Part shown: positions 1 to 64,000 of the stretch, piece after piece | Layout of the letters: every line of letters starts with the position of its first letter | Numbering within the stretch: position 1 is the first letter of the stretch | Assembly (NCBI GenBank): GCA_049643905.1 | Contig: JBARQW010000100.1 | Span: 7,115-71,114 of the forward strand | Direction: 5' to 3' | Source of the DNA: Candidatus Bipolaricaulia bacterium | GTDB taxonomy: Bacteria; Bipolaricaulota; Bipolaricaulia; UBA7950; UBA9294 | Length of the DNA: 64,000 bases | The notes under the pieces: generated by a model | The model's database searches: none | What the model was told of the DNA's origin: nothing | The model's input: the letters and a program-made list of their open reading frames with translations, nothing else | Program-made: the position numbers and the translations under genes

Positions 1-468
1 ATCCTGGGACCGGGCGATCTGATCGGCCTTGAGGTCCTTCTCGGTAGGGGAGAAGCCCTGCACGCAGCCTGCAGCCGTGCGATAGCAGATGTCGAGCTTG
101 CGTTTCTTGCGCGCGTTGCATTCGCAGACGCTGTCGATCAGGATGTGGACCTTCGCTGGCGCTTGCTGGCGCACTTGGCCGTGCGCCATCTGTCAGTCCG
201 CCGCGCATTGAGTCGCAGCCGTTCTTCCACCAAGGAGCGGTTGTGCCATCTGTTGCTTGATCTTGGACACAAGCTGGGGAGAGTCACTAATGGCGAAGAG
301 GTCCAGCTGCCAATGGAGCTTGATTTGCGAACTCTCACGGATCTCCTCGGGATCTCCACGAGTCAGGTTCGACGAGCGCGCGATTCTCTGCCGTCGCTCC
401 ATGAGGAAGATGGACGGATCCACTTCTCCAGTGAGGCGCTCACGGATCAGTTGTCTGTCCTCGCGTGA
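1..468 (+). CDS. Crp/Fnr-family transcriptional regulator, 5'-truncated by window edge (C-terminal part of cNMP-binding domain plus HTH)
   Basis: Frame 1 is open from nt 1 with no stop. It translates to 'ILGPGDLIGLEVLL', which resembles the cNMP-binding G-D-x-x-G-E motif, then an HTH 'RTLTDLLGISTSQVRRA'. Stop TGA at 466-468. Confidence 0.6.
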   Translation: MLGPGDLIGLEVLLGRGEALHAACSRAIADVELAFLARVAFADAVDQDVDLRWRLLAHLAVRHLSVRRALSRSRSSTKERLCHLLLDLGHKLGRVTNGEEVQLPMELDLRTLTDLLGISTSQVRRARDSLPSLHEEDGRIHFSSEALTDQLSVLA

Positions 469-480
469 GGAAGGGGCCAG

Positions 481-1227
481 CTACAGCGTCTCCTCCATGA
501 TTGACAGGTAGAAATCGCTCGCACGGGCCCTCGCGGTAAGTGTCTCAACGTCCTGAATCAGAATCGTGCTGTGGGACGTTGCAATGAGTCCCAGCTCCCT
601 GAACCGCTTCAATGCGCGCATGAGAGTCTCGACGGATACTCCGAGCATCTCTGCCATCGTCTGGCGCGAGATGGGAAGCTCAAGTCGGATCCCACCATCT
701 TCCTTCTCCCCGTACTTGTTCCCCAGCGAGATGAGCAGAAGTGCAAGGTTTCGATCTATCGACTCGACGGCCTCGCGCGTGAGCTTGAACTCAAGCATGA
801 TGACTTCCCGAGCAAGCCACCGACACAAGTCAGCAAAGATGCCTGGATGTTCCTTGCTGAATGCCAGTATGTTGGAGCGTTCGATGAAGACAAGATCCGA
901 TTCCAGAATCGCCTTGGCGAATTGGACGTTGACTGGCTCTCGCTCCAGGAACACCGCCTCCAATCCAAACATCTCTCCGGCAGCAAGAAAGCGGAGGCAG
1001 CGTTTCTCCCACCCCTTGCTGGCATACTTGCCGATGCTGAGCAATCCTGATCGCACAATGTAGATCCCTGACGCATAGGAACCTTCTTGCGCGACGAGTT
1101 CGTCGTCCTCGAAGTGGATCTGGAGGATGATCCCAGCGAGAGATTCGATCTCCTTCTGCGATAGAGACGGGAACACCTGAGTGAGGAAAGCGTGGATCCC
1201 TTCGCGGTCCTTGCTTTGTGCGCACAT
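481..1227 (-). CDS. Crp/Fnr-family transcriptional regulator (cNMP-binding domain plus C-terminal HTH)
   Basis: 248-aa ORF with a beta-roll-like 'EGSYASGIYIVRSGLLSIGK...GEMFGLEAVF' and a C-terminal HTH 'SRQTMAEMLGVSVETLMRALKRF'. Convergent with the truncated Crp-like gene. Confidence 0.8.
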   Translation of the reverse strand: MCAQSKDREGIHAFLTQVFPSLSQKEIESLAGIILQIHFEDDELVAQEGSYASGIYIVRSGLLSIGKYASKGWEKRCLRFLAAGEMFGLEAVFLEREPVNVQFAKAILESDLVFIERSNILAFSKEHPGIFADLCRWLAREVIMLEFKLTREAVESIDRNLALLLISLGNKYGEKEDGGIRLELPISRQTMAEMLGVSVETLMRALKRFRELGLIATSHSTILIQDVETLTARARASDFYLSIMEETL

Positions 1228-1511
1228 CGTCGGCGGGATTGTAGCTTCAGATCATCCCGAGGCAAGGCGCAATCACAGCGGTACTTCCCAGAGATGCCCC
1301 GACTGTCTCGAGTTTCGCATGCCGATCCTCCTCCCCCTGGACTATCCAGCTGTGCAGTGCTGTTTGCGCGGGCCGGTGGCTGAGAAGCTGAGGAGAAGGA
1401 AGAGGGTCACCAGGGAGCGACAGAGAAGCCTGGGAGATCTGCTGATGACCCTCGCAACAGGTGCGGGGTCAGGTCTTCATTCTTGGTGTTTCCTGACCCC
1501 GCGAAATGGAT

Positions 1512-1585
1512 TACGCCCGACAGGATTCGAACCTGTGACCTTTGGCGCCGGAGGCCAACGCTCTAATCCACTGAGCTACGGGCGC
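1512..1585 (-). tRNA. tRNA-Arg (anticodon CCG)
   Basis: Reverse complement reads GCGCCCGTAGCTCAGTGGATTAGAGCG-TTGGC-CTCCGGC-GCCAA...GGTTCGAATCC; cloverleaf with 7-nt anticodon loop cuCCGgc; no encoded CCA. Confidence 0.85.
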
Positions 1586-1625
1586 ATGTGTGCTCAATGG
1601 CCTTGAAGGCCATTGAACACATTGC

Positions 1626-1649
1626 GGAACTCGCCTTCGGCGAGTTTCC
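1626..1649. repeat. perfect hairpin repeat copy 1: GGAACTCGCC-TTCG-GGCGAGTT(T)CC, a cUUCGg tetraloop on the plus-strand RNA
   Basis: Palindromic 23-24 nt element. A second near-identical copy lies 131 nt downstream (1757-1779). Both sit in the spacer between tRNA-Arg and tRNA-Ser. Confidence 0.8.
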
Positions 1650-1756
1650 GGTCCGTCCCCGTCTCGGACTCAGGGAGCCACTCGATCCCTTGAGTACGAT
1701 AGGTTTCGCTACGCGAAACCACCTTGTCCTTCTCCCCAACTTCCGAGTCGAGCTAT

Positions 1757-1779
1757 GGAACTCGCCTTCGGCGAGTTCC
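1757..1779. repeat. perfect hairpin repeat copy 2: GGAACTCGCC-TTCG-GGCGAGTTCC
   Basis: 10-bp stem, UUCG loop; flanking 'GGTC' conserved with copy 1. Confidence 0.8.
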
Positions 1780-1823
1780 CGGTCGGTTTCGCTCTTCAAG
1801 TTCCGTTCCAATGGGTACCCGTT

Positions 1824-1929
1824 CGGCTTTCCTGCGCACTGGCACAGGGAAACGCAATGGCTTGGCGCAGCCAGCCCGGCTTCCCTGCGCACTGGCACAG
1901 GGAAACGCAATGGCTTGGCGCAGCCAAGA
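1824..1929. repeat. 53-bp tandem direct repeat, 2 copies (CGGCTTYCCTGCGCACTGGCACAGGGAAACGCAATGGCTTGGCGCAGCCAGCC)
   Basis: Two adjacent near-identical 53-nt units (1824-1876 and 1877-1929; one T/C difference). They lie immediately 3' (on the minus strand) of tRNA-Ser(GCU). Confidence 0.85.
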
Positions 1930-1934
1930 CACTG

Positions 1935-2026
1935 TGGCGGAGAGGGCGGGATTCGAACCCGCGGAGGAGCGTGAACCCCTCGCCGGTTTAGCAAACCGGT
2001 GTCTTGGACCTCTTGACTACCTCTCC
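1935..2026 (-). tRNA. tRNA-Ser (anticodon GCU), class II with long variable arm, CCA encoded
   Basis: Reverse complement: GGAGAGG...CCGGT-TTGCTAA-ACCGG-CGAGGGGTTCACGCTCCTCCG-CGGGTTCGAATCCCG-CCCTCTCCGCCA. Confidence 0.85.
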
Positions 2027-2089
2027 GAAGAGGCATTCTACAGATCGGGGATCGAGTTCGCCAAGGGCGAACACTGACGCGTTCCCTGA

Positions 2090-2147
2090 GTTCTCCAAAG
2101 AGAAACTCCGAGCGTGCTCATGAAGCGTCGACATCGTGAGCACGCTC
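2090..2147 (-). terminator. candidate intrinsic terminator downstream of tRNA-Ser(UGA), minus-strand sense
   Basis: 11-bp inverted repeat GAGCGTGCTCA...TGAGCACGCTC (2110-2147) directly after the tRNA 3' end, followed on the minus strand by GGAGUUUCUCUUUGG. Confidence 0.5.
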
Positions 2148-2231
2148 GGAGGGGGCGGGATTCGAACCCGCGAGGCCTTGCGGCCTGCCGGTTTTCAAGA
2201 CCGGTGGTTTCGTCCGCTCACCCACCCCTCC
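2147..2231 (-). tRNA. tRNA-Ser (anticodon UGA), class II
   Basis: Reverse complement: GGAGGGG-TG-GGTGAGCGGACGAAACCACC-GGT...CCGGT-CTTGAAA-ACCGG-CAGGCCGCAAGGCCTCGCG-GGTTCGAATCCCGCCCCCTCCG; 85 nt, no CCA. Confidence 0.85.
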
Positions 2232-2270
2232 AACGTGGCATTGTACGCAGGCGCGGCTGGATTCGGAACG

Positions 2271-3344
2271 TCAGCCGTTTCCCGAGAAGCGGGCGATCGT
2301 CCCGCCGCCAAGGAGAAGATCCCCCCTGTAGACGGCCGCGATCTGCCCCGGGGTGATCGCTCGCTGAGGTTGGTCGAAGCGGAGCCTGAACCGGTCGTCC
2401 GGGAGAGGGGCGAACGACGCACTGCATGCGGGGGAGCGGTAGCGGATCTTCGCGTCGACGCGGGCTGCGTCCTCGGGCGGCGTGCCGGCAATGTAGTTCG
2501 CACCGACGGCGGTCAGATCCGAACGGATGAGGGCATCTTCGCTTCCCACGACGAGCGCGTTTCGCGCGCGGTCGATCTCGACGACGTAGAGCGGTAGATC
2601 GGATGAGACGCCGAGGCCGCGTCGTTGCCCGATGGTGTAGTTCGGAAGACCGTTGTGTCTTCCGAGTTCGCGACCTTCGAGGTCGAGGATCGGCCCGCTC
2701 GCGAGGTCGCACTCGTCGAACAGGAACGATGTGTCGCCGTCGAAGGCGAAGCAGAGGTCCTGGCTCTCGGGAAGCTCTGCACACGTCAATCCGTGCGAAC
2801 GGGCGATCTCGACAACGTCCTCCTTCGTCATGGCGCCGACGGGAAAGAGAAGACGTGCGAGATCGTCTTGTCCGAGCCCATACAGGAAGTAGGACTGATC
2901 CTTGTTGGGGTCGGCACCGCGGCGGAGCTCGAACGCGCCGTCGTCGGTCCGGTTCACGTTCACGTGATGGCCGGTTGCGACCGCATCGAAGCCGTTCTCG
3001 CGCGCGTGCTCAAGGGCACGGCCGAAGCGGAGAAACCGGTTGCACCGACCGCAAGGATTCGGAGTCGTCCCCCCGCGGTAGCCGGCGACGAAGTCACGGA
3101 GGACCAGGTCGTGGAACGCGTCACTTGCGTCAATCGTTTCGTGTGGGATGCCGAGTTCGAAGGCCGCATGCGAGGCCTCGTCGAGCGAGCAGCACTTGGT
3201 GCGGCCTGCGTAATCCGGCGCTCCGGGGAAGGTCCAGAACCAGAATGTGAGGCCGGATACTTCGTGGCCGGCCTCCTTGAGGAGGAGCGCGGCGATGGTG
3301 CTGTCGACGCCGCCGCTCATGCAGACGACGACGCGCTTGTGCAT
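2271..3344 (-). CDS. mnmA: tRNA-specific 2-thiouridylase MnmA
   Basis: Starts MHKRVVVCMSGGVDS (PP-loop SGGVDS). It carries the conserved 'NPCGRCN' and 'DQSYFL' motifs. The ATG at 3344 was chosen over the longer shadow ORF. Confidence 0.85.
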   Translation of the reverse strand: MHKRVVVCMSGGVDSTIAALLLKEAGHEVSGLTFWFWTFPGAPDYAGRTKCCSLDEASHAAFELGIPHETIDASDAFHDLVLRDFVAGYRGGTTPNPCGRCNRFLRFGRALEHARENGFDAVATGHHVNVNRTDDGAFELRRGADPNKDQSYFLYGLGQDDLARLLFPVGAMTKEDVVEIARSHGLTCAELPESQDLCFAFDGDTSFLFDECDLASGPILDLEGRELGRHNGLPNYTIGQRRGLGVSSDLPLYVVEIDRARNALVVGSEDALIRSDLTAVGANYIAGTPPEDAARVDAKIRYRSPACSASFAPLPDDRFRLRFDQPQRAITPGQIAAVYRGDLLLGGGTIARFSGNG

Positions 3345-3345
3345 C

Positions 3346-3699
3346 CTACGATTCGCCTTCCATCGGCACGACGCAAATGAACTCGAAGGGTTCGTCTCCG
3401 GTGTTGACGAATTGGTGCTCGTCGGTCGGCGGGACGTAGGCGAAGTCGCCTGGCGCGACCGCCGTGGCGCCGCCGCCGAAGCGGACCTCGCCCTTCCCTG
3501 CGAGGACGTAGACTTCGTGCTCCCACGGGTGCGTGTGGTAGGGGCTGTGCCCTTCGGGATCGATCGTGAAGTGGCGCATGACGAAGTTCGCCGCGCCCTC
3601 CGCGGCACCTATCAGGACGCGCTTCTGAGCGTTGCGAACGGTCTTGCCATCGTCGCACGTGACGGGGTCGACATCGAGGCTCTTTCCGATCTTCACCAA
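3346..3699 (-). CDS. cupin-domain protein (cupin_2 family)
   Basis: 117 aa with the two-His cupin motifs 'HTHPWEHEVYVLAGKG' and 'PPTDEHQFVNTGDEP'. Confidence 0.7.
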   Translation of the reverse strand: MVKIGKSLDVDPVTCDDGKTVRNAQKRVLIGAAEGAANFVMRHFTIDPEGHSPYHTHPWEHEVYVLAGKGEVRFGGGATAVAPGDFAYVPPTDEHQFVNTGDEPFEFICVVPMEGES

Positions 3700-3714
3700 T
3701 GGGACTCCTTTCCG

Positions 3715-4782
3715 CTACAACGCAGTAGCGATCAGCGGGACCAGCATTTCGTCTTCCGTCAGTCCGCCATGCATCCCGCGTAGAGGGATCGTGCCCGGAT
3801 ACGGATGAAGGATGCCGGCTCGTCCGGTGGAAGCGAGGACGAGATCCCCGATGCGATGGCGGGTCTCGGGATGTATCTCGCCGTTTCCGAACAGCCCGAG
3901 AGCGATCGCCTGATCTGCGGTCAGTCTGAGGAGGTCGCCATCGAGGAGTTCCGGACCCTCGGCCGCGGAAGCGAGGTTCGCCCCCTGCCGAAGGAACAAG
4001 TACGAGGCTCGCGGCTCGCCGACGGGAGGGAGGAGTGACGCGTCCTCGAGCCCGTCGAAGCTCGACAGGCGCTTGTAGTCGGATGGTTCCATCGGGACGA
4101 AGCCGTGGTCCGACGTCAGGACCAGGAGGGTTCGATCGACTCGATCGACGAGTTCGTGTCGAAGCGTGTGGTCGATCGATCGCGCCTCGGCGATGTAGGC
4201 GTCCGTCTCCGGACCGCGAACATGCGCGACGGCGTCGAGGCCGGGCCAATAGAGCGTTACAAAGGTTCGGGATTCGTCTCGATCGAGGATCTGCCTGGCA
4301 GTCACGCACATGTCGTCGAAACCCGCCACCGGATGTACGTTCTCGCATCCCCGATAGAGGATCGTCGAGAGGCCGCTCCTCGCGATCTGTCTCGGAAGGA
4401 GAACGTGGGACACGACACGTCCGGCCTTGAGTTGCTCGTAGGACGTGGGGCCGGTCAGGAGACTCTCGGGGACGAGTCCGGCGTCGAAGGCTGAGCCTGC
4501 TTGCGTCGACCCGACGACCGAAAGACGGATCATGTTGATGATGGCGCTCGCTTCTCGGAGGTAGAGTCGATACCCGAGCATCCCATGAGAGAGCGGTGGC
4601 TTTCCCGTCGCGAGCGTTGTGAGAGCTGAGACTGTCGTAGATGGAAAGACGGACGTAATAGGAAGAAACGATCCCGCTGACGCGAGAGCGCTCAGGGTCG
4701 GGATGGCTCCGGTGTCGGCCAGTCTTCGTAGTGCGCGATACCCCAGGCCGTCGAGGAGGATGAAGATGACACGGTCGACCAT
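3715..4782 (-). CDS. alkaline-phosphatase superfamily protein (type I phosphodiesterase / nucleotide pyrophosphatase-like); N-terminus uncertain, may extend to a GTG at about 4965
   Basis: 'VIFILLDGLGYRAL' metal-ligand region, 'TSVFPSTTVSALTTLATG' (nucleophile Thr/Ser region), 'VLTSDHGF' distal metal site. Confidence 0.65.
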   Translation of the reverse strand: MVDRVIFILLDGLGYRALRRLADTGAIPTLSALASAGSFLPITSVFPSTTVSALTTLATGKPPLSHGMLGYRLYLREASAIINMIRLSVVGSTQAGSAFDAGLVPESLLTGPTSYEQLKAGRVVSHVLLPRQIARSGLSTILYRGCENVHPVAGFDDMCVTARQILDRDESRTFVTLYWPGLDAVAHVRGPETDAYIAEARSIDHTLRHELVDRVDRTLLVLTSDHGFVPMEPSDYKRLSSFDGLEDASLLPPVGEPRASYLFLRQGANLASAAEGPELLDGDLLRLTADQAIALGLFGNGEIHPETRHRIGDLVLASTGRAGILHPYPGTIPLRGMHGGLTEDEMLVPLIATAL

Positions 4783-5479
4783 CGGCGGGGCAACCACATC
4801 GATGAGAGGGGTTTCCTCGGTCCCCTCGCCGAGAGCTCGCTTGATCAGTGGCGGAACGCCGGCGATGGAGAACCCGTCGTAGTCCGGAAGAACTGCAGTC
4901 GACGGGATGCCGTCCGGGACCGGTCGTGATGTGAGCGTGCGCTCGATCTCCTCGTGTCGGTTCACGCTCGGGAGTATACGAAGAGGTGACGGGTTTCGCT
5001 CTGCGGGTGGGCGAGCGATCCTTAAATGGGCTCGATCAAGAAGGTGATCCGCGTTCGTTTCCAGGGTGCGCAGTGGCCGACGGAGGAGGGACGAGCGGGA
5101 TCGTCGCCCGAGGGTTCGATCGCGTTTGATGATTCTTGCGTGATTCGCATTACGTTCTCCGGCTCTGCTCCGGGTGGTTGCCGAAGGATGTGAAACGGAT
5201 CGAGGGTTTGTACCACCTCCTTGACAACGCAGCGGAAGTGTGGCCCGGCAACGAGTCGTCCGTGTGCCGATCGTCCATGAGGGGAACAAGTTCGGCTTTG
5301 CCAACGGGTCCCTTCCGCTGCGCTCCCATTTGCTCCGGCTCCGCAATGCATTCTTGCACGCACCTTGCGCTTCCCGCAGAATGGTCCGGTTTCGCAGACT
5401 GGGAAAGGCTTGTCGCCAATCGGTGGAGGAAGACGCAATCGGAGCCGGGATGTTGCAGAGCCGCACGGAAGGATCGAGG

Positions 5480-7579
5480 ATGGAGCGACTGTTCCGCCCG
5501 CGCTCGGTCGCGGTGATCGGTGCTTCGACAGACTCGGCCAAGATCGGGTATCGGGTGGTCGAGAACATCCTCTCGTCCGGGTATCGCGGTGCCGTTCACC
5601 CCGTCAACCCGCGGGGAGGCGAGCTCCTCGGCCTGCCCATTCATCCCTCGATCTCGGAGATCGAGGGAGAGGTCGACGTCGCCGTTGTGGCCATCCCTGC
5701 GGCCGGTGTCTTGCCCGTTGTGACGGAGTGCGGCGAGAAGGGCGTCGATCATCTCATCGTGCTGAGTTCCGGGTTTTCCGAAGTCGGCAAGATCGCAGAA
5801 GAGAAGAGAATCGCCGAGGTCGCCGCCGGCTTCGGCATGCGTGTTCTTGGGCCGAACGTCTTCGGCTTCTACTCGGCGGCGGGCTCGATCGATGCCACGT
5901 TCGGTCCCGGCGGGATCCGGCCCGGGCGGGTCGGGATCATCAGCCAGAGCGGCGCCCTCGGGATCGCAATGATCGGCAAGACCGCGGCGGAGTCGCTCGG
6001 CCTATCTGCGTTGATCTCGGTTGGGAACAAGGCGGACGTCGATGAGTCGGACGTGCTCGAGTACCTTGCCTCGGACGAGGAGACGGCCGTCGTCCTCCTC
6101 TACATCGAAGGCGTGAAGCGCGGTGAACGCCTCGTGGAGACGCTGTCGGAGATCACGAGACGGAAACCGGTGGTTGTGATCAAATCGGGGCGCTCGAAGC
6201 GCGGCGCGATGGCGGCCGCATCCCACACGGGTTCGCTCGCCGGAGCGGACGACGTCTTCGAGGATCTGATGCACCAGTGCGGCGTGCTGCGCGCGCGGAG
6301 CGTCCAGGAAGCGTTCGATTGGGTCGGGTTCATCGCGTCGTCTCCGGTGCCGCCAGGCACGGAGGCGGTCATCGTCACAAACGGTGGGGGCATCGGGGTG
6401 CTTGCGACCGATGCGTGCGAGGCGTTCGGCGTTCGGCTCTACGACGATCAAGGCGTCCTGCGCGAGGCATTCGCAGACGTGATGCCGGCGTTCGGCTCGT
6501 CGAAAAACCCGGTCGATCTGACCGGACAGGCGAACGCCTCGGCCTACGCAGACGCGCTCGGCAGGGTCCTTCAGGAGAATCGGATGCACGCGGCGATCGC
6601 CCTCTACTGTGAGACGGCAACGTCGGAGTCCGAGCGTTTCGAGAGCCTCCTTCGCGACGTGTACGAGCAGTATCGCGACAGGAAGCCGATCGTCTTCTCG
6701 TTGTTCGGAGGCGCGGCGACTGCCGGGGTCATTCGGGCGCTTAAAGGAGAGGGGATCCCGGTCTATGGCGACGTCTACGAGGCCGTGTCGCCTCTCGGCG
6801 CTCTCTATCGTGCTTGGCGACGATTCGGAGAGCCGCCTGACTCGCCCATCGACGTGGACATCGACCTCGATGCCGCGCGCAGAATCCTCAGGGTCGCGGG
6901 CGCGGAGGGCCGCGGATTCCTGCTCGCAGACGAGGCGGCTCGCTTTGCGGAGCTCATCGGCCTCACGATGCCCGAAGCGGGTATCGCACGCGGTCTGGAC
7001 GAGGCCGTGAGAGCGGCCGAGTCAATAGGCTATCCCGTCGTGATGAAGATCGTGTCGAAGGACATCGTGCACAAGAGCGATGCCGGAGGTGTCGCCCTCG
7101 ACCTCTCTGACGAGGGCGAAGTCGTCGACGCCTACCAGGCGATCATCCGGAGCTGCCGGGCCCACAGTCCGCACGCCGAGATCAAGGGTGTGGAGGTCGC
7201 CGAGATGATCCGTCCCGGCGTGGAGACGATCGTTGGTGCGCGTCAGGATCCCTCGTTCGGGCCGGTCATGATGTTCGGTCTTGGTGGGATCTACGTTGAG
7301 GTCATGAGGGATGTCGCCTTTCGAAAGGCGCCCGTCGGGTTGAAGACGGCGAACGAGATGATTGCCGGGATACGCTCGTACCCCCTATTGCTCGGAGTGC
7401 GGGGCGAGCGTCGAAAGGACATCGACGAGCTGGCAGGAGTCATCGTGCGTTTGAGCCATCTGATCTCGAATTGCCGAGAGATCAGCGACATCGAGATCAA
7501 TCCGTTGGTTGTCTACGATCGCGGCGAAGGCGTCCGAGCCGTCGACGTGAGAGTCCTGTTTGATGTTCAAAGGGGGTGA
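5480..7579 (+). CDS. ADP-forming acetyl-CoA synthetase / acyl-CoA synthetase (NDP-forming), fused alpha-beta form
   Basis: N-terminal CoA-binding 'SVAVIGASTDSAKIGYRV', succinyl-CoA-synthetase-like flavodoxin domain, phosphohistidine region 'ASHTGSLAG', C-terminal ATP-grasp 'PVVMKIVSKDIVHKSDAGGVALDL'. Start MERLF at 5480 with a GAAGGA SD. Confidence 0.8.
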   Translation: MERLFRPRSVAVIGASTDSAKIGYRVVENILSSGYRGAVHPVNPRGGELLGLPIHPSISEIEGEVDVAVVAIPAAGVLPVVTECGEKGVDHLIVLSSGFSEVGKIAEEKRIAEVAAGFGMRVLGPNVFGFYSAAGSIDATFGPGGIRPGRVGIISQSGALGIAMIGKTAAESLGLSALISVGNKADVDESDVLEYLASDEETAVVLLYIEGVKRGERLVETLSEITRRKPVVVIKSGRSKRGAMAAASHTGSLAGADDVFEDLMHQCGVLRARSVQEAFDWVGFIASSPVPPGTEAVIVTNGGGIGVLATDACEAFGVRLYDDQGVLREAFADVMPAFGSSKNPVDLTGQANASAYADALGRVLQENRMHAAIALYCETATSESERFESLLRDVYEQYRDRKPIVFSLFGGAATAGVIRALKGEGIPVYGDVYEAVSPLGALYRAWRRFGEPPDSPIDVDIDLDAARRILRVAGAEGRGFLLADEAARFAELIGLTMPEAGIARGLDEAVRAAESIGYPVVMKIVSKDIVHKSDAGGVALDLSDEGEVVDAYQAIIRSCRAHSPHAEIKGVEVAEMIRPGVETIVGARQDPSFGPVMMFGLGGIYVEVMRDVAFRKAPVGLKTANEMIAGIRSYPLLLGVRGERRKDIDELAGVIVRLSHLISNCREISDIEINPLVVYDRGEGVRAVDVRVLFDVQRG

Positions 7580-7586
7580 AGCGGCC

Positions 7587-8633
7587 GTGAAGTCTTTGAT
7601 CCTAGCATCGACGAGAGAAGGGGCGGGGAAGACGAGCATGGCGATTGGGCTGGCCGGCGCCGTGAACCGGCGGTTCGGCTACGTCAAGCCGCTTGGAGAC
7701 CGGTTCCGTTACAGGAAGAAGCGGCTGTGGGACCGCGACGCGGCCCTGTTCATCAATCTCCTCGATCTCGGCGTGAAGCCGGAGTCCACGAGCCTCGGTT
7801 TCGACCACTCAAAGCTGAGGTACTCGTTCGACCGAGATGGCACGATCACGGCCCTTCGAGAGAGCGTCGAGGGGGCGAGTGGGGGCCGGGATGCCGTTCT
7901 GATCGAATGTGGGAAGAACCTGTCGTACGGGTCGTCCGTCTTCCTGGATCCGCTGACGATCTCACAGCAGACGGGCGATCCGGTCGTCATCATCGCCAGC
8001 GGCTCGGAGGACGCGATCGCCGACGATCTGGCGTTCGTCGAGCGGTTCGTCGGAACGGATGAGGCGAACGTTGCAGGCGTGATCATCAACAAGGTCGTTC
8101 ATCTCGATGCGTTCCGCAGTTCGCACCTCCCCGAGATCGAGAAGCTTGGCGTTCGTGTATTCGGGGTCGTGCCGTACCAGGAAGAGCTGACCACGCTCTC
8201 GGTCTCCACCGTCTCCGAAGAGCTGTCGGCCCGAATCCTCGCAGGCGAGGCTGGGTTGAGTGGGACGATCCGAACGGTCGCGGTCGGAGCGATGTCGGTC
8301 GGCGCCGCGATGTCGGAGCCCTTGATCACGGCGCCGGACAAACTGGTCATCACGAGTGGAGATCGCAGCGACATGATTCTTGCTGCGATCGATGCCGGCG
8401 GCACCTCAGCGATCGTCCTCACCAACAACATCGTGCCGCCCGCGAACATCGTCTCGCGCGCCGGCGAAATCGGGATTCCGCTTCTCCTCGTTCCGGACGA
8501 CACGTATGCCGTCGCGCTCCAAGTGGAGCGCATCGAACCGGTGCTCAGTTCCGAGGATGGAGCCAAGCTCGGCCTTCTCCGGGAACTCGTTGCGGCGCAT
8601 GTCGACGTGCAAGCAATCGAGAACCTGATCTGA
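7587..8633 (+). CDS. Pta-N-terminal-domain-like protein (CobQ/MinD-like P-loop domain plus DRTGG domain), no acetyltransferase catalytic domain
   Basis: P-loop 'STREGAGKTSMAIGL', 'GDRSD' (DRTGG-like) region; start GTG 7587 preceded by AAAGGGGGTGA SD (alternative ATG 7563); overlaps acd stop. Confidence 0.6.
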   Translation: MKSLILASTREGAGKTSMAIGLAGAVNRRFGYVKPLGDRFRYRKKRLWDRDAALFINLLDLGVKPESTSLGFDHSKLRYSFDRDGTITALRESVEGASGGRDAVLIECGKNLSYGSSVFLDPLTISQQTGDPVVIIASGSEDAIADDLAFVERFVGTDEANVAGVIINKVVHLDAFRSSHLPEIEKLGVRVFGVVPYQEELTTLSVSTVSEELSARILAGEAGLSGTIRTVAVGAMSVGAAMSEPLITAPDKLVITSGDRSDMILAAIDAGGTSAIVLTNNIVPPANIVSRAGEIGIPLLLVPDDTYAVALQVERIEPVLSSEDGAKLGLLRELVAAHVDVQAIENLI

Positions 8634-8663
8634 TCGAGGAGAGTGACGACGACGAAAAAGAAG

Positions 8664-8700
8664 GGGAAGCCGCTCCATCGAGCGACTTCCCGTTAGGGTT
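8664..8700. terminator. bidirectional intrinsic terminator between convergent genes
   Basis: 12-bp stem GGGAAGCCGCTC/GAGCGACTTCCC (1 mismatch) with loop CATC. It is followed by GTTAGGGTTT on the plus strand and preceded by AAAAAGAAGG, i.e. UUCUUUUU on the minus-strand transcript. Confidence 0.65.
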
Positions 8701-8750
8701 TCCACTTCCCATGCTGTGGAGACGTCTGCCACTCCGCCAACAGCTCGGAG

Positions 8751-8924
8751 TTAGCTCTTGTTTTCTTCGCGCTTCAAGTACTGGATGATTGCGTCGACCA
8801 CAAGGTAGTTGATCGACCGATCGCGCTTCTCGCCTAGTCGGATCAGGCGCTCAACCGGCTTCTCCTCCATCTTCTTCTGTGGAATGTAGATCGACAGCTT
8901 ATCGAGAATCTCTTTCTTCGCCAC
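8751..8924 (-). CDS. ribbon-helix-helix (CopG/Arc/MetJ-like) small DNA-binding protein
   Basis: 57-60 aa. Predicted beta-strand 'KLSIYIPQ', helix A 'MEEKPVERLIRLGEK', helix B 'SINYLVVDAIIQYLKRE'. GTG start with a GAGGGGG SD. Local GC is about 42% in a roughly 62% GC genome. Confidence 0.55.
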   Translation of the reverse strand: MAKKEILDKLSIYIPQKKMEEKPVERLIRLGEKRDRSINYLVVDAIIQYLKREENKS

Positions 8925-9156
8925 GCAAATCACCCCCTCTCGTCAGATGTTCAGTCCATTGCGGACGTTGCCTTCGTTTCTCAGTGAATGCATGGGTCAA
9001 CATAGAGTATCGGGAGAAGGCGAGGGTTCCATGGAAGCGCGCAGAAAGTAAGATGGAATACAGATGGAAGGGGGTGAGTGTGGGGCCGTTCGGGCCAGAA
9101 TGTGTCTTGCGGCTCCGCTCTCTCATACAATCCGATGCGGGAACGGAGGCAAATGC

Positions 9157-10236
9157 ATGCGAGCTAGACGAAGGATCCACGAGCTCATGCTGCTGGCGAT
9201 CGCGGCCTGTACGTTGACGGCGGCGCTCGGGGGCTGTTCGCTCTTTCTCGACCATGAAGCAGTGATTGACGTCGACGTGGTGGAAGGTGTTGTCCCGCTC
9301 ACGATTCGATTCGACGGATGTCGGTCGACGGGGAGCAGCGGGATCGAATCATACCGCTGGCGCTTCGGGAACGGAGACGAGTCGTTCGATGCAAGCGGGA
9401 CGTACACGTATCTGCACGCGGGGAGCTTCCCGCTGACGCTCACCGTTCGAGGCTTCGACGGCGAGACGAGGACAACGTCCGTGCAGATCGAGGTGAAGGC
9501 GTGCATCTGGCTCGCAGATGCGAGTCTCGGCAAGGTCTACAAGCTGGGTTTGGATGGTCAGCTCGTCACCGAGTTCGATGCGCCTGCAGCAAGCCCACAC
9601 GGGGTTGCGATCGTCGAGTCGGGAGGCGCATGGCGCTTGTACGTTGCCTGTCAGGGGGGCGGGTTTCCTGGCATCTACAGGATCGATCCGGGGACGGGAA
9701 CCGTGGTGAGCGAACTTCCGGCCCCGGCTCAAGCTCCGCTTAGCCTCGCGTACGGCGGCGATGCTCCGCGACGGGTCTGGCATGTCGACGGGACCAGCCG
9801 AAAGATCTATGAACTCAATCCGGGAGATCTGCTCGTGCTTGGCTCTTTCGGGTCGAGCTACTTCTACGCTACGGGGCAAGTCGCCGAGATCGGTCTGTTG
9901 CGTGCGCCGGCGGGATTGGCCTGGACGCGCGAGGAGCCGACCCCGGGGGTGCTGTGGTACTTGGAGGGATCGACGCAGCTGTTGTACCGGATTCGAATCG
10001 TCCCTCCTTCAAGCATCCTCGGCGGGCTGCAGCTGACGGTGGACGGAGAAGGCGTTCCGCTTGACCCATCCGTCTTCCCGGTGACGGGCATGGACTGGTA
10101 TGAAGGATACCTGTGGGTGGTCGATGCGGATCATGCTCAGGTCGTTCAGATCGACCCTGCGACAGGACGGAAGACGGGAGCCGCCGTCGTGGAGCTTCCA
10201 GGGGCGAACGCAGCGGGGCTGACGTTCCAGAAGTAA
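9157..10236 (+). CDS. lipoprotein with PKD domain and YVTN/NHL-type beta-propeller-like repeats
   Basis: Signal peptide plus lipobox 'LTAALGGC'. PKD-like 'IRFDGCRSTGSSGIESYRWRFGNGDESFDASGTYTYLHAGSFPLTLTV'. Repeated 'h-Y-[KR]-h-[DN]-P-x-T-G' blades. GGAGG SD 9 nt upstream. Confidence 0.65.
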   Translation: MRARRRIHELMLLAIAACTLTAALGGCSLFLDHEAVIDVDVVEGVVPLTIRFDGCRSTGSSGIESYRWRFGNGDESFDASGTYTYLHAGSFPLTLTVRGFDGETRTTSVQIEVKACIWLADASLGKVYKLGLDGQLVTEFDAPAASPHGVAIVESGGAWRLYVACQGGGFPGIYRIDPGTGTVVSELPAPAQAPLSLAYGGDAPRRVWHVDGTSRKIYELNPGDLLVLGSFGSSYFYATGQVAEIGLLRAPAGLAWTREEPTPGVLWYLEGSTQLLYRIRIVPPSSILGGLQLTVDGEGVPLDPSVFPVTGMDWYEGYLWVVDADHAQVVQIDPATGRKTGAAVVELPGANAAGLTFQK

Positions 10237-10312
10237 CCGCGTAGCCTCGGCCGCTGTTGCCATGCTGCAGCGGTCCATCTAGAATCGCGGAGATGGGGGT
10301 GCAGTGGCGCGC

Positions 10313-11818
10313 ATGATTCTCTTCAACGGAGCATTCGTCTTCCGTCCGGACGCAGATCTGCTCGTGGTGCAAGACGGCCGGATCGCGGCGATCGGCCCCG
10401 AGGCATCGATTGCTGAGGAGTATCTGTCCGATCCCGACAGGATGGATCTGGAAGGACGAGCCGTCCTTCCTGGCTTCGTCGATGCGCACGTTCACGTGTT
10501 CAATACCGGGCTGACGGAACTCGGGTGGCGTGTTGACCTGTCAGGATTGACGCGCGAGGAGACGTTGGCTGCGCTCGCGGCGAGCGTCGCGGACAGAGGG
10601 TCCCGTGAGTGGGTGATCGGAGCCGGCTGGGACGAAAGCGGCTGGTCCGACCAGAGATACCTGAGTCGGAAGGAGCTCGATCGAATCTCGATGAGTTCGG
10701 CGATCGGGGCGGTGCGAATGGACGGTCACCTCCTCATTGTGAACTCGGAGGCGCTTCGGGTAGTCATCGAGACGCTGCCGGCTGGAGTCGATCGAGCTCT
10801 GGTCGATGAGGAGACAGGGCAGATCCGCGAGGAAGCGGCGTGGAAGGTCCTCCAGTCGGTCGAGCCCGACGAGGCGACGCTCTCCGATGCGCTGACCGCC
10901 GCGGCCAAGCTCTGTCACCGATGTGGGGTGACGTCGGTTCATGCCATGACGCCAAGATCCAGGGTTTCCGTCCTGTTGAAAGCGAGAGGACGCGATCGGC
11001 TGCGCGTCAACGTCTACCAGAAGGTGACCGCTGCCGAAGAGCTCGAGGAGGTGCGCACTGGCGATGGATTCGACGGCGAGTGGGTTCGATTCGGAGGCGT
11101 CAAGGCGTTCGGCGACGGCTCGCTCGGCGCCCAAAACGCCGCCGTAAGAGATCCGTATGCTGATGGAGGGATCGGAGCCCTCAACCACAGCGACGAGTCC
11201 CTGGAGCGGATCGTTCGCGGATCGGATCGGTCTGGCTGGCAGACGGCGATTCACGCTATCGGAGATCGAGCGATCGAGCAGGTCCTGCGGGTGCACGCGT
11301 CCGTCGGTTCTTCCGCCGATTGTCGGCACAGGGTTGAGCACGTCGAACTCGCCACCCTCGATCAGATAGAACGCGCGCGCGACTTGGGCCTTCACCTCTC
11401 GATGCAGCCGAACTTCATCGGGAACTGGTCGGGATCCGGATCGATGAACGAGCGTCGACTCGGTCGGGCAAGAGACGAGGCATCGAATCCGCTGCGGCGT
11501 GTCCTGGATTCCGGCGCCCCGCTGGCGCTCGGGTCTGACGGGATGCCCGTCTCCCCGATCTTCGGCATCCACTCCGCCGCCAACAGCGCGTACGAGCTCC
11601 AGCGAGTGACCGTCGAAGAGGCGATCGGTTGTTACACCGAGGGCGGCGCTCGGTTCGGGTTCGAGGAGGAAGTCAAGGGGAGGCTCGAGGTTGGGGCTCT
11701 CGCGGATCTTGTCGTGATGGACGAAGATCCTCGCAGGGCGCCTGATAGGGTCTCCGAACGCCGGATCGAACGTGTGTTCGTCGGCGGGGAATGTGTCTTC
11801 GCTTCAGAGGAGGACTAG
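10313..11818 (+). CDS. amidohydrolase family protein (Amidohydro_3 / YtcJ-like metal-dependent hydrolase)
   Basis: 'MILFNGAFVF', metal-binding 'PGFVDAHVHV', C-terminal 'GSDGMPVSP' and 'VGALADLVVMDEDP'. Confidence 0.75.
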   Translation: MILFNGAFVFRPDADLLVVQDGRIAAIGPEASIAEEYLSDPDRMDLEGRAVLPGFVDAHVHVFNTGLTELGWRVDLSGLTREETLAALAASVADRGSREWVIGAGWDESGWSDQRYLSRKELDRISMSSAIGAVRMDGHLLIVNSEALRVVIETLPAGVDRALVDEETGQIREEAAWKVLQSVEPDEATLSDALTAAAKLCHRCGVTSVHAMTPRSRVSVLLKARGRDRLRVNVYQKVTAAEELEEVRTGDGFDGEWVRFGGVKAFGDGSLGAQNAAVRDPYADGGIGALNHSDESLERIVRGSDRSGWQTAIHAIGDRAIEQVLRVHASVGSSADCRHRVEHVELATLDQIERARDLGLHLSMQPNFIGNWSGSGSMNERRLGRARDEASNPLRRVLDSGAPLALGSDGMPVSPIFGIHSAANSAYELQRVTVEEAIGCYTEGGARFGFEEEVKGRLEVGALADLVVMDEDPRRAPDRVSERRIERVFVGGECVFASEED

Positions 11819-11819
11819 C

Positions 11820-13010
11820 ATGCGGATCGGCCTGTTCACAGATGCGTACTTGCCGGAGATCAGCGGCGTGACGATCCTCGTGCGCCGTCTTCGGGATGAG
11901 CTGGAAAGACTGGGACACGAGACGTACGTCTATGCTCCGCGCTACGATCGGCCCTCGGATGACGAGCGAGGGACCTTTCGATTCCGTGCGGGACCCGTCT
12001 TCTCGTACAAGACGGCGAGGATCGCCGTGCCGTACAACCGAGAGGCGGCTCGTACGTACTCCACCTTGGATGTGGTTCACAGCCACACGCCGTTCTCTCT
12101 CGCCTACGCGGCGTTGTCGGCCGCCTACCGCCATCGGCTTCCGCACGTCCAGACCTACCACACGTACTTGAGCCAGTACCGACACTACGTGCCGCGTGCT
12201 CTGCGACCTTCCGTGAAGGGGGCGGAGCGGTACTCGGCCCTTCTCTGCAATCGGTGCACCGTGGTCACGGTCCCCACACAATCAATCCAGGATGAGCTCC
12301 GACGTTTCGGCGTTCGCCGTCCGATCCACGTTCTTCCGTTCGGCCCGGATCTTCCGCTCTACGAGCGCCCGGCGGCCTGGATGCCGCGGGAGGCGCTCGA
12401 TATTCCGGAGGACGCCACGATTCACTTGTACGCCGGACGCCTGGCCGAGGAGAAGAATCTGAGCTTCGTGTTGCGAGCCTTCGGACGAATCAGGGAGCTC
12501 GATCCGAGGTCGATCCTCGTCTTCGCCGGCGACGGCCCGTCCCGTGCGTCACTGGATGCGCAAGCGACTGCGATGGGGCTGGGAGAGGCGGTGCGCTTCC
12601 CAGGCTTTCTCGATCAACCGCGGCTGATCGACCTGTACAAGGCGGCCGACCTGTTCCTGTTTGCATCGAAGACCGAGACGCAAGGACTGGTCCTCGTCGA
12701 GGCGATGGCGGGCGGAACCCCTGCGGTTGCTGTTGAGGCCCTCGGTGTGCGAGACGTCGTGTGCGACGGAGAGAACGGCTTTCTCGTTCCCGAGGACGAG
12801 GCGATCTTCGCCCAGAAGGCGATCGACGTGATTTCGACGGCCTCCATCTACGAGAAGCTGTGCGAGGGCGCTCGGCGGACTGCGGAGGAGTCGTCGGTTC
12901 AGGCATCGACGCAGCACCTCCTGAAGATCTATGAGGGTTGCACGAGTGCGTCGATCCGATCGCGCGTTCCTTGGCGTCGAATCCGTCGCAGGCGAGGAAG
13001 CGCGGCTTGA
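11820..13010 (+). CDS. GT4-family glycosyltransferase
   Basis: 'MRIGLFTDAYLPEISGV' N-terminus, C-terminal 'E...GLVLVEAMAGGTPAVA' EX7E-like motif. GAGGAGGA SD 6 nt upstream. The ATG abuts the amidohydrolase stop. Confidence 0.75.
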   Translation: MRIGLFTDAYLPEISGVTILVRRLRDELERLGHETYVYAPRYDRPSDDERGTFRFRAGPVFSYKTARIAVPYNREAARTYSTLDVVHSHTPFSLAYAALSAAYRHRLPHVQTYHTYLSQYRHYVPRALRPSVKGAERYSALLCNRCTVVTVPTQSIQDELRRFGVRRPIHVLPFGPDLPLYERPAAWMPREALDIPEDATIHLYAGRLAEEKNLSFVLRAFGRIRELDPRSILVFAGDGPSRASLDAQATAMGLGEAVRFPGFLDQPRLIDLYKAADLFLFASKTETQGLVLVEAMAGGTPAVAVEALGVRDVVCDGENGFLVPEDEAIFAQKAIDVISTASIYEKLCEGARRTAEESSVQASTQHLLKIYEGCTSASIRSRVPWRRIRRRRGSAA

Positions 13011-13993
13011 GGATCGGCCTGCTGACGAGCGGCGGGGACGCGCCGGGAATGAACGCGGCGATTCGCTCGGTCGTCCGCTGCGGGACCGACCTGGGACTCG
13101 ACTTGCTCGGTGTGCGTCGTGGGTTCAATGGACTGATTGAGGGCGATGTTGTGCCGCTCGACAACCGCGCGGTCGGCGGGATCGTCGAGCGAGGCGGGAC
13201 GATGCTCTTGAGCGCTCGATCAGAGGCATTCCTCACACCCGAGGGACGGGAAAAAGCACTGGCGGAGATTCGATGTCAGCGCCTGGATGGACTCGTCATC
13301 ATTGGGGGAAACGGGTCGCTACGCGGCGCGCGATGGCTCGACGAGAACGGCGTGTGCACCGTCGGGATTCCTGCATCGATCGACAATGACATCCCGAGGA
13401 CCGACATGTCGATCGGCGTCGACACTGCTTTGAACACAGTTGTCGAAGCCCTGACTCGGGTTCGCGACACGGCGGTCGCACACGAAAGGGCCTTCGTCAT
13501 CGAGGTGATGGGGCGGAAGTCGGGGTACATCGCTCTGATGGGCGGGCTTGCAGGCGGGGCGGAAGTCGTCCTGTTGCCTGAGATGTCGATGACGCTCTCA
13601 GACGTCGTGGAACGAGTCTGTGAAGGCGTGCGGAAAGGAAAGCGTCACTCGATCATCGTCGTTGCCGAGGGGTTCGCGCCGACGGATCTTCAGGACGCTT
13701 CGCCCTCGCCAGGACGGGCGGTGGCAGAAGCCCTTCAGCAAGACGGGACGGTCGAGACCCGGCTCACGATCCTCGGACATCTCCAGAGAGGCGGGTCGCC
13801 TTCGGCTTCGGATCGCATGTTGGCTTGTCGATTGGGACAAGCGGCGGCCACTTGGCAGGCGAAGCGAGAGACCGGCACGTACGCGGGCCTGGTCGGCAAC
13901 AGAATCGCCCCCGTCCCGCTTGGCGCAGTGGAGGAGGGATGCCGAAACGTCGATCTTGATCTGCTACGCCTCGCCGATGTTCTCGCTCATTAG
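13007..13993 (+). CDS. pfkA: ATP-dependent 6-phosphofructokinase
   Basis: 'RIGLLTSGGDAPGMNAAIR', 'GGNGSL', 'PASIDNDI', 'MGRKSGYIAL'. TTG start in a TTGA overlap with the GT4 stop, preceded by AGGAAG. Confidence 0.85.
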   Translation: MRIGLLTSGGDAPGMNAAIRSVVRCGTDLGLDLLGVRRGFNGLIEGDVVPLDNRAVGGIVERGGTMLLSARSEAFLTPEGREKALAEIRCQRLDGLVIIGGNGSLRGARWLDENGVCTVGIPASIDNDIPRTDMSIGVDTALNTVVEALTRVRDTAVAHERAFVIEVMGRKSGYIALMGGLAGGAEVVLLPEMSMTLSDVVERVCEGVRKGKRHSIIVVAEGFAPTDLQDASPSPGRAVAEALQQDGTVETRLTILGHLQRGGSPSASDRMLACRLGQAAATWQAKRETGTYAGLVGNRIAPVPLGAVEEGCRNVDLDLLRLADVLAH

Positions 13994-14005
13994 AGTCGAG
14001 AACCC

Positions 14006-15829
14006 TCACTCCACGGTGACGGTCTTGGCAAGGTTTCGGGGTTGATCGACGTCTGTGCCTCGCCAGACGGCCGTGTGATAAGCGAGCAGCTGCAGCGGTA
14101 GGGTGAACAGGATCGGGCGAGAGATCCCTTCGATCTCCGGAACCGCCAGGACTGTGTCAGCGACGCGTGCGAGTGCAGGCTCGTCAGGAGCGTCGGTCAC
14201 GACAATCAGGTGACCGTTTCGCGCTTTGACCTCCTCCATGTTCGCAAGGACCTTCTCGTAGGCGATCCCTCGCGACAACAGGAAGACGACGGGGGTTCCG
14301 TCGTCGATCAGTGCGATTGGCCCGTGTTTCATCTCGCCGGCGGGATACGCCTCGGCGTGGATGTAGGAGATCTCCTTCAGCTTTAGCGCGCCCTCGAGTG
14401 CGATCGGGAACAGAGCGCCTCGTGCAAGGAAGAGGACGTCGGTCGCGTGGTGGAGCTTCTCGGCGAGCCGATGGATCTCCGGCTCCGCTTGGAGGGTCTC
14501 CGTGATCCGGCCGGGCAGGAGCGAGAGATGCGAGAGTTCCGATGCGATCAGCTCTTCGGCCTCGCCTGTCTTTCGGCGAGCCAGTTCGAGACCGAGAAGC
14601 CCGAGCGCCGCGATCTGCGCGGTGAAGGTCTTCGTCGCGGCGACGCCGATTTCGATGCCGGCGCGCGTGTACACGCTTGCGTCTGCCTCTCGGTCGATTG
14701 CCGAGTGCTCGCTGTTAACGACGGCGACGATGTGCGCGTTCTTCTCCCGAGCTCGCCGAACGGCCATCAGCGTGTCGATCGTCTCCCCCGATTGGGAGAC
14801 AGCAACGACGAGAGTCTTGTCCGTGATGTGCGGCTGACGGATCCGGAACTCCGAGGCGATCACAGCCTGGATTGGAACGGGGAGAAACTTCTCCCACAGG
14901 TACTCGGCAGTCAGCGAGGCGTGGTAGGCGGTTCCACAGGCGACGAGGTAGACGTGATCGAACGAACTCGCCGCGTCGCCCAGGCCGTCGAGATCGATCG
15001 AGATGTCCTTCTGATCGATCTTCTCGCGAATCGTCTCTCCGACGGCGCGGGCCTGCTCGTGAATCTCCTTCAGCATGAAGTGCTTGTAGCCGCCCTTCTG
15101 GATCGAAACGGGATCGACCGAGACTTTGTGAGAGGGGCGTTCGATCGGCCTCCCTGCAATGTCGTAGACCCGAATGCTGTCGCGGCTCAATTCGGCGACC
15201 TCGTCGTCCCCCAGGAATTGGACGTCGGTGGCCCGGCCTAGAAGAGCCGGGATGTCCGAACAGGCAAAGGTTCCCGTCGGGCCCGATCCAAGGACGAGAG
15301 GGCTGCCCCTCCGCGCGACGAAGACGCGGTTCGGTGCGTCCAAACTGATCACCGCGAGCGCGAACGCGCCTTCGGCCTGAGAGACCACCGCGCGAATCGC
15401 CGTGAGGAGATCACCATCGGCTTCTGACTCCATGAGGTGTGCGAGGACTTCGGTGTCCGTCTCTGACGAGAACCGATGCCCTTCCTCCATCAGGCGTTCT
15501 CTCAAGGGCATGTAGTTCTCGATGATTCCGTTATGGATGACGGCGATCCTGCCGTGACAATCGAAGTGAGGATGGGCATTGGCCTCGGTCGGCGGCCCGT
15601 GAGTGGCCCAGCGCGTGTGTCCGATGCCGATCGTCGCTGCAGGTGATTCCGGGTTGAGATCCGCTTCCAGTTCCTTGACCTTGCCGGCCCGGCGGAAACG
15701 CAAGATGCGATCTGACTCCAGGACCGCGATGCCTGCGGAGTCGTACCCTCGGTACTCCAGCCGCTTCAGACCCTCGAGAAGGAGGGGGACGGCTTGCTCG
15801 CTCCCGACGTAGCCGATGATGCCGCACAT
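14006..15829 (-). CDS. glmS: glutamine--fructose-6-phosphate aminotransferase (isomerizing)
   Basis: Starts MCGIIGY (catalytic Cys2), two SIS domains, ends '...AKTVTVE'; 607 aa. Confidence 0.9.
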   Translation of the reverse strand: MCGIIGYVGSEQAVPLLLEGLKRLEYRGYDSAGIAVLESDRILRFRRAGKVKELEADLNPESPAATIGIGHTRWATHGPPTEANAHPHFDCHGRIAVIHNGIIENYMPLRERLMEEGHRFSSETDTEVLAHLMESEADGDLLTAIRAVVSQAEGAFALAVISLDAPNRVFVARRGSPLVLGSGPTGTFACSDIPALLGRATDVQFLGDDEVAELSRDSIRVYDIAGRPIERPSHKVSVDPVSIQKGGYKHFMLKEIHEQARAVGETIREKIDQKDISIDLDGLGDAASSFDHVYLVACGTAYHASLTAEYLWEKFLPVPIQAVIASEFRIRQPHITDKTLVVAVSQSGETIDTLMAVRRAREKNAHIVAVVNSEHSAIDREADASVYTRAGIEIGVAATKTFTAQIAALGLLGLELARRKTGEAEELIASELSHLSLLPGRITETLQAEPEIHRLAEKLHHATDVLFLARGALFPIALEGALKLKEISYIHAEAYPAGEMKHGPIALIDDGTPVVFLLSRGIAYEKVLANMEEVKARNGHLIVVTDAPDEPALARVADTVLAVPEIEGISRPILFTLPLQLLAYHTAVWRGTDVDQPRNLAKTVTVE

Positions 15830-15887
15830 TCCGATCACCCGTTGAGTCGGAAGTGTACTTGTGGCACTGGGAATGTCCAACCCATCG

Positions 15888-15916
15888 TTGTTCATCGCAT
15901 GCCGGGCTGCTATAAT
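15888..15916 (+). promoter_or_regulatory. sigma-70-type promoter for the bifunctional-nuclease gene
   Basis: TTGTTC-17-TATAAT (15888-15893 / 15911-15916), then AAGGAGGA SD before ATG 15940. Confidence 0.55.
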
Positions 15917-15939
15917 CCGTTTGTCAAAGGAGGACCGAG

Positions 15940-16455
15940 ATGCGGGAAGTCGTGATCAAGGCATTGCTCGTCGATCCCTCCAACAACTCGCCCGTCGTTC
16001 TCCTACGAGACAGAGCCTCGAAGAAGGCCCTGCCGATTTGGATCGGTGATGCGGAAGCGATCTCGATTGCGTTCGGTCTTCAGACCGAGGACTTCCCCCG
16101 GCCACTGACGCACGCCCTGATGAAGGCGATGATCGACAATCTGAACGCGAGCGTGGAGAGGGTCGTGATCAAAGCGATGAAGGACGGAACCTACTTCGCG
16201 TCGATCTACGTCAAGGACGATCAAGGGGACGAGCTCGAGTTTGACGCGCGCCCTTCCGATTCGCTCGCACTCTCGCTCCGAGCCGGTTGCCCTATCTTCA
16301 TCGCCGATGAGGTGTTCGAGACCGCGTCGATTGAGTCTCCGTTTGCCGAGGAAGATGAGTTCGGCGACTTCATCGAGTATGGGCTGGATCTCGGAGAGTT
16401 CCGGCGTCGGAGTGTCCCGGAAGAAGGAGAGCGGCCGGGGGAGACTTCCGACTGA
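15940..16455 (+). CDS. bifunctional nuclease family protein (BFN/DUF151)
   Basis: 171 aa; 'VLLRDRASKKALPIWIGDAEAISIA' and 'DARPSDSLALSLRAGCPIF' typical of DUF151. Confidence 0.7.
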   Translation: MREVVIKALLVDPSNNSPVVLLRDRASKKALPIWIGDAEAISIAFGLQTEDFPRPLTHALMKAMIDNLNASVERVVIKAMKDGTYFASIYVKDDQGDELEFDARPSDSLALSLRAGCPIFIADEVFETASIESPFAEEDEFGDFIEYGLDLGEFRRRSVPEEGERPGETSD

Positions 16456-16459
16456 TCGC

Positions 16460-17311
16460 CTAGCCTCGCTGGACCTCGAGGCCGCGAGGCAGCGTGAGAA
16501 CATCCTCCAGAGTCATTCCTTGATCGATCTTCGTTTGCCGGAGCTGAATCGACTTGTCCCTTCGCCCGTCCGAGAAGAAGACGACCTTCCCAACGAGGTA
16601 CGTCTCGCGGTCGATCCAGACCATCTGAGTCAACTCGCCGGTTGCCGCGTCACGAGCCTCGAGGATGTACTCGCCGCGGATCGCATTCTCGACCGCTGTT
16701 CCTACCGTCCGAGTGAAACCGAACTCCCCCACATCGGATTCGGAGAGACCGGGGCAGAACGACGTTTCGAAGGGGCTCGACGAATCGGTCAGCGTTCCGT
16801 GGAGCGCGATCGAAGTGGAGAACAGGTCCGTCGAGAACGTCGGGACGTTCTGCAGCACTTGAAGCCTGAGTTTGCCGGTATCCCAGTCGTCCTTGAGCTG
16901 CGATAGATCGAGACCGGCGAGGCCGACCGCGGCCAGCGGAAGCCCGACCCATCGTCGAACGACGATCAGACCCTGATCCGGAAGGGCATGCGAAAGCAGG
17001 TCGTTCTCCACGGTGAAGATCTGGTCCTTAAGACTGGCCGGACTGAGGTAGTGCACCCAAAGAGCCTGTACGGGCTGGTTCAGGAGCTTGACCCGCATGC
17101 GGAGCGACCCGTTCTCTGTCTCGTTCTCGGTCACCTCGACGATCGCTTCCAGATCCTTGATCCGCGAAAGGGCGTTCTCGACCCGCCAGATCAGGCCTGC
17201 AACCTCGGTTGGCGGATGCTCCTCGAACAGGTAGTGGTCGACGGCGGCGACGGTGACGATGAGGGAGACGAACACGCCGATCGCCAGAAGGATGTAGCTT
17301 TGACTGTTCAT
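16460..17311 (-). CDS. membrane-anchored hypothetical protein (single N-terminal TM helix; possible LolA/RseB-like fold)
   Basis: 283 aa, N-terminal 'ILLAIGVFVSLIVTVAAV' TM segment; no recognisable catalytic motif. Confidence 0.55.
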   Translation of the reverse strand: MNSQSYILLAIGVFVSLIVTVAAVDHYLFEEHPPTEVAGLIWRVENALSRIKDLEAIVEVTENETENGSLRMRVKLLNQPVQALWVHYLSPASLKDQIFTVENDLLSHALPDQGLIVVRRWVGLPLAAVGLAGLDLSQLKDDWDTGKLRLQVLQNVPTFSTDLFSTSIALHGTLTDSSSPFETSFCPGLSESDVGEFGFTRTVGTAVENAIRGEYILEARDAATGELTQMVWIDRETYLVGKVVFFSDGRRDKSIQLRQTKIDQGMTLEDVLTLPRGLEVQRG

Positions 17312-17348
17312 CGGTGAGCATTATAATCCTGTTCCGAAGGGCGTTCAA
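17300..17348. promoter_or_regulatory. overlapping divergent promoters sharing a palindromic -10 (ATTATAAT)
   Basis: Plus strand: TTGACT(17300-17305)-16-TATAAT(17322-17327) upstream of pgk. Minus strand: TTGAAC(rc of 17343-17348)-17-TATAAT(rc of 17320-17325) ending about 8 nt before the ATG of the 16460-17311 gene (leaderless). Confidence 0.5.
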
Positions 17349-17379
17349 ATCGATTCCAATGGCAATGAGGAGGACGTTG

Positions 17380-18573
17380 ATGACGGGGGGGAGTTCTGTC
17401 GTTCGCAGGATGCAGGAGGCGGGCGTGAAGGGGAGAACGGTCCTCGTTCGCGTCGACTATAACGTGCCACTACGGCAGGGGGAGATCGCCGATGACGCGA
17501 GGATTCGAGCCTCGCTCCCCACGCTCTCTTCCCTTCTTGAAGGTGGCGCGAAGGTTGTTCTGGCAACGCATCTGGGCCGACCCGATGGGAAGGCGGTCCC
17601 CGAACTTCGACTCGATCGCGTGGGAGAACGTCTAAGCGAGCTGCTTGAGTGGCCCGTGAAGAAACTCGACGACTGCATCGGCAACGCTGTTGCCGATGCG
17701 ATCTCGCGCGGCGGCGAGGGGGATGTCTTCTTGTTGGAGAACGTGCGGTTTCACGCCGAAGAAGAGGCGAACGACGAGGCGTTCGCACGCGCGTTGGCGC
17801 GCAACTCGGATCTCTTCGTCAACGACGCTTTCGCGACCGTCCATCGTGATCACGCGTCGACGCTCGGCGTGACCGAACACCTTCCGTCGTACGCTGGCCT
17901 GCTCATGCAGCGCGAGCTTGACGCGCTCTCCGGTCTCCTTGATGCTCCCGCCCGTCCGTACTACGCGATCATTGGGGGGAAGAAGGCCCAAAGCAAGCTG
18001 GGCGCGCTTCGCGACCTCACCTCCTATGTCGACGGGATCCTGATCGGTGGTGGCGTGGCGTTTACGGTCCTGCGGGCGATGGGAGCATCGGTCGGGGACT
18101 CGTGGGTCGACAGCGAGAGTTTGGATGAGGCCGCGGAGATCGTTCGGGCGGCCGAGGATCGCGGTGTCGAGATCGTTCTTCCGGTCGATGCGGTACTCGC
18201 TCGGCGGCTGGACGCGCAGGCGGAGACGATCGTGGGGGCTGCAGATTCGATCCCGGCCGGCTGGGCTGCGTTCGACATCGGCCCGGAGACGGTTCGCGCC
18301 TTCCGCGAGCGGATCGAAGGCGCAAAGACGCTCGTCTGGACGGGGCCGATGGGAGCGTTCGAGTGTCAGCCGTTCGCGAAGGGTACGATCGGGATCGCCG
18401 AGGCGGTCGCTTCGTCGGCTGCGTACAGCGTGATCGGCGGTGGCGAAACGGGAGAAGCGGTGGCAAGATCCGGCTTCGGCGATGCGGTTTCTTACATCTC
18501 CACGGGCGGCGGAGCGTGTCTCGCCCTACTGCAAGGGAAGAGGCTCCCTGCCCTGGAGGCCCTGAGCGGCTAG
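17380..18573 (+). CDS. pgk: phosphoglycerate kinase
   Basis: 'VKGRTVLVRVDYNVP', 'ATHLGRP', C-terminal 'STGGGA'. ATG at 17380 preceded by GAGGAGGA (6-nt spacing). Confidence 0.9.
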   Translation: MTGGSSVVRRMQEAGVKGRTVLVRVDYNVPLRQGEIADDARIRASLPTLSSLLEGGAKVVLATHLGRPDGKAVPELRLDRVGERLSELLEWPVKKLDDCIGNAVADAISRGGEGDVFLLENVRFHAEEEANDEAFARALARNSDLFVNDAFATVHRDHASTLGVTEHLPSYAGLLMQRELDALSGLLDAPARPYYAIIGGKKAQSKLGALRDLTSYVDGILIGGGVAFTVLRAMGASVGDSWVDSESLDEAAEIVRAAEDRGVEIVLPVDAVLARRLDAQAETIVGAADSIPAGWAAFDIGPETVRAFRERIEGAKTLVWTGPMGAFECQPFAKGTIGIAEAVASSAAYSVIGGGETGEAVARSGFGDAVSYISTGGGACLALLQGKRLPALEALSG

Positions 18574-18594
18574 CAGAGGCCCTGAGCGGATAGG

Positions 18595-18624
18595 TTGCTG
18601 GGTTCACTTGGACCACGCTATACT
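18595..18624 (+). promoter_or_regulatory. candidate promoter for tRNA-Gly
   Basis: TTGCTG-18-TATACT about 20 nt upstream of the tRNA 5' end. Confidence 0.45.
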
Positions 18625-18644
18625 CGCCTCTCCAGATAGACATC

Positions 18645-18716
18645 GCGGGCATAGCTCAGTGGTAGAGCATCAGCTTCCCAAGCTGAGGGTCGCGGGTTCG
18701 AGTCCCGTTGCCCGCT
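18645..18716 (+). tRNA. tRNA-Gly (anticodon CCC)
   Basis: GCGGGCATAGCTCAGTGGTAGAGCA-TCAGC-TTCCCAA-GCTGA-GGGTC-GCGGGTTCGAGTCCCGT-TGCCCGCT. Confidence 0.85.
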
Positions 18717-18765
18717 ATTGCCTTGCTCGTCGCCGCCGGTCGGGCGACGCCAACGGGAGGCAACA

Positions 18766-19359
18766 ATGGATCAACCTACATCTCCGGAAGCCCTCACCCT
18801 CGACGCGCTCAGACCTCGTGTGCTCAGTTGCACCTCTTGCGCGCTGCACGAAACGAGATCCAACGTGGTTTTCGGAGAGGGAGACGGAAACGCCGAGGTG
18901 ATGTTCGTTGGCGAGGGACCGGGGGAGGTCGAGGACAACACGGGGAGGCCGTTCGTCGGTCCTGCGGGACAGAAGCTCGACGAAGTTCTCGCCTCCGTCG
19001 AGATCCGTCGGGAGGACGTCTTCATCGGCAACGTCGTCAAGTGCCGACCTCCTGGGAATCGCGTCCCGACGAGGGGCGAAATGGAGGTTTGCTTTCCGTA
19101 TCTCGAGGCGCAGATCGCGCTGATTCAACCGTCCTTGATCGTGACGCTGGGGAACACTTCGACGCAGTGGCTTCTTCCCGACGCCCCGGGGATCACGAAG
19201 TCGCGGGGGACCTTTCTCGAATGGCGGGGCGGCATCCAGCTCTTTCCGATGTTCCACCCGAGCTACTTGTTGCGCTATCCTTCGCGCGAGAAGGGCACTC
19301 CCAAGTACTTGACGTGGTTGGACATCAAGCGAGTGAGAGCCTGGCTTGACGAGCACTGA
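18766..19359 (+). CDS. uracil-DNA glycosylase, family 4
   Basis: 'CTSCALHETRSNVVFGEGDGNAEVMFVGEGPGEVED...GRPFVGPAG' and 'HPSYLLR'; GGGAGG SD. Confidence 0.8.
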   Translation: MDQPTSPEALTLDALRPRVLSCTSCALHETRSNVVFGEGDGNAEVMFVGEGPGEVEDNTGRPFVGPAGQKLDEVLASVEIRREDVFIGNVVKCRPPGNRVPTRGEMEVCFPYLEAQIALIQPSLIVTLGNTSTQWLLPDAPGITKSRGTFLEWRGGIQLFPMFHPSYLLRYPSREKGTPKYLTWLDIKRVRAWLDEH

Positions 19360-19816
19360 CACAAACGCCGGGCAAGACGGGAGCTTCGCCCGCGAAGCGA
19401 TCGAGCGGTCCGAGGCCTTCCGCCGCGAGAAGCGATTCCGTGAGAGTATCGCGGTCCTTCTCGGCGCGCTGAAGGTCGACGGCGATTGCGCTGAGCTGTA
19501 CCAGCGGCTGGGGAACATCCGGTTCGACTCCGGCGACCTTGAGCAGGCTGAGGTTGCATACAAGAGGGCCTTGACGCTTGATCCCAACCACGAGAATGCG
19601 ATGCACAACCTCTCCGTGGTCTACAAACGGCAAAGACGGATGGCGCTCTTCGTGCGGACGTACCGAAGATCCAAGCGTCTCGGCCTGTCTTCTTCGAGAT
19701 CGGACAAGAAGGCTGCCCGAGGGAGGGGCTTCCTCGGTGGCTTTGGAGGTCGAGCATTCTTGTACGTCGTCGGGCTCGGGGCCGCCCTTCTCCTCGCGTG
19801 GGTTCTCTCGCGCTAG
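19346..19816 (+). CDS. TPR-repeat protein with C-terminal transmembrane anchor
   Basis: TPR-like 'AELYQRLGNIRFDSGDLEQAEVAYKRALTLDPNHENAMHNLSVVY', C-terminal 'FLYVVGLGAALLLAWVL'. TTG start overlapping the UDG stop; start uncertain. Confidence 0.45.
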   Translation: MTSTDTNAGQDGSFAREAIERSEAFRREKRFRESIAVLLGALKVDGDCAELYQRLGNIRFDSGDLEQAEVAYKRALTLDPNHENAMHNLSVVYKRQRRMALFVRTYRRSKRLGLSSSRSDKKAARGRGFLGGFGGRAFLYVVGLGAALLLAWVLSR

Positions 19817-19841
19817 CAGGAACGTCCGTTACCGTGAGGGT

Positions 19842-19870
19842 TTGACGGGGTTATGGCGATCCCGTATAGT
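19842..19870 (+). promoter_or_regulatory. near-consensus sigma-70 promoter upstream of infB
   Basis: TTGACG-17-TATAGT; downstream AAGGAAG SD then TTG start of infB. Confidence 0.6.
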
Positions 19871-19920
19871 CAGATCCTCGTTCGTCTTGGGTACTCCGGA
19901 ACACGAAAGGAAGAAGAGAC

Positions 19921-21672
19921 TTGGCTCGGAAACGAATCTACGAGATCGCCAAAGAACTCGGCGTGACCAACAAAGAGCTGATTGCGAAGCTCGACGAGAT
20001 GGGCATGCCGGACATGAAGGCGTCGAATTCGGTCGACGAGGAAGAGCACGCCCTCATCGTCCACTTTCACCAGGACGAGGCGACGCCTGAACCTGCGGCG
20101 CAAGAGCCGGCAGCCGAGGGCGCCGCCGTACCAGACGAGAAGCCGGCACCCGTCAGAAAGAAGCGCCCGAGTCACGGTGATCCGCGGCCGCCAGTCGTCT
20201 CGGTCCTCGGCCACATCGATCACGGCAAGACGACACTGCTCGACGCGATACGGGAATCCCATCTCGCCGAGGGAGAAGCAGGCGGTATTACGCAGGGAAT
20301 CGCGGCATATCAGGCCGACCTGGGCGGACGGAGGATCACGTTCGTCGATACGCCTGGCCACAAGGCGTTCACTGGAATGCGCGCTCGCGGTGCGCAGGTG
20401 ACCGACATCGCGATCCTCGTCGTCGCGGCCGACGATGGTGTCATGGCACAGACGGCCGAAGCGATCGACCACATCAAGGCCGCCGGTGTCCCGATGATCG
20501 TGGCGATTAACAAGATCGATAAGTCGAATGCCGATCTCCCGAAGGTGATGAACGATCTTGCTCAGCGCGGACTCACTCCTGAAACGTGGGGCGGCGAAAC
20601 GATTACAGTGGAAGTTTCCGCACTTCAGAACCAGAACATTGAGGATCTGCTCGAGATGATCCTTCTCGTCGCTGACATGGAGGACCTTCGTGGCGATCCG
20701 AACGGGCCGATTGATGCGGTGGTGATCGAGAGTCACATCTCACCCGGCCGCGGGCCTGTCGCGACGGCGATCGTCAAGGACGGGACGCTTCGCGAAAAGG
20801 ATTGGATCGTTGCCGGATCGACGTACGGGCGCGTCAAGGCGTTGCTGGACGGAGCCCGCAACCGAGTCAGCGAAGCGAAGCCGGGGGATGCCGTAGAGAT
20901 CCTCGGGTTCAGCGACGTGCCTCCCGTGGGGACCGAGATCGTTGTGGCCGAAAGCCAGACCGCAGCTCGTCGAGCTGTCGTCGGGACGGCGGGAGAGACG
21001 AGAACGCGGCAGGCTCCCCGTCCGATGACCCTTGAGGATTTCTTCGGCGAAGCCGAGGAGGTTCACAAGGTGCAGTTGATCCTCAAGGCCGCGACGACCG
21101 GAGCGCTCGAGGCGGCTCGTCGAGAGATCGCGGGGCTCGAACCCGAGAGCGTTGAGATCGATGTGCTTCTCACTGGCGTTGGACCGATCTCGGAGAGCGA
21201 CGTGATCCTCGCATCGACCGTGACCGACGGGTGCCCAGTCATCGGGTTTGGCGTGAAGGCCGACGCGAAGGCTTCACGGCTCGCCGAGCGAGAAGGGGTC
21301 TCGGTTCTTACCTACGACGTGATCTACGACCTGATCGCCGAGCTGGAGAAGATTCTCAAGCGTGCGCTCGGCCCGACGTACGTCGAATCGCAGCTCGGAG
21401 TCGCCGAGGTGCGCGACACGTTCAAAGTCCCGACCGGGATCGTCGCCGGGTGTGCCGTCGTCGATGGCAGGATTGCACGTAGCGGGAAGATACGCGTAGT
21501 TCGCGCTGACGAGGAGGTGTTCGTCGGGGAAATTGCATCCCTGCGACGCTTCGAGGATGACGTGCGCGAAGTGGAGTCTGGCCGGGAGTGCGGAATTCGG
21601 ATTCGGGACTTCGACGACGTTCAGGTCGGCGATCGTCTCGTCGTCTTCCAGCTGGATGAGGTCGAGCCCTGA
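19921..21672 (+). CDS. infB: translation initiation factor IF-2 (short form)
   Basis: '[15 protein letters not shown]' N-domain, G-domain '[14 protein letters not shown]', 'DTPGH', 'NKID'. TTG start. Confidence 0.9.
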
Positions 21673-21683
21673 GCGACGGTGCA

Positions 21684-21968
21684 ATGAAGGCTGGCTTGCT
21701 CACCCTCTCGTTTCGGTTGTACGCGGTCGACACTCTGAAGGCGAGGCGTTCAATCGTGAAACGGATCCTCGCAGACGTTCACCGACTAGGGCCTGCATTC
21801 GCAGTGTGTGAAATCCCCGATCAAGCTGGGCTCTCCCATCTCACGATCCGTGTCGCCCACGTGTCTGCCGACGCGCGTTTCACCGACTCCGCGTTGCGCC
21901 GCGCTGCGGATCGGTTCGAACACAAGGCCGACTACGAAGTTGCAGAGTCGGCAATCGAGATCCTATGA
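21684..21968 (+). CDS. DUF503 family protein (YlxP-like, infB-rbfA operon member)
   Basis: 94 aa between infB and rbfA, the conserved position of ylxP/DUF503. Confidence 0.6.
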   Translation: MKAGLLTLSFRLYAVDTLKARRSIVKRILADVHRLGPAFAVCEIPDQAGLSHLTIRVAHVSADARFTDSALRRAADRFEHKADYEVAESAIEIL

Positions 21969-22345
21969 ACCGGCGACGTCGTGCGCGCTTGCGTGAGGAT
22001 CTACAGCGAGAGCTCGCGGCGATTGTCGAGTTCGAGAGCAGAGACCCCATCGTCCAAGCTGCATTCCCGACGGTGATGGACGTGCGACTCTCCCCAGACG
22101 CGCGGTACGCGAGGGTCTTCGTGGCCGCGGGAGCCACGATCGACAGGGCAGAACTCGAGAGAGCGCTTGAGCACGATCGCGGATTCTACCGCAGCTTGCT
22201 CGCTGAGCGTCTTGACCTGCGACACACGCCCGAGCTGAGGTTCGAGATCGACGAAACCGTCGAACGCGCGATGCGGTTGGAGGAGATCATCCGAGCCAAC
22301 GATGCTTCCACGCACCCTGACCGCGGAGATGATCAAGAGCCGTAG
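21965..22345 (+). CDS. rbfA: ribosome-binding factor A
   Basis: 'RARLREDLQRELAAIV...DPIVQAAFPTVMDVRLSPD..ARVFV'; ATGA overlap with upstream stop. Confidence 0.8.
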   Translation: MNRRRRARLREDLQRELAAIVEFESRDPIVQAAFPTVMDVRLSPDARYARVFVAAGATIDRAELERALEHDRGFYRSLLAERLDLRHTPELRFEIDETVERAMRLEEIIRANDASTHPDRGDDQEP

Positions 22346-22519
22346 CGCACACGCCGCCGGTCGGTTCCTGCTAGGCCAGCCGTTTGCCCCTCGCGTTTCG
22401 GCTCCGTACTGTAGGGGGGCGACTCACGACGGCCTCACGTCACGGCGGAGGGCGGCTTGCGCAAGTGTCGGACGACCGTTTGCGGGCGTTCAGACGGGGT
22501 CGGTATAGTCAGACTCGAA

Positions 22520-23974
22520 ATGCAGACGGATCGGATCGACGTTGAAGCCGTGTTTCGGAGGCACCCGTTCGCCAGCACGATCCTCAAGCGGTTGCACGAC
22601 GGGGGGCATGACGCCTACTTCATCGGCGGAGTTGTGCGGGATGGCCTACAGCTTGCCTTGGGGCGTGATGTCTCCTTTCCTCCTGACGACATAGACATCG
22701 CCACGTCCGCTGTTCCGGCCGAGGTTCGGAAGCTCTTCCCGGATTGCCCGATCGTCACTGTGGGCGAGGAGTTCGGCGTGCTCGTCGTTGTGGGGCCTGG
22801 AGGACGCTCGTACGAGGTTGCATCGTTCCGTGTCGAGGGCGAGTACGACGGCCGCTGGCCGGGCCGCGTCGATCTGGTTCGCGAGCTTGAAGGCGATGTC
22901 GGACGCCGGGATCTTACGATCAACGGCCTCGCGGCGACCGCTCTCGGCGACGTGATCGATCTGGTGGGAGGGATAGAGGATCTCGTTGCCAAGCGAGTCC
23001 GCGCGATCGGGGACCCACGGACCCGGTTTCGCGAGGACTACCTTCGCCTGCTGCGGGCCGTGCGGTTCGTCTGTCAGATCGATGGCTCGCTCGACGGGGA
23101 GACGTCATCGGCGATCGCCGAAGGCGCGGCACAGATTCTCTCGATCTCACAGGAGCGGATCCGTGACGAGCTGCTGGGGATTCTCTCCACTTCCCAGGCG
23201 GCGAGAGGTTTCACCCTCTTGGACGAGCTGGGACTCCTCCAGCAGGTCCTGCCGGAATTGACGATGGCCAAGGGCGTTCCCCAGCCGGAGGTCTATCACC
23301 CTGAAGGGGACGTCTTCGTCCACACGCTTGAAGCCGTCCGGATGGCCGACAGGTTTGTCAGGGATCCGATCGTGAAGTTAGCGGTTCTCCTTCACGATGT
23401 CGGGAAGCCGATCGCCCTGAGGAGAAGCGACGGAGCGAACATGGGCGGGCACTGCGCAATCGGCGCCCGGATGGTTCGGAACATCGGGGCACGCCTCCGA
23501 ATGAGCCGCGAAGAGATTGCCAGGTTGGCCTTCTTGGTGAAGAACCACATGCGAATCGCCGCGCTGCCGGAGATGGGGCGAGGGAAGCAGGTTCGCTTCG
23601 TCAGCACGGGCGAGCGCCACGACGAAGATGGGCTGGCGACGCGATACCCAGTCTTCTTCGATCTGCTTCAAGTCCTCGTCGCTGATTGCGAGGCGAGCGC
23701 GCATCGCTCAACGGGGTGGGCGCCGGTCCTGCATGAGACGTTGCGTGTGGCGGAGCACATCGACGTGGTGTGCGGGATGAAACAGGCGAGGGAGTTGATT
23801 GATGGGAACGTGCTGATCGATCTCGGTCTTTCCCCCGGCCCGTCACTCGGCCGCGTGTTGGCCGATCTGCACGATCGCATTCTCGCTGGGGAAATCACTA
23901 CGCGGGAGGAAGCGATCGACGTCGCGCGCTCCGCGATCGACTTGGACCGAGAGGGGAACAACGACGGCGCGTAA
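22520..23974 (+). CDS. cca: CCA-adding tRNA nucleotidyltransferase / poly(A) polymerase family protein with HD domain
   Basis: Head domain 'GGVVRDGL...DIDIAT' plus 'RRDLTINGLA', and an HD region 'HTLEAV...LLHDVGKP'. Start MQTDRIDVEAVF at 22520. Confidence 0.75.
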   Translation: MQTDRIDVEAVFRRHPFASTILKRLHDGGHDAYFIGGVVRDGLQLALGRDVSFPPDDIDIATSAVPAEVRKLFPDCPIVTVGEEFGVLVVVGPGGRSYEVASFRVEGEYDGRWPGRVDLVRELEGDVGRRDLTINGLAATALGDVIDLVGGIEDLVAKRVRAIGDPRTRFREDYLRLLRAVRFVCQIDGSLDGETSSAIAEGAAQILSISQERIRDELLGILSTSQAARGFTLLDELGLLQQVLPELTMAKGVPQPEVYHPEGDVFVHTLEAVRMADRFVRDPIVKLAVLLHDVGKPIALRRSDGANMGGHCAIGARMVRNIGARLRMSREEIARLAFLVKNHMRIAALPEMGRGKQVRFVSTGERHDEDGLATRYPVFFDLLQVLVADCEASAHRSTGWAPVLHETLRVAEHIDVVCGMKQARELIDGNVLIDLGLSPGPSLGRVLADLHDRILAGEITTREEAIDVARSAIDLDREGNNDGA

Positions 23975-24073
23975 GGGGACACGCGCCCTGGCGAACCTGG
24001 CTTCGGCTGGAGTAGCCTCTGCTCGGGGTTTCAGGAGGGTTTGGGAAGGGAAGCGACCGCCTCCGACCGAGCT

Positions 24074-25612
24074 ATGGGGACAGCACTCAACATAAGTCAA
24101 GATCTCGATCTGGATCTCGAGCAGATCATCGGGCAATGCATTGCCATCCTCGGGATTCGCGGATCGGGGAAGTCGAACACTGCGGGTGTCATCTTTGAGG
24201 AGCTTCTGAGAAACAACTACCCGATGTCGATTGTCGACATCGAGGGCGAGTACTTCGGCCTGAAAGAGAGCTACGAGGTTCTCGTCGTCGGAACAGGCGA
24301 GGGCGTCGAGATCGAGATCGACGCGGACAGCGCCGGTGAGATCGCTCAAGTGAGCATGGAACAGAATGTCCCGGTCGTCCTTGATCTGAGCGGGTTCCTC
24401 TCGGAGGAACGGACAGAGGTTCTCAAGGCGTATCTGTCGAGCCTCTGGAACTTGGCGGGTCGGCTCCGTCGTCCCTACATCATTGGGATTGAGGAAGCGC
24501 ATGAGTTCATCCCGCAGAGCGTGAAAACCGAGCTCAAAGAGATGATCGCACGGATTGCCCTACGTGGCAGGAAACGCGGCCTCGGAGGGATCATCGTCTC
24601 TCAAAGAAGCGCGAAGGTTGAGAAAGACGTGCTGAGTCAGGCCGGCATCCTGTTTCTCCACCGCGTCGTCCATGAGGTCGACATGCGCGTCTACGGCGAA
24701 CTCCTGCCGTGGCGGAAGAGCGAAGTGAAGGAAATCATCGGCTCTCTGGACACGGGCGACTGCATCTACCTCAATGGGGAGTCGATCCTGCCGATCTACG
24801 TACGGGAGCGGTCAACCTTCCACGCGGGGTTCACGCCATCGCTGGAGGCCGTGGCATCGCCGATGCTGAAACAAGTGAGCGCGTCGATTATCGAGGCGAT
24901 CGAGCGCGCGCGCGGCGGGAAGCGGAAGAAGACCCAGTTGCAGGAACTCGAAGGGAAGATCGAACGGCTGGAGGAGGAGCTTGCGAAGCGGGATCATGCG
25001 ATCTCGGGACTCGAAGACGTCGCACGGACTCTTGGATACATCCGCTTCGATGTCCCGGGAACCGCAGACGCGTGCGAATCCAGCGTCGACGGGGAGAGGC
25101 CAGCGATCGTCACACGAAGCGCCGCCAGCGAGTCGCGAGACGCCGCGAGCCAGGTACCGCAGCCACTGGGACTTATCAGTGGGAACGAAGAGGGGCTTGA
25201 CTCCCCCGTGATTGACATCACCGGGGGCGTTGAAGATGAGCGAGAGGAGCTTCCTCCGGCCGTCTTGCGCCACATCGATCGCTTGGTTTCCCGCGTCGCG
25301 AAGAAAGACCTCCTACAAAGACGACTCCTAGCGTTTCTGGTCGGGAGAGCTCCGGGAACGTACACGGTCGACCAACTTGCCGCGTGGACCGACTGCGCGA
25401 AGGGCTTGATCGATGACGAGCCTCCACGCGATTTCCTGGATGAGGGCCTGATCACGAGGGAGCGCCGTACAGACGGGATGCACTACCGGAGCTGCGTCAA
25501 GTCGTTCGTCCAAAGGGAATTCGGCATCTACCAGCCCGACATCGGCATGGACGGCCTTCATGCGGTGACGCAGCACCTGCAGCAACGTCTCTCTGCTGTG
25601 GCGGCGATCTAG
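24074..25612 (+). CDS. HerA/DUF87-like P-loop ATPase with central coiled coil and C-terminal winged-helix-like domain (start ATG 24074 or TTG 24041)
   Basis: Walker A 'ILGIRGSGKSNTAGV', Walker B 'PYIIGIEEAHEF', 'RGRKRGLGGIIVSQRSAKVEKDVLSQAGILFLHRV' (the HerA/FtsK-class arginine/Gln box), coiled coil 'KTQLQELEGKIERLEEELAKRD', C-terminal 'LLAFLVGRAPGTYTVDQLAAWTD...FLDEGLITRERRTDGMHYR'. Confidence 0.65.
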   Translation: MGTALNISQDLDLDLEQIIGQCIAILGIRGSGKSNTAGVIFEELLRNNYPMSIVDIEGEYFGLKESYEVLVVGTGEGVEIEIDADSAGEIAQVSMEQNVPVVLDLSGFLSEERTEVLKAYLSSLWNLAGRLRRPYIIGIEEAHEFIPQSVKTELKEMIARIALRGRKRGLGGIIVSQRSAKVEKDVLSQAGILFLHRVVHEVDMRVYGELLPWRKSEVKEIIGSLDTGDCIYLNGESILPIYVRERSTFHAGFTPSLEAVASPMLKQVSASIIEAIERARGGKRKKTQLQELEGKIERLEEELAKRDHAISGLEDVARTLGYIRFDVPGTADACESSVDGERPAIVTRSAASESRDAASQVPQPLGLISGNEEGLDSPVIDITGGVEDEREELPPAVLRHIDRLVSRVAKKDLLQRRLLAFLVGRAPGTYTVDQLAAWTDCAKGLIDDEPPRDFLDEGLITRERRTDGMHYRSCVKSFVQREFGIYQPDIGMDGLHAVTQHLQQRLSAVAAI

Positions 25613-25657
25613 GTGGGCAGCATCCTGCACTCCTAGGGCATTCCAAGCACCCCTCGA

Positions 25658-25686
25658 TTGACCGCTTTCTCCTTTTCTGCTACAGT
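25658..25686 (+). promoter_or_regulatory. sigma-70-type promoter upstream of hpf
   Basis: TTGACC-17-TACAGT; GGAAGGGG SD 5 nt before ATG 25706. Confidence 0.55.
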
Positions 25687-25705
25687 TTCGTTGGAAGGGG
25701 CCTGG

Positions 25706-26233
25706 ATGAAGATCAAGATCGCTGAGCGGCACACCGACGCCAGTGGGTCGTTGAGGTCGTACGTAGTAGAGAAGACAGAAGCACTCGAGCGGTACTTCGA
25801 TCGGATCGTCAGCGTCGACGTCGTTCTCTCTGTTGAGAAACAGCGGCAGATCGCCGATTTTCACGCACACCTCACCAACAAGAAACTGATCACCGCGCGC
25901 GAGGAGTCGACCGACATGTACGCGTCGATTGACCGGGGAGTAGATCGACTCAAGCGACAACTCATGAAGTTCAAGGATCAGCTCCATGAGGTGAAGGGCC
26001 GCGGTGGAAGCGGAGTTCGCTCGGAGGAAGGGGCGGACCAGCCTATTGCGGAGAAGCAGATCCTCCGAACGGAGACGTACTTCCACAAGCCGATGACCGC
26101 GGAGGAGGCTGCACTGCAGCTCGATGCGGTCGAGAAGGATTTCTTGGTCTTCATCGATGCGGAGACGGACGAAGTGGGCATCATCTACCATCGGCGCGAC
26201 GGGAACTATGGGCTGATTGAGCCGCGTAGATAG
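25706..26233 (+). CDS. hpf: ribosome hibernation promoting factor, long form
   Basis: 'MKIKIAERHTDASGSLRSYVVEKTEALERYFDRIVSVDVVL' N-domain plus C-terminal dimerisation domain 'ETYFHKPMTAEEAALQLDAVEKDFLVFID'. Confidence 0.85.
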   Translation: MKIKIAERHTDASGSLRSYVVEKTEALERYFDRIVSVDVVLSVEKQRQIADFHAHLTNKKLITAREESTDMYASIDRGVDRLKRQLMKFKDQLHEVKGRGGSGVRSEEGADQPIAEKQILRTETYFHKPMTAEEAALQLDAVEKDFLVFIDAETDEVGIIYHRRDGNYGLIEPRR

Positions 26234-26259
26234 CGAGTCGGGGGGATCGGGGTTAGGGA

Positions 26260-27318
26260 GTGGTTAAGGTTCTGTCGCTGTTCTCCGGGAGCCTGGCAAG
26301 TCGAGTGGCAACGCGCTTGACGGAGATACACCCGGAGGTCGAGAGTGTATGTCTTCTGCACTTCCGTTCTCCTTTTGCCAGGGAGCCAGAGGATCTCCGG
26401 CAACTTGTGAAGGATGAGTGGCCGGGGGTTCCTTTCCGAACACAGTCTCTGAAGAGGGAGTACGTGGGGGTGGTCGATCCGGCTTGCGGTGATTCGTTCA
26501 GTCTCTCTCGCAGTTGTGTGAATTGTCGCCGGCTTCTTATGACCAGAGCGCTCCGCTACATGGAACGAACCGGTTCGGACTTCCTGGTCACCGGCGAAAC
26601 GCTGGGACAGCACGGCGTCGGCGGAAGGGAGATGGCCGGAATGGCCGGCAGCCTTGGCTTGACGGACCGGATCCTTCGCCCGCTCTGCTCCAAAGGCCCA
26701 ATGGATGGCGCAAGCGATCTCGCGAGTTGGACCAAGCTCTCGAACGGCCGGAAGTCATACTGCATGGCTCCGGAGAGACTGCGAAAACTGGCCGAAGAAC
26801 TGGGAATGGAGTCTCGGGACCCGATGACGTCTCGAAATCGGTGCAAGCTGACGTTGCCGGGGTTCGGGGATCGTGTGGCGCACCTGTTCCACGAGAAGGG
26901 GTTCACGCTGAACGAGCTGCGGTTGCTCGATTTCCCCTTGTACTACGAAGTCCGGCCGGATGCGAAGGTCGTCGTCGCTGTTGATGAGCAGGAAAAGCGA
27001 GAGCTACAGAATCTCTTCCTTCCGCAGGACCTGCGAGTGTATCCGGCTGCTCCACACGGACCGATGACCCTTGTGAGAACGCGCTGGGATGCGAGACGCG
27101 AGCGAAGCAAGGACAACGTGATTAGACTGGCGGCGCGAATCACGGCGACGCACCTAGGTTGCGAGGGGGAGACGGCGACTCCGATCTACTACAGATTTGA
27201 GAACGAGAACGAGAGACTGCTCATGAATGTGGTGCCGTTCGCCTCCTGCGCAGAGATTGCGCTTGTCGACGGGATCGACGTTGTCCCACTGAATGATCGG
27301 GCGATATCGGTCGGTTGA
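26260..27318 (+). CDS. ThiI-like adenine-nucleotide alpha-hydrolase (PP-loop) family protein with degenerate PP-loop
   Basis: 'SGSLASRVA' (cf. ThiI SGGFDSPVA) and 'FLVTGETLGQHG' (cf. ThiI ILTGESLGQV); 'CVNCRR' Cys pair; unrelated C-terminal half. Confidence 0.5.
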   Translation: MVKVLSLFSGSLASRVATRLTEIHPEVESVCLLHFRSPFAREPEDLRQLVKDEWPGVPFRTQSLKREYVGVVDPACGDSFSLSRSCVNCRRLLMTRALRYMERTGSDFLVTGETLGQHGVGGREMAGMAGSLGLTDRILRPLCSKGPMDGASDLASWTKLSNGRKSYCMAPERLRKLAEELGMESRDPMTSRNRCKLTLPGFGDRVAHLFHEKGFTLNELRLLDFPLYYEVRPDAKVVVAVDEQEKRELQNLFLPQDLRVYPAAPHGPMTLVRTRWDARRERSKDNVIRLAARITATHLGCEGETATPIYYRFENENERLLMNVVPFASCAEIALVDGIDVVPLNDRAISVG

Positions 27319-27857
27319 AGCAGCTGGCGTTCGCAGTATACTAGTCGGTCGGTAAGATTGCTTGGAGCAAGCTAAGGAAGGGTCTACGACCGGATTCAGA
27401 CCCAATCCCTATCAGAGAGAGACAGGTGACGACCCCGAGTGAGGGTAGAAGGGGGTGGTGTGCTTTTGCATCGCCTCATCGTGAGGGTTTCGGGAAGCGG
27501 TACCGCGCGCTTCGCCGTAATGAGAACGGAAGCGAGGATCAGGACACTCGCCGCAGTGCGGCAGGCGCGGAACGGAGCGATTCCTCACGCGCTTCGGCGG
27601 GATCCATGAGGGAAGTGGGTTCTTTCCAACCGACTGACGCAGCAGGGAAGAGAGAGTCGCCAAGGGCGAAAGCAACAACGACCGCAGGGCGATGGAGGAC
27701 GGTGGAGACGAGGCTGCGACGATCACGAAAGCTCATCGATGCGAGGGTTAGAGCGTCCTGTTGGGTTCAGAGGAGTGTGAAGCGAGGCGGCCTGTTTTGG
27801 GCCTCTTGTGCGTCGGTTGATCAGGAGTTCTGTTGCTCCCAAGGCGAGGTGAGGTAA
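27315..27857 (+). promoter_or_regulatory. candidate promoter (TTGAAG-16-TATACT at 27315-27342) and about 515-nt 5' leader of rpoC
   Basis: No ORF with protein-like translation in 27319-27857. In-frame TAA immediately upstream of the rpoC GTG. GAGGTGAGGT SD. Confidence 0.4.
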
Positions 27858-30800
27858 GTGATTTCTGGCGATGACATCAAGAGCGTGAAGCTGCAGCTCG
27901 CGCCACCGTCTGTGATTCTCGGGTGGTCTCACGGAGAAGTTACCGAGTCCGAGACGATCAATTACCGAACGCACCGCGCGGAGCGAGGAGGACTGTACGC
28001 CGAGGAGATCTTCGGCCCGGCGAACGACTACGAGTGCGCATGCGGGAAGTACAAGGGGAAGAAGTACGAAGGCATCACGTGCGAAAAGTGCCACGTTCTT
28101 GTGACCGACTCGTCGGTGAGGCGCGTCAACATGGCGCACATCCAGCTGGCGAGCCCGGTCGTCCATTTCTGGTTCCTAAAGGGAGTTTCGAGCCTTCTCA
28201 GCCGGCTTCTCGGCCTGAAGAAGAGGGAGCTTCAGCGGATCGCCTACTACGAGACTGAGCCGATGGAGCAAGCGCTCTACATGGTGACCTCTTCCGAGTG
28301 CAAGGACGTGCGTCCGGGAGAGACTCTCTACGCTTCAGAAGTTGAGGTCCTCGGGAGCGCGTTCGCGTTTGAGGTCGAGCCTGCCTACTTCGTCGAGGCT
28401 GCTCCTCGGGTGCTCGCTGAGGAGGAAGGGCGCGCGACGATCGAGGATCGCCAGCTCACCAACGGAGAGAAGTTCCGGTCCGTCGTGATCGGGTCGCAGG
28501 AGTATCCGCTTGTCGGCGACGTCGACCTCCTCATTGAAGACGGGGATGACATCGCGGCGGGCGCTGTCATCGTGGAACGTCCCGTGGACGAGCTGTGCTC
28601 AAAGACGGCGTTCGAGATGCTCGTCGATCGCTACGGCCCGGCGGTCAAGGGAGAGGACCTTGATCGCGAGATCCTTGACAGTCTCGTCTTTATCGTGACC
28701 CGACTCAAGGATCCAGATGTGCCCCTCGAGATTGGGGATCGATTGACGAATCTCGAAATGCGAGCCTACGAGCGGATTTATCCGTCCGGGTTCATTGCAG
28801 CGACCGGGGCTGCCGGGATCAAGGGGCTCCTCGAAGTGCTCGACATGAATGAGCTCCACCGTGTTCTGACCGAGCAGCTACGACGAGAGACGGCCGTCGG
28901 GAACAAGCGGCGCATCGTGAGACGACTTGAAGTGGTCGATCAACTCATTTCCTCGGGGAATAACGCTCAGGACATGGTCCTCGATGTGATTCCTGTCCTG
29001 CCGCCGGATCTGCGTCCGATGATTCAGTTAGAGGGCGGGAAGTTTGCAACGACGGACCTCAACGACCTGTACCGTCGAATCATCAACCGGAACAACCGGC
29101 TGAAGAAGCTTATCGACATGGGGGCTCCGGAGGTCATTCTGCGGAACGAACGCCGGATGCTCCAGGAAGCGGTCGATGCACTGATCCACAACGAGAAGAA
29201 AGAGAGCCCGATCCGCGGCCGCGACAACCGCCCGCTCAAGTCTCTGTCAGAGCGAATCCACGGGAAGCACGGCCGTCTCCGTCGGAACCTTCTTGGGCGA
29301 CGTGTCGACTACTCAGGGCGAGCCGTGATCGTCGTCGACCCGAAACTTCGTCTTCATCAGTGCGGACTTCCGAAGAAGATGGCCCTCGAGCTGTTCAAGC
29401 CGTTCATCCTGCATTATCTCGAGACGACGACATTCTCCGACTTTGACGAGATCAAGAATCGAGCGCTGGTGGGCGAAATGCCGGAGGTGTGGGACATCCT
29501 CGACAAGCTGATCAAGGATCACCCCGTCCTGCTGAATCGTGCGCCGACGCTTCATCGGCTCTCGATGCAGGCGTTCGAACCTGTGCTCGTCGACGGCGAG
29601 GCGATCCACATCCATCCGCTCGTCTGTTCGCCGTACAACGCCGACTTCGATGGAGATCAGATGGCCGTACACCTTCCTCTCTCCCCGGAGGCAATCCGGG
29701 AGGCTCGCGAGCTGATGGCCGCCCCGCGGAACATCCTGTCTCCGGCGAGCGGAGAGCCGCTAAGCCTTCCATCGCAGGACCCGGTCTATGCGTACTACTA
29801 CCTGACGCTCGAGGAGACTGACGGGGCGGGAGCAGGGAAAGCGTTCCGCGACATCGACGAGGCGCGTCGTGCTTGCGAGGAGGGCGTCCTTGGCCTCCAC
29901 AGCCCTGTTCGGATTCGCGTTGACGGGAAGCTGATCGAGACAACTCTCGGTCGAGCGGAGCTGAATCTCGCCTTTCCCGAGGAGATTCGGGACTACGGCA
30001 ACGTCCTCGACCGTCGTGCGATCAAGCGACTGGTGATGCAGAGTTACCACAAGTTCGGCTGGGAAAGAACGGCCGTGGTCCTCGACAACCTGAAGGATCT
30101 CGGATTCAAATATGCGACGCAGGCCGGCCTCACGATCTCCTTGAAAGACTGCCTGATTCCGGAAGAGAAAGAGGAGATTATCCGAGAGTCGCTCGCCGCT
30201 GTGCAGCGGATCGAGACGATGTTCAGGATGGGGTTGGCAACGGAGGAAGAGCGTCAGAACGCCGTGATCCGGATCTGGCGTCGAACGGTCGACGATGTCG
30301 AGGATGTCACGATGCAGAATCTCCGGAGCCACAAATTCAACCCCGTCTACGGCATGGTGACGTCCGGGGCTCGTGGCGGCCCGGACCAGGTGAAGCAGCT
30401 GTGCGGCATGCGGGGTCCGATGGCCGGACCTTCGGGCGAGATCATCGAACGCCCCGTCATCTCGAATTTCCGCGAAGGGTTGGACATGTTGGAGTACTTC
30501 ATTTCCACCCACGGCGGACGAAAGGGAGCCGCCGACACGGCGCTCAAGACAGCCGACTCGGGATACCTCACGCGGAGACTCGTCGACGCCTCTTCGGACA
30601 CCATGATCCTCGAGGTCGACTGCGGAACGACGCAGGGCTCGGAGATCTCGCCTCTTCGATTCAGCAGGACCGAGGTCATGGAGTCGATCGAGGATCGGGT
30701 GTACGGTCGAGTGGCGGCGCAACCGATCGTCGATCCGGGAAGCGGAGAGATTCTCGTCGAGGCGAATCAGTGGATCACGCGCGAGATCGCTTCGCATCTC

Positions 30801-32855
30801 AGCCAGCTGGAGTGTGAGCTTCCTCTCAAGAGTCCGGCTCAGCGCGAGCGCCTGATCGGCACGAAGAGCATCGAGGACGTCGCGGATCCGAAGTCGGGAC
30901 GCGTTCTGGTCAAGGCGGACGAAACGATCGCACCTCTGCTCTTGGATGCGCTCAAGGCGGCCAAGATCACGACGGTTCGTGTTCGCCCCAGGATCATCAT
31001 CCGCTCCGCCATGTTGTGCGAGACGGTTGGCGGGATCTGCCAGTTCTGCTATGGCTTCGACATGAGCAACCACCAACCGGTCCAGCTGGGAACGGCCGTT
31101 GGCGTGATCGCCGCTCAGTCGATTGGAGAGCCAGGGACCCAGCTGACGATGCGAACCTTTCACACCGGTGGCGTCGCCGGCGAAGACATCACGCAGGGTC
31201 TCCCGCGCGCCGAAGAGCTGTTCGAGGCTCGGAAGACGACGAAGGGCGGCGAGGCTGGGATCTCTCCTCTCGATGGTTACGTGACAGACATCTCCTCGAC
31301 CGCGACAGCTGGAGACCGCGTCGAGATCACCGGCGAGTCGAGGACTGCAATCCTGCCCGCCGCACTTGTTCGTGACGAGGTGGTCGAGGGTGAGGAGATC
31401 GACGTCGAAACCCTGATCGATCGGAGCAGCCCATGTGCAGGTGAGGTATACGTTATCGAATCGGACGGGCGAAGAGACATGCTTCTCCTCGACACGACGT
31501 CGGGGGATCGATCGTATGCCATCCCTGCGAACGCGGCGCCGGCGGTAAAGACGGGCAAGAAGATCTCGACTGGCGACGCGCTGTCGAACCGGTTCAACAT
31601 TGAGCCGATGGTTGCCGAGCATCGTGGGATAGTTCAGATCTCGGAAGAGGACGAGCGTCTATTCCAGCTTGTCGGGGACGACGGGAGTTTCATCGAGCAT
31701 CGCATACCGTTCGGCGCCAGGTTGATGGTTGAGTCAGGCGACAAGGTCTCCGCCGGGACGCAGCTCACATCTCGCTCGAAGCCGATCTTCGTGGCAGCCG
31801 AGAACGATGGAAGAGCGGAAGTGCTGGACGACTACGTTCTCGTCTACAACCCCGACGGAGGGGGTCTGCGGATTCCTCTGACCTCCGATGTAAGTTTCAT
31901 TGGCGACCACGGTGGCACCGTCAAGTCGGGAGAACGACTTGTTCAGCTTGAGATTTCGCATACTGGTACCGTGATCGTCGAGTCGATCGAGACGAAGGAC
32001 GAGGTCACCGTCGTGAAACTGAGGCCGAAGAGCAGTGTCAAGATCGACAAGGCCGTGACGGTCCGGGTGGGCGAGAAACTGGAGAAGGGCGATCCACTGA
32101 CCAAGGGCGCCGTTGCGCCACTCACCCTGCTCGACGAGGCGGGGGTACACAAGACGAGAGAGTACTTCCTGAACGAGATCCACAAGGTCTACAAGCAGCA
32201 GGGCGTGGACATCAACGACAAGCACCTCGAGGTGATCATCCGTCAGATCCTGAACAACGTACGGGTCGTCGACCGGGGTGATTCCCGTTTCCTCCTCGGC
32301 GATCTTGTGCCGTTGGAGGAGTTCCGGCACGAAGTGAGAAGGCTTGCCGAGGAGAATGAAGAGGTGGAACGAGCTCGCAGAGAGGCAATTGGGGTCAAGG
32401 TGGCGGAGGACGTCGTGGCAGCAGGTCATCTACTTGCATCCGCCGGGGAGTTGCTGACGGAAGAAGTGATCGCCGGGGCGCGCAAGATGGGACTCGCGAG
32501 CGTACGCATTCAGCATGGGGACGACTCGGAGGAGCTTCTTCTCGTTGAGAAGCTCCTACCGGACGGGGAGCGCGAGCTTCTACGGATCTCCAAAGCGGCT
32601 TTGCAGACGAAGGGCTGGTTGTCCGCTGCCTCCTTCCAGCGAACGACCAAGGTCCTCGCTGAGGCCGCTCTGCGCGGCGAGGTAGATGAGCTCGGTGGTC
32701 TGAAGCCGAGCATCATCGTCGGCAAGAGAATTCCCGCGGGAACGGGCTTCTCCGTTCCTGGAGGCCTCGAAGGAGTTGAGGATGATCTCGATGCGGTCGA
32801 GGGTGTCGATCTGGTCGGACGCGTCCCGATCGAAGAGACCGTTGAGGCGAGTTGA
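27858..32855 (+). CDS. rpoC: DNA-directed RNA polymerase subunit beta-prime, 1665 aa with large lineage-specific insertions
   Basis: N-terminal Zn finger '[21 protein letters not shown]', 'NADFDGDQM' catalytic loop, trigger-loop '[11 protein letters not shown]'. There is an insert of about 200 aa after the Zn finger and about 300 aa after 'LFEAR'. GTG start. Confidence 0.9.
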
Positions 32856-32880
32856 AGGCGAGAGAAGCGGTATCTATAAT
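32852..32880 (+). promoter_or_regulatory. near-consensus sigma-70 promoter for rpsL, -35 overlapping the rpoC stop codon
   Basis: TTGAAG-17-TATAAT; GGGGAG SD 5 nt before ATG 32905. Confidence 0.6.
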
Positions 32881-32904
32881 CGGCCGCGATTCTGGGGAGA
32901 CAAG

Positions 32905-33270
32905 ATGCCAACGATCAACCAGTTGATCCGTCTAGGACGGAAAGCGAAGAAGAAGAAGAGAAAGGCGCCGCAGCTCGACTCCTGTCCGCAGCGTCGCGGT
33001 GTCTGCACTCGGGTATACACTCGGACTCCGAAGAAGCCGAATTCCGCGCTTCGGAAGGTAGCGCGCGTCAGGCTGAGCAACGGGAAAGAAGTGACCGCCT
33101 ACATCGGAGGCGAGGGGCACAGCCTGCAGGAGCACTCGATGGTCTTGGTGCGAGGAGGACGTGTCAAGGACCTGCCAGGCGTCCGCTACCACATCGTGCG
33201 TGGGACACTCGACGCTGAAGGCGTGGAAGGGCGGCGGCAGGGACGTTCGAAGTACGGGGCGAAGAAGTAG
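32905..33270 (+). CDS. rpsL: 30S ribosomal protein S12
   Basis: 'MPTINQLIR...[30 protein letters not shown]'. Confidence 0.95.
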
Positions 33271-33282
33271 GCGAGGAGACAG

Positions 33283-33741
33283 ATGAAGATACCGGGCCGA
33301 GACGTGAGTCCCGACATTCGCCACAGCAGCAAGCTGCTGGCGAAGCTGGTGAACTACGTAATGCTCGATGGGAAGAAGGCGATCGCAGAGCGGATCGTCT
33401 ACGGGGCTCTCGAGCAGATTGACGAGCGGAGCGAGACACCAGCTCTCGAAACGTTCAACGAGGCGATCGGCAACTGCTCTCCTCGACTCGAGGTTCGCAC
33501 GCGCCGCGTCGGTGGCGCGAACTACCAAGTGCCTTACGAGGTTCCGCCTGACCGACAGATTGCTCTTGCCCTGCGATGGATCGTTACTGCGTCGCGTGCC
33601 CGTGGCGAGCACACCATGGCGCTGAGACTGGCGGGGGAAATCCTCGATGCCGCCAAGAGAGAGGGCAAGGCCTACAACAAGAGGATCGATTCTCACCGCA
33701 TGGCGGAGGCGAACAAAGCGTTCGCTCACTACCGCTGGTAG
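33283..33741 (+). CDS. rpsG: 30S ribosomal protein S7
   Basis: 'LVNYVMLDGKK', 'NYQVPYEV', C-terminal 'AFAHYRW'. Confidence 0.95.
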   Translation: MKIPGRDVSPDIRHSSKLLAKLVNYVMLDGKKAIAERIVYGALEQIDERSETPALETFNEAIGNCSPRLEVRTRRVGGANYQVPYEVPPDRQIALALRWIVTASRARGEHTMALRLAGEILDAAKREGKAYNKRIDSHRMAEANKAFAHYRW

Positions 33742-33805
33742 TCCGTCTTATCTTCCAGGTTCTCGTCTGCTCGCGTTTCCCTAGAGCCGCAGAAGCGAGG
33801 AGCCC

Positions 33806-35881
33806 ATGGCTACGTCTGATCCGGTGAATCTGCAGCGCGTGCGCAACATCGGAATCATGGCGCACATCGATGCCGGGAAGACGACGACGACGGAGCGGAT
33901 TCTCTTCTACACCGGTCAGATCCACAGAATGGGCGAAGTCCATGACGGCGACACCGAGATGGACTGGATGACCCAGGAACGCGAACGTGGGATCACCATC
34001 ACGTCGGCGGCGACCAGTTGTGACTGGTCGGATCACGCCATCAACATCATCGACACACCCGGCCACGTCGACTTCACCGCGGAGGTCGAGCGCTCTCTTC
34101 GTATCCTCGATGGGGGAATCGTGATCTTCTCCGGGGTGGAAATGGTCGAGTCGCAATCGGAGACCGTCTGGCGTCAGGCCGACCGGTACCGGATCCCCCG
34201 GATCGCCTTCGTCAACAAACTCGACCGTGCAGAGTCGGGCTTCGAGGAGACCGTGGCAATGATTGAGGAGCGGCTCGGCGCTCGCGCCGTACCACTCTGC
34301 ATCCCGCACAGGAATGACGACAGGTGCCTCCTTGGTCTGGTCAACCTGGTAGAGCGCGAGTACCTCACTTGGGACTGCGAGTCGCTGGGCGCCGTGATCG
34401 AGAGGAGCGCCATTCCACCGGAACTCCTGGACAGCGCCGAAAGTCATCGGGAACTGGCAATTGAGCGGATCGCTGAGGTTGACGATGACGTGATGGAGCG
34501 ATTCGTTCACGGGCAGGAGGTCGGACCGCGTCTCTTCCACGATGGACTGCGTCGCGGGTGCGTGGCGGGTGAGCTGGTACCGGTTCTCGGAGGTTCGGCG
34601 TTTCAGAACGTCGGAGTGCAGCCGCTGCTCGACGCAGTCGTTCGGTACCTCCCTTCCCCGCTTGACGTTCCGCCGATCCGAGGGGTTGACGGTGACAAAG
34701 TGAGGAGAGCCGATCCGGAGGAGCCTTTCTCCGCGCTTGCATTCAAGGTCGCAGGAGATCGCTATGCCGGGCGCCTCGTTTTCGTGCGTGTCTACTCGGG
34801 GTCGCTGGAGGCAGGCGGACACGTCCTCAACGCGTCGGTGGACAAGGGTTTGAGAGTGACGAAGATCTTCCGGATGCACGCGAATCGACGCGAGCCGCTC
34901 GAGCGGACACAAGCCGGGGACATCGTGGCGATCGTCGGGTCCCAAGAGATCTCCACAGGCGACACGCTCTGCGACAAGTCCGACCCGATCCTGTTGGAGA
35001 AGATCGAGTTTCCTGAGCCGGTTGTCTTCGTGGCCGTCGAGCCTCGCTCCGAGGCGGAGTTCGGAGAGCTTCTCGAGGGGTTGCGCAAGCTGGCGCAAGA
35101 GGACCCGACATTCCGGATCCAAACGGACGAGACCACGAATCAGACGATCCTCGGAGGAATGGGAGAGCTCCATCTTGAGGTTCTTGTTCGGCGACTTCGT
35201 GAGGAGTTCGGGATGCACGCGCACGTCGGCCAGCCTCAGGTTGCGTATCAGGAAACCCTGTGCGAGTCGCTGGATGTGGAGGAGAGGTTCGTCAAACAGG
35301 TCAGCGGGCGCGGGCAATACGGGCACGTCGTCATCCGACTGGAGCCACTGCCGAGGGGAAGCGGGTTTCAGTTCGATTGCACTGCGAAGGACGACGAGGT
35401 TCCGAAACAGTACCGAAGTGCGGTAGAGAGCACGCTTCGAGGGACATTGACAAACGGTCCGTTGGCCGGTTATCCTCTCGCCGATATCGGAGCCACCGTG
35501 ATCGGTGGATCCTTTCACCCAGTAGACTCGTCGGAGCTTGCGTTTCGTGCGGCGTCGTCAGCGGCGTTGCACAAAGCGTACGCCCGGGCGGTGTTTGGCC
35601 TTCTGGAGCCGATCATGGAGGGCGAGGTGATAACGCCGGCAGAGTATCTGGGTGAGGTGATGGAGGACCTGGCTCGCAGGCGCGGGGAGATCAGCGAACT
35701 CCAGTCACGAGAGACGGTTCAGATTCTCTCGGTTGCGGTGCCGTTGGCTGAGACGTTCGGGTACGCCACGCGGCTGCGTTCTCTAACGCAGGGGAGGGCT
35801 ACGTACTCCTTGCGTGTGGTTCGGTACGACAGGGTCCCGGAGGGACTGCAGGAAAAGATTATCAAGAGTAGAGGGTACTAA
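33806..35881 (+). CDS. fusA: elongation factor G
   Basis: 'IRNIGIMAHIDAGKTTTTERIL', 'DTPGHVDF', 691 aa; rpsJ follows directly (no tuf). Confidence 0.95.
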   Translation: MATSDPVNLQRVRNIGIMAHIDAGKTTTTERILFYTGQIHRMGEVHDGDTEMDWMTQERERGITITSAATSCDWSDHAINIIDTPGHVDFTAEVERSLRILDGGIVIFSGVEMVESQSETVWRQADRYRIPRIAFVNKLDRAESGFEETVAMIEERLGARAVPLCIPHRNDDRCLLGLVNLVEREYLTWDCESLGAVIERSAIPPELLDSAESHRELAIERIAEVDDDVMERFVHGQEVGPRLFHDGLRRGCVAGELVPVLGGSAFQNVGVQPLLDAVVRYLPSPLDVPPIRGVDGDKVRRADPEEPFSALAFKVAGDRYAGRLVFVRVYSGSLEAGGHVLNASVDKGLRVTKIFRMHANRREPLERTQAGDIVAIVGSQEISTGDTLCDKSDPILLEKIEFPEPVVFVAVEPRSEAEFGELLEGLRKLAQEDPTFRIQTDETTNQTILGGMGELHLEVLVRRLREEFGMHAHVGQPQVAYQETLCESLDVEERFVKQVSGRGQYGHVVIRLEPLPRGSGFQFDCTAKDDEVPKQYRSAVESTLRGTLTNGPLAGYPLADIGATVIGGSFHPVDSSELAFRAASSAALHKAYARAVFGLLEPIMEGEVITPAEYLGEVMEDLARRRGEISELQSRETVQILSVAVPLAETFGYATRLRSLTQGRATYSLRVVRYDRVPEGLQEKIIKSRGY

Positions 35882-35884
35882 ACG

Positions 35885-36193
35885 ATGGCAAGGGAAAAGA
35901 TACGGATCAAGCTGCGTGGGTACGATCACGAGCTCGTCGACAGTTCGATTCGGAAGATTGTGGATTCGGCCAAGGAGTCTCGAGCGAAGATCTCCGGACC
36001 GATTCCGCTTCCGACCGAGCGGCGGATCTACACGGTTCTCCGCTCACCGCACATCGACAAGCGTTCGATGGAGCATTTCGAGCGGCGGATTCACACGCGC
36101 CTATTGGACATCAAAGAGCCGACCTCGGAAACGATCAACGCTCTGATGGACATCGAGCTCCCGACCGGGATCGACATCGAAATCAAGCTGTAG
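35885..36193 (+). CDS. rpsJ: 30S ribosomal protein S10
   Basis: 'IRIKLRGYDHELVD...SGPIPLPT..YTVLRSPH'. Confidence 0.95.
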   Translation: MAREKIRIKLRGYDHELVDSSIRKIVDSAKESRAKISGPIPLPTERRIYTVLRSPHIDKRSMEHFERRIHTRLLDIKEPTSETINALMDIELPTGIDIEIKL

Positions 36194-36213
36194 CAAACGG
36201 AGGTTGGCGAACG

Positions 36214-36831
36214 ATGGCTCGAGGGCTCTTGGCGCAGAAGATCGGCATGACGCAGGTGTTCGTCGACGATCGTGCTGTGGGCGCTACGATCATTGAGGCG
36301 AAGCCTTGTACGGTCGTCCGGATCCTGACGGAAGAGGCAGACGGCTACGCCGCGCTGCAACTGGGATACAGTGAGGTGGCCGAGTCGAAGGTGACGAGAC
36401 CACAGGCCGGGCAGTACAAGAAGGCCGGTGTCCCGGCGCACAGGCGCCTGTTTGAGCTCCGCGTGGACAACCCCGAAGAGCACAGCGTGGGAGACGTGCT
36501 CGGTGTGGAGTTCTTCGCAGAGGGGGACAAGGTCAGCGTGTCCGGTGTCTCACGAGGATTGGGATTCCAGGGTGTCGTCAAGCGCTGGAACTTCGCTGGC
36601 GGACCGGCGTCTCACGGATCGCACTTCCATCGTCGGCCGGGATCGGTCGGCGCATGCGTGAAACCGGGACGCGTCATGAAGGGAAAGAAGCTTCCCGGAC
36701 ACATGGGCGCGCGCCGGGTGACGGTCAAAGGGCTGCAGGTCCTGCGAGTCGACCCGGAGAGGAATCTGCTGATCCTCAAGGGGGCGACCCCAGGGACGCG
36801 CGGCACGATTCTTGAGGTCGGCAAGCGATGA
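36214..36831 (+). CDS. rplC: 50S ribosomal protein L3
   Basis: 'GLLAQKIGMTQVF', 'KRWNFAGGPASHGS'. Confidence 0.95.
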   Translation: MARGLLAQKIGMTQVFVDDRAVGATIIEAKPCTVVRILTEEADGYAALQLGYSEVAESKVTRPQAGQYKKAGVPAHRRLFELRVDNPEEHSVGDVLGVEFFAEGDKVSVSGVSRGLGFQGVVKRWNFAGGPASHGSHFHRRPGSVGACVKPGRVMKGKKLPGHMGARRVTVKGLQVLRVDPERNLLILKGATPGTRGTILEVGKR

Positions 36832-37460
36832 CGGCCGAAGCGAAGGTCTTCACATTCGACGGATCGGCTGAACCGGACGTTGCCGTCTTGGATGACCGCC
36901 TGTTCGGAGCCGAAGTGAATGCCGACCTTCTTCACCGCACGGTGAGAATGCAGTTGGCGAATCGTCGACAGGGAACGCACTCGACGAAGACGCGGGGCGA
37001 GGTAAGCGGCGGCGGCAGGAAGCCGTGGCGCCAGAAGGGGACCGGCCGTGCGAGGGCCGGCTCGAGGAGAAGCCCGATTTGGGTAGGTGGAGGGACGACC
37101 TTCGGCCCGAAACCGCGCTCGTACGCGACGAAGCTGACTCGGAAGATGCGCCAGGGTGCCCTTCGATCAGCGCTCTCTGATCGAGCCTCCGACGGAAACG
37201 TCGTTCTCATCGATCGGATCCCGTTCGACAGACCCAAGACAAAGAGCGCTGTTGAGCTGCTTGAGCGCCTCGGGCTCTCCGAGAGCACGCTGGTTGTTGT
37301 TGCCACGTCGGAGTATGGGCGCGCGACGCAGAGATCTTTCAGGAACCTTCCTCGGGCAAAGTGCATCGCATGCGCCGGGATCAATGTTTACGACATCCTT
37401 CGCCACGAGCACCTCGCTTTGACGATCGGTGCGGTCGAAGAGCTAGAGGGGCGGTTGTAG
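36828..37460 (+). CDS. rplD: 50S ribosomal protein L4
   Basis: '[15 protein letters not shown]'; ATGA overlap with rplC. Confidence 0.95.
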
Positions 37461-37462
37461 AG

Positions 37463-37762
37463 ATGGCACGCCTGAGGCACGCCGAAGACATCGTCATCTC
37501 GCCGATTCTTACCGAGAACACGTGGCAGCAGATGGAGGATCGGAAGTACGCATTCCGCGTGGCGCTCGGGGCGAACAAGATCGAGATACGGAAGGCTGTT
37601 GAGGAGTTGTTTAAGGTCAAGGTGGAGAAAGTCTGGACGGCGAACCGAAGTGGCAAGCCGCGTCGGGAGCGCTTGAGTCAACTGCACGGGCGCACGGCGC
37701 GCTGGCGAAAAGCGATTGTGCGACTCGCTCCGGGTGACCGGATCGAGATCATGGGAGGCTAA
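37463..37762 (+). CDS. rplW: 50S ribosomal protein L23
   Basis: 'MARLRHAEDIVISPILTE...YAFRVAL..KIEIRKAVEELFKVKV'. Confidence 0.9.
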   Translation: MARLRHAEDIVISPILTENTWQQMEDRKYAFRVALGANKIEIRKAVEELFKVKVEKVWTANRSGKPRRERLSQLHGRTARWRKAIVRLAPGDRIEIMGG

Positions 37763-37768
37763 CCGAAG

Positions 37769-38605
37769 ATGGCGCTGAAACGATTCAAGCCGACATCGCC
37801 GGGGCGACGTCATGCGGAACTCCCTGACTTCAGTGAGCTCTCGCAAGTGGCGCCGGAGAAGAGCCTCCTCCGGCCGCTCCCGAAGAAGGGCGGCCGGAAT
37901 AACCAAGGTCGCATCACGGTCCGATTCCGAGGTGGTGGCCACAAGCGTCGCTATCGTTTGATTGACTTCGCGCGTGACAAGGATGGAGTTCCAGCGCGCG
38001 TTGTGACGCGCGAGTATGACCCGAACAGGTCTTCATGGATCACGCTTCTCCATTACGTCGACGGCGAGAAGCGGTACATCCTCGCGCCGCTGGCCCTCGA
38101 TCTCGGATCGACAGTTGAGGCCGGCGAGAACGCAGAAGTCCGCGTTGGGAATGCGATGCCGCTTTCGCGGATCCCGCTCGGTTCCATCGTCCATAACCTC
38201 GAGTTCTCGCCGCGCAGCGGCGGGAAGATCGCTCGATCTGCCGGAACGTCAGCGAAGCTGATCGGCAAAGAGGGCAAGCGTGCGCACGTTCGCCTCCCTT
38301 CGGGGGAGGTTCGAATCTTCTCGACGGAGTGTCGCGCGACGATGGGCGAGGTCTCCAATCCGGATCACAAGAATGTGAAGCACGGGAAGGCTGGGCGAAT
38401 CCGGCATCTCGGGCGCAAGCCGCACGTTCGCGGTGTGGCGATGAATCCCGTCGATCACCCACACGGAGGCGGAGAGGGACGTGCACGCGTTGGGCGTCCT
38501 CAGGTTTCGCCGACGGGGAAGCTGGCCAAGGGCGGTCGGACGCGGAAGAAGCGGAAGAAGTCGACGGCGCTCATCGTCCGCCGTGCCGGCAAAGGAAGGC
38601 GATAG
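37769..38605 (+). CDS. rplB: 50S ribosomal protein L2
   Basis: '[19 protein letters not shown]', '[12 protein letters not shown]'. Confidence 0.95.
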
Positions 38606-38614
38606 GGAGCGACT

Positions 38615-38899
38615 ATGCCAAGGTCGACGAAGAAAGGCCCATTCGTTAAGGAGAGCCTTCTGGAGAAGATTCGGAAGGCCAAGCGGGGAGATCTCAACGA
38701 GATCGTGACTTGGTCGCGGGCTTCGATGATCACCCCGGAGATGGTCGGGCTGACGATTAAAGTACACAACGGGAAGGTCCACGTACCCGTGTACGTCGTC
38801 GAAAACATGGTTGGACACAAGCTCGGGGAATTCTCGCCGACGCGGACGTTCCGCGGCCACGGCGGGATGAAGAAGAAGAGAGCCGCGGGTCTGACGTAG
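38615..38899 (+). CDS. rpsS: 30S ribosomal protein S19
   Basis: '[11 protein letters not shown]...[24 protein letters not shown]'. Confidence 0.95.
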
Positions 38900-38908
38900 G
38901 GAGTGAGA

Positions 38909-39250
38909 ATGGAAACTCGTGCTGTCGCCAAGTACGTCCGCATCTCGCCTCGTAAGGCGCGATTGGTCGTCGACGCGATTCGCGGCAAGAACGTCAACGA
39001 AGCGCTTCAGATCGTCCGTCTGTCGAGCAAGAAGGCGGCGAGGACGATACGAAAGACGCTGGAGTCGGCGATTGCCAACGCGGAGAACAACTACGATGTC
39101 GACGTCGACACCCTATTGGTGGTGCGGGCGACGGTCGACATGGGCCGGGCGCTTCGGCGATTGCGTCCTCGCGCGTACGGTCGCGCGGACATTATCAGGC
39201 GTCCGACGAGCCACGTGACGATCGTCGTTGGCGATGGGGAGAGTGCGTAA
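38909..39250 (+). CDS. rplV: 50S ribosomal protein L22
   Basis: 'METRAVAKYVRISPRKARLV'; AGGGAG SD; alternative GTG 38903. Confidence 0.9.
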   Translation: METRAVAKYVRISPRKARLVVDAIRGKNVNEALQIVRLSSKKAARTIRKTLESAIANAENNYDVDVDTLLVVRATVDMGRALRRLRPRAYGRADIIRRPTSHVTIVVGDGESA

Positions 39251-39903
39251 TGGGGCAGAAGATACATCCGGTCGGCTTCCGGATCGGCGTGAACCGCAAG
39301 TGGGTTTCAAACTGGTTCAACCCGAAACTCGCACCCGAATACATCGCTGAGGATCGACGAATCCGGGTACTGATCGCGGAGCGCTATCGCCGAGCCGCGG
39401 TCGCCGAGGTGAACATCGAGCGGTCGAAAGAGGACCGCGTGTCGATCATCATTCGGTCGGCAAGGCCGGGGATCGTCATCGGTCGCGGAGGAAGTGAGAT
39501 CGAAAAGCTCCAGCGGAAGCTCGAGGAGCTGACGGGGCGATTGGTGAAGGTATCGATCCAAGAGATCGAACGGCCCGACCTGGAAGCCCGGCTCGTCGCG
39601 CAAGATGTGGCGCTCCAGATCGAGAATCGAACCGCCCCCGCGCGAGCGATGAAAGAGGCGATGCGGAGAGTGATGGGGGCAGGGGCCGGCGGTGTGAAGC
39701 TCAAGGTGAGCGGCCGCCTCGGGGGAGGCGACATCGCGCGATCGATCACGATGAAGGAAGGACGCATCCCGCTGCAGACGATACGTGCTGACATCGACTA
39801 CGGATTGGTCGAGGCGATGACGAAGTATGGCAACATCGGCGTCAAAGCTTGGGTCTTTCGTGGGGAGTTCCCGCATCGAAGCCGTGGAGACGAGGTGAGC
39901 TAG
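39250..39903 (+). CDS. rpsC: 30S ribosomal protein S3
   Basis: 'MGQKIHPVGFRIG', KH domain; TAATG overlap. Confidence 0.95.
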   Translation: MGQKIHPVGFRIGVNRKWVSNWFNPKLAPEYIAEDRRIRVLIAERYRRAAVAEVNIERSKEDRVSIIIRSARPGIVIGRGGSEIEKLQRKLEELTGRLVKVSIQEIERPDLEARLVAQDVALQIENRTAPARAMKEAMRRVMGAGAGGVKLKVSGRLGGGDIARSITMKEGRIPLQTIRADIDYGLVEAMTKYGNIGVKAWVFRGEFPHRSRGDEVS

Positions 39904-39904
39904 C

Positions 39905-40336
39905 GTGGCCCTTCTGTTTCCGAAGCGGACGAAACACAGGAAGACGCATCGCGGCCGGCGAAGAGGGAAGGCGACGCGCGGGAACCAGATTGCCTTCGGG
40001 GAGTACGGCATCCAGACGCTGGACGCCGCGTGGATCACGGGCGCACAGATTGAGGCCTGTCGAACGACGATTGCACGAACGACGCAGCGTGGCGCTCGGA
40101 TCTGGATCAGAATCTTTCCGGACAAGCCGATCACGAGGCATCCGGCGGAGGCCCGTATGGGAAAGGGAAAGGGCCCCGTCGATCATTGGGTGGCGGTCGT
40201 CCGGCCCGGACGCGTGCTGTTCGAGATCTCGGGAATCAAGGACGATCAGGCGAAGCACGTGCACAAATTGGTGAGCCACAAGCTGCCGGTCAGAACGCGG
40301 TTGAAGAGGAGAAACGTCCTCGGAGGAGAGGCATGA
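39905..40336 (+). CDS. rplP: 50S ribosomal protein L16
   Basis: 'FPKRTKHRKTHRGR'; GTG start. Confidence 0.9.
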   Translation: MALLFPKRTKHRKTHRGRRRGKATRGNQIAFGEYGIQTLDAAWITGAQIEACRTTIARTTQRGARIWIRIFPDKPITRHPAEARMGKGKGPVDHWVAVVRPGRVLFEISGIKDDQAKHVHKLVSHKLPVRTRLKRRNVLGGEA

Positions 40337-40536
40337 AGGCGCGGGAGCTTGTGGAGCTGTCCGTCGAGGAACTCGATCTCAAGGAGCGGGAGCTGAAGCG
40401 TAAGATGTTCAACCTTCGCTTCCAGCGAGCGACCAGTGAGCTCGACAACACGGCCGAGCTGGCGAAGACTCGTCGAGACATCGCTCGTGTGATGACGGTC
40501 GCGGCCCAGAGAAGGGCGCAGGAGGCGGGAAGATGA
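40333..40536 (+). CDS. rpmC: 50S ribosomal protein L29
   Basis: '[31 protein letters not shown]'; ATGA overlap. Confidence 0.9.
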
Positions 40537-40784
40537 AGAAGGTCAAGGTCGGGCGCGTCGTGAGCGACCGCATGGCTCGGACGATCGTGGTTCGAGTCGA
40601 AGAGCGCCGCCTTCATATGCAGTACAGGAAGCACATCAGGCAACACGCGAAGTTCCATGCGCACGATCCTCGGGACGAAGCGGGAGTCGGGGATCTCGTG
40701 CGGATCGAGGAGTGTCGTCCGTTGAGTCGGATGAAACGGTGGCGGCTGACGGAAATCCTCGAGCGGGCGGAGGGTCAGTCATGA
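40533..40784 (+). CDS. rpsQ: 30S ribosomal protein S17
   Basis: '[17 protein letters not shown]'. Confidence 0.9.
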
Positions 40785-41149
40785 TTCAGATGCAGACGAT
40801 GCTGAAGGTGGCCGACAATTCCGGCGCCAAGATCGTGCGCTGCATCAACGTGCTCGGCCCTTCGAATCGCCGGGAAGGAAAGATCGGCGACATCATCGTA
40901 GGGTCGGTTCGGAAGCGGCTGCCGACGAGTGACATTGAGAAGGGTCAGATTGTGCGAGGCGTGATTGTACGTACGCGCAGATCCCACCAGCGCAAGGACG
41001 GAACGCACATCCGTTTTGATGACAACGCGATCGTCCTCGTGACCCCTCAAGGAGAGCCGATTGGCACGCGTGTCTTCGGACCGGTCGCAAGAGAGCTGCG
41101 CGACAAGAAGATGATGAGAATCATCTCGCTGGCGCCCGAGGTCCTCTAG
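40781..41149 (+). CDS. rplN: 50S ribosomal protein L14
   Basis: '[17 protein letters not shown]'. Confidence 0.95.
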
Positions 41150-41157
41150 GGGGCGAG

Positions 41158-41469
41158 ATGAAGAGAATACGAAAGGGAGATCGAGTTCAGGTGATCGCGG
41201 GGAACGACCGCGGCAAGATCGGCAGGGTCCTGATGGTCTATCCGGAAAAAGACCGGCTCATCGTCGAGAACGTCCACATGATCACCAAACACCAGCGAGC
41301 GACGCAATCGATGCGGGAGCCGGGGATCGTGAAGCGAGAAGGAACGATCCACATATCCGACGTGATGCCGATCTGCCCCGAGTGCGACGTTGCGACTCGG
41401 ATCGGGGTCGGCGAAGCGGATGGCAAGAAGATGCGCCGCTGCAAGCGGTGCGGGGAGATCTTCGAGTGA
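41158..41469 (+). CDS. rplX: 50S ribosomal protein L24 with C-terminal Cys4 (CPEC...CKRC) zinc-ribbon-like motif
   Basis: KOW 'KGDRVQVIAGNDRGKIGRV'; C-terminus 'PICPECDVATRIGVGEADGKKMRRCKRCGEIFE'. Confidence 0.9.
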   Translation: MKRIRKGDRVQVIAGNDRGKIGRVLMVYPEKDRLIVENVHMITKHQRATQSMREPGIVKREGTIHISDVMPICPECDVATRIGVGEADGKKMRRCKRCGEIFE

Positions 41470-42005
41470 TGCTGCTCAGGGAGAGGTACGAACAGGAGAT
41501 TGCCCCGAGCATCCAGAAGGAGCTCGGGTTGTCGAACGTGATGGAAGTCCCGCACGTCGCGAAGGTCGTCGTCAACATGGGCGTCGGCGACAAGGACAAC
41601 CCGCGAGTGCTGGAAGGCGCGGTGAACAACCTGGCGAGAATCACGGGTCAGAAGCCCATCGTGACCAAGGCGAAGAAGTCGATCTCCGATTTCAAGCTCG
41701 TGGCCGGTGATCCGATCGGATGCAAGGTGACACTGCGAAGGGATCGGGCATACGAGTTCCTCAATCGCCTGTTCAACGCGGTCCTGCCGGGGATTCGCGA
41801 CTTCCGAGGACTCTCCGCGTCCGCGTTCGACGGGCGAGGAAACTACACCCTGGGGCTGAGCGAGCAGTCGGCGTTTCCCGAGGTCAGCTACAACGAGATC
41901 GTGAAGACACAGGGGATGGACATCACCATCGTGACGACGGCGAGAACCGATCGAGAGGGCTTCGTGTTGCTCAAGGGCCTGGGCCTTCCATTCCACGACG
42001 AGTAG
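41469..42005 (+). CDS. rplE: 50S ribosomal protein L5
   Basis: 'MLLRERYEQEIAPSIQKELG'; TGATG overlap. Confidence 0.9.
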   Translation: MLLRERYEQEIAPSIQKELGLSNVMEVPHVAKVVVNMGVGDKDNPRVLEGAVNNLARITGQKPIVTKAKKSISDFKLVAGDPIGCKVTLRRDRAYEFLNRLFNAVLPGIRDFRGLSASAFDGRGNYTLGLSEQSAFPEVSYNEIVKTQGMDITIVTTARTDREGFVLLKGLGLPFHDE

Positions 42006-42014
42006 GGAGCGACG

Positions 42015-42200
42015 ATGGCGAGAAAAGCGCTGATCAATAAGAGCAAGCGGGAGCCGAAGTTCTCTTCGCGCGCCTACAACCGATGCAACTTGTGCGGACG
42101 CAGGCACGCATACATCCGGGATTTCGGCATCTGCCGGTTGTGCTTCCGAAGCATGGCGCACCGCGGAGAGATCCCGGGCGTTAAGAAAGCGAGCTGGTGA
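42015..42200 (+). CDS. rpsN: 30S ribosomal protein S14 type Z (zinc-binding)
   Basis: 61 aa with '[20 protein letters not shown]'. Confidence 0.95.
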
Positions 42201-42205
42201 GAGAG

Positions 42206-42610
42206 ATGATTCCGTATCCGATAGGCGATATGTTGACGCGGATTCGCAATGCGAGCAGTCGGTTTCACGCGACGGTGACGATGCCGCACTCCAAGCTGAA
42301 GGAAGCGGTCGCGCGCATCCTCCAGGACGAGGGCTACATCAACGGCTATGAGACGATCGAGCAGAGCCCTCAATCCGAGTTGCGGATCGAGCTGAAGTAC
42401 AAGGGCGAGCGTACGAAAGCGCAACAAGCGATCAGTGCCCTGCAATTGGTGAGCAAGCCGAGTCGCCGCGTCTACGTTGGAAGAGGAGAGATCCCGAAGC
42501 CGTTGGGTGGCATGGGGATCAGTATCCTTTCGACGTCTCATGGTGTCCTGTCGGACAGAGAGGCGGAGGCGCGTGGCGTCGGCGGAGAAGTCCTTTGTGA
42601 GGTCTGGTAG
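42206..42610 (+). CDS. rpsH: 30S ribosomal protein S8
   Basis: 'MIPYPIGDMLTRIRNA'; GGTGAGAGAG SD; alternative GTG 42197. Confidence 0.9.
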   Translation: MIPYPIGDMLTRIRNASSRFHATVTMPHSKLKEAVARILQDEGYINGYETIEQSPQSELRIELKYKGERTKAQQAISALQLVSKPSRRVYVGRGEIPKPLGGMGISILSTSHGVLSDREAEARGVGGEVLCEVW

Positions 42611-42623
42611 GGGGGCTTGAGCG

Positions 42624-43175
42624 ATGTCGAAGGTTGGTAAGGTCCCAGTGGCGATTCCCGACGGCGTCAAGGTGACGCTCGGGCCGTCGTTGATCGCCGT
42701 TGAGGGGAAGCACGGCCGCCTCGAACAAGCGTATCGACCTGACATGGTTGAGATCGTGATCGAGGATGGTACGGCGACTGTCTCCAGGAGGCGCGAGGGC
42801 AAGGCGTACAGGGCCTACCATGGGCTCTATCGGAGTTTGTTGGCGAACATGGTCCAGGGGGTTTCCGAGTTGTGGCAGAAGACCCTGCTTATCCGCGGGC
42901 TGGGATACAGGGCGCGTCTTCAGGGCGAGACGATCGTTCTCGATCTCGGATACTCGGATCCGAAGGAATACGCATTGCCGGACGGCGTTGAGGCGGAGAT
43001 ACCGAACCCGAATCAGATCATTCTGCGTGGCGCCAACAAGCAGCAGGTCGGTCACGTGGCGGCGAAGATTCGCGCCCTGCGCAAACCGAACGTCTACGAC
43101 GGAAAAGGGATTCGGTACCAGGACGAGCAGGTTGTGCTGAAGGCCGGCAAGCTTGGCGGACAGACCGCCGCGTAG
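42624..43175 (+). CDS. rplF: 50S ribosomal protein L6
   Basis: two L6 repeats '[16 protein letters not shown]' ... '[17 protein letters not shown]'. Confidence 0.95.
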
Positions 43176-43191
43176 AGGAATCGGAGAGAAG

Positions 43192-43554
43192 ATGGCACGG
43201 ACGAATCGCAAGCAGGAACGAATCAAGCGACACCGGAGGATCAGGAAGCGCGTTCGAGGGACCGAAGAGCGGCCGCGACTGTGCGTCACCAGGTCGTTGC
43301 GGCACCTCTACGCGCAGATCATCGACGACGACACCGGGCGAACGCTCGTACACGTATCGACGCTCGACCGCGAGGCCCAAGATGCGTCCTCCAGCCCGAA
43401 CATCGAGGGAGCGAAGTCTCTCGGTGCGCGGCTCGCTGAGAAGGCGTTGGAGAAGGGGATTGGCGCCGTCGTTTTCGACCGAAGCGGATACCTGTATCAC
43501 GGTGTGGTCTCTGCGTTCGCCCAAGCATGTCGCGAAGGAGGATTGAGGTTTTGA
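43192..43554 (+). CDS. rplR: 50S ribosomal protein L18
   Basis: '[38 protein letters not shown]'. Confidence 0.9.
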
Positions 43555-44048
43555 TTAGCCACGACGAATTCGAAAACGAGATCATCGATATTCGGAGGGT
43601 CAGCAAGGTCACCAAGGGTGGCCGCAACCTCCGGTTCCGCGTGACGATCGTCGTCGGCGACAGGAAGGGTCGAGTCGGGGTCGGCGTGGGGAGTACGAGG
43701 GAGATCCCGAGGGCAATCCATCAGGCGATTCGTGACGCGAAGAAGAATCTGGTCCAAGTGAACATGGACGGCGAGACGATCCCCCACGAGATCATTGGGA
43801 AGTTCAAGGCCGGCGAGATCCTTCTGAAGCCTGCCTATCGGGGGACCGGAGTGATCGCCGGTGTCACCGTCGGGGCGATCTGTCGGCTCGCGGGAATACA
43901 GGATGTGTTGACGAAGGCGATTCGAACGACGAATCCGCTGACGCTGTCACGGGCGACGTTGAACGGGCTTTCGCGGCTGCGGAGTCGGCAACAGGTTGAA
44001 GAACTCCGTGGGGTAGAACGAGCCGAGGAGGCAGCCGATGAGGCTTGA
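43551..44048 (+). CDS. rpsE: 30S ribosomal protein S5
   Basis: TTG start in a TTGA overlap, preceded by AAGGAGGA. N-terminus '[24 protein letters not shown]'. Confidence 0.85.
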
Positions 44049-44484
44049 GGATCTTCGTCCGACCAAGGGGAGCACGCATCGCCGGAAGCGCGTCGGCCGC
44101 GGCTACGGTTCCGGACGAGGTGGACACGAGAGCGGGCGCGGGACCAAGGGGCAAAACTCGCGAAGCGGCGGCGGCGTTCGCCTTGGATTCGAGGGCGGAC
44201 AGACTCCGATCTGGATGCGGTTTCCCAAGAGAGGATTCACGAACTTCACCCGAGTCGCGTATGCGTGCGTTAACGTTGACACGCTCGACGCTCGATTCGG
44301 TGAAAGAGACGAAGTGACCCCTGAGAGCTTGCGTCAGATGAAGCTCGTCAAGGGCCGGAAGGCTCGGGTCAAGATTCTCGGTCGTGGCGAGCTGACCAAA
44401 CCGTTGATCGTTCGGGCGCACCGATTCGCGGATAGCGCGAAGCGGAAGATCGAGGCGGCCGGCGGCAGCGCTGAGGTGATCTAG
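44038..44484 (+). CDS. rplO: 50S ribosomal protein L15 (no L30 gene between S5 and L15)
   Basis: '[29 protein letters not shown]'. Confidence 0.95.
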
Positions 44485-44489
44485 CCCTC

Positions 44490-45779
44490 ATGTGGGAGAA
44501 GTTTGCCAGCCTGTTCAAGGTTCCTGAGCTCCGCAAGAGGATTCTGTTCACGCTCGGTGCAATCATCGTCTTTCGGCTGGGCACGCACATCACCGTCCCC
44601 GGAATCGACGTCGACGCACTTCGCACGTTCTTCGCTGAGCAGGGCGGGGGGATCTTCGATTTCCTCAACATGTTCACCGGCGGTGCCCTGCAGCGGTTCT
44701 CGCTGTTTGCCCTTGGTGTGACCCCGTACATCAATGCGTCGATCATCTTCAGTCTTCTGACATCGGTCATCCCGAAACTGAAGGAGCTTCAGCAGCAGGG
44801 GCGAGAAGGTCGGCGGAAGATCACGTCCTACACGCGATACGCGACGGTCGGCTTGGCCGTTGTCCAGGGTGCGGCGATGACGTCGCTCATTCAAAGTGCC
44901 GTACCTGGCGGTGCTACGATCTGGTTCTACTTGACCTCGATTGTGTCGATTACGACCGGGACGATCTTCCTGATGTGGCTCGGCGAACGAATCACCGAGA
45001 ACGGAATCGGGAACGGGATCAGTATGATCATCATGGTCAGCGTTCTCTCCCGCTTCCCGGTGAGCCTTCGCGACATGTGGGTTGCGATCAGCACAGGTTC
45101 TGCGCATCCGTTCTGGGGACTGGCGTTCATCGCCCTCTTGATCATTGTCATCGCCGGGATGACGATGGTGCAGCAGGGTCAGCGAAAGATTCAGATCCAG
45201 TACGCCAAGCGGACGATGGGGCGGCGAATCTACGGGGGACACTCGTCGCATCTTCCCCTGCGGGTGAACCAGGGCGGGGTCATCCCCGTCATCTTTGCGT
45301 CGGCGCTTCTCAGTCTGCCGGTGACGATCTTCAACGCCATTCCCGCGCTGAAGCGATATGTCTACCTGATCGCGACCGGAAGCCCGCTCTACATCACGAT
45401 TTACGTGCTGCTGATCTTCTTCTTCACGTTCTTCTACAGTTCGATCGTCTTCGACCCGAACGACATTGCCAAGAACGTCCGTGAATCGGGTGGGTTCATC
45501 CCTGGCGTGCGTCCGGGACGGCCGACGGCCGACTACATCACCAACATTCTCAACAGGCTCCTGTTGATCGGTGCGCTCTTCCTGTCCGCGGTCGCCGTTC
45601 TGCCATTCATTCTCTCGTCGATCAGTAACCTGCAGAGCATGTTCCTCGTTGGAGGAACGTCTCTGTTGATTGTCGTCGGCGTGGGTATCGACACGTTGAT
45701 GCAGATCGAGGCGCATCTGGTCATGCGGCACTACGAGAGCCTCACCAAGTCCGGTCGCCTCCTCGGCAGGAGAGGGTAA
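44490..45779 (+). CDS. secY: preprotein translocase subunit SecY
   Basis: 10-TM protein, 'LRKRILFTLGAIIVFRLGTHITVPGID'. Confidence 0.95.
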   Translation: MWEKFASLFKVPELRKRILFTLGAIIVFRLGTHITVPGIDVDALRTFFAEQGGGIFDFLNMFTGGALQRFSLFALGVTPYINASIIFSLLTSVIPKLKELQQQGREGRRKITSYTRYATVGLAVVQGAAMTSLIQSAVPGGATIWFYLTSIVSITTGTIFLMWLGERITENGIGNGISMIIMVSVLSRFPVSLRDMWVAISTGSAHPFWGLAFIALLIIVIAGMTMVQQGQRKIQIQYAKRTMGRRIYGGHSSHLPLRVNQGGVIPVIFASALLSLPVTIFNAIPALKRYVYLIATGSPLYITIYVLLIFFFTFFYSSIVFDPNDIAKNVRESGGFIPGVRPGRPTADYITNILNRLLLIGALFLSAVAVLPFILSSISNLQSMFLVGGTSLLIVVGVGIDTLMQIEAHLVMRHYESLTKSGRLLGRRG

Positions 45780-46411
45780 TGCTGTTCAGCCGAGTGGCGC
45801 TCCTCGGCCCCCCTGGGGCCGGGAAGGGGACTCAGGCGAAACGGATCGTCGAGAAGCTGAACGTCGTCCACTTGTCGACCGGCGATATCCTCCGAGATGA
45901 AGTCGCACGGCAGACCGATCTGGGAGAGACCGCCAAGGGGTTCATGGATCGCGGGGAATTGGTGCCGGATGCGGTGATCGTCGACATGATCCGTGGCCGG
46001 ATCGCCGAGGCGAGTTCAGGGTTCCTCTTGGACGGATTCCCCCGGACGATCGTTCAGGCAGAGGCGCTTGAGAAGATCAGTCCGCTCGATGTCGTCATTA
46101 ACATCGATCTACCTCGCGACGAGGTCGTCACGAGACTGACGGCGCGCCGAGTCTGCACTTCGTGTGGGCGGATCTACAACCTATCCTTCCGACCCCCCGC
46201 CGACCCTGCGACCTGCGAGGCGTGCGGCGGCGCTCTGATTCAGCGGGACGACGACACCGAAGACGTCATTCAGAACCGATACGACGTGTACCAGGCGTCC
46301 ACGGCCCCGCTGATCGCTTACTACCGGGAGCGCGGACTCCTCCGCGACATCGACGGCAGGGTGGGCAGCGACGAGGCCTTCGTGCAGATCTCGGGAATCC
46401 TCGAGGAATGA
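45779..46411 (+). CDS. adk: adenylate kinase with Cys4 zinc lid
   Basis: 'LLGPPGAGKGTQA'; lid 'CTSCGRIYN...CEACGG'; TAATG overlap. Confidence 0.95.
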   Translation: MLFSRVALLGPPGAGKGTQAKRIVEKLNVVHLSTGDILRDEVARQTDLGETAKGFMDRGELVPDAVIVDMIRGRIAEASSGFLLDGFPRTIVQAEALEKISPLDVVINIDLPRDEVVTRLTARRVCTSCGRIYNLSFRPPADPATCEACGGALIQRDDDTEDVIQNRYDVYQASTAPLIAYYRERGLLRDIDGRVGSDEAFVQISGILEE

Positions 46412-47181
46412 TCGCGTTGAAGACGGCCGCAGAGCTTGACGTGATGCGCGAGAACGGGGCCATTCTGGCGGGGATCCTCGGGGAACTCTGCGAGCAGGCG
46501 GTTCCCGGTCAGACTACCGCGTACCTCGATCGCCTCGCAGAGAGACGAATCCGCGAAAGCGGCGGAGAACCTGCATTTCCGAAGTTTGCAGGGTTTCCCG
46601 GGTCGATCAACGCATCGCTGAACGAAGAGGTGGTGCACGGGGTTCCGACGGAGGAACGGTGCCTCAAGGAAGGGGACGTTTTCTCGATCGACATCGGTCT
46701 TGTTCGGAATGGGTTCTGCGCCGACGTGGCGACGACCATCCCGATTGGCAAGGTGGGCCCTGAGGCCCAGAAGCTCCTGGCCGTGGGCGAGATGAGCTTG
46801 TGGAAGGGGATCGAGCAAGTTAGAATGGGAAATCGCTTGTCCGATGTCTCGCACGCCGTCGGGTCCTTCGTAGAAGAGGCGGGTTTTCACGTTGTGCGGG
46901 AGTATGTCGGACACGGAATCGGAAGAGCGTTGCACGAGGAACCTCAGATTCCGAACTACGGTCCTCCTGGCCGAGGCGTGCGTCTCAGCCGGGGTATGAC
47001 GCTTGCGATCGAGCCGATGGTGAAGACCGACGCTCTGCCGACGAGAGTCAAGGACGACCGCTGGACCGTTGTAACGGGCTCCGGCGGACTGAGTGTTCAT
47101 TTTGAGCATACGGTCGCATTGACCGAAGAAGGAGTAGAGGTCTTGACGAGTAAGGAGGTGAGTCCGGGCACGCGTGGCTGA
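46408..47181 (+). CDS. map: type I methionine aminopeptidase
   Basis: '[17 protein letters not shown]', 'FSIDIG', 'HGIGR..HEEP'; ATGA overlap with adk. Confidence 0.9.
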
Positions 47182-47407
47182 CGAGAGAAGTGGGAAGAAA
47201 GACGTGATCCGCGTACGCGGTGACGTGATCGAGAGCCTGCCAGGTTCCACGTTTCGTGTGAAGTTGAGCAATGGGCACGTCATTCTCTGCCACATCTCCG
47301 GGCGGATTCGAAAGCACTACATCCGAATCCTCACCGGGGATCGAGTCATTGTCGAGCTCTCGCCGTACGACTTGACGAAGGGTCGAATCGTCTACAGAGA
47401 GAGCTGA
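47174..47407 (+). CDS. infA: translation initiation factor IF-1
   Basis: '[49 protein letters not shown]'; GTG start. Confidence 0.9.
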
Positions 47408-47424
47408 AGCAGCCCGGAGAGAAC

Positions 47425-47538
47425 ATGAAGGTACGAAGCTCCGTCAAGAAGATCTGCGCGCACTGCAAGGTGATCCGGCGCAGCGGCCGGCTGAGGGTCA
47501 TTTGCCGGAACCCGAAGCACAAGCAGCGCCAGGGCTAG
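47425..47538 (+). CDS. rpmJ: 50S ribosomal protein L36 (not in supplied ORF track; 37 aa)
   Basis: My translation: [38 protein letters not shown]-x2-C-x12-C-x4-H zinc ribbon. GGAGAG SD. Confidence 0.85.
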
Positions 47539-47553
47539 GGGGAGAATCAGCAT

Positions 47554-47919
47554 ATGGCAAGAATCGCTGGAGTGAATCTTCCGAACAACAAACGGATCGA
47601 GATCGCGCTGACGTACATCTTCGGAATCGGGCAGAAACGCGCAGCGGAGATCATCGAGAAGACCGGGATGTCCCCTGACGTCCGGGTCAAGGATCTCACG
47701 GAGAACGAGGTCGCCTCTCTACGACGAGAGGTGGAGCAGTACATGGTGGAGGGAGATCTCCGGCGGAGGATCCACTCGAGCATCCAGCGGTTGAAGGACA
47801 TTAACTCGCATCGCGGCAGTCGACACAGACGGAGGCTCCCGGTTCGTGGGCAGCGGACGCGAGCGAACGCTCGAACCTGGAAGGGTCCGCGGGCGGCGAA
47901 GGCCGGGAAGAAGAGGTAG
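47554..47919 (+). CDS. rpsM: 30S ribosomal protein S13
   Basis: '[26 protein letters not shown]'. Confidence 0.95.
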
Positions 47920-47921
47920 GG

Positions 47922-48266
47922 ATGGCGAAGAACATCAAACTCGAGCGTGCAGTGATTCACATTCACGCAACATTCAACAACACGATCATCACCGTGACAG
48001 ATCCGAGCGGGAACCCGATCGCTTGGAAGAGTCCGGGAGCCGTCGGGTACAAGGGTTCCAGAAAAGGAACGCCCTATGCCGCGCAGATTGCCGCAGACTC
48101 TCTCTCGCGCGAGATGAAGGAGTTCGGCATTCGATCGGTTGCCATTCGCGTTAAGGGAACAGGCTCGGGGCGGCAGTCTGTGGTCCAGACGATCAAGGCG
48201 TCCGGGATTCGTGTCGAAGAGGTCAAGAACGTAACGCCCGTTTCGCACAGCAGGGGGAGAAGATAA
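47922..48266 (+). CDS. rpsK: 30S ribosomal protein S11
   Basis: 'IHIHATFNNTIITVTDPSGN..AWKS.G..GYKGSRKGTPYAAQ'. Confidence 0.95.
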   Translation: MAKNIKLERAVIHIHATFNNTIITVTDPSGNPIAWKSPGAVGYKGSRKGTPYAAQIAADSLSREMKEFGIRSVAIRVKGTGSGRQSVVQTIKASGIRVEEVKNVTPVSHSRGRR

Positions 48267-48889
48267 TGGGACGAGACGCCGGTCCTCGCTGCAAACAGTG
48301 TCGCCGAGAGGGCGAGAAGCTGTTCATCAAGGGGGACCGCTGCTACTCGCGGAGCTGCCCATTCTCGCGGAAGGCGAAACCGCCTGGCGAAGGCCCGAGA
48401 CGCCGACGTCCGAGACGGAGCCAGTATCAGATCCACCTTCGGGAGAAGCAAAAGGCCCGACGCATCTACGGAGTGCGTGAGCGCCAGTTCCGCAGCTACG
48501 TCGCTCAAGCGAAGCGGAAGAAGGGGATCACCGGTGAGGCATTGCTGGCGCTGCTTGAGTGCCGCATGGACAACGCGGTCTATCGCGCGGGGCTCGCTTC
48601 ATCCCGTCAACAGGCGCGTCAGATGATCACGCACGGACACTTCACATTGAATGGTCGGGCGACCAACATCCCTTCGGTGATGCTGCGAGGAGGAGATGTC
48701 GTCTCGGTGAAAGAGGGCCGCCGAAGCCGAGTCAAGGCGATCGTCGAGGCGAATAAGAGCCGGGACGTTTCGCCCTGGATTGAGGCGAATTCCGAGGCGA
48801 TGACGTTCTCGGTTATTGCCTCGCCAAGCGTGGACCAAACGCGTCTGAACATCGCGGCGAACCTGATCGTGGAGTACTACTCCCGCTAG
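48266..48889 (+). CDS. rpsD: 30S ribosomal protein S4 with N-terminal Cys4 zinc finger
   Basis: 'CKQCRREGEKLFIKGDRCYSRSCPF'; S4 RNA-binding domain. Confidence 0.95.
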   Translation: MGRDAGPRCKQCRREGEKLFIKGDRCYSRSCPFSRKAKPPGEGPRRRRPRRSQYQIHLREKQKARRIYGVRERQFRSYVAQAKRKKGITGEALLALLECRMDNAVYRAGLASSRQQARQMITHGHFTLNGRATNIPSVMLRGGDVVSVKEGRRSRVKAIVEANKSRDVSPWIEANSEAMTFSVIASPSVDQTRLNIAANLIVEYYSR

Positions 48890-48898
48890 GAGAGAACG

Positions 48899-49852
48899 AT
48901 GGACGAAATGATCTTCCCCGATCAGATCAAGGTCGAAGAGCTCACTGAGACAACCGGGAGAATCGTCATAGGGCCGCTCGAGCGAGGGTTCGGCATTACG
49001 CTCGGAAACTCCCTGCGTCGAACGCTTCTTTCAGCGATTCCAGGCGCGGCGGTTGTTCGCGTTCGTTTCGCAGGCAAGTACCACGAGTACGACACGATCG
49101 AGGGCGTGAAAGAGGACGTCCTTGAGATCATTCTGAACTTGAAGGGACTCTCGCTCAGAGTGGCCGACGACGAAATGAGGCGGCTGACGCTCGAGAAGAG
49201 AGGTGCGGGCGAGGTAAAGGCCTCTGACATCAAAGTTCCGCCCGGCGTCCAGATCTTCAATCCGGATCTTCACATCGCGACGTTGAACGACAAGGGTGTT
49301 CTCGATCTTGAGTTGGAGGTCGAGGCCGGCTTCGGGTACGTGCCGGCTGAGAAGAACCGACTGGAGGACTCGCCGCTGTCGGTGATTCCTATCGACTCGG
49401 ATTTCTCGCCGGTGAGAAAGGTGAACTTCGTCATCGAGGACACGCGCGTGGGGGGGAAGACGGGATACGAGCGCTTGGTCCTCGATCTGACCACCGACGG
49501 AGGAATCCGGCCGGAAGAGGCTCTCTCCGAATCGAGTCGACTCGTGGGGCGGCATCTTGACCTGTTCAAGGACTTCGCGGAGCATCCGTTCGGCATCTCG
49601 ATCGAGGAGAGCGCGGGGCTCGTGGAGGAGGAACTCGGGATCCCGCTTCTGGATCTTGACATCGACCAACGCGCCTGCAATCTGTTGCACGAGGCGGAGA
49701 TCACGACGCTCAAAGAGCTTCTCTCGCACCCTCGAGAGGAGCTGTTGGACATTCACGGATTCGGGGCGAAGACGCTGAACAAGGTGGATGATCGGCTCAC
49801 GGAGCTCGGCTACGCTCTTCGGACCGAAGAGGAGATGCGCAGTGAGGCATAG
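48899..49852 (+). CDS. rpoA: DNA-directed RNA polymerase subunit alpha
   Basis: 'GPLERGFGITLGNSLRR', C-terminal domain 'DIDQRACNLLHEAEITTLKELL'. Confidence 0.95.
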   Translation: MDEMIFPDQIKVEELTETTGRIVIGPLERGFGITLGNSLRRTLLSAIPGAAVVRVRFAGKYHEYDTIEGVKEDVLEIILNLKGLSLRVADDEMRRLTLEKRGAGEVKASDIKVPPGVQIFNPDLHIATLNDKGVLDLELEVEAGFGYVPAEKNRLEDSPLSVIPIDSDFSPVRKVNFVIEDTRVGGKTGYERLVLDLTTDGGIRPEEALSESSRLVGRHLDLFKDFAEHPFGISIEESAGLVEEELGIPLLDLDIDQRACNLLHEAEITTLKELLSHPREELLDIHGFGAKTLNKVDDRLTELGYALRTEEEMRSEA

Positions 49853-50195
49853 ACGAACGGTCGACAAGATGGGAATGGTGAAGAGCCACCGCAGAAGCGT
49901 GTTGGCGAACCTGAGCAACGCTCTCATCCTTCACGAGAAGGTTGACACGACGTTCACACGGGCGAAAGCGGTGCAGCGATTCGCTGAGCGTCTGATCACG
50001 CTAGGCCGGCGTGGAGACCTGCATGCGCGGAGGATCGCCTTCTCCCGGTTGGGCGACAAGTCGGCCGTCGACAAGCTGTTCAGCGAGATCGGCCCGAGGT
50101 TCGAAGAGAGAGCCGGAGGATACACACGCGTCGTCAGACTCGGTCCCCGCCGTGGTGACGGAGCTGAGTGCGCACGGTTGATGCTCGTCGAGTAG
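49842..50195 (+). CDS. rplQ: 50S ribosomal protein L17
   Basis: GTG start giving 'MRHRRTVDKMGMVKSHRRSVLANL', the conserved L17 N-terminus. GGAG SD. Overlaps the rpoA stop by 11 nt. Confidence 0.85.
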   Translation: MRHRRTVDKMGMVKSHRRSVLANLSNALILHEKVDTTFTRAKAVQRFAERLITLGRRGDLHARRIAFSRLGDKSAVDKLFSEIGPRFEERAGGYTRVVRLGPRRGDGAECARLMLVE

Positions 50196-50244
50196 TCTCA
50201 AGGGCGGTCGCGCCCTGAGGCACGTACGGAAGATAGTTTCGGTC

Positions 50245-50271
50245 GGCCCCGGTATCGGGGCCGTTCCATTT
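50245..50271 (+). terminator. candidate intrinsic terminator at the end of the ribosomal/alpha operon
   Basis: GGCCCCG-GTAT-CGGGGCC hairpin followed by GTTCCATTTC; a second hairpin AGGGCG-GTCG-CGCCCT lies at 50201-50216. Confidence 0.5.
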
Positions 50272-51248
50272 CACGCGCCCGCGGTGGCGGATCCCATCCG
50301 ATCTCGTCGCTCGCGTAGACGAGTCAGCATGTCCACGGTCATTTCCGCGAGACCATAGCTGGGTTTCCAGCCCCATTCCTCGCGAGCCGCGCGATCATCG
50401 ACGGTCTTGGGCCATGAATCGGCGATCGCTTGCCTGGAATCCGGCGCGTACGAGCACGTGAATCCATCGATGTGCTTGCGGATCTCTTCCGCCAGCTCGG
50501 CGGCGGAGAAGCTCATCGCACCGACGTTGAACGTGCAGCGATGTCGAAGCTTCGAGGCGTCTGCCTCCATGAGGTCGATTGTCGCCTTGATGCAGTCGGG
50601 CATGTACATCATCGGCAGCACGGTGTCAGGTCGGACGAAACAAGTGTAGGAACCCGTGTCGACAGCGTGGTAGAAAATCTCGACCGCGTAGTCCGTCGTG
50701 CCGCCACCAGGTGGAGTCTCGCTGGAGATGATTCCAGGGTAGCGTAGACCGCGCACGTCAAGTCCGTATCGCTTCACGTAGTAGTCGCCGAGAAGCTCAC
50801 CCGACACCTTGCTGATTCCGTACATCGTGGTCGGCTGGAGGATCGTCTCTTGTGGTGCGGGATCGCGCGGGGTCTCCGGCCCAAAAACGGCGATGGAGCT
50901 TGGCAGACAGACGCTGTCGAGTCGTTTCTCGCGTGCGACCTCCAGGACATTGATCAGCCCGTCGATATTCACCCTCCATGCGAGCTGGGGGTTCTCTTCT
51001 CCTTTCGCCGAAAGGATCGCGGCGAGGTGGTAGACGGAGCCGATCTGGTGCTCTTCGATGGCCCGCGCGAGGTCTTCTCGATCGGTGACGTCGACAGTGA
51101 TGAACGGTCCGGATGCACGCAGGGTCGCGCTGGGGGGCGTGCGATGACCGGCAGCTACAACGGTTTCGCTTCCGTAGCGCTCGCGGAGCGCGAGCGTCAA
51201 CTCAGAACCGATCTGGCCGACGGCTCCCGTGATGAGGATTCTCTTCAT
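50271..51248 (-). CDS. NAD-dependent epimerase/dehydratase family protein (L-threonine 3-dehydrogenase-like / UDP-glucose 4-epimerase-like)
   Basis: 'MKRILITGAVGQIGSEL' Rossmann GxxGxxG, 'YGISKVSGE' catalytic YxxxK; 325 aa. Confidence 0.8.
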   Translation of the reverse strand: MKRILITGAVGQIGSELTLALRERYGSETVVAAGHRTPPSATLRASGPFITVDVTDREDLARAIEEHQIGSVYHLAAILSAKGEENPQLAWRVNIDGLINVLEVAREKRLDSVCLPSSIAVFGPETPRDPAPQETILQPTTMYGISKVSGELLGDYYVKRYGLDVRGLRYPGIISSETPPGGGTTDYAVEIFYHAVDTGSYTCFVRPDTVLPMMYMPDCIKATIDLMEADASKLRHRCTFNVGAMSFSAAELAEEIRKHIDGFTCSYAPDSRQAIADSWPKTVDDRAAREEWGWKPSYGLAEMTVDMLTRLRERRDRMGSATAGA

Positions 51249-51377
51249 TCCCGATTCCATCCTCTCTTTGTTGGGGTGTTGTCGCCGATTGTACGCAACG
51301 ACGGGCCTAGCTAGCACGGTTGCTGTGCCAAGTTGCCTTGGGTATCGTCGGAGCTTGAGCCGACGGAGGCATCCTTC

Positions 51378-52274
51378 ATGGTTTTCCTTGACGTCACGAT
51401 TCCGGTGTTCCTCGTTGCTGGCGCCGGGTTTGTTTTTGGGCGGATTGCGAAACTGGACGTCAGCGTTCTCGGACGGATCGTCTTTAACGTCTTCGGCCCA
51501 GCGCTGATCTTCCGCTCTCTCTACTCGGCGGACGTGACTGGGAACGAAGTCGCGCGGATCGCCGTCTTCGTTCTCGCTCTCCACGTGGTGCTGTTCGCGC
51601 TGTCGAGGCTCATGGGGCGTCTGCGCCGGTGGGACGACGACACGCAGGCGGCCTCGTCTCTGGCTCTGGTACTCGGGAATTACGGATCGTACGGGTTGCC
51701 GGTCGTCTACTTCGCGTTCGGTGACCGTGGACTCGTTTACGCAGTAATCTTCTTCATCACCTCGGTCCTCATTCAGTCGACTTTGGGCGTCGGTATTGCG
51801 TCGTGGAAGCGCGGGATGCGCCCGTGGGGTGTGTTGGCCGGGGTCTTCCGCGTCCCGTGGATCTATGCGTTCCTCCTTGCGCTCGTGCTGCGCCTTGCAG
51901 ACGTCACGCTTCCGACCGGCCTCTGGCGGAGCGTCGAACTCCTCGCGGACGGCGCGATCCCGGCCCAGCTCGTCACTCTGGGGCTCGAGCTCTCCCGTCT
52001 CAGGCTTCGCTCGATCGCCGCGGCGACGGTCGAGATTTCGCTCGCCAGGACCATCTTCCCACCGTTGGCGGCACTGGGGCTCGCTGCAGCCGTTGGTGCC
52101 GAGGGACTTCTCTGGTCGGTTCTCGTCCTTCAGGCGAGCATGCCGAGCGCGATCAACTCGATGATCCTCTCGATCCGTTACGATCGGCGCCCGGAACTGG
52201 TGGCGAGCGTCGTCTTCGTCACGACGGTTCTGAGCCTCGGATCGGTCTCGCTCCTCCTTCACATGATCCGGTGA
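51378..52274 (+). CDS. AEC (auxin efflux carrier) family transporter
   Basis: 298 aa, about 10 TM segments. ATG at 51378 with a GGAGG SD (8-nt spacing). Confidence 0.7.
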   Translation: MVFLDVTIPVFLVAGAGFVFGRIAKLDVSVLGRIVFNVFGPALIFRSLYSADVTGNEVARIAVFVLALHVVLFALSRLMGRLRRWDDDTQAASSLALVLGNYGSYGLPVVYFAFGDRGLVYAVIFFITSVLIQSTLGVGIASWKRGMRPWGVLAGVFRVPWIYAFLLALVLRLADVTLPTGLWRSVELLADGAIPAQLVTLGLELSRLRLRSIAAATVEISLARTIFPPLAALGLAAAVGAEGLLWSVLVLQASMPSAINSMILSIRYDRRPELVASVVFVTTVLSLGSVSLLLHMIR

Positions 52275-52275
52275 A

Positions 52276-52304
52276 TTGCGGATTCTCGCCTTCCTATCTA
52301 TACT
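52276..52304 (+). promoter_or_regulatory. candidate promoter giving a leaderless hyuA transcript
   Basis: TTGCGG-17-TATACT. The -10 ends 9 nt before ATG 52314, and no SD is present. Confidence 0.45.
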
Positions 52305-52313
52305 GCGGTCAAG

Positions 52314-54356
52314 ATGGCCTCGGCGATCGGGATCGACATCGGCGGCACTTTCATCGACATCGTCATCGCCGACGAAGAAGGCGTCCGATTCGTCAAGGTC
52401 CCTTCCTCGCCGGATTGTCTGTCCGATGGTGTTCTCCAGGGTCTGACGAGGCTTGTTGAGTCAGGCGCCATCGATCCAGCTGGTGTCGAGAGGGTGATTC
52501 ACGGCTCGACGGTGGCGACGAACGCCTTGCTGGAAGGATCGTGGGGAAAGACAGCGCTCATCACGACGCGCGGATTCCGTGACGTGCTGGAGATCGGGCG
52601 ACAGCAGCGGCCCCATCTCTTCGACACGCTCTATGAGCGCCCGGCCGCCATCGTGCCGCGTGACCTCCGTTTCGAGGTGACGGAGCGACTCGATTCGAAG
52701 GGAAGGGTCCTCGTTCCACTCGATCCTGAGGACGTCAAGGGTCTTCTTCCGCTTCTGCGAGACGTGGACGCAGTAGCGATTGTCTTCCTCTTCTCGTTTC
52801 TCGATCCCACCCACGAGCAAGAGGCCGGACGGATCTTATCGGCGGCTCTGGACATCCCGATTGTGCTGTCGAGCGACGTCCTCCCGGAATTCCGTGAGTA
52901 TGAGCGGACATCGACCACCGTCGTCTCCGCGGCGCTTCGTCCGGCCGTTGGCGAGTATGTGTCGACATTGGAGGAGGGAGCGCGAGAGATCGGACTCCCC
53001 GGGCGCTGGCAGATCATGCAGTCGAGCGGCGCCGTGGCGAGTGCGGAGGTGGTGGAGCGAGACCCGGCGCGTGTTCTCCTGTCCGGCCCTGCAGGCGGAG
53101 TCGAGGGTGCGCGCGCGATCGGGGGTCTCGTCGGCATAGCCAACCTGATCGCGATGGACATGGGGGGCACGAGCTGCGACGTTTCTCTGATTCGTGACGG
53201 CCGAATCGGATGGTCGACGAGCGGGAACATCGGGGGGCACCCGGTCGCGTTGCCGATGGTCGAGATCCATACGATCGGCGCTGGAGGCGGGAGCATCGCT
53301 TGGATCGACGACGGGGGCGCGCTTCGCGTCGGACCGGAGAGCGCAGGCGCAGTTCCCGGTCCAGCGTGCTACGGCCGGGGCGGCCTTCGCCCGACCGTAA
53401 CCGACGCACATGTCGTCCTCGGCCACGTGCCCGCGGACCGGCCGATCGGGGGGCTTGCGACGCTGGGCCTGGAGAAGGCGGTCTTTGCGGTTCAGACGAT
53501 TGCTGATCGACTCGGGATGACGATCGAAGAGACCGCACTCGGGATCCTGGAAGTGAGTGATGCGGCAATGGAACGCGCGATCCGCGTGATCTCGGTCGAG
53601 CGCGGCCAGGATCCGCGCGACTGCGCTCTGGTCGCGTTCGGAGGTGCAGGTCCGCTCCACGCGATCAGTGTAGCGCGCCGTCTGTCGATGCTGCGCGTGA
53701 TCGTGCCTGAGTGCGCCGGCGTCCTCTCCGCATACGGGCTGCTGACCGCAGACGCCGGTCACGACTACAGTCGCAGCGTGCTCCGGCCACTTCAATCCGT
53801 CTCGGCGTCGGCGATCGATCGGATCGTCGACGAGCTTCGGACTTCGGGTGCGGAAGCTCTGCGCGCGGAAGGCATGCGCGATGGCGGGATTCGCTTCCGC
53901 GTCTCTGCCGATCTTCGCTACGTCGGTCAGTCGCACGAACTGAACGTCGATCTGCCGTCCAACGAGCGGGTCGGTGTCGCAGAGAGCGGAAGCCTCGAGG
54001 CTTCGTTTCACGGGATGCACGCGGACCGTTTCGGGCACGCGGCGCCCGACGAGGAGATCGAGCTGATCACCCTACGGGTTCGTGCGTATGCGCCATCTGG
54101 CGGGCTCGATCTCTCTCGCGGAGGAGCGACTGAAAACGCGAAGGACGTGGAAGGGGAAGCCTGGTTCGATGCCGCGGGACCGACGAGAACACGCTTTGTC
54201 GACCGTCGGGGCATCGAGGTCGACGAGAAACTCGCAGGACCGATGGTCGTGCTGGGCGAGGAGTCGACCCTCCTCATCCCAGAAGGAGTCCGCGGGAAGC
54301 GAGATCGGCACGGGAACATCATCCTGGAGATCGCAAGCGTGCTGGAGGTGCGATGA
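52314..54356 (+). CDS. hydantoinase/oxoprolinase family subunit A (N-methylhydantoinase A / acetone carboxylase beta-like)
   Basis: 'AIGIDIGGTFIDIV' ASKHA N-terminus, second 'IAMDMGGTSCD' motif. Confidence 0.85.
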   Translation: MASAIGIDIGGTFIDIVIADEEGVRFVKVPSSPDCLSDGVLQGLTRLVESGAIDPAGVERVIHGSTVATNALLEGSWGKTALITTRGFRDVLEIGRQQRPHLFDTLYERPAAIVPRDLRFEVTERLDSKGRVLVPLDPEDVKGLLPLLRDVDAVAIVFLFSFLDPTHEQEAGRILSAALDIPIVLSSDVLPEFREYERTSTTVVSAALRPAVGEYVSTLEEGAREIGLPGRWQIMQSSGAVASAEVVERDPARVLLSGPAGGVEGARAIGGLVGIANLIAMDMGGTSCDVSLIRDGRIGWSTSGNIGGHPVALPMVEIHTIGAGGGSIAWIDDGGALRVGPESAGAVPGPACYGRGGLRPTVTDAHVVLGHVPADRPIGGLATLGLEKAVFAVQTIADRLGMTIEETALGILEVSDAAMERAIRVISVERGQDPRDCALVAFGGAGPLHAISVARRLSMLRVIVPECAGVLSAYGLLTADAGHDYSRSVLRPLQSVSASAIDRIVDELRTSGAEALRAEGMRDGGIRFRVSADLRYVGQSHELNVDLPSNERVGVAESGSLEASFHGMHADRFGHAAPDEEIELITLRVRAYAPSGGLDLSRGGATENAKDVEGEAWFDAAGPTRTRFVDRRGIEVDEKLAGPMVVLGEESTLLIPEGVRGKRDRHGNIILEIASVLEVR

Positions 54357-55972
54357 TCGACGCCGTGACGCTCGAGGTGATGCGCCATGCGTTGATCGCC
54401 GTCGCCGAGGAGATGAATGCGAACCTGGTACGCACCGGATACAGCCCGAACATCAAGGAGCGACGAGACTGCTCGTGCGCCGTCTTCGACGCCGCCGGGA
54501 GGATGGTTGCACAGGCGGAGACGATTCCTGTCCACCTCGGGGCGATGCCGGCTTCCGTCGAGGCGGCGATCGACGGTGTCGAGAGCCTTGTTGCCGGCGA
54601 CATCGTTGTTCTCAACGACCCGTACACGGGCGGTGCGCATCTGCCGGACATCACGTTTGTGGCGCCGGTCTTCGCCGATCAAGCGCTGGTCGGCTACGTC
54701 GCCAATCGCGCCCATCACGCCGACATCGGCGGCAAGGAGCCTGGCAGCCTCGCTGGAGACACGCGTGAGATCTATCAAGAGGGCCTGCGGATTCCGCCGG
54801 TTCGCCTGTGGAAAGGAGGCGAAGTCGACCGTGATCTTGCGGATCTCATCTTGCTGAACGTGAGGACGCCGGAGGAGCGATGGGGCGACCTCCGCGCGCA
54901 GCGCGCGGCTTGCCGAACCGGGTGCGAACGGATCGTAGAGGTTGTCGCTCGTTACGGCCTGGCGCGGTTGCACGAGGGGATGAGCGCGATCCTCGACTAC
55001 TCGGAGCGGCGGATGCGCTCCGAGATCGCACGTCTTCCCGAGGGGACGGTGGCCTTCGAGGACGTCCTCGATGACGACGGACTTGGCAACGGTCCGATCT
55101 GCATTCGCGCAACGATCGCCGTGCAACGTGATCGGATCGTCGTCGACTTCTCCGGCAGCTCGCCTCAGGTTACCGGTCCGGTGAACGCTGTCTTCGCAGT
55201 GACCTCGTCCGCCGTTTTCTACGCCATCCGAGCGGTGACCGATCCGGAAATCCCGGCGAACGCAGGCTGCTATCGGCCGATCGAGGTGATTGCCCCCGAA
55301 GGGAGCGTCGTTCACGCGCGATCGCCTGCCCCCGTCGTCGGCGGAAACCTGGAGACCTCTCAGCGGATCGTCGACGTGATTCTCGGAGGGTTCGGAAGGA
55401 TTCTGCCGGAGAGAGAGATCGCGGCGAGTCAAGGGACGATGAACAACACGGCGATTGGAGGAATCGATCCACGGAATGGGCAGCCGTACACGCTCTACGA
55501 GACGATCGCCGGAGGGTGGGGGGCGCGCCCGACCGCCGATGGGGTCGACGGCATGCACTCGCACATGACGAACACGCTGAACACGCCGATCGAGGCGCTC
55601 GAGGTTGCGTATCCCCTTCGCGTTGAGAGGTATGAGCTTGTGGCGGGAACCGGCGGGGCAGGCCGCTTCCGCGGAGGTCTAGGGATTCGACGCGACATCA
55701 CCGCGGTCGAGCATGAAGCCAGAGTCTCACTCCTTTCCGATCGTCGAACGCACCGTCCCTACGGCGTCGCGGGAGGGACTGCCGGGGCAGCCGGCGCGAA
55801 CGTTCTCATCAAGCCAACTGGTGAGGAGGTTCCGCTTCCTGGCAAGGGAAGCGTCTTTCTCGCATCCGGCGAGACGATCAGCGTTCGAACCCCAGGCGGC
55901 GGAGGGTACGGCGATCCTGGCGATCGGGCCGAAGAGGCGCTAGCCCGGGATCGACGCGAGGGCCGCGTCTAG
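54353..55972 (+). CDS. hydantoinase/oxoprolinase family subunit B
   Basis: 'DAVTLEVMRHALIAVAEEM', 'RDCSCAVFD', 'VVLNDPYTGGAHLPD'; ATGA overlap with subunit A. Confidence 0.85.
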   Translation: MIDAVTLEVMRHALIAVAEEMNANLVRTGYSPNIKERRDCSCAVFDAAGRMVAQAETIPVHLGAMPASVEAAIDGVESLVAGDIVVLNDPYTGGAHLPDITFVAPVFADQALVGYVANRAHHADIGGKEPGSLAGDTREIYQEGLRIPPVRLWKGGEVDRDLADLILLNVRTPEERWGDLRAQRAACRTGCERIVEVVARYGLARLHEGMSAILDYSERRMRSEIARLPEGTVAFEDVLDDDGLGNGPICIRATIAVQRDRIVVDFSGSSPQVTGPVNAVFAVTSSAVFYAIRAVTDPEIPANAGCYRPIEVIAPEGSVVHARSPAPVVGGNLETSQRIVDVILGGFGRILPEREIAASQGTMNNTAIGGIDPRNGQPYTLYETIAGGWGARPTADGVDGMHSHMTNTLNTPIEALEVAYPLRVERYELVAGTGGAGRFRGGLGIRRDITAVEHEARVSLLSDRRTHRPYGVAGGTAGAAGANVLIKPTGEEVPLPGKGSVFLASGETISVRTPGGGGYGDPGDRAEEALARDRREGRV

Positions 55973-56511
55973 CTCCTCAACGTACGGGGAGTGCAGAGAA
56001 TCTCTGAGGCTTCATCCAAGGCGACCGATCCGTTAGTCTCGTCACATTCGAGGGGCGAACGCCCCTGGCCAGCCGTGAAGGCTGCTTGGTGGTCCGACTG
56101 GCGAAAGCCGACTCGACACGCAGTAGTTCGCGCAGGCAGGAACCGCACGTACGAAACAAGGGGAAACAGAGTGGCGCGTTGTATGGCGCGACCGCCACGC
56201 GCTGCATCGAGGAGGTGGGACATGAGAGCGCAGAGAACACTGAGGCGCAGCACGCCGACGGAGAGACTCTGGGGCGAAGAGCCGACGTAGCACGGCCTCT
56301 TGGAGACGTACGCGTCGCGCGAGGAAGCGAGGGAACACGCCCCGTCCTACCTCGAGGACCTGGAGTCCGGGTTGCGAAGTGGTGCGTTCGATCTCGACCG
56401 GTCGCGCCGTGGCCGTACTTTGACGTGTCGATCAGCCAGTACCTGCAGCGAATCGAATCGCTTGGAGAGAATCCGGAGGACTACGACAGCATCTGGTACT
56501 ACTTCTAGGGC

Positions 56512-56964
56512 CTACGGCTCGGGAGGGCCCGAGATCCGCACCATTTCCCACGTGAACTCATATGTGCTGCCTGCGAAGGTCTGGGAACCGGTTCCGGACA
56601 TTCGCGTTTCGTCGAAGTCACCGTCGAGTGAGATCGAGACGGAAAGCGGCGGGTCGATCTGATCGATGACGCCGGATGCCTCCACTCGGATCGAGCGCGC
56701 ACTCGTTCGTCCGCCCGAGATTGTGAGATCGAAAGGCTGAGATCCCGGCCCCATGAGAATGACCGTACCGGAGAGGTCTCGATCGACGTGCGTTAGGTCG
56801 AGCGAGATCGGGCTTCGAAAGCCCGTCGACTGACCTTCGGTCCACAGGAGCGTGCCTTCCCAGGTGCCGGTAAGATCGATGCGAACAGGAGAAACGCAGC
56901 CGCCCAGCACGATGGCGACGAAAAGCACAACGCGAACCAGGATCGCTCTCTGTAGGCGGGACAC
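56512..56964 (-). CDS. small lipoprotein of unknown function
   Basis: Lipobox 'VLGGC'. GTG start preceded by AGGAGGAAGAC. 150 aa. Confidence 0.55.
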   Translation of the reverse strand: MSRLQRAILVRVVLFVAIVLGGCVSPVRIDLTGTWEGTLLWTEGQSTGFRSPISLDLTHVDRDLSGTVILMGPGSQPFDLTISGGRTSARSIRVEASGVIDQIDPPLSVSISLDGDFDETRMSGTGSQTFAGSTYEFTWEMVRISGPPEP

Positions 56965-57093
56965 GTCTTCCTCCTATGCGTGAGCAGTCTATGGATGAAC
57001 AGTCTCTCGCTTGCCTCATCGATTCCGAAGGAGACGTGGACTGCGCGTGGAGGACGTTCGGCACCTTCTCAATGCGTTTGACTGGACGCTCAA

Positions 57094-58395
57094 CTAGAAC
57101 AAGCCGACGTAGATCGCGACGACATCGAGGACACTGGCGACGGCGCAGGCGGCGAGTGCCGTCGGAACCCCGCGCTTGATCCATGCTCTTGCCGTGATCG
57201 GTGACCTCGTCTTCTCGCTACACGAGATCACGAGTACGTTGGACGTTGCGCCGATCGGGGTCGCGTTCGCGCCGAGTCCCACGCCGAGCGCGAGGGCCCA
57301 CCAAAGCGGACCGACGGCGATGCCTTGAGCTTCCAGGCCGGCGAGAATCGGGAGCATCGCAATCGTGAACGGGACGTTGTCGACGAGCGCGGACATCAAG
57401 GCCGATGACCACAGGATGGCGAGCGACGCGAGGACGATTCCGTGGCTTGTCATGGATGCGATGGCCGTCGCAACAACGTCGAGCGCTCCCGAGGCTTCGA
57501 GCCCGCCGACGATGACGAACAGGCCGATGAAGAAGAGGAGAACGTCCCAGTGAACCTCGCGGAGGGTTTCCTTCAGGTTGGGCCAGATACACAGCAAGCC
57601 GGCGCTTGCCCCCATCAGGGCGACCGTGCCGGACTCAAGTCCTATCCTCTCATGGATGAAGAAGAGCACGACGGTTCCTGCGAGAACGGAGAGCATTCGA
57701 CGCGTTCCGGAGCGGTCCGTGATCACACTCCTTTCGTCCATCGCCAGAAGCCGATCGATGTTCTTCGGTTTCATGGTCAGCTCTGAGCGGAAGAGCAAAA
57801 GGAGCAATCCCATCGCAACGATCCACGTGACGATCACGATCGGCGCGAGGTGGGTGAGGAAGTCCATGAACGATAGGCCGGCCGCGGAGCCGATCAGGAT
57901 GTTCGGCGGATCGCCGATCAGCGTGGCGACGCCGCCGATGTTCGACAGCATCACTTCGCCGATTAGGAACGGGATCATCGGAACCCCGAGAATGTCTGCG
58001 AGCGACATGGTTATGGGGATCATCAGGATGATCGTCGTGACGTTGTCGAGCACCATCGAGACGAGGGTCGTCGCGAGCGCCAGGTAGATGAAAAGGAGCC
58101 ACGGCTTGCCGCGCGCGAGCTTGGCCGCCCGGATCGCCACGTACTCGAAGAACCCGGTTCTTCGGAACAGCCCGACGATGACCATCATGCCGAACAGCAA
58201 GAAGATCGTGTTCGCATCGGTCGCCGCGACCGCCTCCTCGGACGAGTAGAACGAAAACCACGTTCCGGCCACAAGCATGGCGACCGCTCCGATCACAGCG
58301 ACGAGCGTTCGATGCACCCGTTCGGTGAGGATCCCCGCGTACGTCAGCACGAAGATGGCGGTCGACAGCGCGATGGGCCAGAAGTGGGGGAGCAT
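57094..58395 (-). CDS. ArsB/NhaD-superfamily permease (anion/ion transporter, CitMHS-like)
   Basis: Polytopic membrane protein with duplicated halves and 'GDPPNILIG' motif. Confidence 0.65.
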   Translation of the reverse strand: MLPHFWPIALSTAIFVLTYAGILTERVHRTLVAVIGAVAMLVAGTWFSFYSSEEAVAATDANTIFLLFGMMVIVGLFRRTGFFEYVAIRAAKLARGKPWLLFIYLALATTLVSMVLDNVTTIILMIPITMSLADILGVPMIPFLIGEVMLSNIGGVATLIGDPPNILIGSAAGLSFMDFLTHLAPIVIVTWIVAMGLLLLLFRSELTMKPKNIDRLLAMDERSVITDRSGTRRMLSVLAGTVVLFFIHERIGLESGTVALMGASAGLLCIWPNLKETLREVHWDVLLFFIGLFVIVGGLEASGALDVVATAIASMTSHGIVLASLAILWSSALMSALVDNVPFTIAMLPILAGLEAQGIAVGPLWWALALGVGLGANATPIGATSNVLVISCSEKTRSPITARAWIKRGVPTALAACAVASVLDVVAIYVGLF

Positions 58396-58529
58396 GATGA
58401 GGCGGAAGCATATCGCTTGGGACACAGCTCGTCAAGGCGTGAAGCGGCGGCTGTAATGACCGCAATCTGGGGCTTTCCGCGCTCGCTGAGAGGGAGTTGC
58501 GAAGTATAATGCGGGGAAAGGCGGAACGA

Positions 58530-59378
58530 ATGCCGGAACTCCCGGAGCTTGTCGTGATGTGTGAGGCGCTGGAAGAGCGGGTCGTGGGACGCCGACTTGT
58601 TGACGCACGCCCGGTGCGCGCCGGGATCGTCAAGACGGTTGATCCTCCGGTCGAGGCGCTGGCCGGAGAGCGGTTCGTCGCGGTCGACAGGCGTGGAAAG
58701 CACCTGATTCTGAAGGCCCGCGACGATCTTCATGTCGTCCTTCACCTGATGCTTGCCGGCCGATTGGTCGTCTGCAAGAGCAACACCAAGGTGACCAAGG
58801 CGAGCGGTTTCGTCTTCCGCTTCGAGGACGGCGAGGATCTGAGGCTGATCGAGAACGGTCACGTGAAGCGGGCGAAGATTCACGTCGTTTCCGATCCATG
58901 CGACGTCGCCTGGATCTCGGGCGCCGGCCCCGAGCCGCTGTCCGATGCGTTCACGGCGGAGTACCTGAAGGCGGCCGTCTCCGCTCGTCGCCAGCAGCTG
59001 AAGAAGGTCCTCACCGATCAATCGACGATCGCCGGGATCGGGACCGCCTATTCGGACGAAATTTGCTTCGCCGCCGAGCTTTCGCCGATCCGCTACGTCA
59101 GCACACTGAGCGATGAGGAGATCGAAAGGCTCCACGAGACGATTCGCTCCGTCTTGACAGCGGCGATCGACGAGATCCGCGCGCAGTCCGGCGAGGCCTT
59201 GCTTGCGGGGCACAAGCGGGGCTTCCTGCAGATCTACAAGAAGACCGGGCAGCCGTGCCCGAGATGCGGAACCAAGATCGCAGAGATCCGCTACGCGCAG
59301 ACGCGCACCTACTACTGTCCTCATTGCCAATCAGGCGATAGAAATCTTCCGGATCGCCGCTTCTGGCTCACGCGCTAG
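58530..59378 (+). CDS. mutM: formamidopyrimidine-DNA glycosylase / Nei-family DNA glycosylase
   Basis: 'MPELPELVVMCEAL' (Pro2, Glu3), H2TH domain, C-terminal zinc finger 'CPRCGTKIAEIRYAQTRTYYCPHCQ'. Confidence 0.85.
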   Translation: MPELPELVVMCEALEERVVGRRLVDARPVRAGIVKTVDPPVEALAGERFVAVDRRGKHLILKARDDLHVVLHLMLAGRLVVCKSNTKVTKASGFVFRFEDGEDLRLIENGHVKRAKIHVVSDPCDVAWISGAGPEPLSDAFTAEYLKAAVSARRQQLKKVLTDQSTIAGIGTAYSDEICFAAELSPIRYVSTLSDEEIERLHETIRSVLTAAIDEIRAQSGEALLAGHKRGFLQIYKKTGQPCPRCGTKIAEIRYAQTRTYYCPHCQSGDRNLPDRRFWLTR

Positions 59379-59731
59379 CAGCGCGCGCCCCCAGCGGACT
59401 GACTGCGGACTGGTACGCCAAACGTCATCACCGTACCTAGAACCTTCACTCGAGAGTTCTTGGTTCGGTTATAGCTGGTACTCCAAAGACCCCATCCAAC
59501 GAAGCGAAGAGACTTGCGGGCCTTTCCTCTCCCCAGTTGCGTACGTATCAAGCGGACGGCCCCCTACTGGATGAGCGACGGGTTCGACCGCGGTGTCGCC
59601 AAGAACGAGGACGTCGGGACCTCATCGATGCCTTCCCGGGTTTCGGTACGACCATTTGGATGGGAGGAAGTGACATTCGGGGCGGCTTCCGCTGTCGGAG
59701 GCTCCGAAAGAGTGAGTGTTCGACCGGCCGC

Positions 59732-60244
59732 CTACGACACGACAGCTCGAATCAGAAGCGCGATCCAGCCAAGAAGGAACGACAGAGCAACAAGGCCAGC
59801 GAGGAAGCGAGGAGCGAGTCGAGCGACCAGGGGAAGTCGCGAGATGGACGGGAGCCATTCGTCGCATGTCCAATTGGAGGCTGCGACGCAGACCTTCTCC
59901 CCATTGCAGAAGCGATGAAGGTTTCGGTGGAATTCGCCGCCGGCGAATTGACTCTCGATTCCACGCAGCATGGCGCCCAGATGCCTCTCCTCTGCCTTCA
60001 GACGTGTGTGGGCCACGAGCCACGATGCACTCGAAAGAAGCCCGACGGCGATCAGGCCGATCTCGACGAAGAACGGCAGTCCGTCGAGAGGAATCGGCTC
60101 GATGGAGACGAGGAAGACGAGTGAGATGACGAGGATCGATTCGGCGACCAGACCGCCGATGAACAAGGACCAGCCGCTGTGTTCCTTGGTTGCAGCACTC
60201 TGGGAGAGTGCTTGATAGACAATCAGCCATTGATCAAGTTCCAT
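59732..60244 (-). CDS. hypothetical membrane protein (3-4 TM)
   Basis: 170 aa, hydrophobic segments 'ILVISLVFLVSI', 'IGLIAVGLLSSASWLV', 'LAGLVALSFLLGWIALLI'. Confidence 0.45.
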   Translation of the reverse strand: MELDQWLIVYQALSQSAATKEHSGWSLFIGGLVAESILVISLVFLVSIEPIPLDGLPFFVEIGLIAVGLLSSASWLVAHTRLKAEERHLGAMLRGIESQFAGGEFHRNLHRFCNGEKVCVAASNWTCDEWLPSISRLPLVARLAPRFLAGLVALSFLLGWIALLIRAVVS

Positions 60245-60420
60245 GGCCCCCCCTTGGATGGCAATCAGCTCACTACCGACGATCGACCGAAAACGGCGAT
60301 GGGAAAAGGGAATCGGTTCAATGCCAGAAGGACAGATGTCTGCGTCCCGGATGTTTTGACCCCTGTGGCGACTCTCGGTTAAAGTAAGAGTTCAGGCTGA
60401 AGGCCTCCTAGGGAGTCATT

Positions 60421-61821
60421 GTGCAGATGCAATCTTCAGTGGTAGGGGAACGTTCACTTGGCAGGGATCTCGTCCGACGGATCCTGGACGAAGTGGCAGG
60501 ATCCGTTACTTCGCAGACGCCCTTTCAGCGAGTTCTCGTTTCACTGTTTAGCAATGCGATTGAGCCCGGCTCCGAAGATTCAACGACAGTGATATCGGAG
60601 TACGCCTGCCGCGGCCTCTCCCCAAAACACGAGGAGAGGATCCTGCAGTTCTTCAGGAACGGCGGGGTCGTCTCCGGACAGCGGTTCGCCCCGCTTGCGC
60701 GGTGGAGTCGATCCTACTTCTTCCCTGGCGGAACGAAGCTCCCGCCAACGTCTCTACGCGTGCCTTCATCCCGGAGATTCATGACTTCCGGAGGTTGGTG
60801 CGCAGAGGATGTCTTCCTGATTCCGTTCTGGATCGATGGGGAGATCATCGGGCAGATCTCGATGGACGACCCGATGGATGGGGCGAGGCCATCTGATGAA
60901 ACCCTCCTTCGCCTCGAGGCCCTCGCCGCGGTAGTCGCGGTGGCGTTACGCGATGCGCGTGATCTGGAGAGGCTTTCAGAGACGCACCGCGTCTTTCAGT
61001 TCCTCACGGAGAGCGCTATGACGGGGGTCTTGGTCGTCCAAGACGATGAAGCGCGCTATGTGAACGGTCAGGCCTGCGAGCTCCTTGGATACGCAAAAGA
61101 AGATCTGTTGTCTCTGAACCCGTGGTGGCAGGTCGTACATCCCGACGATCGGCCGTTGGTCTGGCAGAAGAGCGGGCATCCGCCCGAGCTGAAAGGTACG
61201 GTTCGAGCCGTGCGCCGCGACGGGCGTATCATCTGGCTCACGTCGTGCACCTATCCGATGGAGCATGAGGACGGAAACGCCTTTGTCTTGCACTTCTTCG
61301 ATATCACCGATCACGTCGAGACGGAATCTCAGCTCAAGGAGAAGGCGCTGCGCGACCCGCTCACCGGCCTCCTGAATCGGAGCTACTTCGAGGACGCGAT
61401 TCGGAAGGAGATTGAGCGATCGAAGAGGTACAAGCGTCCGCTGACGCTGATGATGTCCGATCTGGCACGATTCAAGCTGGTCAACGACCGTCTCGGGCAC
61501 CAAGAGGGTGATCGCATCCTCTCCGGGGTTGCTGGCGTGATCCAACACCAGCTTCGTGACAGCGACTGGGTCGTCCGCTATGGGGGCGATGAATTCCTCT
61601 TCGTTCTCCCCGAAACCGGGACGGATGTCGAGGTCGTGGAGAAGCGCTTGGGTCAGGCCGTTGTCGAGTGGTGTGCCGAGAACGTCGCTGAAGTACAGGT
61701 TGAGATGGACTTCGGCTGGGCCACATGGACGCCCGAGCAGCAACGCGATGTGGCGGACCTCGTTCGCGAAGCCGACGAGATGCTCTACAGAAGGAAGACG
61801 GAGCGAGCGCACGCTCGGTAG
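60421..61821 (+). CDS. diguanylate cyclase (GAF-like plus PAS plus GGDEF)
   Basis: 'RDPLTGLLNR', 'RYGGDEFLFVLPET' GGDEF signature, PAS 'VVVQDDEARYVNGQACELLGY'. Confidence 0.85.
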   Translation: MQMQSSVVGERSLGRDLVRRILDEVAGSVTSQTPFQRVLVSLFSNAIEPGSEDSTTVISEYACRGLSPKHEERILQFFRNGGVVSGQRFAPLARWSRSYFFPGGTKLPPTSLRVPSSRRFMTSGGWCAEDVFLIPFWIDGEIIGQISMDDPMDGARPSDETLLRLEALAAVVAVALRDARDLERLSETHRVFQFLTESAMTGVLVVQDDEARYVNGQACELLGYAKEDLLSLNPWWQVVHPDDRPLVWQKSGHPPELKGTVRAVRRDGRIIWLTSCTYPMEHEDGNAFVLHFFDITDHVETESQLKEKALRDPLTGLLNRSYFEDAIRKEIERSKRYKRPLTLMMSDLARFKLVNDRLGHQEGDRILSGVAGVIQHQLRDSDWVVRYGGDEFLFVLPETGTDVEVVEKRLGQAVVEWCAENVAEVQVEMDFGWATWTPEQQRDVADLVREADEMLYRRKTERAHAR

Positions 61822-62144
61822 AACCACCTGCTGGGGACGTCCGACGTCTAGCGTTTCGTGTATCCTACGACGATCGTCAGTCCGCGGGGGTGAAGAATGA
61901 GAGGGATCGCGAAGGTCATCTCGGCCTCGGCCCATGACCAGCCCCCCCCGCCATTCCCCCAGTCTCTGGGGGGTCGTTGTGACCGGACATCCCTGCTTGT
62001 GCGGTGTTGAGGTTGTACCTTGAGGGCGTCTCTTGCCCCCCTCAGCCCTGAGAGAGCAGTGAGCCAGGCCGGGTCCTGAGGCTCTTCAGAGCACGCTTTC
62101 AATCGCGACCACGTGAGGGTAGCATCATCAGAGAGGAGGGTGCT

Positions 62145-62612
62145 TTGAGCAAGCTATTGCTGTTCAGCGTCGCAGCGACACTCGTTCTGGGCTTCGGGCT
62201 TGAGTGGGGAGATCAGGAGCAAGCTCAGCCCTACGGTACGCTAGCCGATCAAGGGAGTCCGCAGAGGCTTGAAGCCCCACTGATTGTGTTCTTCGGTAAG
62301 GAGAGCTGTGGAAACTGCCGTCGCATGAGAGAGAGCTTGAGTGGGCTGCTGGCAGAATACCCGACGGCAACAGCCGGGTTCTTCGACATCGAAGATGACG
62401 ACAACCAAGACACCTTTCAGATCCTCCTCGAACACTACGCTCCAGACGGGATTCGCGAGATCTACCCAGTGGTCTTCGTCGGAGAAACCGTGATCGTTGG
62501 GGAAGGGCTCGTCCAGGAGATCGACCTCAGAGTCGCGGTGGAGAACTGCCTCGCCACAGGCTGCTCTTCACCTCTGGACCGCATTGACGCGTCCTACGGG
62601 GGCAGCCAGTAG
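62145..62612 (+). CDS. secreted/membrane-anchored thioredoxin-fold protein (CxxC)
   Basis: Signal/TM 'LLLFSVAATLVLGF', 'LIVFFGKESCGNCRRM' CxxC. TTG start with a GAGGAGGG SD. Confidence 0.6.
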   Translation: MSKLLLFSVAATLVLGFGLEWGDQEQAQPYGTLADQGSPQRLEAPLIVFFGKESCGNCRRMRESLSGLLAEYPTATAGFFDIEDDDNQDTFQILLEHYAPDGIREIYPVVFVGETVIVGEGLVQEIDLRVAVENCLATGCSSPLDRIDASYGGSQ

Positions 62613-62737
62613 GGGGAGCAGACGTTCAATCCCGAGTTTCCGTCGATTAGGGCATGTGGCTGCCTACCGCGTCGATGCAGACAAGACACGCACGCCCTTT
62701 GAACTAACTCCGGAACGGTTTCGCTGGGGCGCGCTCT

Positions 62738-62818
62738 CTGATGTGTGTCCCGCTTCGCGTGGTATGAGTGTCGACCTGTTAGATCCTAGTGTTGGACTGC
62801 AAGACCAGACCGCGCACC
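62738..62818. repeat. direct repeat copy 1 (about 60-80 bp; core GGTATGAGTGTCGACCTGTTAGATCCTAGTGTTGGACTGCAAGACCAGACC)
   Basis: About 85% identical to the copy at 63326-63401. Preceded by a degenerate copy of the 35-bp ATGG..TGCGTCCC..GGG..TTCG module. Confidence 0.75.
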
Positions 62819-63004
62819 CGCGAGCGAAAGGCAGACCCACGCATGTCCCCCACGGCGGAGCCGGTGTCCTTCTGTGCCGGCTGCATCCGACCGAAGCTGC
62901 CTCGAGGGGGTTCCTCACGAACCTCCGCGGGCGCTGCGGCTATACAGCCGATCTTCACCTTCCAGCCCAGCGCCCGCCTTCGTTCATCTTTCCCTGGCCG
63001 GAGC

Positions 63005-63154
63005 CTACTTCTTTGTCAGCTCTTCGCCGCAGCACTTGAAGCCGCCGCAGCGGCAGTCGTCGTCGCTGCAGCTACACTCCGTCTTGACCTCGATCTCGAG
63101 CCCGCAGTAGCTGCATGAATAGATGGCGCCGAGCTTCATTTCCGAGCATTTCAT
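63005..63154 (-). CDS. 49-aa cysteine-rich protein, putative metallothionein-like metal-binding peptide
   Basis: MKCSEMKLGAIYSCSYCGLEIEVKTECSCSDDDCRCGGFKCCGEELTKK: 9 Cys in 49 aa. GGTGA SD 5 nt upstream of the ATG. Confidence 0.45.
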   Translation of the reverse strand: MKCSEMKLGAIYSCSYCGLEIEVKTECSCSDDDCRCGGFKCCGEELTKK

Positions 63155-63274
63155 CGTGATCACCGGGCCCGATTGTACGCGAAACGAGGGCAGTGCTTGG
63201 CGGCAACCAGCCCGCCGACACCTGGTGCCCACCATCGATTGAAGGGACACAAACGTCATTTGCGGCTGCTCCTT

Positions 63275-63401
63275 GAAGAATTATGGTTTGCGTCCCGGGT
63301 TTCGTCCCTTGAGGAATCATGGCATGCGTCCCCGGGGTTCGGCGGTATGAGTGTCGACCTACTAGATCCTAGTGCTGGAATGCAGGACCAAACCCCGCGC
63401 C
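63275..63401. repeat. two tandem 35-bp modules (ATGGtTTGCGTCCCgGGtTTCG) followed by direct repeat copy 2
   Basis: 63275-63310 and 63311-63346 tandem modules, then GGTATGAGTGTCGACCTACTAGATCCTAGTGCTGGAATGCAGGACCAAACC. Confidence 0.7.
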
Positions 63402-63469
63402 TCGTCAAGGAATGCACGCCCGACGGCGGTCCGAACGGAGCTATGTGAATTGCTGCCCGCGCCCACGTA

Positions 63470-63960
63470 GAACAGGTCTTGGGGTCTGGTACCCACTAGT
63501 GTTCTGTCTAGCTCTAGAACTCACCGGTGGCCAACTGCAGCCGAAATCGATGAAGTCCTGTCTGGAAGCTAGGAATTCGTCGATCAACTCATAGCGACGT
63601 GAGTTGTTGATGTGCATCAACAGGATCCATTTCGTCCTCTCCGGGCGCCGGAGAGAACTACTTCAAACACGCCACGGGCTCTTCATCCTGGCATTCGTCT
63701 TGGCAGGAGGTGGTCGTTTAGACTAACTCTAGAAGTGGACCGGCCACTGGGGGCTGGTCACAAGGCTAGGGGGCACGCCATCATGACTTTGCGGTAGTCA
63801 ATCCTTCCGATCCATCATGGTTTCACCTGGTCGATCTGTCAATCGACGCCAAGCTTCGGAAGTTCGTCTCGGCCTAGCATCATAGGTCAATCTAGACGAT
63901 TGTGGGGCTGGTCGGCTACCGGAGGTAATGATCCCGATTCAGGTTCCAGCTCGGGAACAG
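63470..63960. other. non-coding, compositionally anomalous region rich in CTAG and 6-bp restriction-site palindromes
   Basis: KpnI, SpeI, XbaI x3, AgeI, PstI, ClaI, EcoRI, BamHI and HindIII sites within about 420 bp. At least 8 CTAG tetramers, against a handful in the other 62 kb. Nested inverted repeats ATCAACTCA/TGAGTTG and GTTGATG-TG-CATCAAC at about 63578-63625. No ORF with protein-like translation. Confidence 0.6.
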
Positions 63961-64000
63961 TCCACCAGCGGGTGCCAGCGAAGGGCAGCCCCCTTGACCC

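Follow-up and report, generated by a model that had tools for sequence, protein, structure and literature searches.

What does a HerA-like ATPase, carrying a coiled coil and a winged helix in the same polypeptide, do when its gene sits between cca and hpf in a Candidatus Bipolaricaulia bacterium? We refer to this gene as X, and examined it within the surrounding 64-kb stretch of DNA (the window), in orthologous loci across the phylum, and among its relatives on mobile genetic elements (MGEs).

Architecture of X and its relation to known motors

The X coding sequence (24074..25612, plus strand, as are all features below) encodes 512 aa; the mechanically called ORF starts at a TTG codon at 24041. 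The product is 100% identical to NCBI protein P0001, a 512-aa entry annotated 'ATP-binding protein [Candidatus Bipolaricaulia bacterium]'. Residues 1-260 (24074..24853) form a HerA-clade P-loop ATPase core, identified by Pfam DUF87 (58 bits against a cut-off of 23), HerA profiles and HerA structures in the PDB, with residue-level alignment to entries 4d2i and 9x1l. The core contains Walker A (24152-24175), DIEGEY (24236-24253), Walker B (24479-24508) and RGRKRG (24563-24580) motifs, and the HerA-type set of Walker A, DxxGEY, EEAH Walker B, GRKxG and SQR is invariant family-wide. A further family-wide invariant motif, TFHAGFTPS (residues 248-256; 24815..24841), includes T248, H250, G252 and P255, which are invariant or nearly so in the family alignment down to 30% overall identity. 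This region has low confidence in the AlphaFold model, and the ATPase part of the full-length monomer model is poor (pLDDT 65).

The core is followed by a helical, coiled-coil segment (residues 262-320; 24857..25033), modelled as helices 262-280 and 283-320 and ending with a conserved ARTLGYI motif; this segment is absent from the deep-branching syntenic orthologue P0123. A variable, acidic, Ser/Ala-rich linker (residues 321-389; 25034..25240), predicted to be disordered (pLDDT <50) and differing widely in length among orthologues, leads to a C-terminal winged helix-turn-helix domain with two trailing helices (residues 390-512; 25241..25609). The fold of this domain is that of a winged helix, with MarR, ArsR and TrmB repressors as its nearest neighbours. 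Pfam gave no match to the domain alone even at E<=10. A search for the domain in other architectures, run with its profile against 5.8 billion proteins by a tool that has word-index limits, returned only four truncated orthologues. No transmembrane segment was found in X (maximum hydropathy 1.06). Profiles, PDB matches, model and fold together bore out an earlier sequence-only reading, which had described a HerA-class ATPase with a coiled coil and a C-terminal winged helix.

In both sequence and structure, X is matched best by canonical HerA proteins, which comprise the archaeal end-resection helicase HerA-NurA and the bacterial anti-phage systems HerA-Sir2 and HerA-DUF4297, and their ATPases belong to the same RecA-like clade. 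Both have DxxGEY after strand 2, an hhhhEEAH Walker B, an (R)GRK(F/R)G loop and an SQRP-type sensor. However, X differs from canonical HerA in having neither a HAS-barrel nor a NurA, Sir2 or DUF4297 partner. The N-terminal HAS-barrel is absent, as Walker A begins at residue 27, and before strand 1 the model has only two short helices. HerA profiles and PDB chains align with X only from position ~130-170 in a first stretch and 345-520 in a second, and the PADLOC and NCBIfam HerA profiles do so through their C-terminal ATPase parts only; scores with the NCBIfam models NF040819, NF040937 and NF042943/4 were 66.5, 59.1, 50.1 and 47.8 bits, where the cut-offs are 970, 800, 850 and 800. The ORFs of the window and 29 orthologous loci, which were the regions covered, contained no NurA, Sir2 or DUF4297 partner, in agreement with the earlier claim that X has no adjacent nuclease or effector. 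The HAS-barrel and the nuclease partner were either lost by X or never present, and a coiled coil, long linker and winged helix stand where canonical HerA has its own C-terminal region.

The sequence-only reading overlooked a precedent: in FtsK, SpoIIIE and TraB, too, a winged helix stands at the C terminus of a translocase motor. These proteins are hexameric dsDNA pumps, and their winged helix recognises short DNA motifs and serves to load or orient the pump; SftA is a soluble version of the FtsK-type motor. X has the superfamily and design logic of FtsK, SpoIIIE, SftA and Streptomyces TraB in common, but belongs to another clade, has no membrane anchor and, unlike FtsK-type motors, has its motor and winged helix set apart by a coiled coil and a disordered tether of 65-100 aa. 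Neither FtsK_SpoIIIE (PF01580) nor Ftsk_gamma (PF09397) matched X in Pfam, with the C-terminal domain tried to E<=10. The shared order of motor and winged helix is a design analogy rather than domain homology, and we read X as an FtsK analogue outside the FtsK family.

A conserved locus and a candidate promoter in Bipolaricaulota

The order cca-X-hpf was kept in 23/23 Bipolaricaulota species representatives, in five further contigs and in one 53%-identical deep lineage. The flanking genes named in the sequence-only reading were confirmed. The longer order cca-X-hpf-PP-loop-rpoC was present in every Bipolaricaulota locus long enough to contain it, and in the deep lineage, which has a different upstream context. 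With this synteny and the large family described below, X is not the orphan it was first taken to be. Within the phylum, mean identity of the ATPase domain is 88%, where cca reaches 60-74% and the N-terminus of rpoC 77-93%; the coiled-coil segment is 62% identical and the linker 19%. X thus behaves as a core gene, with an ATPase domain as slow as rpoC. Conservation as high as that of RNA polymerase makes it likely that X does something important. Its GC3 and codon usage are the same as those of its neighbours, no integrase or island features were found around it, and the window holds only housekeeping surroundings and no virion genes. Native composition, housekeeping surroundings and phylum-wide synteny led us to reject recent horizontal acquisition or a genomic island.

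The conserved surroundings comprise cca, hpf, a PP-loop/NFACT-R RNA-modification-type gene, rbfA and infB. As all of these are translation or RNA genes, X could have a non-DNA role, linked to tRNA, ribosomes or ribosome hibernation, with RNA as the ligand of its winged helix, as in SelB. We consider this quite improbable: the whole 15-kb region around X is collinear across the phylum, and the synteny is therefore not specific to X. In addition, separate promoters appear to serve X and hpf, the sister lineage P0122 has X beside HU and pheS instead, MGE relatives have no translation neighbours, and all characterised HerA-clade relatives matched among PDB entries act on DNA.

One nucleotide past the cca stop codon lies a conserved element, GGGACACGCGCCC (23976..23988), with the consensus GGGACA-NN-CG(C/G)CC. 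It was exact in 11 of 27 Bipolaricaulota loci, and carried one mismatch in 13 and two in 3; the cca-X spacer outside it was unalignable across the same loci. A -10-like hexamer, TAGCCT (TAnnnT; 24013..24018), follows at a constant spacing, 36-37 nt from where the element begins, and is a candidate promoter component. TAnnnT occurs at offset +36 or +37 in 26/27 loci, with distances from element to start codon of 74 to 189 nt, and relative to this hexamer the element lies at ~-49 to -37. A generic sigma-70 scan did not call the hexamer at 24013. Element and hexamer together probably form a promoter-like module dedicated to X, which is newly described here.

The element has one exact copy in the window, with near-matches at chance level (22/100 shuffles reach the count), and for these 64 kb a KOPS-like repeated guide motif was rejected on these grounds. 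FtsK-type motors recognise a short, repeated, strand-biased DNA motif; the sole conserved candidate site of X is single-copy in the window. Bipolaricaulota loci that carry the element unaltered have it once, in the cca-X spacer, and the other exact matches fall only inside rpoC (L122/L123). A structured RNA was considered at this position; with no Rfam match, only 4 invariant pairs and no covariation, a DNA-level element is preferred.

X might instead be an ATP-dependent transcription regulator. Its winged helix would then sit on an operator, which could be the upstream GGGACA-NN-CGCCC itself, and its ATPase ring would work as a remodeller or a switch that senses nucleotides, and not as a processive translocase. 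The kinship of the fold to repressors is consistent with such a regulator, as is a conserved 13-nt element ahead of the -10-like hexamer that is unique in 64 kb, and six tethered DNA-binding domains would bring high avidity. However, the protein is tied to the element by proximity only, the 88% ATPase conservation and the complete set of HerA catalytic motifs favour a working motor, the recognition-helix region is acidic in the chromosomal clade, and MGE relatives are found in replication/partition modules and not beside regulators. We regard a regulator as improbable.

Relatives of X on mobile elements and the origin of the chromosomal clade

The X architecture, unfamiliar to the sequence-only reading, recurs in hundreds of clusters, mostly from phage, prophage and plasmid-like DNA: 447 clusters at 50% identity matched it at E<=1e-30, and the catalytic residues of the ATPase are invariant across the whole family. 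The non-Bipolaricaulota members that we looked up were singleton clusters. Homologues were present at 31 loci on IMG/VR viral contigs, and the others sampled outside Bipolaricaulota lay in prophage, plasmid-like or MGE contexts. The comparison of neighbourhoods that had been suggested gave a fixed cca-X-hpf order within Bipolaricaulota and mobile contexts for the members sampled elsewhere. The sequence-only reading had also named what would speak against it, a housekeeping family with cca/hpf synteny and a characterised function; a large family, with this synteny across Bipolaricaulota, was found, and a characterised function was not. Full-text literature searches turned up nothing on the X family or on X in Bipolaricaulota/Acetothermia, the one lead being a 2014 note on arCOG00280 HerA-like helicases in archaeal dark-matter islands.

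Neighbours of the MGE relatives include a DnaB-like helicase and HNH, with TerS, TerL and portal genes downstream, and ParA is nearby in 5 loci. ParB-like, ParM-like, N6/N4 methylase, ASCH, DUF5131, phage metallopeptidase, ImmA/IrrE and CcdA genes also occur beside them. Matches to PHROG 2666 and 7035 had E values of 1e-17 to 1e-23, and the former is labelled 'terminase large subunit'. We rejected a role as phage terminase or as a packaging enzyme like PRD1 P9 or STIV B204, since viral contig L090 has its own TerS, TerL (E 1.5e-71) and portal genes downstream of the X homologue. The cultured-phage database gave one weak match only, a 'hera helicase' at 30% identity. The STIV2 B204 packaging NTPase was a structural match of X, and mad8, the PADLOC model from the MADS defence system, matched the whole ATPase (E 2.4e-12). 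The mobile-element HerA-like helicases represented by arCOG00280, PHROG 2666/7035, mad8 and STIV2 B204 are HAS-less or minimal HerA/FtsK-type ATPases on viruses or integrated elements, whereas X of Bipolaricaulota is chromosomal and off any mobile element. Among its neighbours (cca, hpf, PP-loop, rpoC) there is neither a further mad gene nor one for a double-jelly-roll capsid, and PADLOC gave no match for the PP-loop protein downstream.

Two further ideas about the MGE copies were discarded. Short ATPase-only relatives (L034, L035) might have represented a split gene, of the Rosetta-stone type, but the gene downstream in L035 matched the C-terminal half of X only at a non-significant BLASTP E=0.03. 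In MGE copies the start codon is often overlapped by an upstream ORF, but these ORFs belong to different sequence clusters, and a conserved, translationally coupled partner could not be defined from them.

The sequence-only reading had entertained a self-contained defence module, and a stand-alone anti-phage or abortive-infection system can be envisaged in which a HerA-like sensor or motor detects invading DNA through its winged helix, with no effector or one encoded elsewhere. In favour of such a system, the ATPase is matched by mad8 and by HerA models of PADLOC, its structural neighbours include HerA-Sir2 and HerA-DUF4297, and the relative P0124 adjoins a helicase/methylase island. However, these matches are at domain level and far under family cut-offs (48-50 bits for the NCBIfam anti-phage HerA models, against 800-850), no effector was found in 29/29 loci, the window around X is housekeeping only, and relatives are carried by phages themselves. 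Fixed position, vertical inheritance and rpoC-like slow evolution are the opposite of defence-gene dynamics. Core-gene behaviour, 88% ATPase identity, native composition and the lack of integrase or island features all tell against the defence module, which we consider very improbable.

In a neighbour-joining tree, midpoint-rooted and without support values, the Bipolaricaulota sequences formed a tight, monophyletic clade nested in a far more diverse radiation. This topology suggests that transfer was probably from mobile element to chromosome; the direction is unproven because of how the tree was rooted and its lack of support values. The putative recognition helix has a net charge of -3.7 in the chromosomal clade compared with +0.9 in MGE relatives. 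This acidified recognition helix, newly described here, fits classical major-groove reading poorly, and the winged helix of the chromosomal clade may now bind protein or something else.

A proposed domesticated DNA motor

We give about even credence to the reading that X is a HerA-clade DNA motor domesticated long ago from a mobile element, most likely for chromosome maintenance rather than defence. Its product would be soluble and form rings, as a DNA motor from the HerA branch of the FtsK-HerA superfamily. The wider family would be a mobile-element gene that tailed phages, prophages and plasmid-like elements carry in their replication/partition regions, and of which one copy may have been captured by a Bipolaricaulota ancestor and inserted between cca and hpf. 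This copy would then have gained its own promoter and been kept under very strong purifying selection.

By analogy with characterised relatives, we infer that X forms hexamers and acts on DNA. Six subunits would assemble into a ring and hydrolyse ATP at their interfaces, using K33 of Walker A, E140/E141 of Walker B and an arginine of the RGRKRG loop, and the ring would pump dsDNA through its pore. The winged helices on their tethers may serve to load the motor at a DNA site or partner protein, or to orient it there, as do FtsK gamma and the C-terminal winged helix of TraB. A cellular role in chromosome maintenance is suggested, for which segregation, decatenation, dimer resolution and repair or replication restart are candidates. 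A bolder proposal, which we think unlikely, is that this MGE-derived HerA-type motor is an essential, phylum-defining chromosome-maintenance machine that supplements or replaces an FtsK-like function, with a re-tuned winged helix and a dedicated operator-promoter.

X overturns no concept, and no long-standing question depends on it. The annotations 'ATP-binding protein' and 'DUF87' hide its likely important function, and with X comes a large family, as yet unnamed, in which HAS-less HerA ATPases are fused to winged helices and encoded in phage and plasmid replication/partition modules. A Bipolaricaulota isolate now exists (strain J31, bioRxiv 10.1101/2025.11.21.689855), which makes the chromosomal clade a tractable handle on this family. 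If domestication is correct, X would be a clean case of a mobile-element DNA motor turned core gene in a deep-branching, barely cultured phylum. If X is in addition a chromosome-maintenance machine, it would represent a previously unrecognised, mobile-element-born class of bacterial chromosome motor.

Architecture of the X protein

Mechanical calling placed the ORF of X, the gene between cca and hpf, at 24041..25612 on the plus strand (523 aa from TTG). Its start is instead an internal ATG at 24074, giving 512 aa, as indicated by alignment of 33 orthologues and by NCBI, where the identical protein, P0001, is annotated at 512 aa as 'ATP-binding protein [Candidatus Bipolaricaulia bacterium]'; residue numbers follow this version. 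Pfam assigned the product to DUF87/'Helicase HerA central domain' (E=1.7e-15, exceeding the curated cut-off), twelve PADLOC HerA profiles and mad8 also matched it, and its PDB sequence matches were HerA chains without exception. By its ATPase, X belongs to the HerA clade. Every motif quoted in the sequence-only reading was present and the ORF is real, confirming that observation. In the family alignment the HerA-specific DxxGEY (DIEGEY), the EEAH Walker B, the RGRKRG loop and SQR were invariant down to relatives at 30% overall identity, and the ATPase should therefore be active.

However, X departs from canonical HerA in three defining features. The HAS-barrel is absent, since just 26 residues precede Walker A; HerA profile matches were confined to the ATPase part of the profiles. 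X also has no adjacent partner nuclease or effector, and NCBIfam HerA equivalogs scored 48-66 bits, far under their cut-offs of 800-970. In its design, a motor followed by a C-terminal winged helix, X resembles FtsK/SpoIIIE/TraB, although neither of their Pfam domains was found in it.

An AlphaFold model built from the orthologue alignment was mediocre overall (pLDDT 65), with low confidence in the ATPase part. It showed only two short helices ahead of ATPase strand 1, helices at residues 262-280 and 283-320, disorder across 321-389, and a confidently predicted C-terminal domain. Helix 283-320 corresponds to the coiled coil proposed from sequence. A search for transmembrane segments found none, and in structure matching the full-length model resembled the packaging NTPase B204 of STIV2 as well as HerA hexamers. 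P0123, a deep syntenic orthologue of 445 aa (L122/L123 7001-8338), has neither coiled coil nor ARTLGYI motif, but its ATPase and winged helix are intact and its gene still lies between cca and hpf. The ATPase and winged helix are thus the conserved functional unit.

A fixed chromosomal locus in Bipolaricaulota

The source genome is from Bipolaricaulia (Acetothermia/OP1). X was described as an orphan, a description that does not hold: its product has >1000 homologues, the top 120 of them matching over their full length with identities of 64-82%, and the X-hpf order is phylum-wide, with cca too where upstream sequence is present. Among six loci from exact protein look-up, X-hpf-PP-loop/NFACT-R-rpoC was present in all six, preceded by cca in the 5/5 having upstream sequence. 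The order was identical in 23 Bipolaricaulota species representatives (GTDB genomes) wherever the contig reached far enough, except at locus L013, where rpoC is located elsewhere. In the deep P0123 lineage (53% identity), cca-X-hpf-...-rpoC-rpsL is kept and the upstream infB/rbfA is replaced by ATP synthase and RRF; in the sister lineage P0122 (56% identity), X adjoins HU and pheS.

Within Bipolaricaulota, mean identity to the window protein was 88% for the ATPase domain (range 82-96%), 62% for the coiled coil (54-80%), 19% for the linker (9-33%) and 65% for the winged helix (53-83%), compared with 60-74% for cca, 61-80% for hpf and 77-93% for the rpoC N-terminus across the same loci. Composition is native (GC3 0.745; codon usage cosine 0.96 against pooled neighbours). 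The remainder of the 64-kb window holds ordinary metabolism and translation genes; it contains neither an integrase nor a partner nuclease, and no genes for defence. Conservation, synteny, composition and surroundings together give the profile of an ancient core gene of functional importance, passed on vertically under strong purifying selection, and not of a defence island. The suggested 'orphan defence/repair module' is supported only in part: the HerA-class ATPase, the winged helix and the lack of a nuclease partner in the window stand, but stand-alone defence is very improbable for a vertical, fixed and slowly evolving gene.

The cca-X spacer could not be aligned apart from one rigid module, consisting of GGGACA-NN-CG(C/G)CC (23976-23988), conserved across loci, and TAnnnT (24013-24018) exactly 36-37 nt after it. 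The upstream element was exact in 11 of 27 loci, with one mismatch in 13 and two in 3, and TAnnnT was present in 26. Its distance to the start codon varied from 74 to 189 nt, and the cca stop codon fell at -16 to +25 nt relative to its start. It occurred once in the window and, in Bipolaricaulota loci with an exact copy, once each in the cca-X spacer; it showed no Rfam match and no covariation, and the P0123 locus lacks GGGACA-NN-CGCCC. We read the module as a dedicated X promoter, in which a putative site for protein binding is centred upstream near -43. A sigma-70-like promoter is also predicted ahead of hpf, and the two suggest that X is its own transcription unit, which would weaken the case for reading its function from its neighbours. 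A role as a translation- or RNA-linked factor, as the neighbouring genes might imply, is unlikely. A GC-rich 6-bp palindromic hairpin, GGCGCG-N10-CGCGCC (23966-23987), runs across the cca stop codon and into the upstream element; it scanned as terminator-like on the minus strand only, and is probably incidental since its stem is not kept in other loci.

Several other features of the locus were noted. Ahead of rpoC (27858-32855, 1665 aa) lie hpf and the PP-loop gene rather than rpoB. The window contains no rpoB-length ORF, its only ORFs >700 aa being rpoC and a 779-aa acetyl-CoA synthetase. Since all orthologous loci share the order hpf-PP-loop-rpoC-rpsL, rpoB and rpoC are unlinked in Bipolaricaulota. 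The PP-loop gene (26260-27318, plus strand) encodes 352 aa with an N-terminal region resembling ThiI/PP-loop ATPases (weak matches in Pfam and NCBIfam) and a C-terminal NFACT-R_2 RNA-binding domain. Every Bipolaricaulota locus has this gene between hpf and rpoC, though with just 44-68% identity, and its product presumably modifies RNA or tRNA. A DUF503 gene between infB and rbfA (21684-21968) and a short IF-2 (583 aa, 19921-21672) are also conserved across orthologous loci. MAGs labelled 'uncultured Thermotogae bacterium' (TPA assemblies; loci L008, L011, L015, L017, L020, L021, L023, L025 and L028) carry cca-X-hpf-PP-loop-rpoC, and their X proteins are 60-72% identical to that of the window; these MAGs resemble Bipolaricaulota, and the public label is probably wrong or outdated.

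A wider family on mobile elements

Across 1.84 billion cluster representatives, exhaustive searching with HMMER found 8977 matches with E<=1e-3, of which 447 reached E<=1e-30; many matches were 450-520 aa long and aligned end to end at 30-45% identity. Alignment showed a common plan of ATPase, invariant TFHAGxTP motif, coiled coil, variable linker and winged helix with a terminal FPDLD-like motif. Clustering at 50% reduces the Bipolaricaulota proteins to about three representatives; the ten representatives checked from outside the phylum were singleton or two-member clusters with generic names at most. Members were found on 31 IMG/VR viral contigs, among them L087 and L090 (matching over residues 2/11-483) and L091 (28-463), with neighbours including a DnaB-like helicase and an HNH endonuclease; L090 has a separate TerS/TerL/portal set downstream. 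Cultured phages yielded almost nothing, the one match (30% identity) being annotated 'hera helicase'. Five loci had ParA close by, and other recurrent neighbours were an RNase T-type exonuclease and a pol-beta-like nucleotidyltransferase. In Anaerolineae, Promineifilaceae, Competibacter and Asgard genomes, neighbours were ParB-like, ParM-like actin, N6/N4 methylase, ASCH, DUF5131, phage metallopeptidase and TnsA-like nuclease genes. Among the closest non-Bipolaricaulota relatives, P0124 adjoins an ImmA/IrrE-type regulator and a helicase/methylase island, P0125 adjoins CcdA and a run of tiny ORFs, and P0126 is surrounded by unannotated ORFs. The wider family is thus a mobile-element family, with relatives in replication/partition modules. 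Nearest in kind are the poorly described mobile-element HerA-like ATPases arCOG00280, PHROG 2666 and 7035, and mad8, from which X differs as a fixed chromosomal gene.

Mobile-element copies usually have, directly upstream on the same strand, an ORF of 115-303 aa that abuts the start codon of the ATPase gene or overlaps it (L030 5589-6008; L032 5094-6005; L033 1912-2730; L087 7666-8013; L089 7234-7974; L094 7588-7998; L096 3228-3746; L124 1871-2644), which suggests translational coupling. These ORFs belong to differing sequence clusters, and the chromosomal Bipolaricaulota clade has no such abutting ORF.

In a neighbour-joining tree of the ATPase domain, effectively unrooted and without support values, the Bipolaricaulota proteins formed one tight clade (distances <=0.21), with P0122 and P0123 and then mobile-element-type sequences outside it and viral copies dispersed across a larger radiation. 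From this topology we infer an ancient capture, in which an ancestor of Bipolaricaulota acquired its copy from a mobile element, a direction taken from an unrooted tree. In 33 Bipolaricaulota proteins the region corresponding to the recognition helix carried a net charge of -3.7 (range -5 to -1). The value was +0.9 in 27 relatives outside the phylum (mostly mobile-element-type), whose sequence in this region is S/T-T-L/I-K/R-x-N-PP; both groups have a basic wing. A change of ligand in the chromosomal clade may therefore have taken place.

Proposed role

By analogy with HerA (from the matched PDB entries) and with FtsK (from general knowledge of FtsK gamma/KOPS, SftA and TraB), the X product would form a hexameric ring that pumps dsDNA, and six flexible winged helices would load or orient this ring on a site or partner. 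Chromosome maintenance (segregation, decatenation or repair) is the favoured role in Bipolaricaulota, at even odds; that the ATPase and winged helix serve instead as an ATP-dependent regulator is unlikely. These results do not overturn current concepts. They are well supported, describe a family of HAS-less HerA ATPase/coiled coil/winged-helix proteins with a probably domesticated, highly conserved chromosomal clade, and provide a testable handle on this unnamed family.

Follow-up and report, generated by a model that had tools for sequence, protein, structure and literature searches.

Separation of rpoC from rpoB throughout Candidatus Bipolaricaulota, with a probable zinc-ribbon pseudogene in the rpoC leader and an enlarged beta-prime subunit

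In a genome of Candidatus Bipolaricaulota (Acetothermia/OP1), rpoC, which encodes the beta-prime subunit of RNA polymerase, lies apart from rpoB, and this split is how the polymerase and ribosomal gene cluster is normally organized throughout the phylum. The arrangement is a true variant of a well-known gene cluster. The analysis covered a stretch of 64,000 nucleotides (the window), and all features described below are on its forward strand. The overall account, which we regard as very probable, joins the phylum-wide split with an rpoC leader that holds a zinc-ribbon pseudogene and with a beta-prime subunit enlarged by sandwich-barrel-hybrid (SBHM) units.

Results

Gene order around rpoC

The rpoC gene (27858-32855) encodes a protein of 1665 aa from a GTG start and was identified with TIGR02386 at 1411.5 bits (cut-off, 963.5). 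All of the Rpb1 Pfam domains 1-5 were found, and the NADFDGD catalytic motif, the N-terminal zinc-binding cysteine cluster and the trigger loop were all seen in the translation. The start codon was GTG or TTG in all relatives, with its position unchanged, and an in-frame TAA (27855-27857) directly precedes the GTG in the window, as the first-pass annotation of this DNA had read it.

No rpoB, tuf, nusG or rplKAJL was found across the whole window, and every relative also lacked these genes to a distance of 10 kb from rpoC. The window lacks both rpoB directly 5' of rpoC, as in the canonical rplKAJL-rpoBC operon, and tuf 3' of fusA, as in the canonical str operon. The order cca / HerA-like / hpf / thiI-like / spacer / rpoC / rpsL / rpsG / fusA / rpsJ / rplC was found in essentially all of the approximately 77 species-level Bipolaricaulota loci and in 60 of the 75 evaluable metagenome loci (contigs), and the canonical order was retained in the comparator loci L079 and L081-L083. 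The closed Ca. Bipolaricaulis anaerobius genome has nusG-rplKAJL-rpoB at 1.133-1.140 Mb, and the genes annotated as cca-like, unknown, HPF, 'thiamine biosynthesis', 'FmdB family', rpoC, S12, S7, EF-G and S10 follow one another at 0.631-0.644 Mb (PMC11515920, Tables S1 and S2); the distance between rpoB and rpoC is approximately 0.5 Mb. A 2024 survey describes rpoB and rpoC as adjacent in 'virtually all bacteria' (PMC11515920). The solitary rpoC and the unusual gene orders that had been pointed out from the letters alone were thus borne out by the window, the species-level loci, the metagenome contigs and the closed genome.

The upstream neighbour (26260-27318), previously called ThiI-like, showed weak matches to a ThiI-like PP-loop protein and to an NFACT-R_2-like domain, which agrees with that reading. 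It is the 3'-most member of the conserved cca / HerA-like / hpf / thiI-like block that lies 5' of rpoC in most relatives, and its counterpart in Ca. B. anaerobius is annotated as a 'thiamine biosynthesis protein' (PMC11515920, tables).

Downstream of rpoC, the predicted rpsL promoter (32852-32880) has a -35 TTGAAG overlapping the rpoC TGA stop, a 17-nt spacer and a -10 TATAAT, and this consensus-like TTGAxx-17-TATAAT is kept in nearly all relatives; the first-pass annotation had also read a promoter at this place. The str operon without tuf (32905-36193) comprises rpsL (32905-33270), rpsG (33283-33741) and fusA (33806-35881), followed by rpsJ (35885-36193), the first gene of the S10 operon, all with equivalog-level matches and in the same order as in Ca. 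B. anaerobius. The gap between fusA and rpsJ is 3 nt in the window, leaving no space for tuf, so that the tuf-less order noticed in the first pass was confirmed; in those relatives in which it was measurable, the gap was approximately 1-5 nt by approximate coordinate mapping. As in the usual cluster, rpoC, rpsL, rpsG, fusA and rpsJ are followed by the S10, spc and alpha operons up to rpoA (48899-49852), concatenated normally, and the operon boundaries carry predicted promoters. Unlike in the usual cluster, the break falls inside the rpoBC operon, and rpoC has translation-related genes and a zinc-ribbon gene on its 5' side.

The spacer upstream of rpoC

The spacer between the thiI-like gene and rpoC (27319-27857) is 539 nt long. 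It had been described as an ORF-free spacer of 540 bp; the length was essentially right, but mechanical ORFs do occur in it, one of them 143 aa long and in the rpoC frame, as does a zinc-ribbon remnant. In 47 of 71 relatives, the spacer follows one plan, namely a sigma-70-like promoter, a 5'UTR of approximately 100 nt, an FmdB-family zinc-ribbon gene, a short gap and rpoC.

A motif scan and conservation predicted a sigma-70-type promoter at 27315-27342, with a -35 TTGAAG (27315-27320) that overlaps the TGA stop of the thiI-like gene, a 16-nt spacer and a -10 TATACT (27337-27342). This was the sole promoter-like site between 26900 and 28100 (shuffled sequences averaged 0.2), and TTGAxx-16-TATACT occurred at the equivalent position in approximately 60 of the 71 relatives. 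With a predicted transcription start near 27349, the rpoC leader would be approximately 509 nt long, and rpoC would be co-transcribed from this promoter. Within the former 5'UTR of the zinc-ribbon gene (27349-27459; approximately 70-125 nt in the relatives) lie a CCCC tract (27433-27436) and, as the Shine-Dalgarno sequence, GGGGG (27451-27455). The gap that leads from the former zinc-ribbon stop to rpoC (27752-27857) contains a GC-rich hairpin (27784-27805) with a U-poor tail, which was not scored as a terminator, and the rpoC Shine-Dalgarno sequence GAGGTGAGG (27846-27854), the sole element of the gap that is conserved across the relatives.

The region at 27460-27751 was aligned at the nucleotide level to the intact zinc-ribbon gene of relative L002. 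In the window, ATG is replaced by GTG, a 1-nt deletion causes a frameshift, the first CxxC has other residues in place of its cysteines, and the frame ends prematurely at a stop at 27635-27637; the copy is therefore a pseudogene. A profile HMM of the relatives' protein matched the frame at 27524-27634 (E = 8e-7; profile residues 26-57 only) and nothing else within the window, and the window copy is not an ORF with a start codon and two CxxC pairs, the features by which FmdB membership was judged. The first-pass annotation had named a short unannotated gene in the leader as grounds for refuting its reading; most relatives carry one there, and the window carries its pseudogene.

The gene was intact in those 47 of 71 spacers, including all basal lineages, and had decayed at least six times independently. 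Rearranged upstream synteny, as in L033, has not parted it from rpoC. Three divergent representatives of the relatives' protein scored 51.0-56.8 bits with TIGR02605 (cut-off, 31.3) and 47.1-53.8 bits with PF09723 (cut-off, 34.4). The protein resembles the FmdB family (TIGR02605, CxxC_CxxC_SSSS; PF09723, Zn_ribbon_8) in its N-terminal MP.YxYxC..C ... C..C ribbon, GSG[YF]Y.TDY motif and low-complexity tail, and the Ca. B. anaerobius counterpart is annotated as FmdB family (PMC11515920, tables). The difference is one of context: in Bipolaricaulota the gene is fixed directly 5' of rpoC, whereas homologues in other contexts adjoin LysE, glyoxalase or ResB genes.

Insertions in beta-prime

The insert boundaries were set by alignment gaps against two insert-free Firmicute beta-prime proteins, and four inserts were found. 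The first-pass annotation had placed two of them correctly but with sizes of about 200 and 300 aa, where approximately 137 aa and 230 aa (net) were obtained, and had overlooked the two others. Insert 1 (aa 149-285, approximately 137 aa; 28302-28712) follows the N-terminal zinc finger region and precedes conserved region B, where Thermus has its non-conserved domain; it contains one SBHM-like unit and is common to Kosmotogaceae. Its profile (64 sequences) matched Thermus beta-prime 145-196 (E = 2e-6 to 4e-6) as well as 2AUJ, the structure of the Taq insert (E = 0.0034). Insert 2 (aa 967-1017, 51 aa; 30756-30908) and insert 4 (aa 1503-1566, 64 aa, near the C-terminus; 32364-32555) were delimited by alignment gaps alone, and both are common to Kosmotogaceae.

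The largest addition is an expansion of the jaw (aa 1127-1400, approximately 230 aa net; 31236-32057), delimited by alignment; it was found in all Bipolaricaulota sampled and was absent from Thermotogae. Here the universal jaw SBHM domain is enlarged to four tandem, mutually homologous units, for which pairwise hhalign gave probabilities of 93-98% in five of the six pairs and 55.5% for units 3 and 4. The jaw profile matched 2AUJ (Taq beta-prime insert, E = 1.2e-8), Thermus beta-prime 253-424 (domain E = 6.5e-6) and a stretch of Xanthomonas beta-prime (942-1124) that was read as SI3. Weak Pfam matches of beta-prime to Apocytochrome-f and to the NqrA barrel-sandwich are consistent with SBHM jaw units. 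AlphaFold2 prediction on the inserts from a 4-sequence alignment gave a mean pLDDT of 39.9, too low for the model to be used. The alignment to Thermus homologues that had been proposed to name the inserts thus pointed to the SBHM type, and, with internal repeats present and homology to known SBHM inserts evident in the sequence, the inserts are assigned on sequence to the already described class of SBHM/HABAS insertions.

The Thermus/Deinococcus non-conserved domain, which lies between regions A and B (2AUJ), is approximately 280 aa in Thermus. Insert 1 resembles it in its equivalent site and SBHM-type unit, and differs from it in being approximately 137 aa, with one recognisable unit rather than several, and in being common to Kosmotogaceae. 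The jaw expansion consists of repeats similar in type to SI3 (beta-prime In6), the SBHM insertion in the E. coli and cyanobacterial trigger loop, but its units flank the universal SBHM/HABAS domain in the jaw. The trigger loop itself is contiguous, with a gap-free alignment to Thermus 1245-1281, and the extra domains start after LFEAR. Because the large insert sits in the jaw, downstream of an uninterrupted trigger loop, its identification as SI3 was rejected. In a published survey, Bipolaricaulota beta-prime is placed in the DST group and typed there as a 'unique architecture' (PMC11515920).

Discussion

The present organization may have arisen as follows. On separation, rpoB would have remained with nusG-rplKAJL at a distant chromosomal site and rpoC with str-S10-spc-alpha, where it would have gained a new upstream partner in the small FmdB-family zinc-ribbon gene. 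The strong sigma-70-type promoter (TTGAxx-16-TATACT) most likely transcribes this gene and then rpoC. In the lineage of the window the zinc-ribbon gene has decayed, and the leader would consist of the old 5'UTR followed by the dead gene and the former intergenic gap, probably without a function of its own. Beta-prime, in turn, would have been enlarged by four lineage-specific insertions built from SBHM/HABAS units, the largest being the Bipolaricaulota-specific tandem jaw expansion. As for tuf, differential loss of duplicated genes has been described (Lathe and Bork 2001, as cited in PMC8046335), and a str operon without tuf is what such loss would be expected to leave if the str-linked copy disappeared and the other was kept. 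The str-linked tuf was probably lost in this way, and another copy would survive.

That the arrangement reflects an assembly or binning artefact, in which a chimeric join removed rpoB or sequencing errors produced the frameshifts of the small gene, has a practically negligible probability. The source of the window is of metagenome type, and certain related contigs do contain artefacts, such as an inverted rpoC fragment in L104. However, an identical junction in approximately 77 independent species-level assemblies, 60 metagenome contigs and one closed genome excludes a misassembly, and the assembly join that the first-pass annotation had allowed for is ruled out. An independent Logan assembly further refutes the artefact: it differed by 14 SNPs over 16.5 kb (99.9% identical) and showed the same broken zinc-ribbon gene in a spacer identical at 538 of 539 nt. 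The lesions, moreover, are not indels alone but include replaced zinc ligands and the loss of ATG. A different proposal accepts the lesions and holds that ribosomes still translate the remnant as a short ORF upstream of rpoC (GTG 27460, 49 codons, ending at 27609) and that their traffic matters for rpoC, for example by shielding the leader from Rho-dependent termination. The Shine-Dalgarno GGGGG is indeed kept, and a GTG occupies the ancestral start position. Nevertheless, the ORF leaves the ancestral protein frame within a few codons, its product is not conserved (the lesions of the closest relative, L001, differ and include a 75-nt deletion), and the stop-to-stop segments of the region match at most three loci, the zinc-ribbon frame excepted; we consider such translation very unlikely to matter.

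It is also unlikely that the leader acts as a cis-regulatory RNA which tunes rpoC by autoregulation or attenuation and offsets the lost coupling to rpoB, in the manner of the E. coli rplL-rpoB attenuator. In E. coli, that attenuator is a hairpin between a small upstream gene and a polymerase subunit gene. A terminator-like hairpin with a U tract lies 59-64 nt 5' of rpoC in about a dozen relatives, including lineages with a dead zinc-ribbon gene, and in L019 no promoter-like motif was seen by eye after the hairpin. These hairpins recall the E. coli arrangement, and certain parts of the phylum may have regulation of some kind acting between the small gene and rpoC. The window, in contrast, has no canonical terminator, its GC-rich hairpin being without a U tract. 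The CCCC:GGGG pairing of 4 bp is conserved and could be read as an anti-Shine-Dalgarno element, yet it belongs to the translation start of the dead gene and has almost no covariation (a term of just -0.19 kcal/mol). The spacer length of approximately 400-540 nt is kept in most lineages without the zinc-ribbon gene, which fits recent neutral decay and also selection on the leader. The Rfam and structure predictions proposed in the first pass, which had suggested an autoregulatory element, were run and gave no sign of one: Rfam 15 at gathering thresholds found nothing in the window besides four tRNAs, a search of 27100-28000 at E up to 10 gave two chance-level matches only (E about 6), and the leader folded no more stably than shuffled sequences (z = +1.04; 84 of 100 shuffles folded at least as well). 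The spacer and leader were 52-60% identical to the closest relative, against 44% at rpoC fourfold-degenerate sites; the divergence is near neutral, about what DNA without constraint shows when synonymous sites are saturated. In the relatives' spacers, conservation was confined to the promoter, the two Shine-Dalgarno regions and the zinc-ribbon remnant.

Concerning the function of the intact gene, the FmdB-family protein could conceivably be a lineage-specific RNA polymerase partner, either a helper in beta-prime folding or assembly or a small accessory subunit, recruited when rpoC and rpoB separated; we judge this quite unlikely. Such a role would explain the phylum-wide fixation 5' of rpoC, even with upstream rearrangement. 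The conserved adjacency and a sub-threshold match to the generic RPABC4/Rpo12 zinc ribbon (PF03604, 20.7 bits; cut-off, 24) speak for it, and the repeated independent decay and the homologues in other contexts without RNA polymerase linkage speak against it. If it were true, the repeated losses would point to lineages in which the protein is no longer needed, and a very widespread, uncharacterised family would gain its first functional context. In either case, this family has a conserved genomic link to rpoC across Bipolaricaulota.

In virtually all bacteria rpoB and rpoC are neighbours and co-transcribed, which is commonly understood to ensure that the two largest polymerase subunits are made in equal amounts. 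A whole phylum with rpoB about half a megabase from rpoC indicates that this coupling is dispensable and makes Bipolaricaulota a natural case for asking how the beta to beta-prime ratio is set. For an uncultivated phylum, the analysis also provides two predicted promoters (TTGAxx-16/17-TATACT or TATAAT), each of which overlaps the stop codon of the gene before it. As to annotation, what looks like a long "ORF-free leader" of an essential gene may be no more than a small gene that has decayed, which comparison with relatives settles quickly. In binning, rpoB and rpoC of Bipolaricaulota are to be expected on separate contigs. Many public records of the Bipolaricaulota clade are mislabelled as Thermotogae.

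Gene order around rpoC

The plus-strand rpoC gene (27858-32855) encodes a beta-prime subunit of 1665 aa (TIGR02386, 1411.5 bits) and starts at a GTG with an in-frame TAA directly 5'; in the relatives the start codon was always GTG or TTG, following a conserved GAGGTGA Shine-Dalgarno sequence. The GC content of the window is ~0.61. With the first 500 residues of the protein as query, 77 species-level relatives were recovered (66-92% identity), every one from a single clade (Bipolaricaulota, or Acetothermia/OP1), to which the window also belongs; the next-best matches were from Kosmotogaceae/Petrotogales (44-45%). Many of the clade records (L001-L077) bear the title "uncultured Thermotogae", and Atribacteria, Neomarinimicrobiota and Thermotogota appear on single records. 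P0122, part of a beta-prime with 53% identity to the jaw insert of the window, is entered under Rhodoglobus sp., an actinobacterium; these labels are probably errors of taxonomy or binning.

On the same strand, rpoC is preceded by infB and the genes for the CCA-adding enzyme, a HerA-like ATPase (24041-25612, plus strand), HPF and a weak ThiI-like/NFACT-R (PP-loop) protein (26260-27318, plus strand). It is followed by rpsL, rpsG, fusA and rpsJ, the last two separated by 3 nt, and then by the S10, spc and alpha operons as far as rpoA (48899-49852). No rpoB, tuf, nusG or rplKAJL was found anywhere in the 64 kb, and thus the first-pass annotation was correct in describing an rpoC without rpoB or rplKAJL and a str operon without tuf. 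The order cca/HerA-like/hpf/thiI-like/spacer/rpoC/rpsL/rpsG/fusA/rpsJ/rplC was present in essentially all Bipolaricaulota loci long enough to judge and in 60 of 75 evaluable metagenome contigs, and none of the four missing genes or clusters lay within 10 kb of rpoC in any Bipolaricaulota locus of the comparison. In contrast, the Thermotogae and Firmicute comparator contigs showed nusG-rplKAJL-rpoB-rpoC, and in the Firmicute contigs L081 and L082 rpoC was followed by rpsL-rpsG-fusA-tuf-rpsJ, with tuf present. Throughout the phylum the rpoC arrangement is a stable variant of a highly conserved cluster; this cluster and the differential loss of tuf copies have been described previously (PMC8046335). 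The HerA-like ATPase and the PP-loop/NFACT-R-like protein were also kept phylum-wide between the CCA-adding enzyme, HPF and rpoC, and the best family matches of both were far under the cut-offs.

A misassembly that truncated or displaced rpoB was rejected, since the rpoC junction recurs in relatives, in metagenome contigs and in a closed genome (PMC11515920), and an independent Logan contig (SRR28062505) aligned to the window without gaps across 16.5 kb, differing by 14 SNPs (99.9% identity). When Bipolaricaulota rpoB was sought by homology with Kosmotogaceae RpoB as the query, the four match contigs inspected were all from other lineages, and rpoC adjoined rpoB in each of the four. For Ca. 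Bipolaricaulis anaerobius, whose genome is closed, the supplementary tables of PMC11515920 place nusG, L11, L1, L10, L7/L12 and rpoB at 1,132,998-1,139,519, ahead of genes for a hypothetical protein and an arsenic transporter, and rpoC at 635,776-640,704. The genes listed 5' of that rpoC are polynucleotide adenylyltransferase, an unknown protein, "sigma-54 modulation protein", "thiamine biosynthesis protein" and "putative regulatory protein, FmdB family", and those 3' are S12, S7, EF-G, S10 and L3 (PMC11515920). From these tables, rpoB therefore remains with nusG-rplKAJL, ~0.5 Mb from rpoC.

The split is thus already visible in public annotation, and no discussion of an rpoB/rpoC split in Acetothermia or Bipolaricaulota was found in the main texts of the literature, nor is rpoB mentioned in the supplement of Hao et al. 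2018. A 2024 survey of insertions in the polymerase says in its main text that rpoB and rpoC are adjacent in "virtually all bacteria" (PMC11515920). However, Table S1 of the same work annotates a gene for elongation factor G between rpoB and rpoC in Caldisericum exile (GCA_000284335.1), a member of the same deep group, and therefore breaks inside rpoBC may be less rare in these deep lineages than that wording implies.

A zinc-ribbon gene in the spacer and its decay in the window

The spacer between the ThiI-like gene and rpoC (27319-27857) had been described as ORF-free, which was not borne out. Alignment of 65 spacers revealed an invariant TATACT at 27337-27342 and a conserved block from ~27440 to 27640 (window numbering) with a three-base period, and stop-to-stop translation combined with BLASTP recovered a family of small ORFs, present in 49 of the spacers. 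Its products, 66-117 aa in total, follow the pattern MPFYRYECxxCxxxFxVLxxxG...CPxCGSxxxxRLLPRIGVIYKGSGYYSTDYR with a low-complexity tail, and belong to the FmdB family of zinc ribbons (TIGR02605, 51-57 bits, cut-off 31.3; PF09723, 47-54 bits, cut-off 34.4). When both CxxC pairs were required for an intact gene, 47 of 71 spacers carried one. The neighbour-joining tree of beta-prime showed the gene kept in all basal lineages, and the other 24 spacers, in which no copy was intact, were scattered over at least six separate places, several of them retaining broken, multi-frame similarity to it. The gene was found directly 5' of rpoC even at loci with different or missing upstream synteny (L022, L029, L031, L033, L062). 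In the relatives, a 5'UTR of ~70-125 nt separated the predicted transcription start from the start codon of the zinc-ribbon gene, and a gap of ~40-150 nt lay between the zinc-ribbon stop and rpoC. The spacers of three basal Bipolaricaulota (L063, L064, L068) were 850-1081 nt; in these the promoter-like motif lay 220-550 nt from the zinc-ribbon gene, which in turn lay 157-288 nt from rpoC.

The window carries a decayed copy on the plus strand (27460-27751), as established by base-for-base alignment to the intact gene of L002, a relative whose beta-prime N-terminus is 90% identical to the window's. The lesions were a change of ATG to GTG, an early 1-nt deletion, replacement of the cysteines of the first pair, a second frame change and a stop at 27635-27637, and the sole match of the family profile HMM in the window was the frame 27524-27634 (E = 8e-7). 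The closest relative, L001, showed separate lesions of its own, including a 75-nt deletion. The pseudogene is not an assembly error, because the spacer of the independent Logan contig was identical to the window's at 538 of 539 positions. The other ORFs of the spacer, namely a 143-aa ORF in frame with rpoC and several on the minus strand, were rejected as chance ORFs of GC-rich DNA because none was kept beyond the closest relatives. Gene decay accounts for the long predicted leader of rpoC.

When metagenomes were scanned with the alignment of the family, 80 zinc-ribbon loci were retrieved, of which 60 had the Bipolaricaulota arrangement, 5 ended just 3' of the zinc-ribbon gene and 14-15 had no rpoC downstream, their copies being 52-63% identical to the query. 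No zinc ribbon beside rpoC was found outside the phylum: a Pfam scan of neighbouring ORFs at four of the loci without rpoC gave unrelated genes (LysE transporter, glyoxalase or ResB), and no FmdB-type zinc-ribbon gene was near the Thermotogae and Firmicute rpoBC loci. Judged from these gene neighbourhoods, the pairing of zinc ribbon and rpoC therefore looks specific to the Bipolaricaulota. At L104, among the 15, an rpoC fragment lay on the opposite strand 3' of the zinc-ribbon gene, either through a local inversion or because the assembly is chimeric.

Predicted promoters and leader of rpoC

The only promoter-like site in 26900-28100 was TTGAAG-16-TATACT (27315-27342, plus strand), against a mean of 0.2 sites in shuffled sequence, and the motif recurred at the same position in ~60 of 71 relatives. 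Its -35 hexamer (27315-27320) overlaps the TGA stop of the thiI-like gene. A second predicted promoter, TTGAAG-17-TATAAT (32852-32880, plus strand), overlaps the rpoC stop and precedes rpsL; it was kept in nearly all relatives, in agreement with the rpsL promoter that the first-pass annotation had placed directly after rpoC. Both promoters share an identical -35 hexamer (27315-27320 and 32852-32857), each over the TGA stop of the preceding gene, and this layout recurs in relatives. The promoter at 27315-27342 would drive the zinc-ribbon gene and rpoC jointly, and in the window's lineage rpoC would then carry a leader of ~509 nt.

It had also been proposed that this leader holds an autoregulatory element, which was not supported. 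No Rfam family matched the spacer region at gathering thresholds, and a permissive scan gave only two chance-level matches (E ~6). The minimum free energy of 27350-27870 was -188.5 kcal/mol versus -195.5 ± 6.7 for shuffles (z = +1.04), showing no unusual stability. The spacer was 52-60% identical to that of L001 over its three parts, which is about the level reached by global alignment of unconstrained DNA, and the fourfold-degenerate sites of rpoC were 44% identical between the two, that is, at saturation. The only Rfam matches in the window were four tRNA genes (1511-2232 and 18645-18716), three of them on the minus strand (Arg-CCG, Ser-GCT, Ser-TGA) and one on the plus strand (Gly-CCC).

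The only feature to recur was a CCCC tract, which in most lineages lies 15-20 nt 5' of the zinc-ribbon gene's Shine-Dalgarno sequence, GGGG(G) (27433-27436 and 27451-27455 in the window). RNAalifold of the region 5' of the small gene paired CCCC with GGGG with a covariation term of only -0.19 kcal/mol; the pairing may form a hairpin that sequesters the Shine-Dalgarno sequence, with weak covariation. Near this site, the complementary arms of other clades are longer (GCCCTAG/CTAGGGC, CCCGC/GCGGG). A hairpin with a U tract, resembling a canonical intrinsic terminator, was detected 59-64 nt 5' of rpoC in eleven relatives (L019, L020, L027, L035, L038, L040, L045, L048, L050, L051, L052), and a terminator-like hairpin also precedes rpoC in L037. 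Its stem showed compensatory changes between lineages, and it was present in some relatives with a decayed zinc-ribbon gene. By analogy with E. coli, where an attenuator lies between rplL and rpoB, the hairpin may act as an attenuator in those lineages. The window lacks such a terminator; its own hairpin (27784-27805) ends in a U-poor tail and did not score as one.

Insertions in the beta-prime subunit

Two large inserts of about 200 and 300 aa had been reported in beta-prime. Alignment to two insert-free Firmicute beta-prime proteins confirmed both, although at smaller sizes (137 aa and about 230 aa net), and delimited four in all: aa 149-285 (137 aa), aa 967-1017 (51 aa), aa 1127-1400 (about 230 aa net) and aa 1503-1566 (64 aa). 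All are common to Kosmotogaceae except the third, the jaw insert, which was absent from Thermotogae and of constant length in all Bipolaricaulota sampled, including basal ones; the jaw expansion is lineage-specific. Identity of this large insert with SI3, the trigger-loop insertion, was rejected because the trigger loop of the window is uninterrupted and the insert lies downstream, in the jaw.

A search with the jaw insert alone retrieved only 3 proteins, too few for a useful alignment, and structure prediction of the jaw from a 4-sequence alignment gave a mean pLDDT of 39.9, too low to support a fold assignment. A profile of 64 jaw regions was searched against solved structures. It matched the jaw SBHM of Thermus (1270-1326), the Thermus N-terminal non-conserved domain (253-424; domain E = 6.5e-6), the crystal structure of the Taq insert (2AUJ; E = 1.2e-8) and Xanthomonas beta-prime 942-1124, which we take to be SI3. 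Comparison by hhalign resolved four mutually homologous tandem units from ~aa 1200 to 1425, with five of the six unit pairs at 93-98% probability and u3-u4 at 55.5%. The profile of the first insert matched Thermus beta-prime 145-196 (E = 2e-6 to 4e-6), and its site is that of the Thermus non-conserved domain. Weak Pfam matches (cytochrome-f small domain, NqrA barrel-sandwich domain) agreed with the profile results. On the Thermus and 2AUJ profile matches, the inserts are assigned to the known class of SBHM/HABAS insertions, the same kind as those catalogued for the Deinococcus-Synergistetes-Thermotogae group. The beta-prime of B. anaerobius has been typed as "unique architecture" (PMC11515920).

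At L083, a locus with Thermotogae-type gene order, the gene at 8557-14163 encodes a beta-prime of 1868 aa with faint biotin-lipoyl and cytochrome-f-like matches, suggesting that in a neighbouring lineage the SBHM expansions are larger still.

Follow-up and report, generated by a model that had tools for sequence, protein, structure and literature searches.

A Gene for a Predicted Desulforedoxin-Like, Cysteine-Rich Protein Between Two Direct Repeats in a Candidatus Bipolaricaulia Genome

Introduction

Towards the right-hand end of a 64,000-nucleotide stretch of Candidatus Bipolaricaulia DNA (the whole of which is called the window here), a small gene for a cysteine-rich protein lies between two direct repeats. 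Two questions arise from this arrangement: what does the gene encode, and are the repeats the ends of something that moves? A sequence-only reading of the region had proposed that the protein resembles the metallothionein MymT and that the bracketed segment could be a cassette for metal resistance, either mobile or acquired recently.

The Gene and Its Signals

The gene occupies 63005..63154 on the minus strand, including the stop codon (the ATG is at 63154 and the stop is at 63005–63007). It encodes a product of 49 amino acids, MKCSEMKLGAIYSCSYCGLEIEVKTECSCSDDDCRCGGFKCCGEELTKK, which contains nine cysteines (18%) and no histidine, and its GC content at third codon positions (GC3) is 0.86. The sequence-only reading had described this minus-strand ORF, the spacing of its cysteines, the lack of histidine and a GGTGA Shine–Dalgarno sequence, and on all of these points its description is accurate. 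The Shine–Dalgarno sequence, as read from the DNA, is at 63160..63164 on the minus strand, 5 nt before the ATG, and L007, L011, and L024 have GGGTGA in the corresponding position. Further upstream, 17 nt from the ATG, is the hexamer TACAAT (63172..63177, minus strand, again as read from the DNA), and L007, L009, L011, L024, and L025 all have either TAGAAT or TACAAT in that position. This hexamer is probably the −10 box of the gene's promoter.

The gene is real and conserved. The possibility, left open in the earlier reading, that the peptide has no homologues is set aside by a homology search of the 49-mer, which found five close homologues with 73–82% identity. An exhaustive profile search then extended the family to 109 protein clusters at E < 1e-3, almost all of which are 45–80 aa in length. 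These homologues also fix the start of the gene: conservation begins at MKC, and the N-terminal extensions are unrelated to one another, so an 84-aa gene call that starts at 63259 is rejected as an over-extension. No second desulforedoxin-like paralogue exists in the window. Database names for the relatives are either "hypothetical protein [Candidatus Bipolaricaulota bacterium]" or "Desulfoferrodoxin, N-terminal domain".

A Desulforedoxin-Type Protein

Desulforedoxin (Dx) is a homodimer in which the FeS4 domain of each monomer holds one iron in a distorted tetrahedral site. By profile and predicted fold, the 49-mer is a protein of this type. Searched alone, it matches no Pfam family at E ≤ 1 and neither a desulforedoxin nor a MymT model in NCBIfam at E ≤ 10; an inserted loop probably breaks the match to these curated HMMs. 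Among the 29 aligned relatives, 22 match PF06397 (Desulfoferrod_N), with a best E-value of 3.3e-6, and eight weakly match TIGR00319 (desulf_FeS4; best 1.6e-3). Searched against the PDB, the family profile has as its best match desulforedoxin itself (1DXG/1CFW, E = 2.5e-4), and the two align end to end with one 8-residue insertion.

The predicted structure points in the same direction. An AlphaFold2 model derived from the family alignment reaches a mean pLDDT of 89.9, and its first Foldseek match is 1DXG (probability 1.00, target-normalised TM 0.84, rmsd 1.8 Å), which is followed by the Dx domains of the superoxide reductases 2JI1, 1DFX, and 1VZG (probability 0.91–1.00 over the set). In the alignment, C14, C17, C41, and C42 fall on Dx residues C9, C12, C28, and C29, and the C-x2-C-G ... 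C-C-G arrangement is kept. In view of the matches of the relatives and of the structural evidence, C14, C17, C41, and C42 are read as the counterparts of desulforedoxin's four iron ligands.

These four are not the only conserved cysteines. In a set of 114 family sequences, C14 and C17 are each present in 113, C27 in 111, C41 in 106, C42 in 104, and C29 in 93, while C3 (70), C36 (56), and C34 (51) are less constant. What is new here is a conserved extra cysteine loop on a protein of the desulforedoxin kind. A second Cys4-type metal site could be made from C3, C27, and C29 together with a cysteine of the loop (C34 or C36).

Relation to MymT

MymT is a copper-binding metallothionein of pathogenic mycobacteria; it is copper-induced and has a thiolate cluster that takes up several Cu(I) ions. 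The comparator used here, taken to be the MymT sequence of M. tuberculosis, scores 99.6 bits against the NCBIfam model NF052418 (cut-off 80 bits), which makes it a valid comparator.

One explanation of the high cysteine content would make the 49-mer a genuine MymT-type metallothionein, that is, a buffer with a Cu(I)/Zn thiolate cluster and not an iron protein of the Dx type. Besides the 18% cysteine, this explanation would account for the family HMM aligning with MymT collinearly over its whole length and matching the C..CG, C.C, and C(x)CG.EL positions; for the weak matches of five of the 29 family members to NF052418 (best E = 2.5e-3); and for the extra cysteines C27 and C29 being as conserved as the Dx ligands. 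However, the alignment with MymT scores just 10–12 bits, with a strong compositional bias, while the same HMM scores 24–26 bits on desulforedoxin, or 14 bits above MymT. A direct hhalign comparison of the family with MymT gave a probability of 26% (E = 7e-4, 26 columns). Moreover, NF052418 matches neither the 49-mer nor P0004 or P0005 at E ≤ 10, the 49-mer keeps the CC-G pair of neighbouring ligands that is typical of Dx, in a place where MymT has C-x-C-G, its predicted fold is Dx-like, and no genes for copper or zinc homeostasis lie beside any inspected homologue. We consider that a MymT-kind metallothionein is unlikely, though it is an alternative to be taken seriously.

The 49-mer does not match NF052418 and, by this sequence criterion, is not a member of the MymT family; its own family is nearer to Dx and has an order of motifs in common with MymT. 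Hence, the resemblance to MymT noted earlier survives as a weak similarity at the level of the family, while the fold and the profile both speak for desulforedoxin. The term "metallothionein-like" is possible as a description of function but not of family membership. No paper naming both MymT and desulforedoxin was found in the literature searched, and a literature search on "desulforedoxin-like" proteins returned nothing useful.

A Conserved 3′ Element

The conservation does not end with the gene. Directly downstream of its stop codon, on the minus strand, lies an element with a core at 62896..62979 that the covariance model R1 describes. Two hairpins are predicted in this core, one with a GC stem of 11 bp and a 24-nt loop, the other with a stem of 8 bp, and the loops of both are invariant. 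The entire element measures around 85–145 nt, and weaker conservation continues out to ~62836. Over 89 nt, it is 87% identical to its counterparts in four other lineages (the L007 group, L011/L012, L013, and L024, which makes five lineages with this one), the proteins of which are 71–82% identical to the 49-mer. R1 scores 84 bits at this locus, its single occurrence in the window, and 105–114 bits in L007, L011, L013, and L024, but it finds no such element at the loci of more distant homologues.

Rfam offers no family for this element. In the whole window, only tRNAs reach the gathering score and, between 62000 and 64000, the sole match at E ≤ 10 is to isrG (10 bits, E = 6.1), which is attributed to chance. 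Covariation lends no support to the hairpins (covariation term +2.9), because the stems hardly vary. A GTG-initiated ORF (MKIGCC...) is present within the element; its frame is kept in three lineages and is shifted in L013, and five of its eight variable sites are at third codon positions (p about 0.09). The element is called non-coding here, although a micro-ORF is possible. It is a candidate RNA motif of a new kind, associated with a gene for a micro-protein.

The presence of this element also bears on the plus-strand frame at 62764–63039, which had been suggested as a possible real gene in place of the minus-strand one. This frame overlies the conserved element and lacks the GC pattern of coding sequences in this genome and, therefore, it is not a gene.

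Neighbourhoods of the Unit

The block that is homologous to other lineages runs from ~62836 to 63185, exactly between the repeats. Its neighbours differ from one lineage to another. In the closest relatives (L007, L008, L009, and L010), the unit has an Iso_dh gene on one side and, on the other, an Inhibitor_I42 gene that is convergent, while other homologues are found after an FGGY kinase gene or beside a His_Phos gene. Genes for resistance to copper, zinc, or cadmium do not recur next to the inspected homologues. A search of the present locus for remnants of Inhibitor_I42 and Iso_dh, the flanking genes in L007, found none.

In the window, the neighbouring convergent gene (62145..62612, plus strand) encodes a thioredoxin/glutaredoxin-like protein with a CGNC motif, a hydrophobic N-terminus and weak Pfam matches to Glrx-like, Glutaredoxin, and Thioredoxin; it is mentioned as context only. 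L037 and L038 contain a 70%-identical orthologue of this thioredoxin-like gene, 100 nt beyond which there is a CapK/PaaK-like gene and no Dx unit. The spacer downstream of the thioredoxin-like gene in L037 aligns best to 63707–63760 of the window (z = 3.5, 4/500 shuffles, p about 0.01). This match suggests that 62613–63706 is extra DNA in the present lineage, on the strength of a single weak alignment to a relative in which the synteny upstream is broken too.

The Repeats Are Real

The two repeats reported by the sequence-only reading, of some 60–80 bp and with around 85% identity, hold up well. Copy A (62744..62818, ~75 nt) and copy B (63325..63401, ~77 nt), neither of which is assigned to a strand, are 86% identical. 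A repeat search found them at 62761–62818 and 63344–63401 (58 nt, 86% identity, spacing 583), and a gapped alignment lengthened both copies to the full extents given above, with a Smith–Waterman z of 29.7 relative to shuffles. A 31-nt core pattern, in which 29/31 nt are conserved between the copies, occurs exactly twice in the 64 kb, where 0 occurrences are expected. The repeats are real and far above what chance would give. The 14% divergence between them is distributed along the whole of the repeat, and no identical core is left. The end of copy A is 18–78 nt past the conserved 3′ element of the Dx-like unit, while copy B is ~170–250 nt upstream of the start codon, beyond the gene's own −10 box.

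Could the repeats be an artefact of assembly, either a collapse or a chimera? Several contigs stop at 63471 or 63502, near copy B, and nothing else speaks in favour of such an artefact; a SNP between strains at 63472, in combination with a k-mer of 31, accounts for these ends. Both copies are also present, arranged and ordered alike, in L001, L002, L003, and L006, four contigs of this species that were each assembled independently from the metagenome of another sample (99.7–99.9% identity). Collapse during assembly is therefore excluded, and an artefact of any kind can practically be dismissed.

Several structural readings of the region were also considered and rejected. The contig ends at 63471/63502 do not mark a structural boundary, given that the SNP and a k of 31 suffice to explain them, nor do these ends form an inverted repeat with the one at 59441, with which they share no significant similarity. 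A tandem duplication of the whole 585-nt unit is contradicted by a lack of similarity between the cargo and the tail at 63402–64000, and a wider duplication, taking in the DNA before copy A and before copy B, is not significant.

A profile made from both copies (nhmmer) found no third copy, either across the window or among the loci of the relatives. Scans with the exact pattern gave 0 matches in the GTDB species genomes and 0 in the JGI metagenomes; a single match in IMG/VR is ascribed to chance, since it comes from an AT-rich phage with flanks that have no similarity. The homologous Dx units in other lineages do not have such repeats alongside them.

Sequence Context of the Repeats

Just ahead of copy B, and overlapping into it, is a 36-nt tandem duplication (63271..63341, no strand assigned) of a module of the form "CCTTGARGAATYATGGNNTGCGTCCC..GGGTTCG". 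It was found by TRF (1.9 copies, 82% matches), and the similarity between the copies has a Smith–Waterman z of 4. This tandem indicates that the DNA of the spacer duplicates locally. Ahead of copy A, alignment found a single, degenerate copy of the module (ATGTGTGTCCCGCTTCGCG, 62741..62760, no strand assigned) with a match to the TGYGTCCC motif at 62744; it is weak. The claim that each repeat is preceded by one or two copies of the module is thus sound with respect to the tandem before copy B and tenuous with respect to the lone copy on the A side. Similarly, the surrounding DNA, which had been described as lower in GC, is slightly low only, with 0.605 and 0.574 in the last two kb compared to ~0.61 in the window. 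The sequence CTAG is enriched in the 1.3-kb gene-poor spacer, which has 11 of the window's 48 sites.

What the Repeats Might Be

One possibility is that the repeats are recombination sites of the att or attC type, and that the 580-nt segment is an integrase-dependent cassette, such that the Dx-like gene would have been inserted in the manner of Campbell or of an integron. The direct repeats bracket precisely the unit that is conserved across lineages, the context of this unit differs between lineages, the 583-nt spacing and the ~75-nt length of the repeats are like those of integron cassettes, and the region seems to be extra in comparison with L037. However, no integrase is seen in the 64-kb window (right edge 64000) or in L001–L006, and there are no further attC sites within the window. 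Nor do the two copies have in common a pair of RYYYAAC...GTTRRRY boxes: GTTRRRY is present in copy A alone (GTTAGAT and GTTGGAC), is mutated in copy B, and has no RYYYAAC partner at the proper distance. The folding of the single-stranded DNA is at the level of shuffles (z −1.1 to +1.2), the divergence spread throughout the repeats has left no identical core and, as described above, homologous units elsewhere are without repeats, copies of which number 0 in the GTDB genomes and in the JGI metagenomes. This combination makes the recombination-site explanation improbable.

Elements of the IS or MITE type are likewise rejected: no terminal inverted repeats occur at the ends of the repeats or of the segment, only two copies exist in the window, and there are 0 matches in the GTDB genomes and the JGI metagenomes. 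No transposase is seen in the window. As for the proposal that the segment is a mobile or recent metal-resistance cassette, this picture does not sustain it: searches of the window, the relatives' loci, GTDB, and JGI gave no further repeat copy, no integrase or transposase is seen, there is no att, attC, or terminal inverted repeat, and the homologues elsewhere have neither such repeats nor consistent metal-resistance neighbours. The check suggested earlier, whether other genomes contain the repeat with different cargo, gave no copies in GTDB or JGI.

Another possibility is that the repeats are duplicated cis-regulatory DNA, consisting of operators or promoter-proximal sites for one regulator, which would co-regulate the Dx unit or loop around it and also control whatever is to the right of copy B. 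The 29/31-nt core has been kept, copy B contains a partial dyad (ACTAG-ATC-CTAGT), and a related motif, TGCGTCCC, occurs upstream of a PAS-GGDEF gene at 60341. Set against these observations, copy A has only a degraded form of the dyad (TTAG/CTAG), a scan for sigma-70 promoters and terminators found nothing in either repeat, and TGYGTCCC is not enriched in the window as a whole (7 found, 5.35 expected). Furthermore, the conserved −10 box of the Dx gene is 150 nt from copy B, and copy A is downstream of the unit. There is little likelihood, in our view, that regulation explains the repeats.

A third possibility is that each repeat begins a small plus-strand gene (MSVDLLDPSVGLQDQT... and MSVDLLDPSAGMQDQT...), as in the case of paralogous precursor peptides, or that the two repeats are paralogous small RNAs. 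Both copies are open in one frame from an ATG (62764 and 63347), and four of the eight substitutions are synonymous; in an RNA, two of the substitutions in a CUNNUAG/CUAGUG hairpin retain pairing on the plus strand (G-U to A-U and U-G to C-G). By codon position, however, the eight substitutions number 3/2/3, and ORFs that cross the repeats do not have the GC1 > GC2 < GC3 pattern of real genes here. There is no Shine–Dalgarno sequence at the proper distance, gene callers are silent at these places in seven contigs, and the ORF of copy A crosses the conserved minus-strand 3′ element. With respect to RNAs, there is no Rfam match and no terminator was found, while the RNA and single-stranded DNA folds of both copies, on both strands, are not above those of shuffles (z −2.5 to +1.2); the z-scores are inconsistent between the copies, in which the predicted closing stems use non-equivalent columns of A and B. 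Small genes or small RNAs in the repeats are very improbable.

A Proposed Explanation

The best explanation, which we advance with moderate confidence, is that the conserved segment is a self-contained Dx-fold gene unit that was relocated into the spacer, and that the repeats are products of local duplication or rearrangement, private to this lineage. The minus-strand transcription unit would comprise, in order, the −10 box, a short leader with the GGTGA Shine–Dalgarno sequence, the 49-codon gene, and the 3′ element of ~85–145 nt. Its product would be a metal-thiolate protein with the desulforedoxin fold, in which C14, C17, C41, and C42 are the predicted ligands of the iron, and the 8-residue cysteine-rich loop might, along with C3, offer the second Cys4-type site. 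Most likely, the role of this protein is that of a small metal-binding or redox protein, with either a Dx-like iron centre or a MymT-like thiolate that buffers metal. We infer that the Dx unit reached its present place by relocation into the 1.3-kb gene-poor spacer, and that the repeats and the 36-nt tandem module, which would be non-coding, unstructured products of local duplication or rearrangement, have no dedicated function. The repeats do not appear to be the ends of a recognised mobile element.

Some observations run counter to this explanation. The repeat is known from two copies in one species, where a function, such as that of an operator, an sRNA, or a recombination site, is possible. 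The repeats are located just outside the conserved unit, which is where integration would also have left them. Finally, the window stops at 64000, to the right of which there may be an integrase or more copies.

The relocated-unit explanation can be extended, albeit in a highly speculative way and with a slim chance of being right. The proteins of ~50 aa with the pattern C-x10-C-x2-CG-x8-C-x-C-...-CCG would constitute an uncharacterised and widespread family of two-site metal-thiolate proteins that links desulforedoxin to MymT in evolutionary terms. In one clade, probably related to the Bipolaricaulota, the gene would travel as a module made up of a promoter, the gene, and a novel structured 3′ RNA, and the 75-nt repeats would then result from an integrase-independent insertion.

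If the extra conserved cysteines (C3, C27, C29, and a loop cysteine) do form a second site, the 49-mer would present the smallest known iron–sulfur protein scaffold in a new version with two centres, and it would hint at the origin of MymT, an orphan among metallothioneins. Taken alone, the repeats are of little interest. They resemble a scar left by a rearrangement private to this lineage and, therefore, the reading of the segment as a "mobile metal-resistance cassette" is not carried forward.

Comparison with Known Systems

Integron cassettes and CALIN arrays resemble this locus in that a cargo of ~0.5 kb lies between direct repeats of 60–130 nt that are 80–90% alike. The locus differs from them in that its cargo has its own promoter, in the opposite orientation to the usual one, and in that there are two sites only, which have neither R″/R′ boxes in common nor the signal of a single-stranded DNA hairpin.

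The structured RNAs and sRNAs that are borne by 3′UTRs are comparable to the 3′ element, which is a conserved, indel-tolerant hairpin element with invariant loops right after a stop codon. The present element differs from them in having neither an Rfam family nor support from covariation.

In the case of MymT, both proteins are ~50 aa long, rich in cysteine, and predicted to be rich in beta structure, and both have the collinear motifs C..(..)CG-x-x-[IV]-x-[IV]...C-x-C...C(x)CG-x-E-L. The 49-mer, unlike MymT, has no histidine and has an adjacent CC where MymT has C-T-C; moreover, it is not actinobacterial (its closest named relatives belong to Candidatus Bipolaricaulota), and no copper-regulon context is visible for its family.

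The closest comparison is with desulforedoxin (Desulfovibrio gigas Dx, 1DXG) and with the FeS4 domain at the N-terminus of desulfoferrodoxin, or 2Fe superoxide reductase (PF06397, TIGR00319). Dx and the 49-mer are similar in size (36 aa and 49 aa), their profiles align over the full length, and they have in common the pattern G-x-x-Y-x-C-x-x-C-G ... C-C-G-x-x-M/L with its four iron ligands. The 49-mer differs in its 8-residue insertion between the two halves, to which C27, C29, C34, and C36 belong, and in an N-terminal extension with C3, which together bring five extra cysteines to the desulforedoxin plan, two of them, C27 and C29, found family-wide.

A conserved element 3′ of the Dx-like gene

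Directly 3′ of the gene for the Dx-like protein (the 49-aa, Cys-rich, desulforedoxin-like protein) lies a conserved element of around 85-145 nt, which is present in five lineages: on the minus strand of the window at 62836-62979 and, at loci of other lineages with Dx-like homologues, at L007 10178-10330, L011 804-886, L013 304-455, and L024 2627-2790. The element contains two GC hairpins, the loops of which are invariant; it has no match in Rfam and is a candidate for a new 3′UTR RNA motif. It might, less probably, hold a GTG-initiated micro-ORF (MKIGCC...).

The surrounding spacer and its neighbors

The 150-nt Dx-like gene is the sole convincing coding sequence in the approximately 1.3 kb from 62613 to 63890, a region containing 11 sites for CTAG, which is rare elsewhere (0.6 per kb). 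The convergent neighbor (62145-62612, plus strand) encodes a Trx-like protein of 155 aa whose N-terminus is hydrophobic and whose sequence includes CGNC as a motif; its glutaredoxin and thioredoxin matches are sub-threshold only. This protein is very rare, with just two further clusters among 5.8 billion proteins. In L037, which carries a 70%-identical relative of the Trx-like gene without the Dx unit, the next gene is CapK/PaaK-like, and the spacer 3′ of the relative (673-724) resembles window 63707-63760 (TAGACTAACT..GTGGAC.G; z=3.5). This resemblance hints at an insertion of around 1.1 kb (62613-63706) in the window's lineage.

Position 63472 is an A/G strain polymorphism, which is why short-read contigs of the species stop at 63471 or 63502 (k=31). 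There are also five contigs whose first base is precisely 59441, which is presumably a variant site as well.

The ATG..TGCGTCCCGG motif, known from in front of the repeats that bracket the Dx-like gene, has a fourth copy at 60335-60360, about 70 nt upstream of the start of a PAS-GGDEF gene (60421) and immediately followed by a -35-like hexamer, TTGACC. The motif may be a regulatory one common to the repeats and the PAS-GGDEF upstream region, although across the window TGYGTCCC shows no enrichment (7 found versus 5.35 expected). The window also contains four tRNA genes (at 1512-2231 and 18645-18716), three of which form a minus-strand cluster close to its start.

The Dx-like family

Public gene calls place the Dx-like start 35 codons too early (P0001, 84 aa, 63005-63259, minus strand), and over-extensions of a similar kind, unrelated in sequence, also occur in the homologues P0003 and P0005. 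In two lineages that have diverged from each other, the Dx-like gene has a PNPOx-like and MarR gene pair 1-4 kb away or closer (L007 14023-14942 and L040 1206-2161); this recurrence may reflect remnant synteny or a functional link. Some family members (P0039 and P0044) carry additional Cys residues outside the Dx core, in a GCCCC(G/S) tail at the C-terminus; this tail is consistent with a metal-buffering role for part of the family.

Follow-up and report, generated by a model that had tools for sequence, protein, structure and literature searches.

The last stretch of this 64-kb window (the whole 64,000-nt stretch of DNA analysed here) is crowded with familiar restriction sites and with the tetranucleotide CTAG, and it contains no obvious gene. 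Is it foreign or synthetic DNA, or does it belong to the chromosome in which it lies? A preliminary description of the sequence had headed the segment "foreign or synthetic" and had offered four explanations: a polylinker or other engineered insert, the edge of a horizontally acquired element, a chimeric contig end, and a non-coding RNA or regulatory region. The fourth of these fits the evidence best, though no Rfam family matches. In our reading the terminal segment is probably a native, untranslated intergenic spacer that extends from 63155 to at least 64000. The terminal region behaves like an ordinary, already known kind of intergenic regulatory DNA: it is untranslated, slightly AT-richer, lies between chromosomal genes, carries a conserved −10-like box beside the adjacent gene and contains local palindromes and hairpins. 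It differs from an ordinary spacer in being long (at least 846 nt) and in its fourfold CTAG excess. A synthetic origin is rejected and chimerism is unsupported. The window holds core chromosomal genes, among them rpoC, infB, a ribosomal-protein/secY/rpsD/rpoA cluster, fpg and a gene for a GGDEF protein. The features discussed below are collected in Table 1.

Table 1. Coordinates of the features in and next to the terminal region (window numbering; strand given where a feature has one).
Feature	Position	Strand	Details
58-nt direct repeat, copy 1	62761-62818	+	86% identical to copy 2
Conserved non-coding block	62824-62981	-	Directly 3' of the small gene
49-aa cysteine-rich gene	63005-63154	-	MKCSEMK...CCGEELTKK; GC3 0.86
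Non-coding stretch, at least 846 nt	63155-64000 (window end)		Called from codon usage, GC3, stops and protein searches
Likely −10 box, TACAAT	63172-63177	-	17 nt upstream of the small gene's ATG
Tandem duplication, 36-nt unit	63271-63341	+	CCTTGARGAATYATGG..TGCGTCCCCGGG.TTCG; self-alignment 39 against a shuffle maximum of 26
58-nt direct repeat, copy 2	63344-63401	+	86% identical to copy 1
CTAG cluster	63362-63895		63362, 63369, 63496, 63508, 63514, 63569, 63729, 63766, 63874, 63892
A/G polymorphism	63472		Metagenome contigs stop at 63471 or 63502
Run of well-known six-cutter sites	63488-63856		KpnI, SpeI, XbaI, AgeI, MscI, PstI, ClaI, EcoRI, BamHI, KasI, XbaI, BspHI, HindIII
Four consecutive hairpins/palindromes	63546-63658		63546-63584, 63585-63606, 63605-63622, 63634-63658

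We began with the restriction sites, which give the segment its engineered look. All hexamers that the preliminary description listed for the segment were recovered by a script count at 63488-63891: GGTACC at 63488, ACTAGT at 63495, TCTAGA at 63513, 63728 and 63891, ACCGGT at 63523, CTGCAG at 63535, ATCGAT at 63546, GAATTC at 63573, GGATCC at 63623 and AAGCTT at 63851. Of the sites reported just upstream, GCATGC (63322) and CCCGGG (63294 and 63331) are present as well, whereas GTCGAC occurs once after 63000 (63353) and not twice. The accompanying estimate of one AT-containing hexamer per 5-10 kb is wrong for several enzymes because this genome has many of their sites (ClaI 47, BamHI 36, PstI 26 and AgeI 21 per 64 kb). 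The window as a whole contains 19.6 palindromic hexamers per kb on average. Seven further places in the window reach 7 palindromic sites per 70 nt, and 13-15 distinct palindromic sites per 420 nt are also found elsewhere in it. In dinucleotide-preserving shuffles of 63400-63928, the 14 palindromic hexamers present compare with 7.2 expected (p=0.007); without the four CTAG-core sites, 10 remain against 6.8 expected (p=0.15). Expressed as density, the region without its CTAG-core sites has 18.9 palindromic hexamers per kb, against 19.6 in coding and 16.6 in other non-coding DNA. Apart from the CTAG-core sites, the pile-up that had been singled out as unusual is thus at background level. It is for the most part an artefact of reading: palindromic hexamers abound throughout this genome, and those that turn up in untranslated DNA of slightly higher AT content happen to be the familiar AT-containing enzyme sites, which gives the impression of a polylinker. 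As a caution for similar cases, an untranslated stretch in a GC-rich genome with about 20 palindromic hexamers per kb can mimic a polylinker.

In a polylinker, unique sites adjoin or overlap one another within some 50-110 bp. The segment shares KpnI, SpeI, XbaI, PstI, ClaI, EcoRI, BamHI and HindIII sites with the pUC/pBluescript multiple cloning site. In contrast to that cloning site, they are scattered over about 370-400 nt with unrelated spacers of 5-100 nt, the XbaI site TCTAGA occurs three times and there is no vector backbone. The longest string in common with the pUC19/pBluescript polylinkers is 8-11 nt. BLASTN against 72,556 plasmids and 50,697 phage records gave no match at E≤0.01, and viral contigs gave no match to the terminal region. 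With no plasmid or phage match, at most 11 nt in common with known polylinkers, dispersed sites and copies in natural metagenomes (see below), a vector or polylinker was rejected and the heading "foreign or synthetic" could not be upheld.

Independent copies of the region come from natural metagenomes, which contain 63155-63502 at 99.7-99.9% identity and so speak against a synthetic origin. The contigs were retrieved by exact-protein look-ups of two neighbouring genes and are collinear with the window up to 63502; they stem from ENA ERZ23498717 and from eight Logan runs (SRR28062509, SRR29492072, SRR7066494, SRR28062511, SRR28062872, SRR28062505, SRR28062504 and SRR28062526). The part confirmed in this way already holds the KpnI and SpeI sites and the CTAGs at 63362, 63369 and 63496, so the odd composition straddles the point at which the contigs break off.

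All metagenome contigs end at or before 63502, and no independent copy of 63503-64000 was recovered by exact-protein look-ups of three ORFs, in one JGI metagenome or in the viral scan. Both observations are what an assembly chimera, or vector or polylinker contamination at the contig end, would produce. The contigs stop, however, either directly ahead of the A/G polymorphism at 63472 or precisely 30 nt beyond it. Ends placed in this way are the mark of an unresolved k=31 bubble and not of a structural break, and we rejected a structural junction at 63471/63502. The CTAG- and site-rich character starts at 63362, within the confirmed sequence, and runs unchanged across 63502, with equal GC on both sides. 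Together with the dispersal of the sites over about 400 nt, the empty plasmid search and the at most 11 nt shared with the pUC19 or pBluescript polylinkers, this makes a chimeric or contaminated contig end very improbable. More generally, the ends of contigs from k-mer assemblies can be SNP bubbles instead of structural junctions. Several Logan contigs begin exactly at 59441 and end at 63502; that starting point is intergenic and lies beside CTAGAAC at 59437.

The preliminary description had seen no protein-like reading frame in the segment, and codon score, GC3 and protein search agree on this point. Codon-usage scores are negative in all frames of 63155-64000. The small ORFs reach a GC3 of 0.39-0.63, where real genes have 0.70-0.86. 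All six frames contain stops, and no gene opens up when TAG is read as sense. The three longest ORFs (59-61 aa) have no Pfam match, and a search of 5.8 billion proteins with a concatenate of all ORF pieces, including the frames open at the window end, gave no match at E≤10. On the basis of the negative codon scores, the low GC3 and the lack of any protein match at E≤10, we rejected a protein-coding gene or pseudogene. The same holds for a possible gene start at ATG 63928 behind GGAGG, which has a negative codon score and whose 24 residues are shared with no database protein; this start is unsupported because the concatenated-ORF search came back empty. A decayed gene for an Iso_dh-family (PF00180) dehydrogenase, which occupies this position in relatives, was also rejected, as tblastn found nothing. 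Known RNAs did not account for the segment either. Rfam 15 gave no match in 62500-64000, with no family at the gathering score or at E≤10; a lone 10-bit isrG hit (E=4.6) lies elsewhere. ARAGORN called no tRNA or tmRNA in the terminal region, and a scan of the loci of relatives likewise gave no support for a known RNA.

The CTAG excess, on the other hand, is a true anomaly of the region and is still without a full explanation. CTAG had been described as scarce elsewhere and present at least eight times at the terminus, and the counts bear this out. A script count gave 48 CTAGs in the 64-kb window, 10 of them within 63362-63892; put differently, the last 1 kb holds 10 and the other 63 kb hold 38. 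Within 63400-63928 there are 8 where 1.7 are expected from dinucleotide-preserving shuffles (p<0.0005). This corresponds to 15 per kb; coding DNA has 0.45 per kb and the remaining non-coding DNA of the window 2.3 per kb. The terminal region is 25 times as dense in CTAG as the remainder of the window. The observed/expected ratio of 0.17 for the window indicates that the genome otherwise avoids CTAG, and in a comparison set of 184 kb from other high-GC contigs no stretch of 530 nt holds more than 3.

We looked at several possible sources of the excess. Among the 19 TA steps in 63400-63928, C precedes 12 and G follows 13. No repeated motif or internal repeat carrying the CTAGs rises above shuffles, save the 36-nt tandem listed in Table 1. 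Dcm-type deamination was rejected as a source: CCTAG or CTAGG accounts for 5 of 11 CTAGs, roughly what chance would give. Part of the excess may come from the release of coding-region constraints against CTA and TAG; simple release predicts less CTAG than is found, namely the density of the other non-coding DNA and not 15 per kb. The remainder may represent TAG-type promoter- or operator-like sites or other binding sites, and the region contains the TAG-type −10-like hexamers TAGAAC, TAGAAG, TAGTGT and TAGCAT. A stronger version, in which CTAG-core sites for protein binding form a dense array, or an undescribed structured non-coding RNA is encoded, continuing in either case past 64000, seems to us decidedly doubtful. 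If it were true, positive selection would favour CTAG in a genome that elsewhere removes it. As it stands, the excess is a small, real oddity; it would have to recur in relatives, or to coincide with a transcript or binding array, to become interesting.

Four consecutive hairpins or palindromes lie close together in the spacer. The inverted repeats pointed out in the preliminary description are present, with CAACTCA at 63585-63591 facing TGAGTTG at 63600-63606 and with GTTGATG-TG-CATCAAC at 63606-63621, but both score within the shuffled range. Each of the hairpins is individually within the chance range too; the one at 63634-63658 has an 11-bp GC-rich stem and a 3-nt loop. Taken together, 63540-63665 folds with z-scores of −2.7 on the + strand and −3.1 on the − strand, 1 of 200 shuffles being as stable per strand. 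A cluster of GC-rich stem-loops in an intergenic position recalls REP-like palindromes and intrinsic terminators. Unlike these, the hairpins here are single-copy in the 64 kb, mutually unrelated in sequence and devoid of a U-tract. Since no U-tract follows them, we did not call a canonical terminator; the single sigma-70-like site and the zero canonical terminators of the region are not above shuffles. The most likely role of the four hairpins would be to stop transcription or insulate neighbouring transcription units from each other, or to serve as palindromes for protein binding between them.

The folding data also bear on a further explanation, namely that the segment is a long structured leader or a structured non-coding RNA of an undescribed kind, perhaps running past 64000, in which CTAG would be tolerated as in rRNA-like structured RNAs. 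A stretch of this length without an ORF would leave room for it, folding of 63400-63930 on the + strand gives z=−2.3 (0 of 100 shuffles as good), and the z-scores of the four-hairpin cluster point the same way. These z-scores are modest, however, and alike on both strands. The segment has no Rfam match even at the permissive threshold given above, no homologous sequence was found, and it has no convincing promoter or terminator. Such an RNA is, in our judgement, quite unlikely.

The reading as a native spacer draws further detail from the small cysteine-rich gene at its left edge. The database version of this gene is an 84-aa product (63005-63259), which is 35 residues too long; the homologues P0002-P0008 share the 49-aa core. 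The small protein, MKCSEMKLGAIYSCSYCGLEIEVKTECSCSDDDCRCGGFKCCGEELTKK, contains 9 cysteines; its family is very small, with 8 clusters among 5.8 billion proteins. It has no Pfam match. With phmmer, its residues 9-48 align to residues 4-35 of desulforedoxin 1CFW with an 8-residue insert, a resemblance that covers the full length but is weak (E=0.31). The hallmark of desulforedoxin is a four-cysteine metal site, VYxCxxCG ... CCGExM. The 8-residue insert of the small protein is itself cysteine-rich. A thioredoxin/glutaredoxin-like gene of 155 aa (62145-62612) adjoins the small gene, and a search of GTDB genomes found no relative with this 155-aa neighbour or with the 3' block pattern described below.

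On the spacer side, TACAAT is likely to be the −10 box of the small gene's promoter, judging from its position. It aligns with TAGAAT at 17-18 nt from the ATG in three related loci (L015, L020 and L044), where the flanks diverge. In these loci CTAGAAT lies at 9974-9980 (L015), about 603-609 (L020) and 6-12 (L044). Since the −10 position is conserved, the promoter of the small gene would be proximal, and the other 0.7 kb or more would not be needed as a leader. A likely −10 box of the TAGAAT type that is preceded by C also suggests that CTAG can form part of promoters in this lineage. We picture the segment as the spacer that precedes the small gene for a cysteine-rich, desulforedoxin-like protein on the chromosome of an uncultivated bacterium. 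Its left edge would carry that gene's own proximal promoter, a local duplication would have occurred in its middle, and the spacer may act as regulatory or transcribed DNA.

On the other side of the small gene lies a highly conserved non-coding block, which starts 25-45 nt past the stop codon. It is also found in related loci L015 (10175-10330), L019 (300-450), L020 (800-919) and L033 (about 900-1060), with the core GGGCGCTGGGCTGGAA(AG)GGTGAAGATCGG..CAGCGCCCGCGGAGGYTCGYGAGGAACCCCCTCG..GAAGGACAC..., and it exceeds the third codon positions of the small gene in conservation. A 2-nt indel in the block rules out coding. On the gene's strand, its predicted stems are rich in G-U pairs, and the gene downstream of the block is convergent where called (the window, L015 and L019). 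The block is kept in five close lineages and missing from the distant homologues L043, L044 and L045, and it has no Rfam match. We regard it as a candidate structured RNA in the 3'-UTR. The strain variant L002 carries a two-base substitution at 62879-62880, in the variable stem of the block (GCAGCCGGC to GCAGTGGGC on the − strand).

The setting of this gene and block differs between genomes. In relatives, they lie between the gene for an Iso_dh-family dehydrogenase and a gene for a peptidase inhibitor of family I42 (PF09394). The different neighbours indicate that the small gene and its 3' block were relocated here as a module. In the window, the two copies of a 58-nt direct repeat flank the gene and its block, and the different neighbourhood in relatives together with the bracketing repeats indicates that the locus has been rearranged. 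Similarity between the repeats extends to about 62697-62830 and 63271-63410; the 36-nt motif precedes the 58-nt repeat in both places, singly at copy 1 and in tandem at copy 2. The 64-kb window contains no further copy of the 58-nt repeat. In integron attC sites, R''/R' cores (RYYYAAC ... GTTRRRY) stand at the two ends of an imperfect palindrome that follows each ORF. Neither copy showed such cores on either strand when inspected, and the repeats are conserved in the centre and variable at the flanks, which is the opposite of attC; an attC origin was rejected.

A rearranged locus is also what one would expect if the segment formed the left border of mobile or horizontally acquired DNA, or were what is left of such DNA; the donor would be one without CTAG avoidance, and the element would continue past the window. 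Its composition offers some support for this: GC is 0.56 in the last 600 nt against 0.615 for the window, the relative abundance of TA is 0.67 against 0.37 and that of CpG 0.87 against 1.30, and the 25-fold CTAG density adds to the contrast. The lower GC stated in the preliminary description is therefore present, but it is mild and common to the window's other non-coding stretches (0.53-0.63). The dinucleotide signature of the terminal region ranks 10th of 635 windows and falls among the other non-coding windows. As an island edge, viewed up to 64000, the segment shows a mild GC and dinucleotide shift of the kind seen in other, native non-coding windows. The CTAG-avoiding Halobacterium salinarum has CTAG-dense, low-GC genomic islands of tens to hundreds of kb with transposons and plasmid genes (PMC7002104), and there a higher CTAG density marks the islands. 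The segment resembles these islands in its local CTAG rise and GC drop within an otherwise CTAG-avoiding genome; it differs from them in its visible extent of 0.6-0.85 kb, in lacking a mobile-element gene and in its bacterial host.

Other evidence weighs against acquired DNA. The CTAG count is fourfold over the compositional expectation, which a donor that merely did not avoid CTAG would not give. There is no tRNA or integrase gene in the last 15 kb, no integrase or transposase among the proteins scanned in the window, no phage, plasmid or viral match, and the terminal segment is single-copy in the 64 kb. An IS element or MITE was rejected, as the best terminal inverted repeat scores 19 against shuffle maxima of 20-34 and the ORFs have no homologues. 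We therefore consider horizontal acquisition unlikely, if somewhat less so than a structured RNA, and retain the native intergenic spacer as the preferred reading. At the opposite end of the window, a 1-kb stretch without protein genes at 1252-2270 contains three tRNA genes (Arg-CCG, Ser-GCT and Ser-TGA), and its dinucleotide signature deviates from that of the window as strongly as the signature of the terminal region does.
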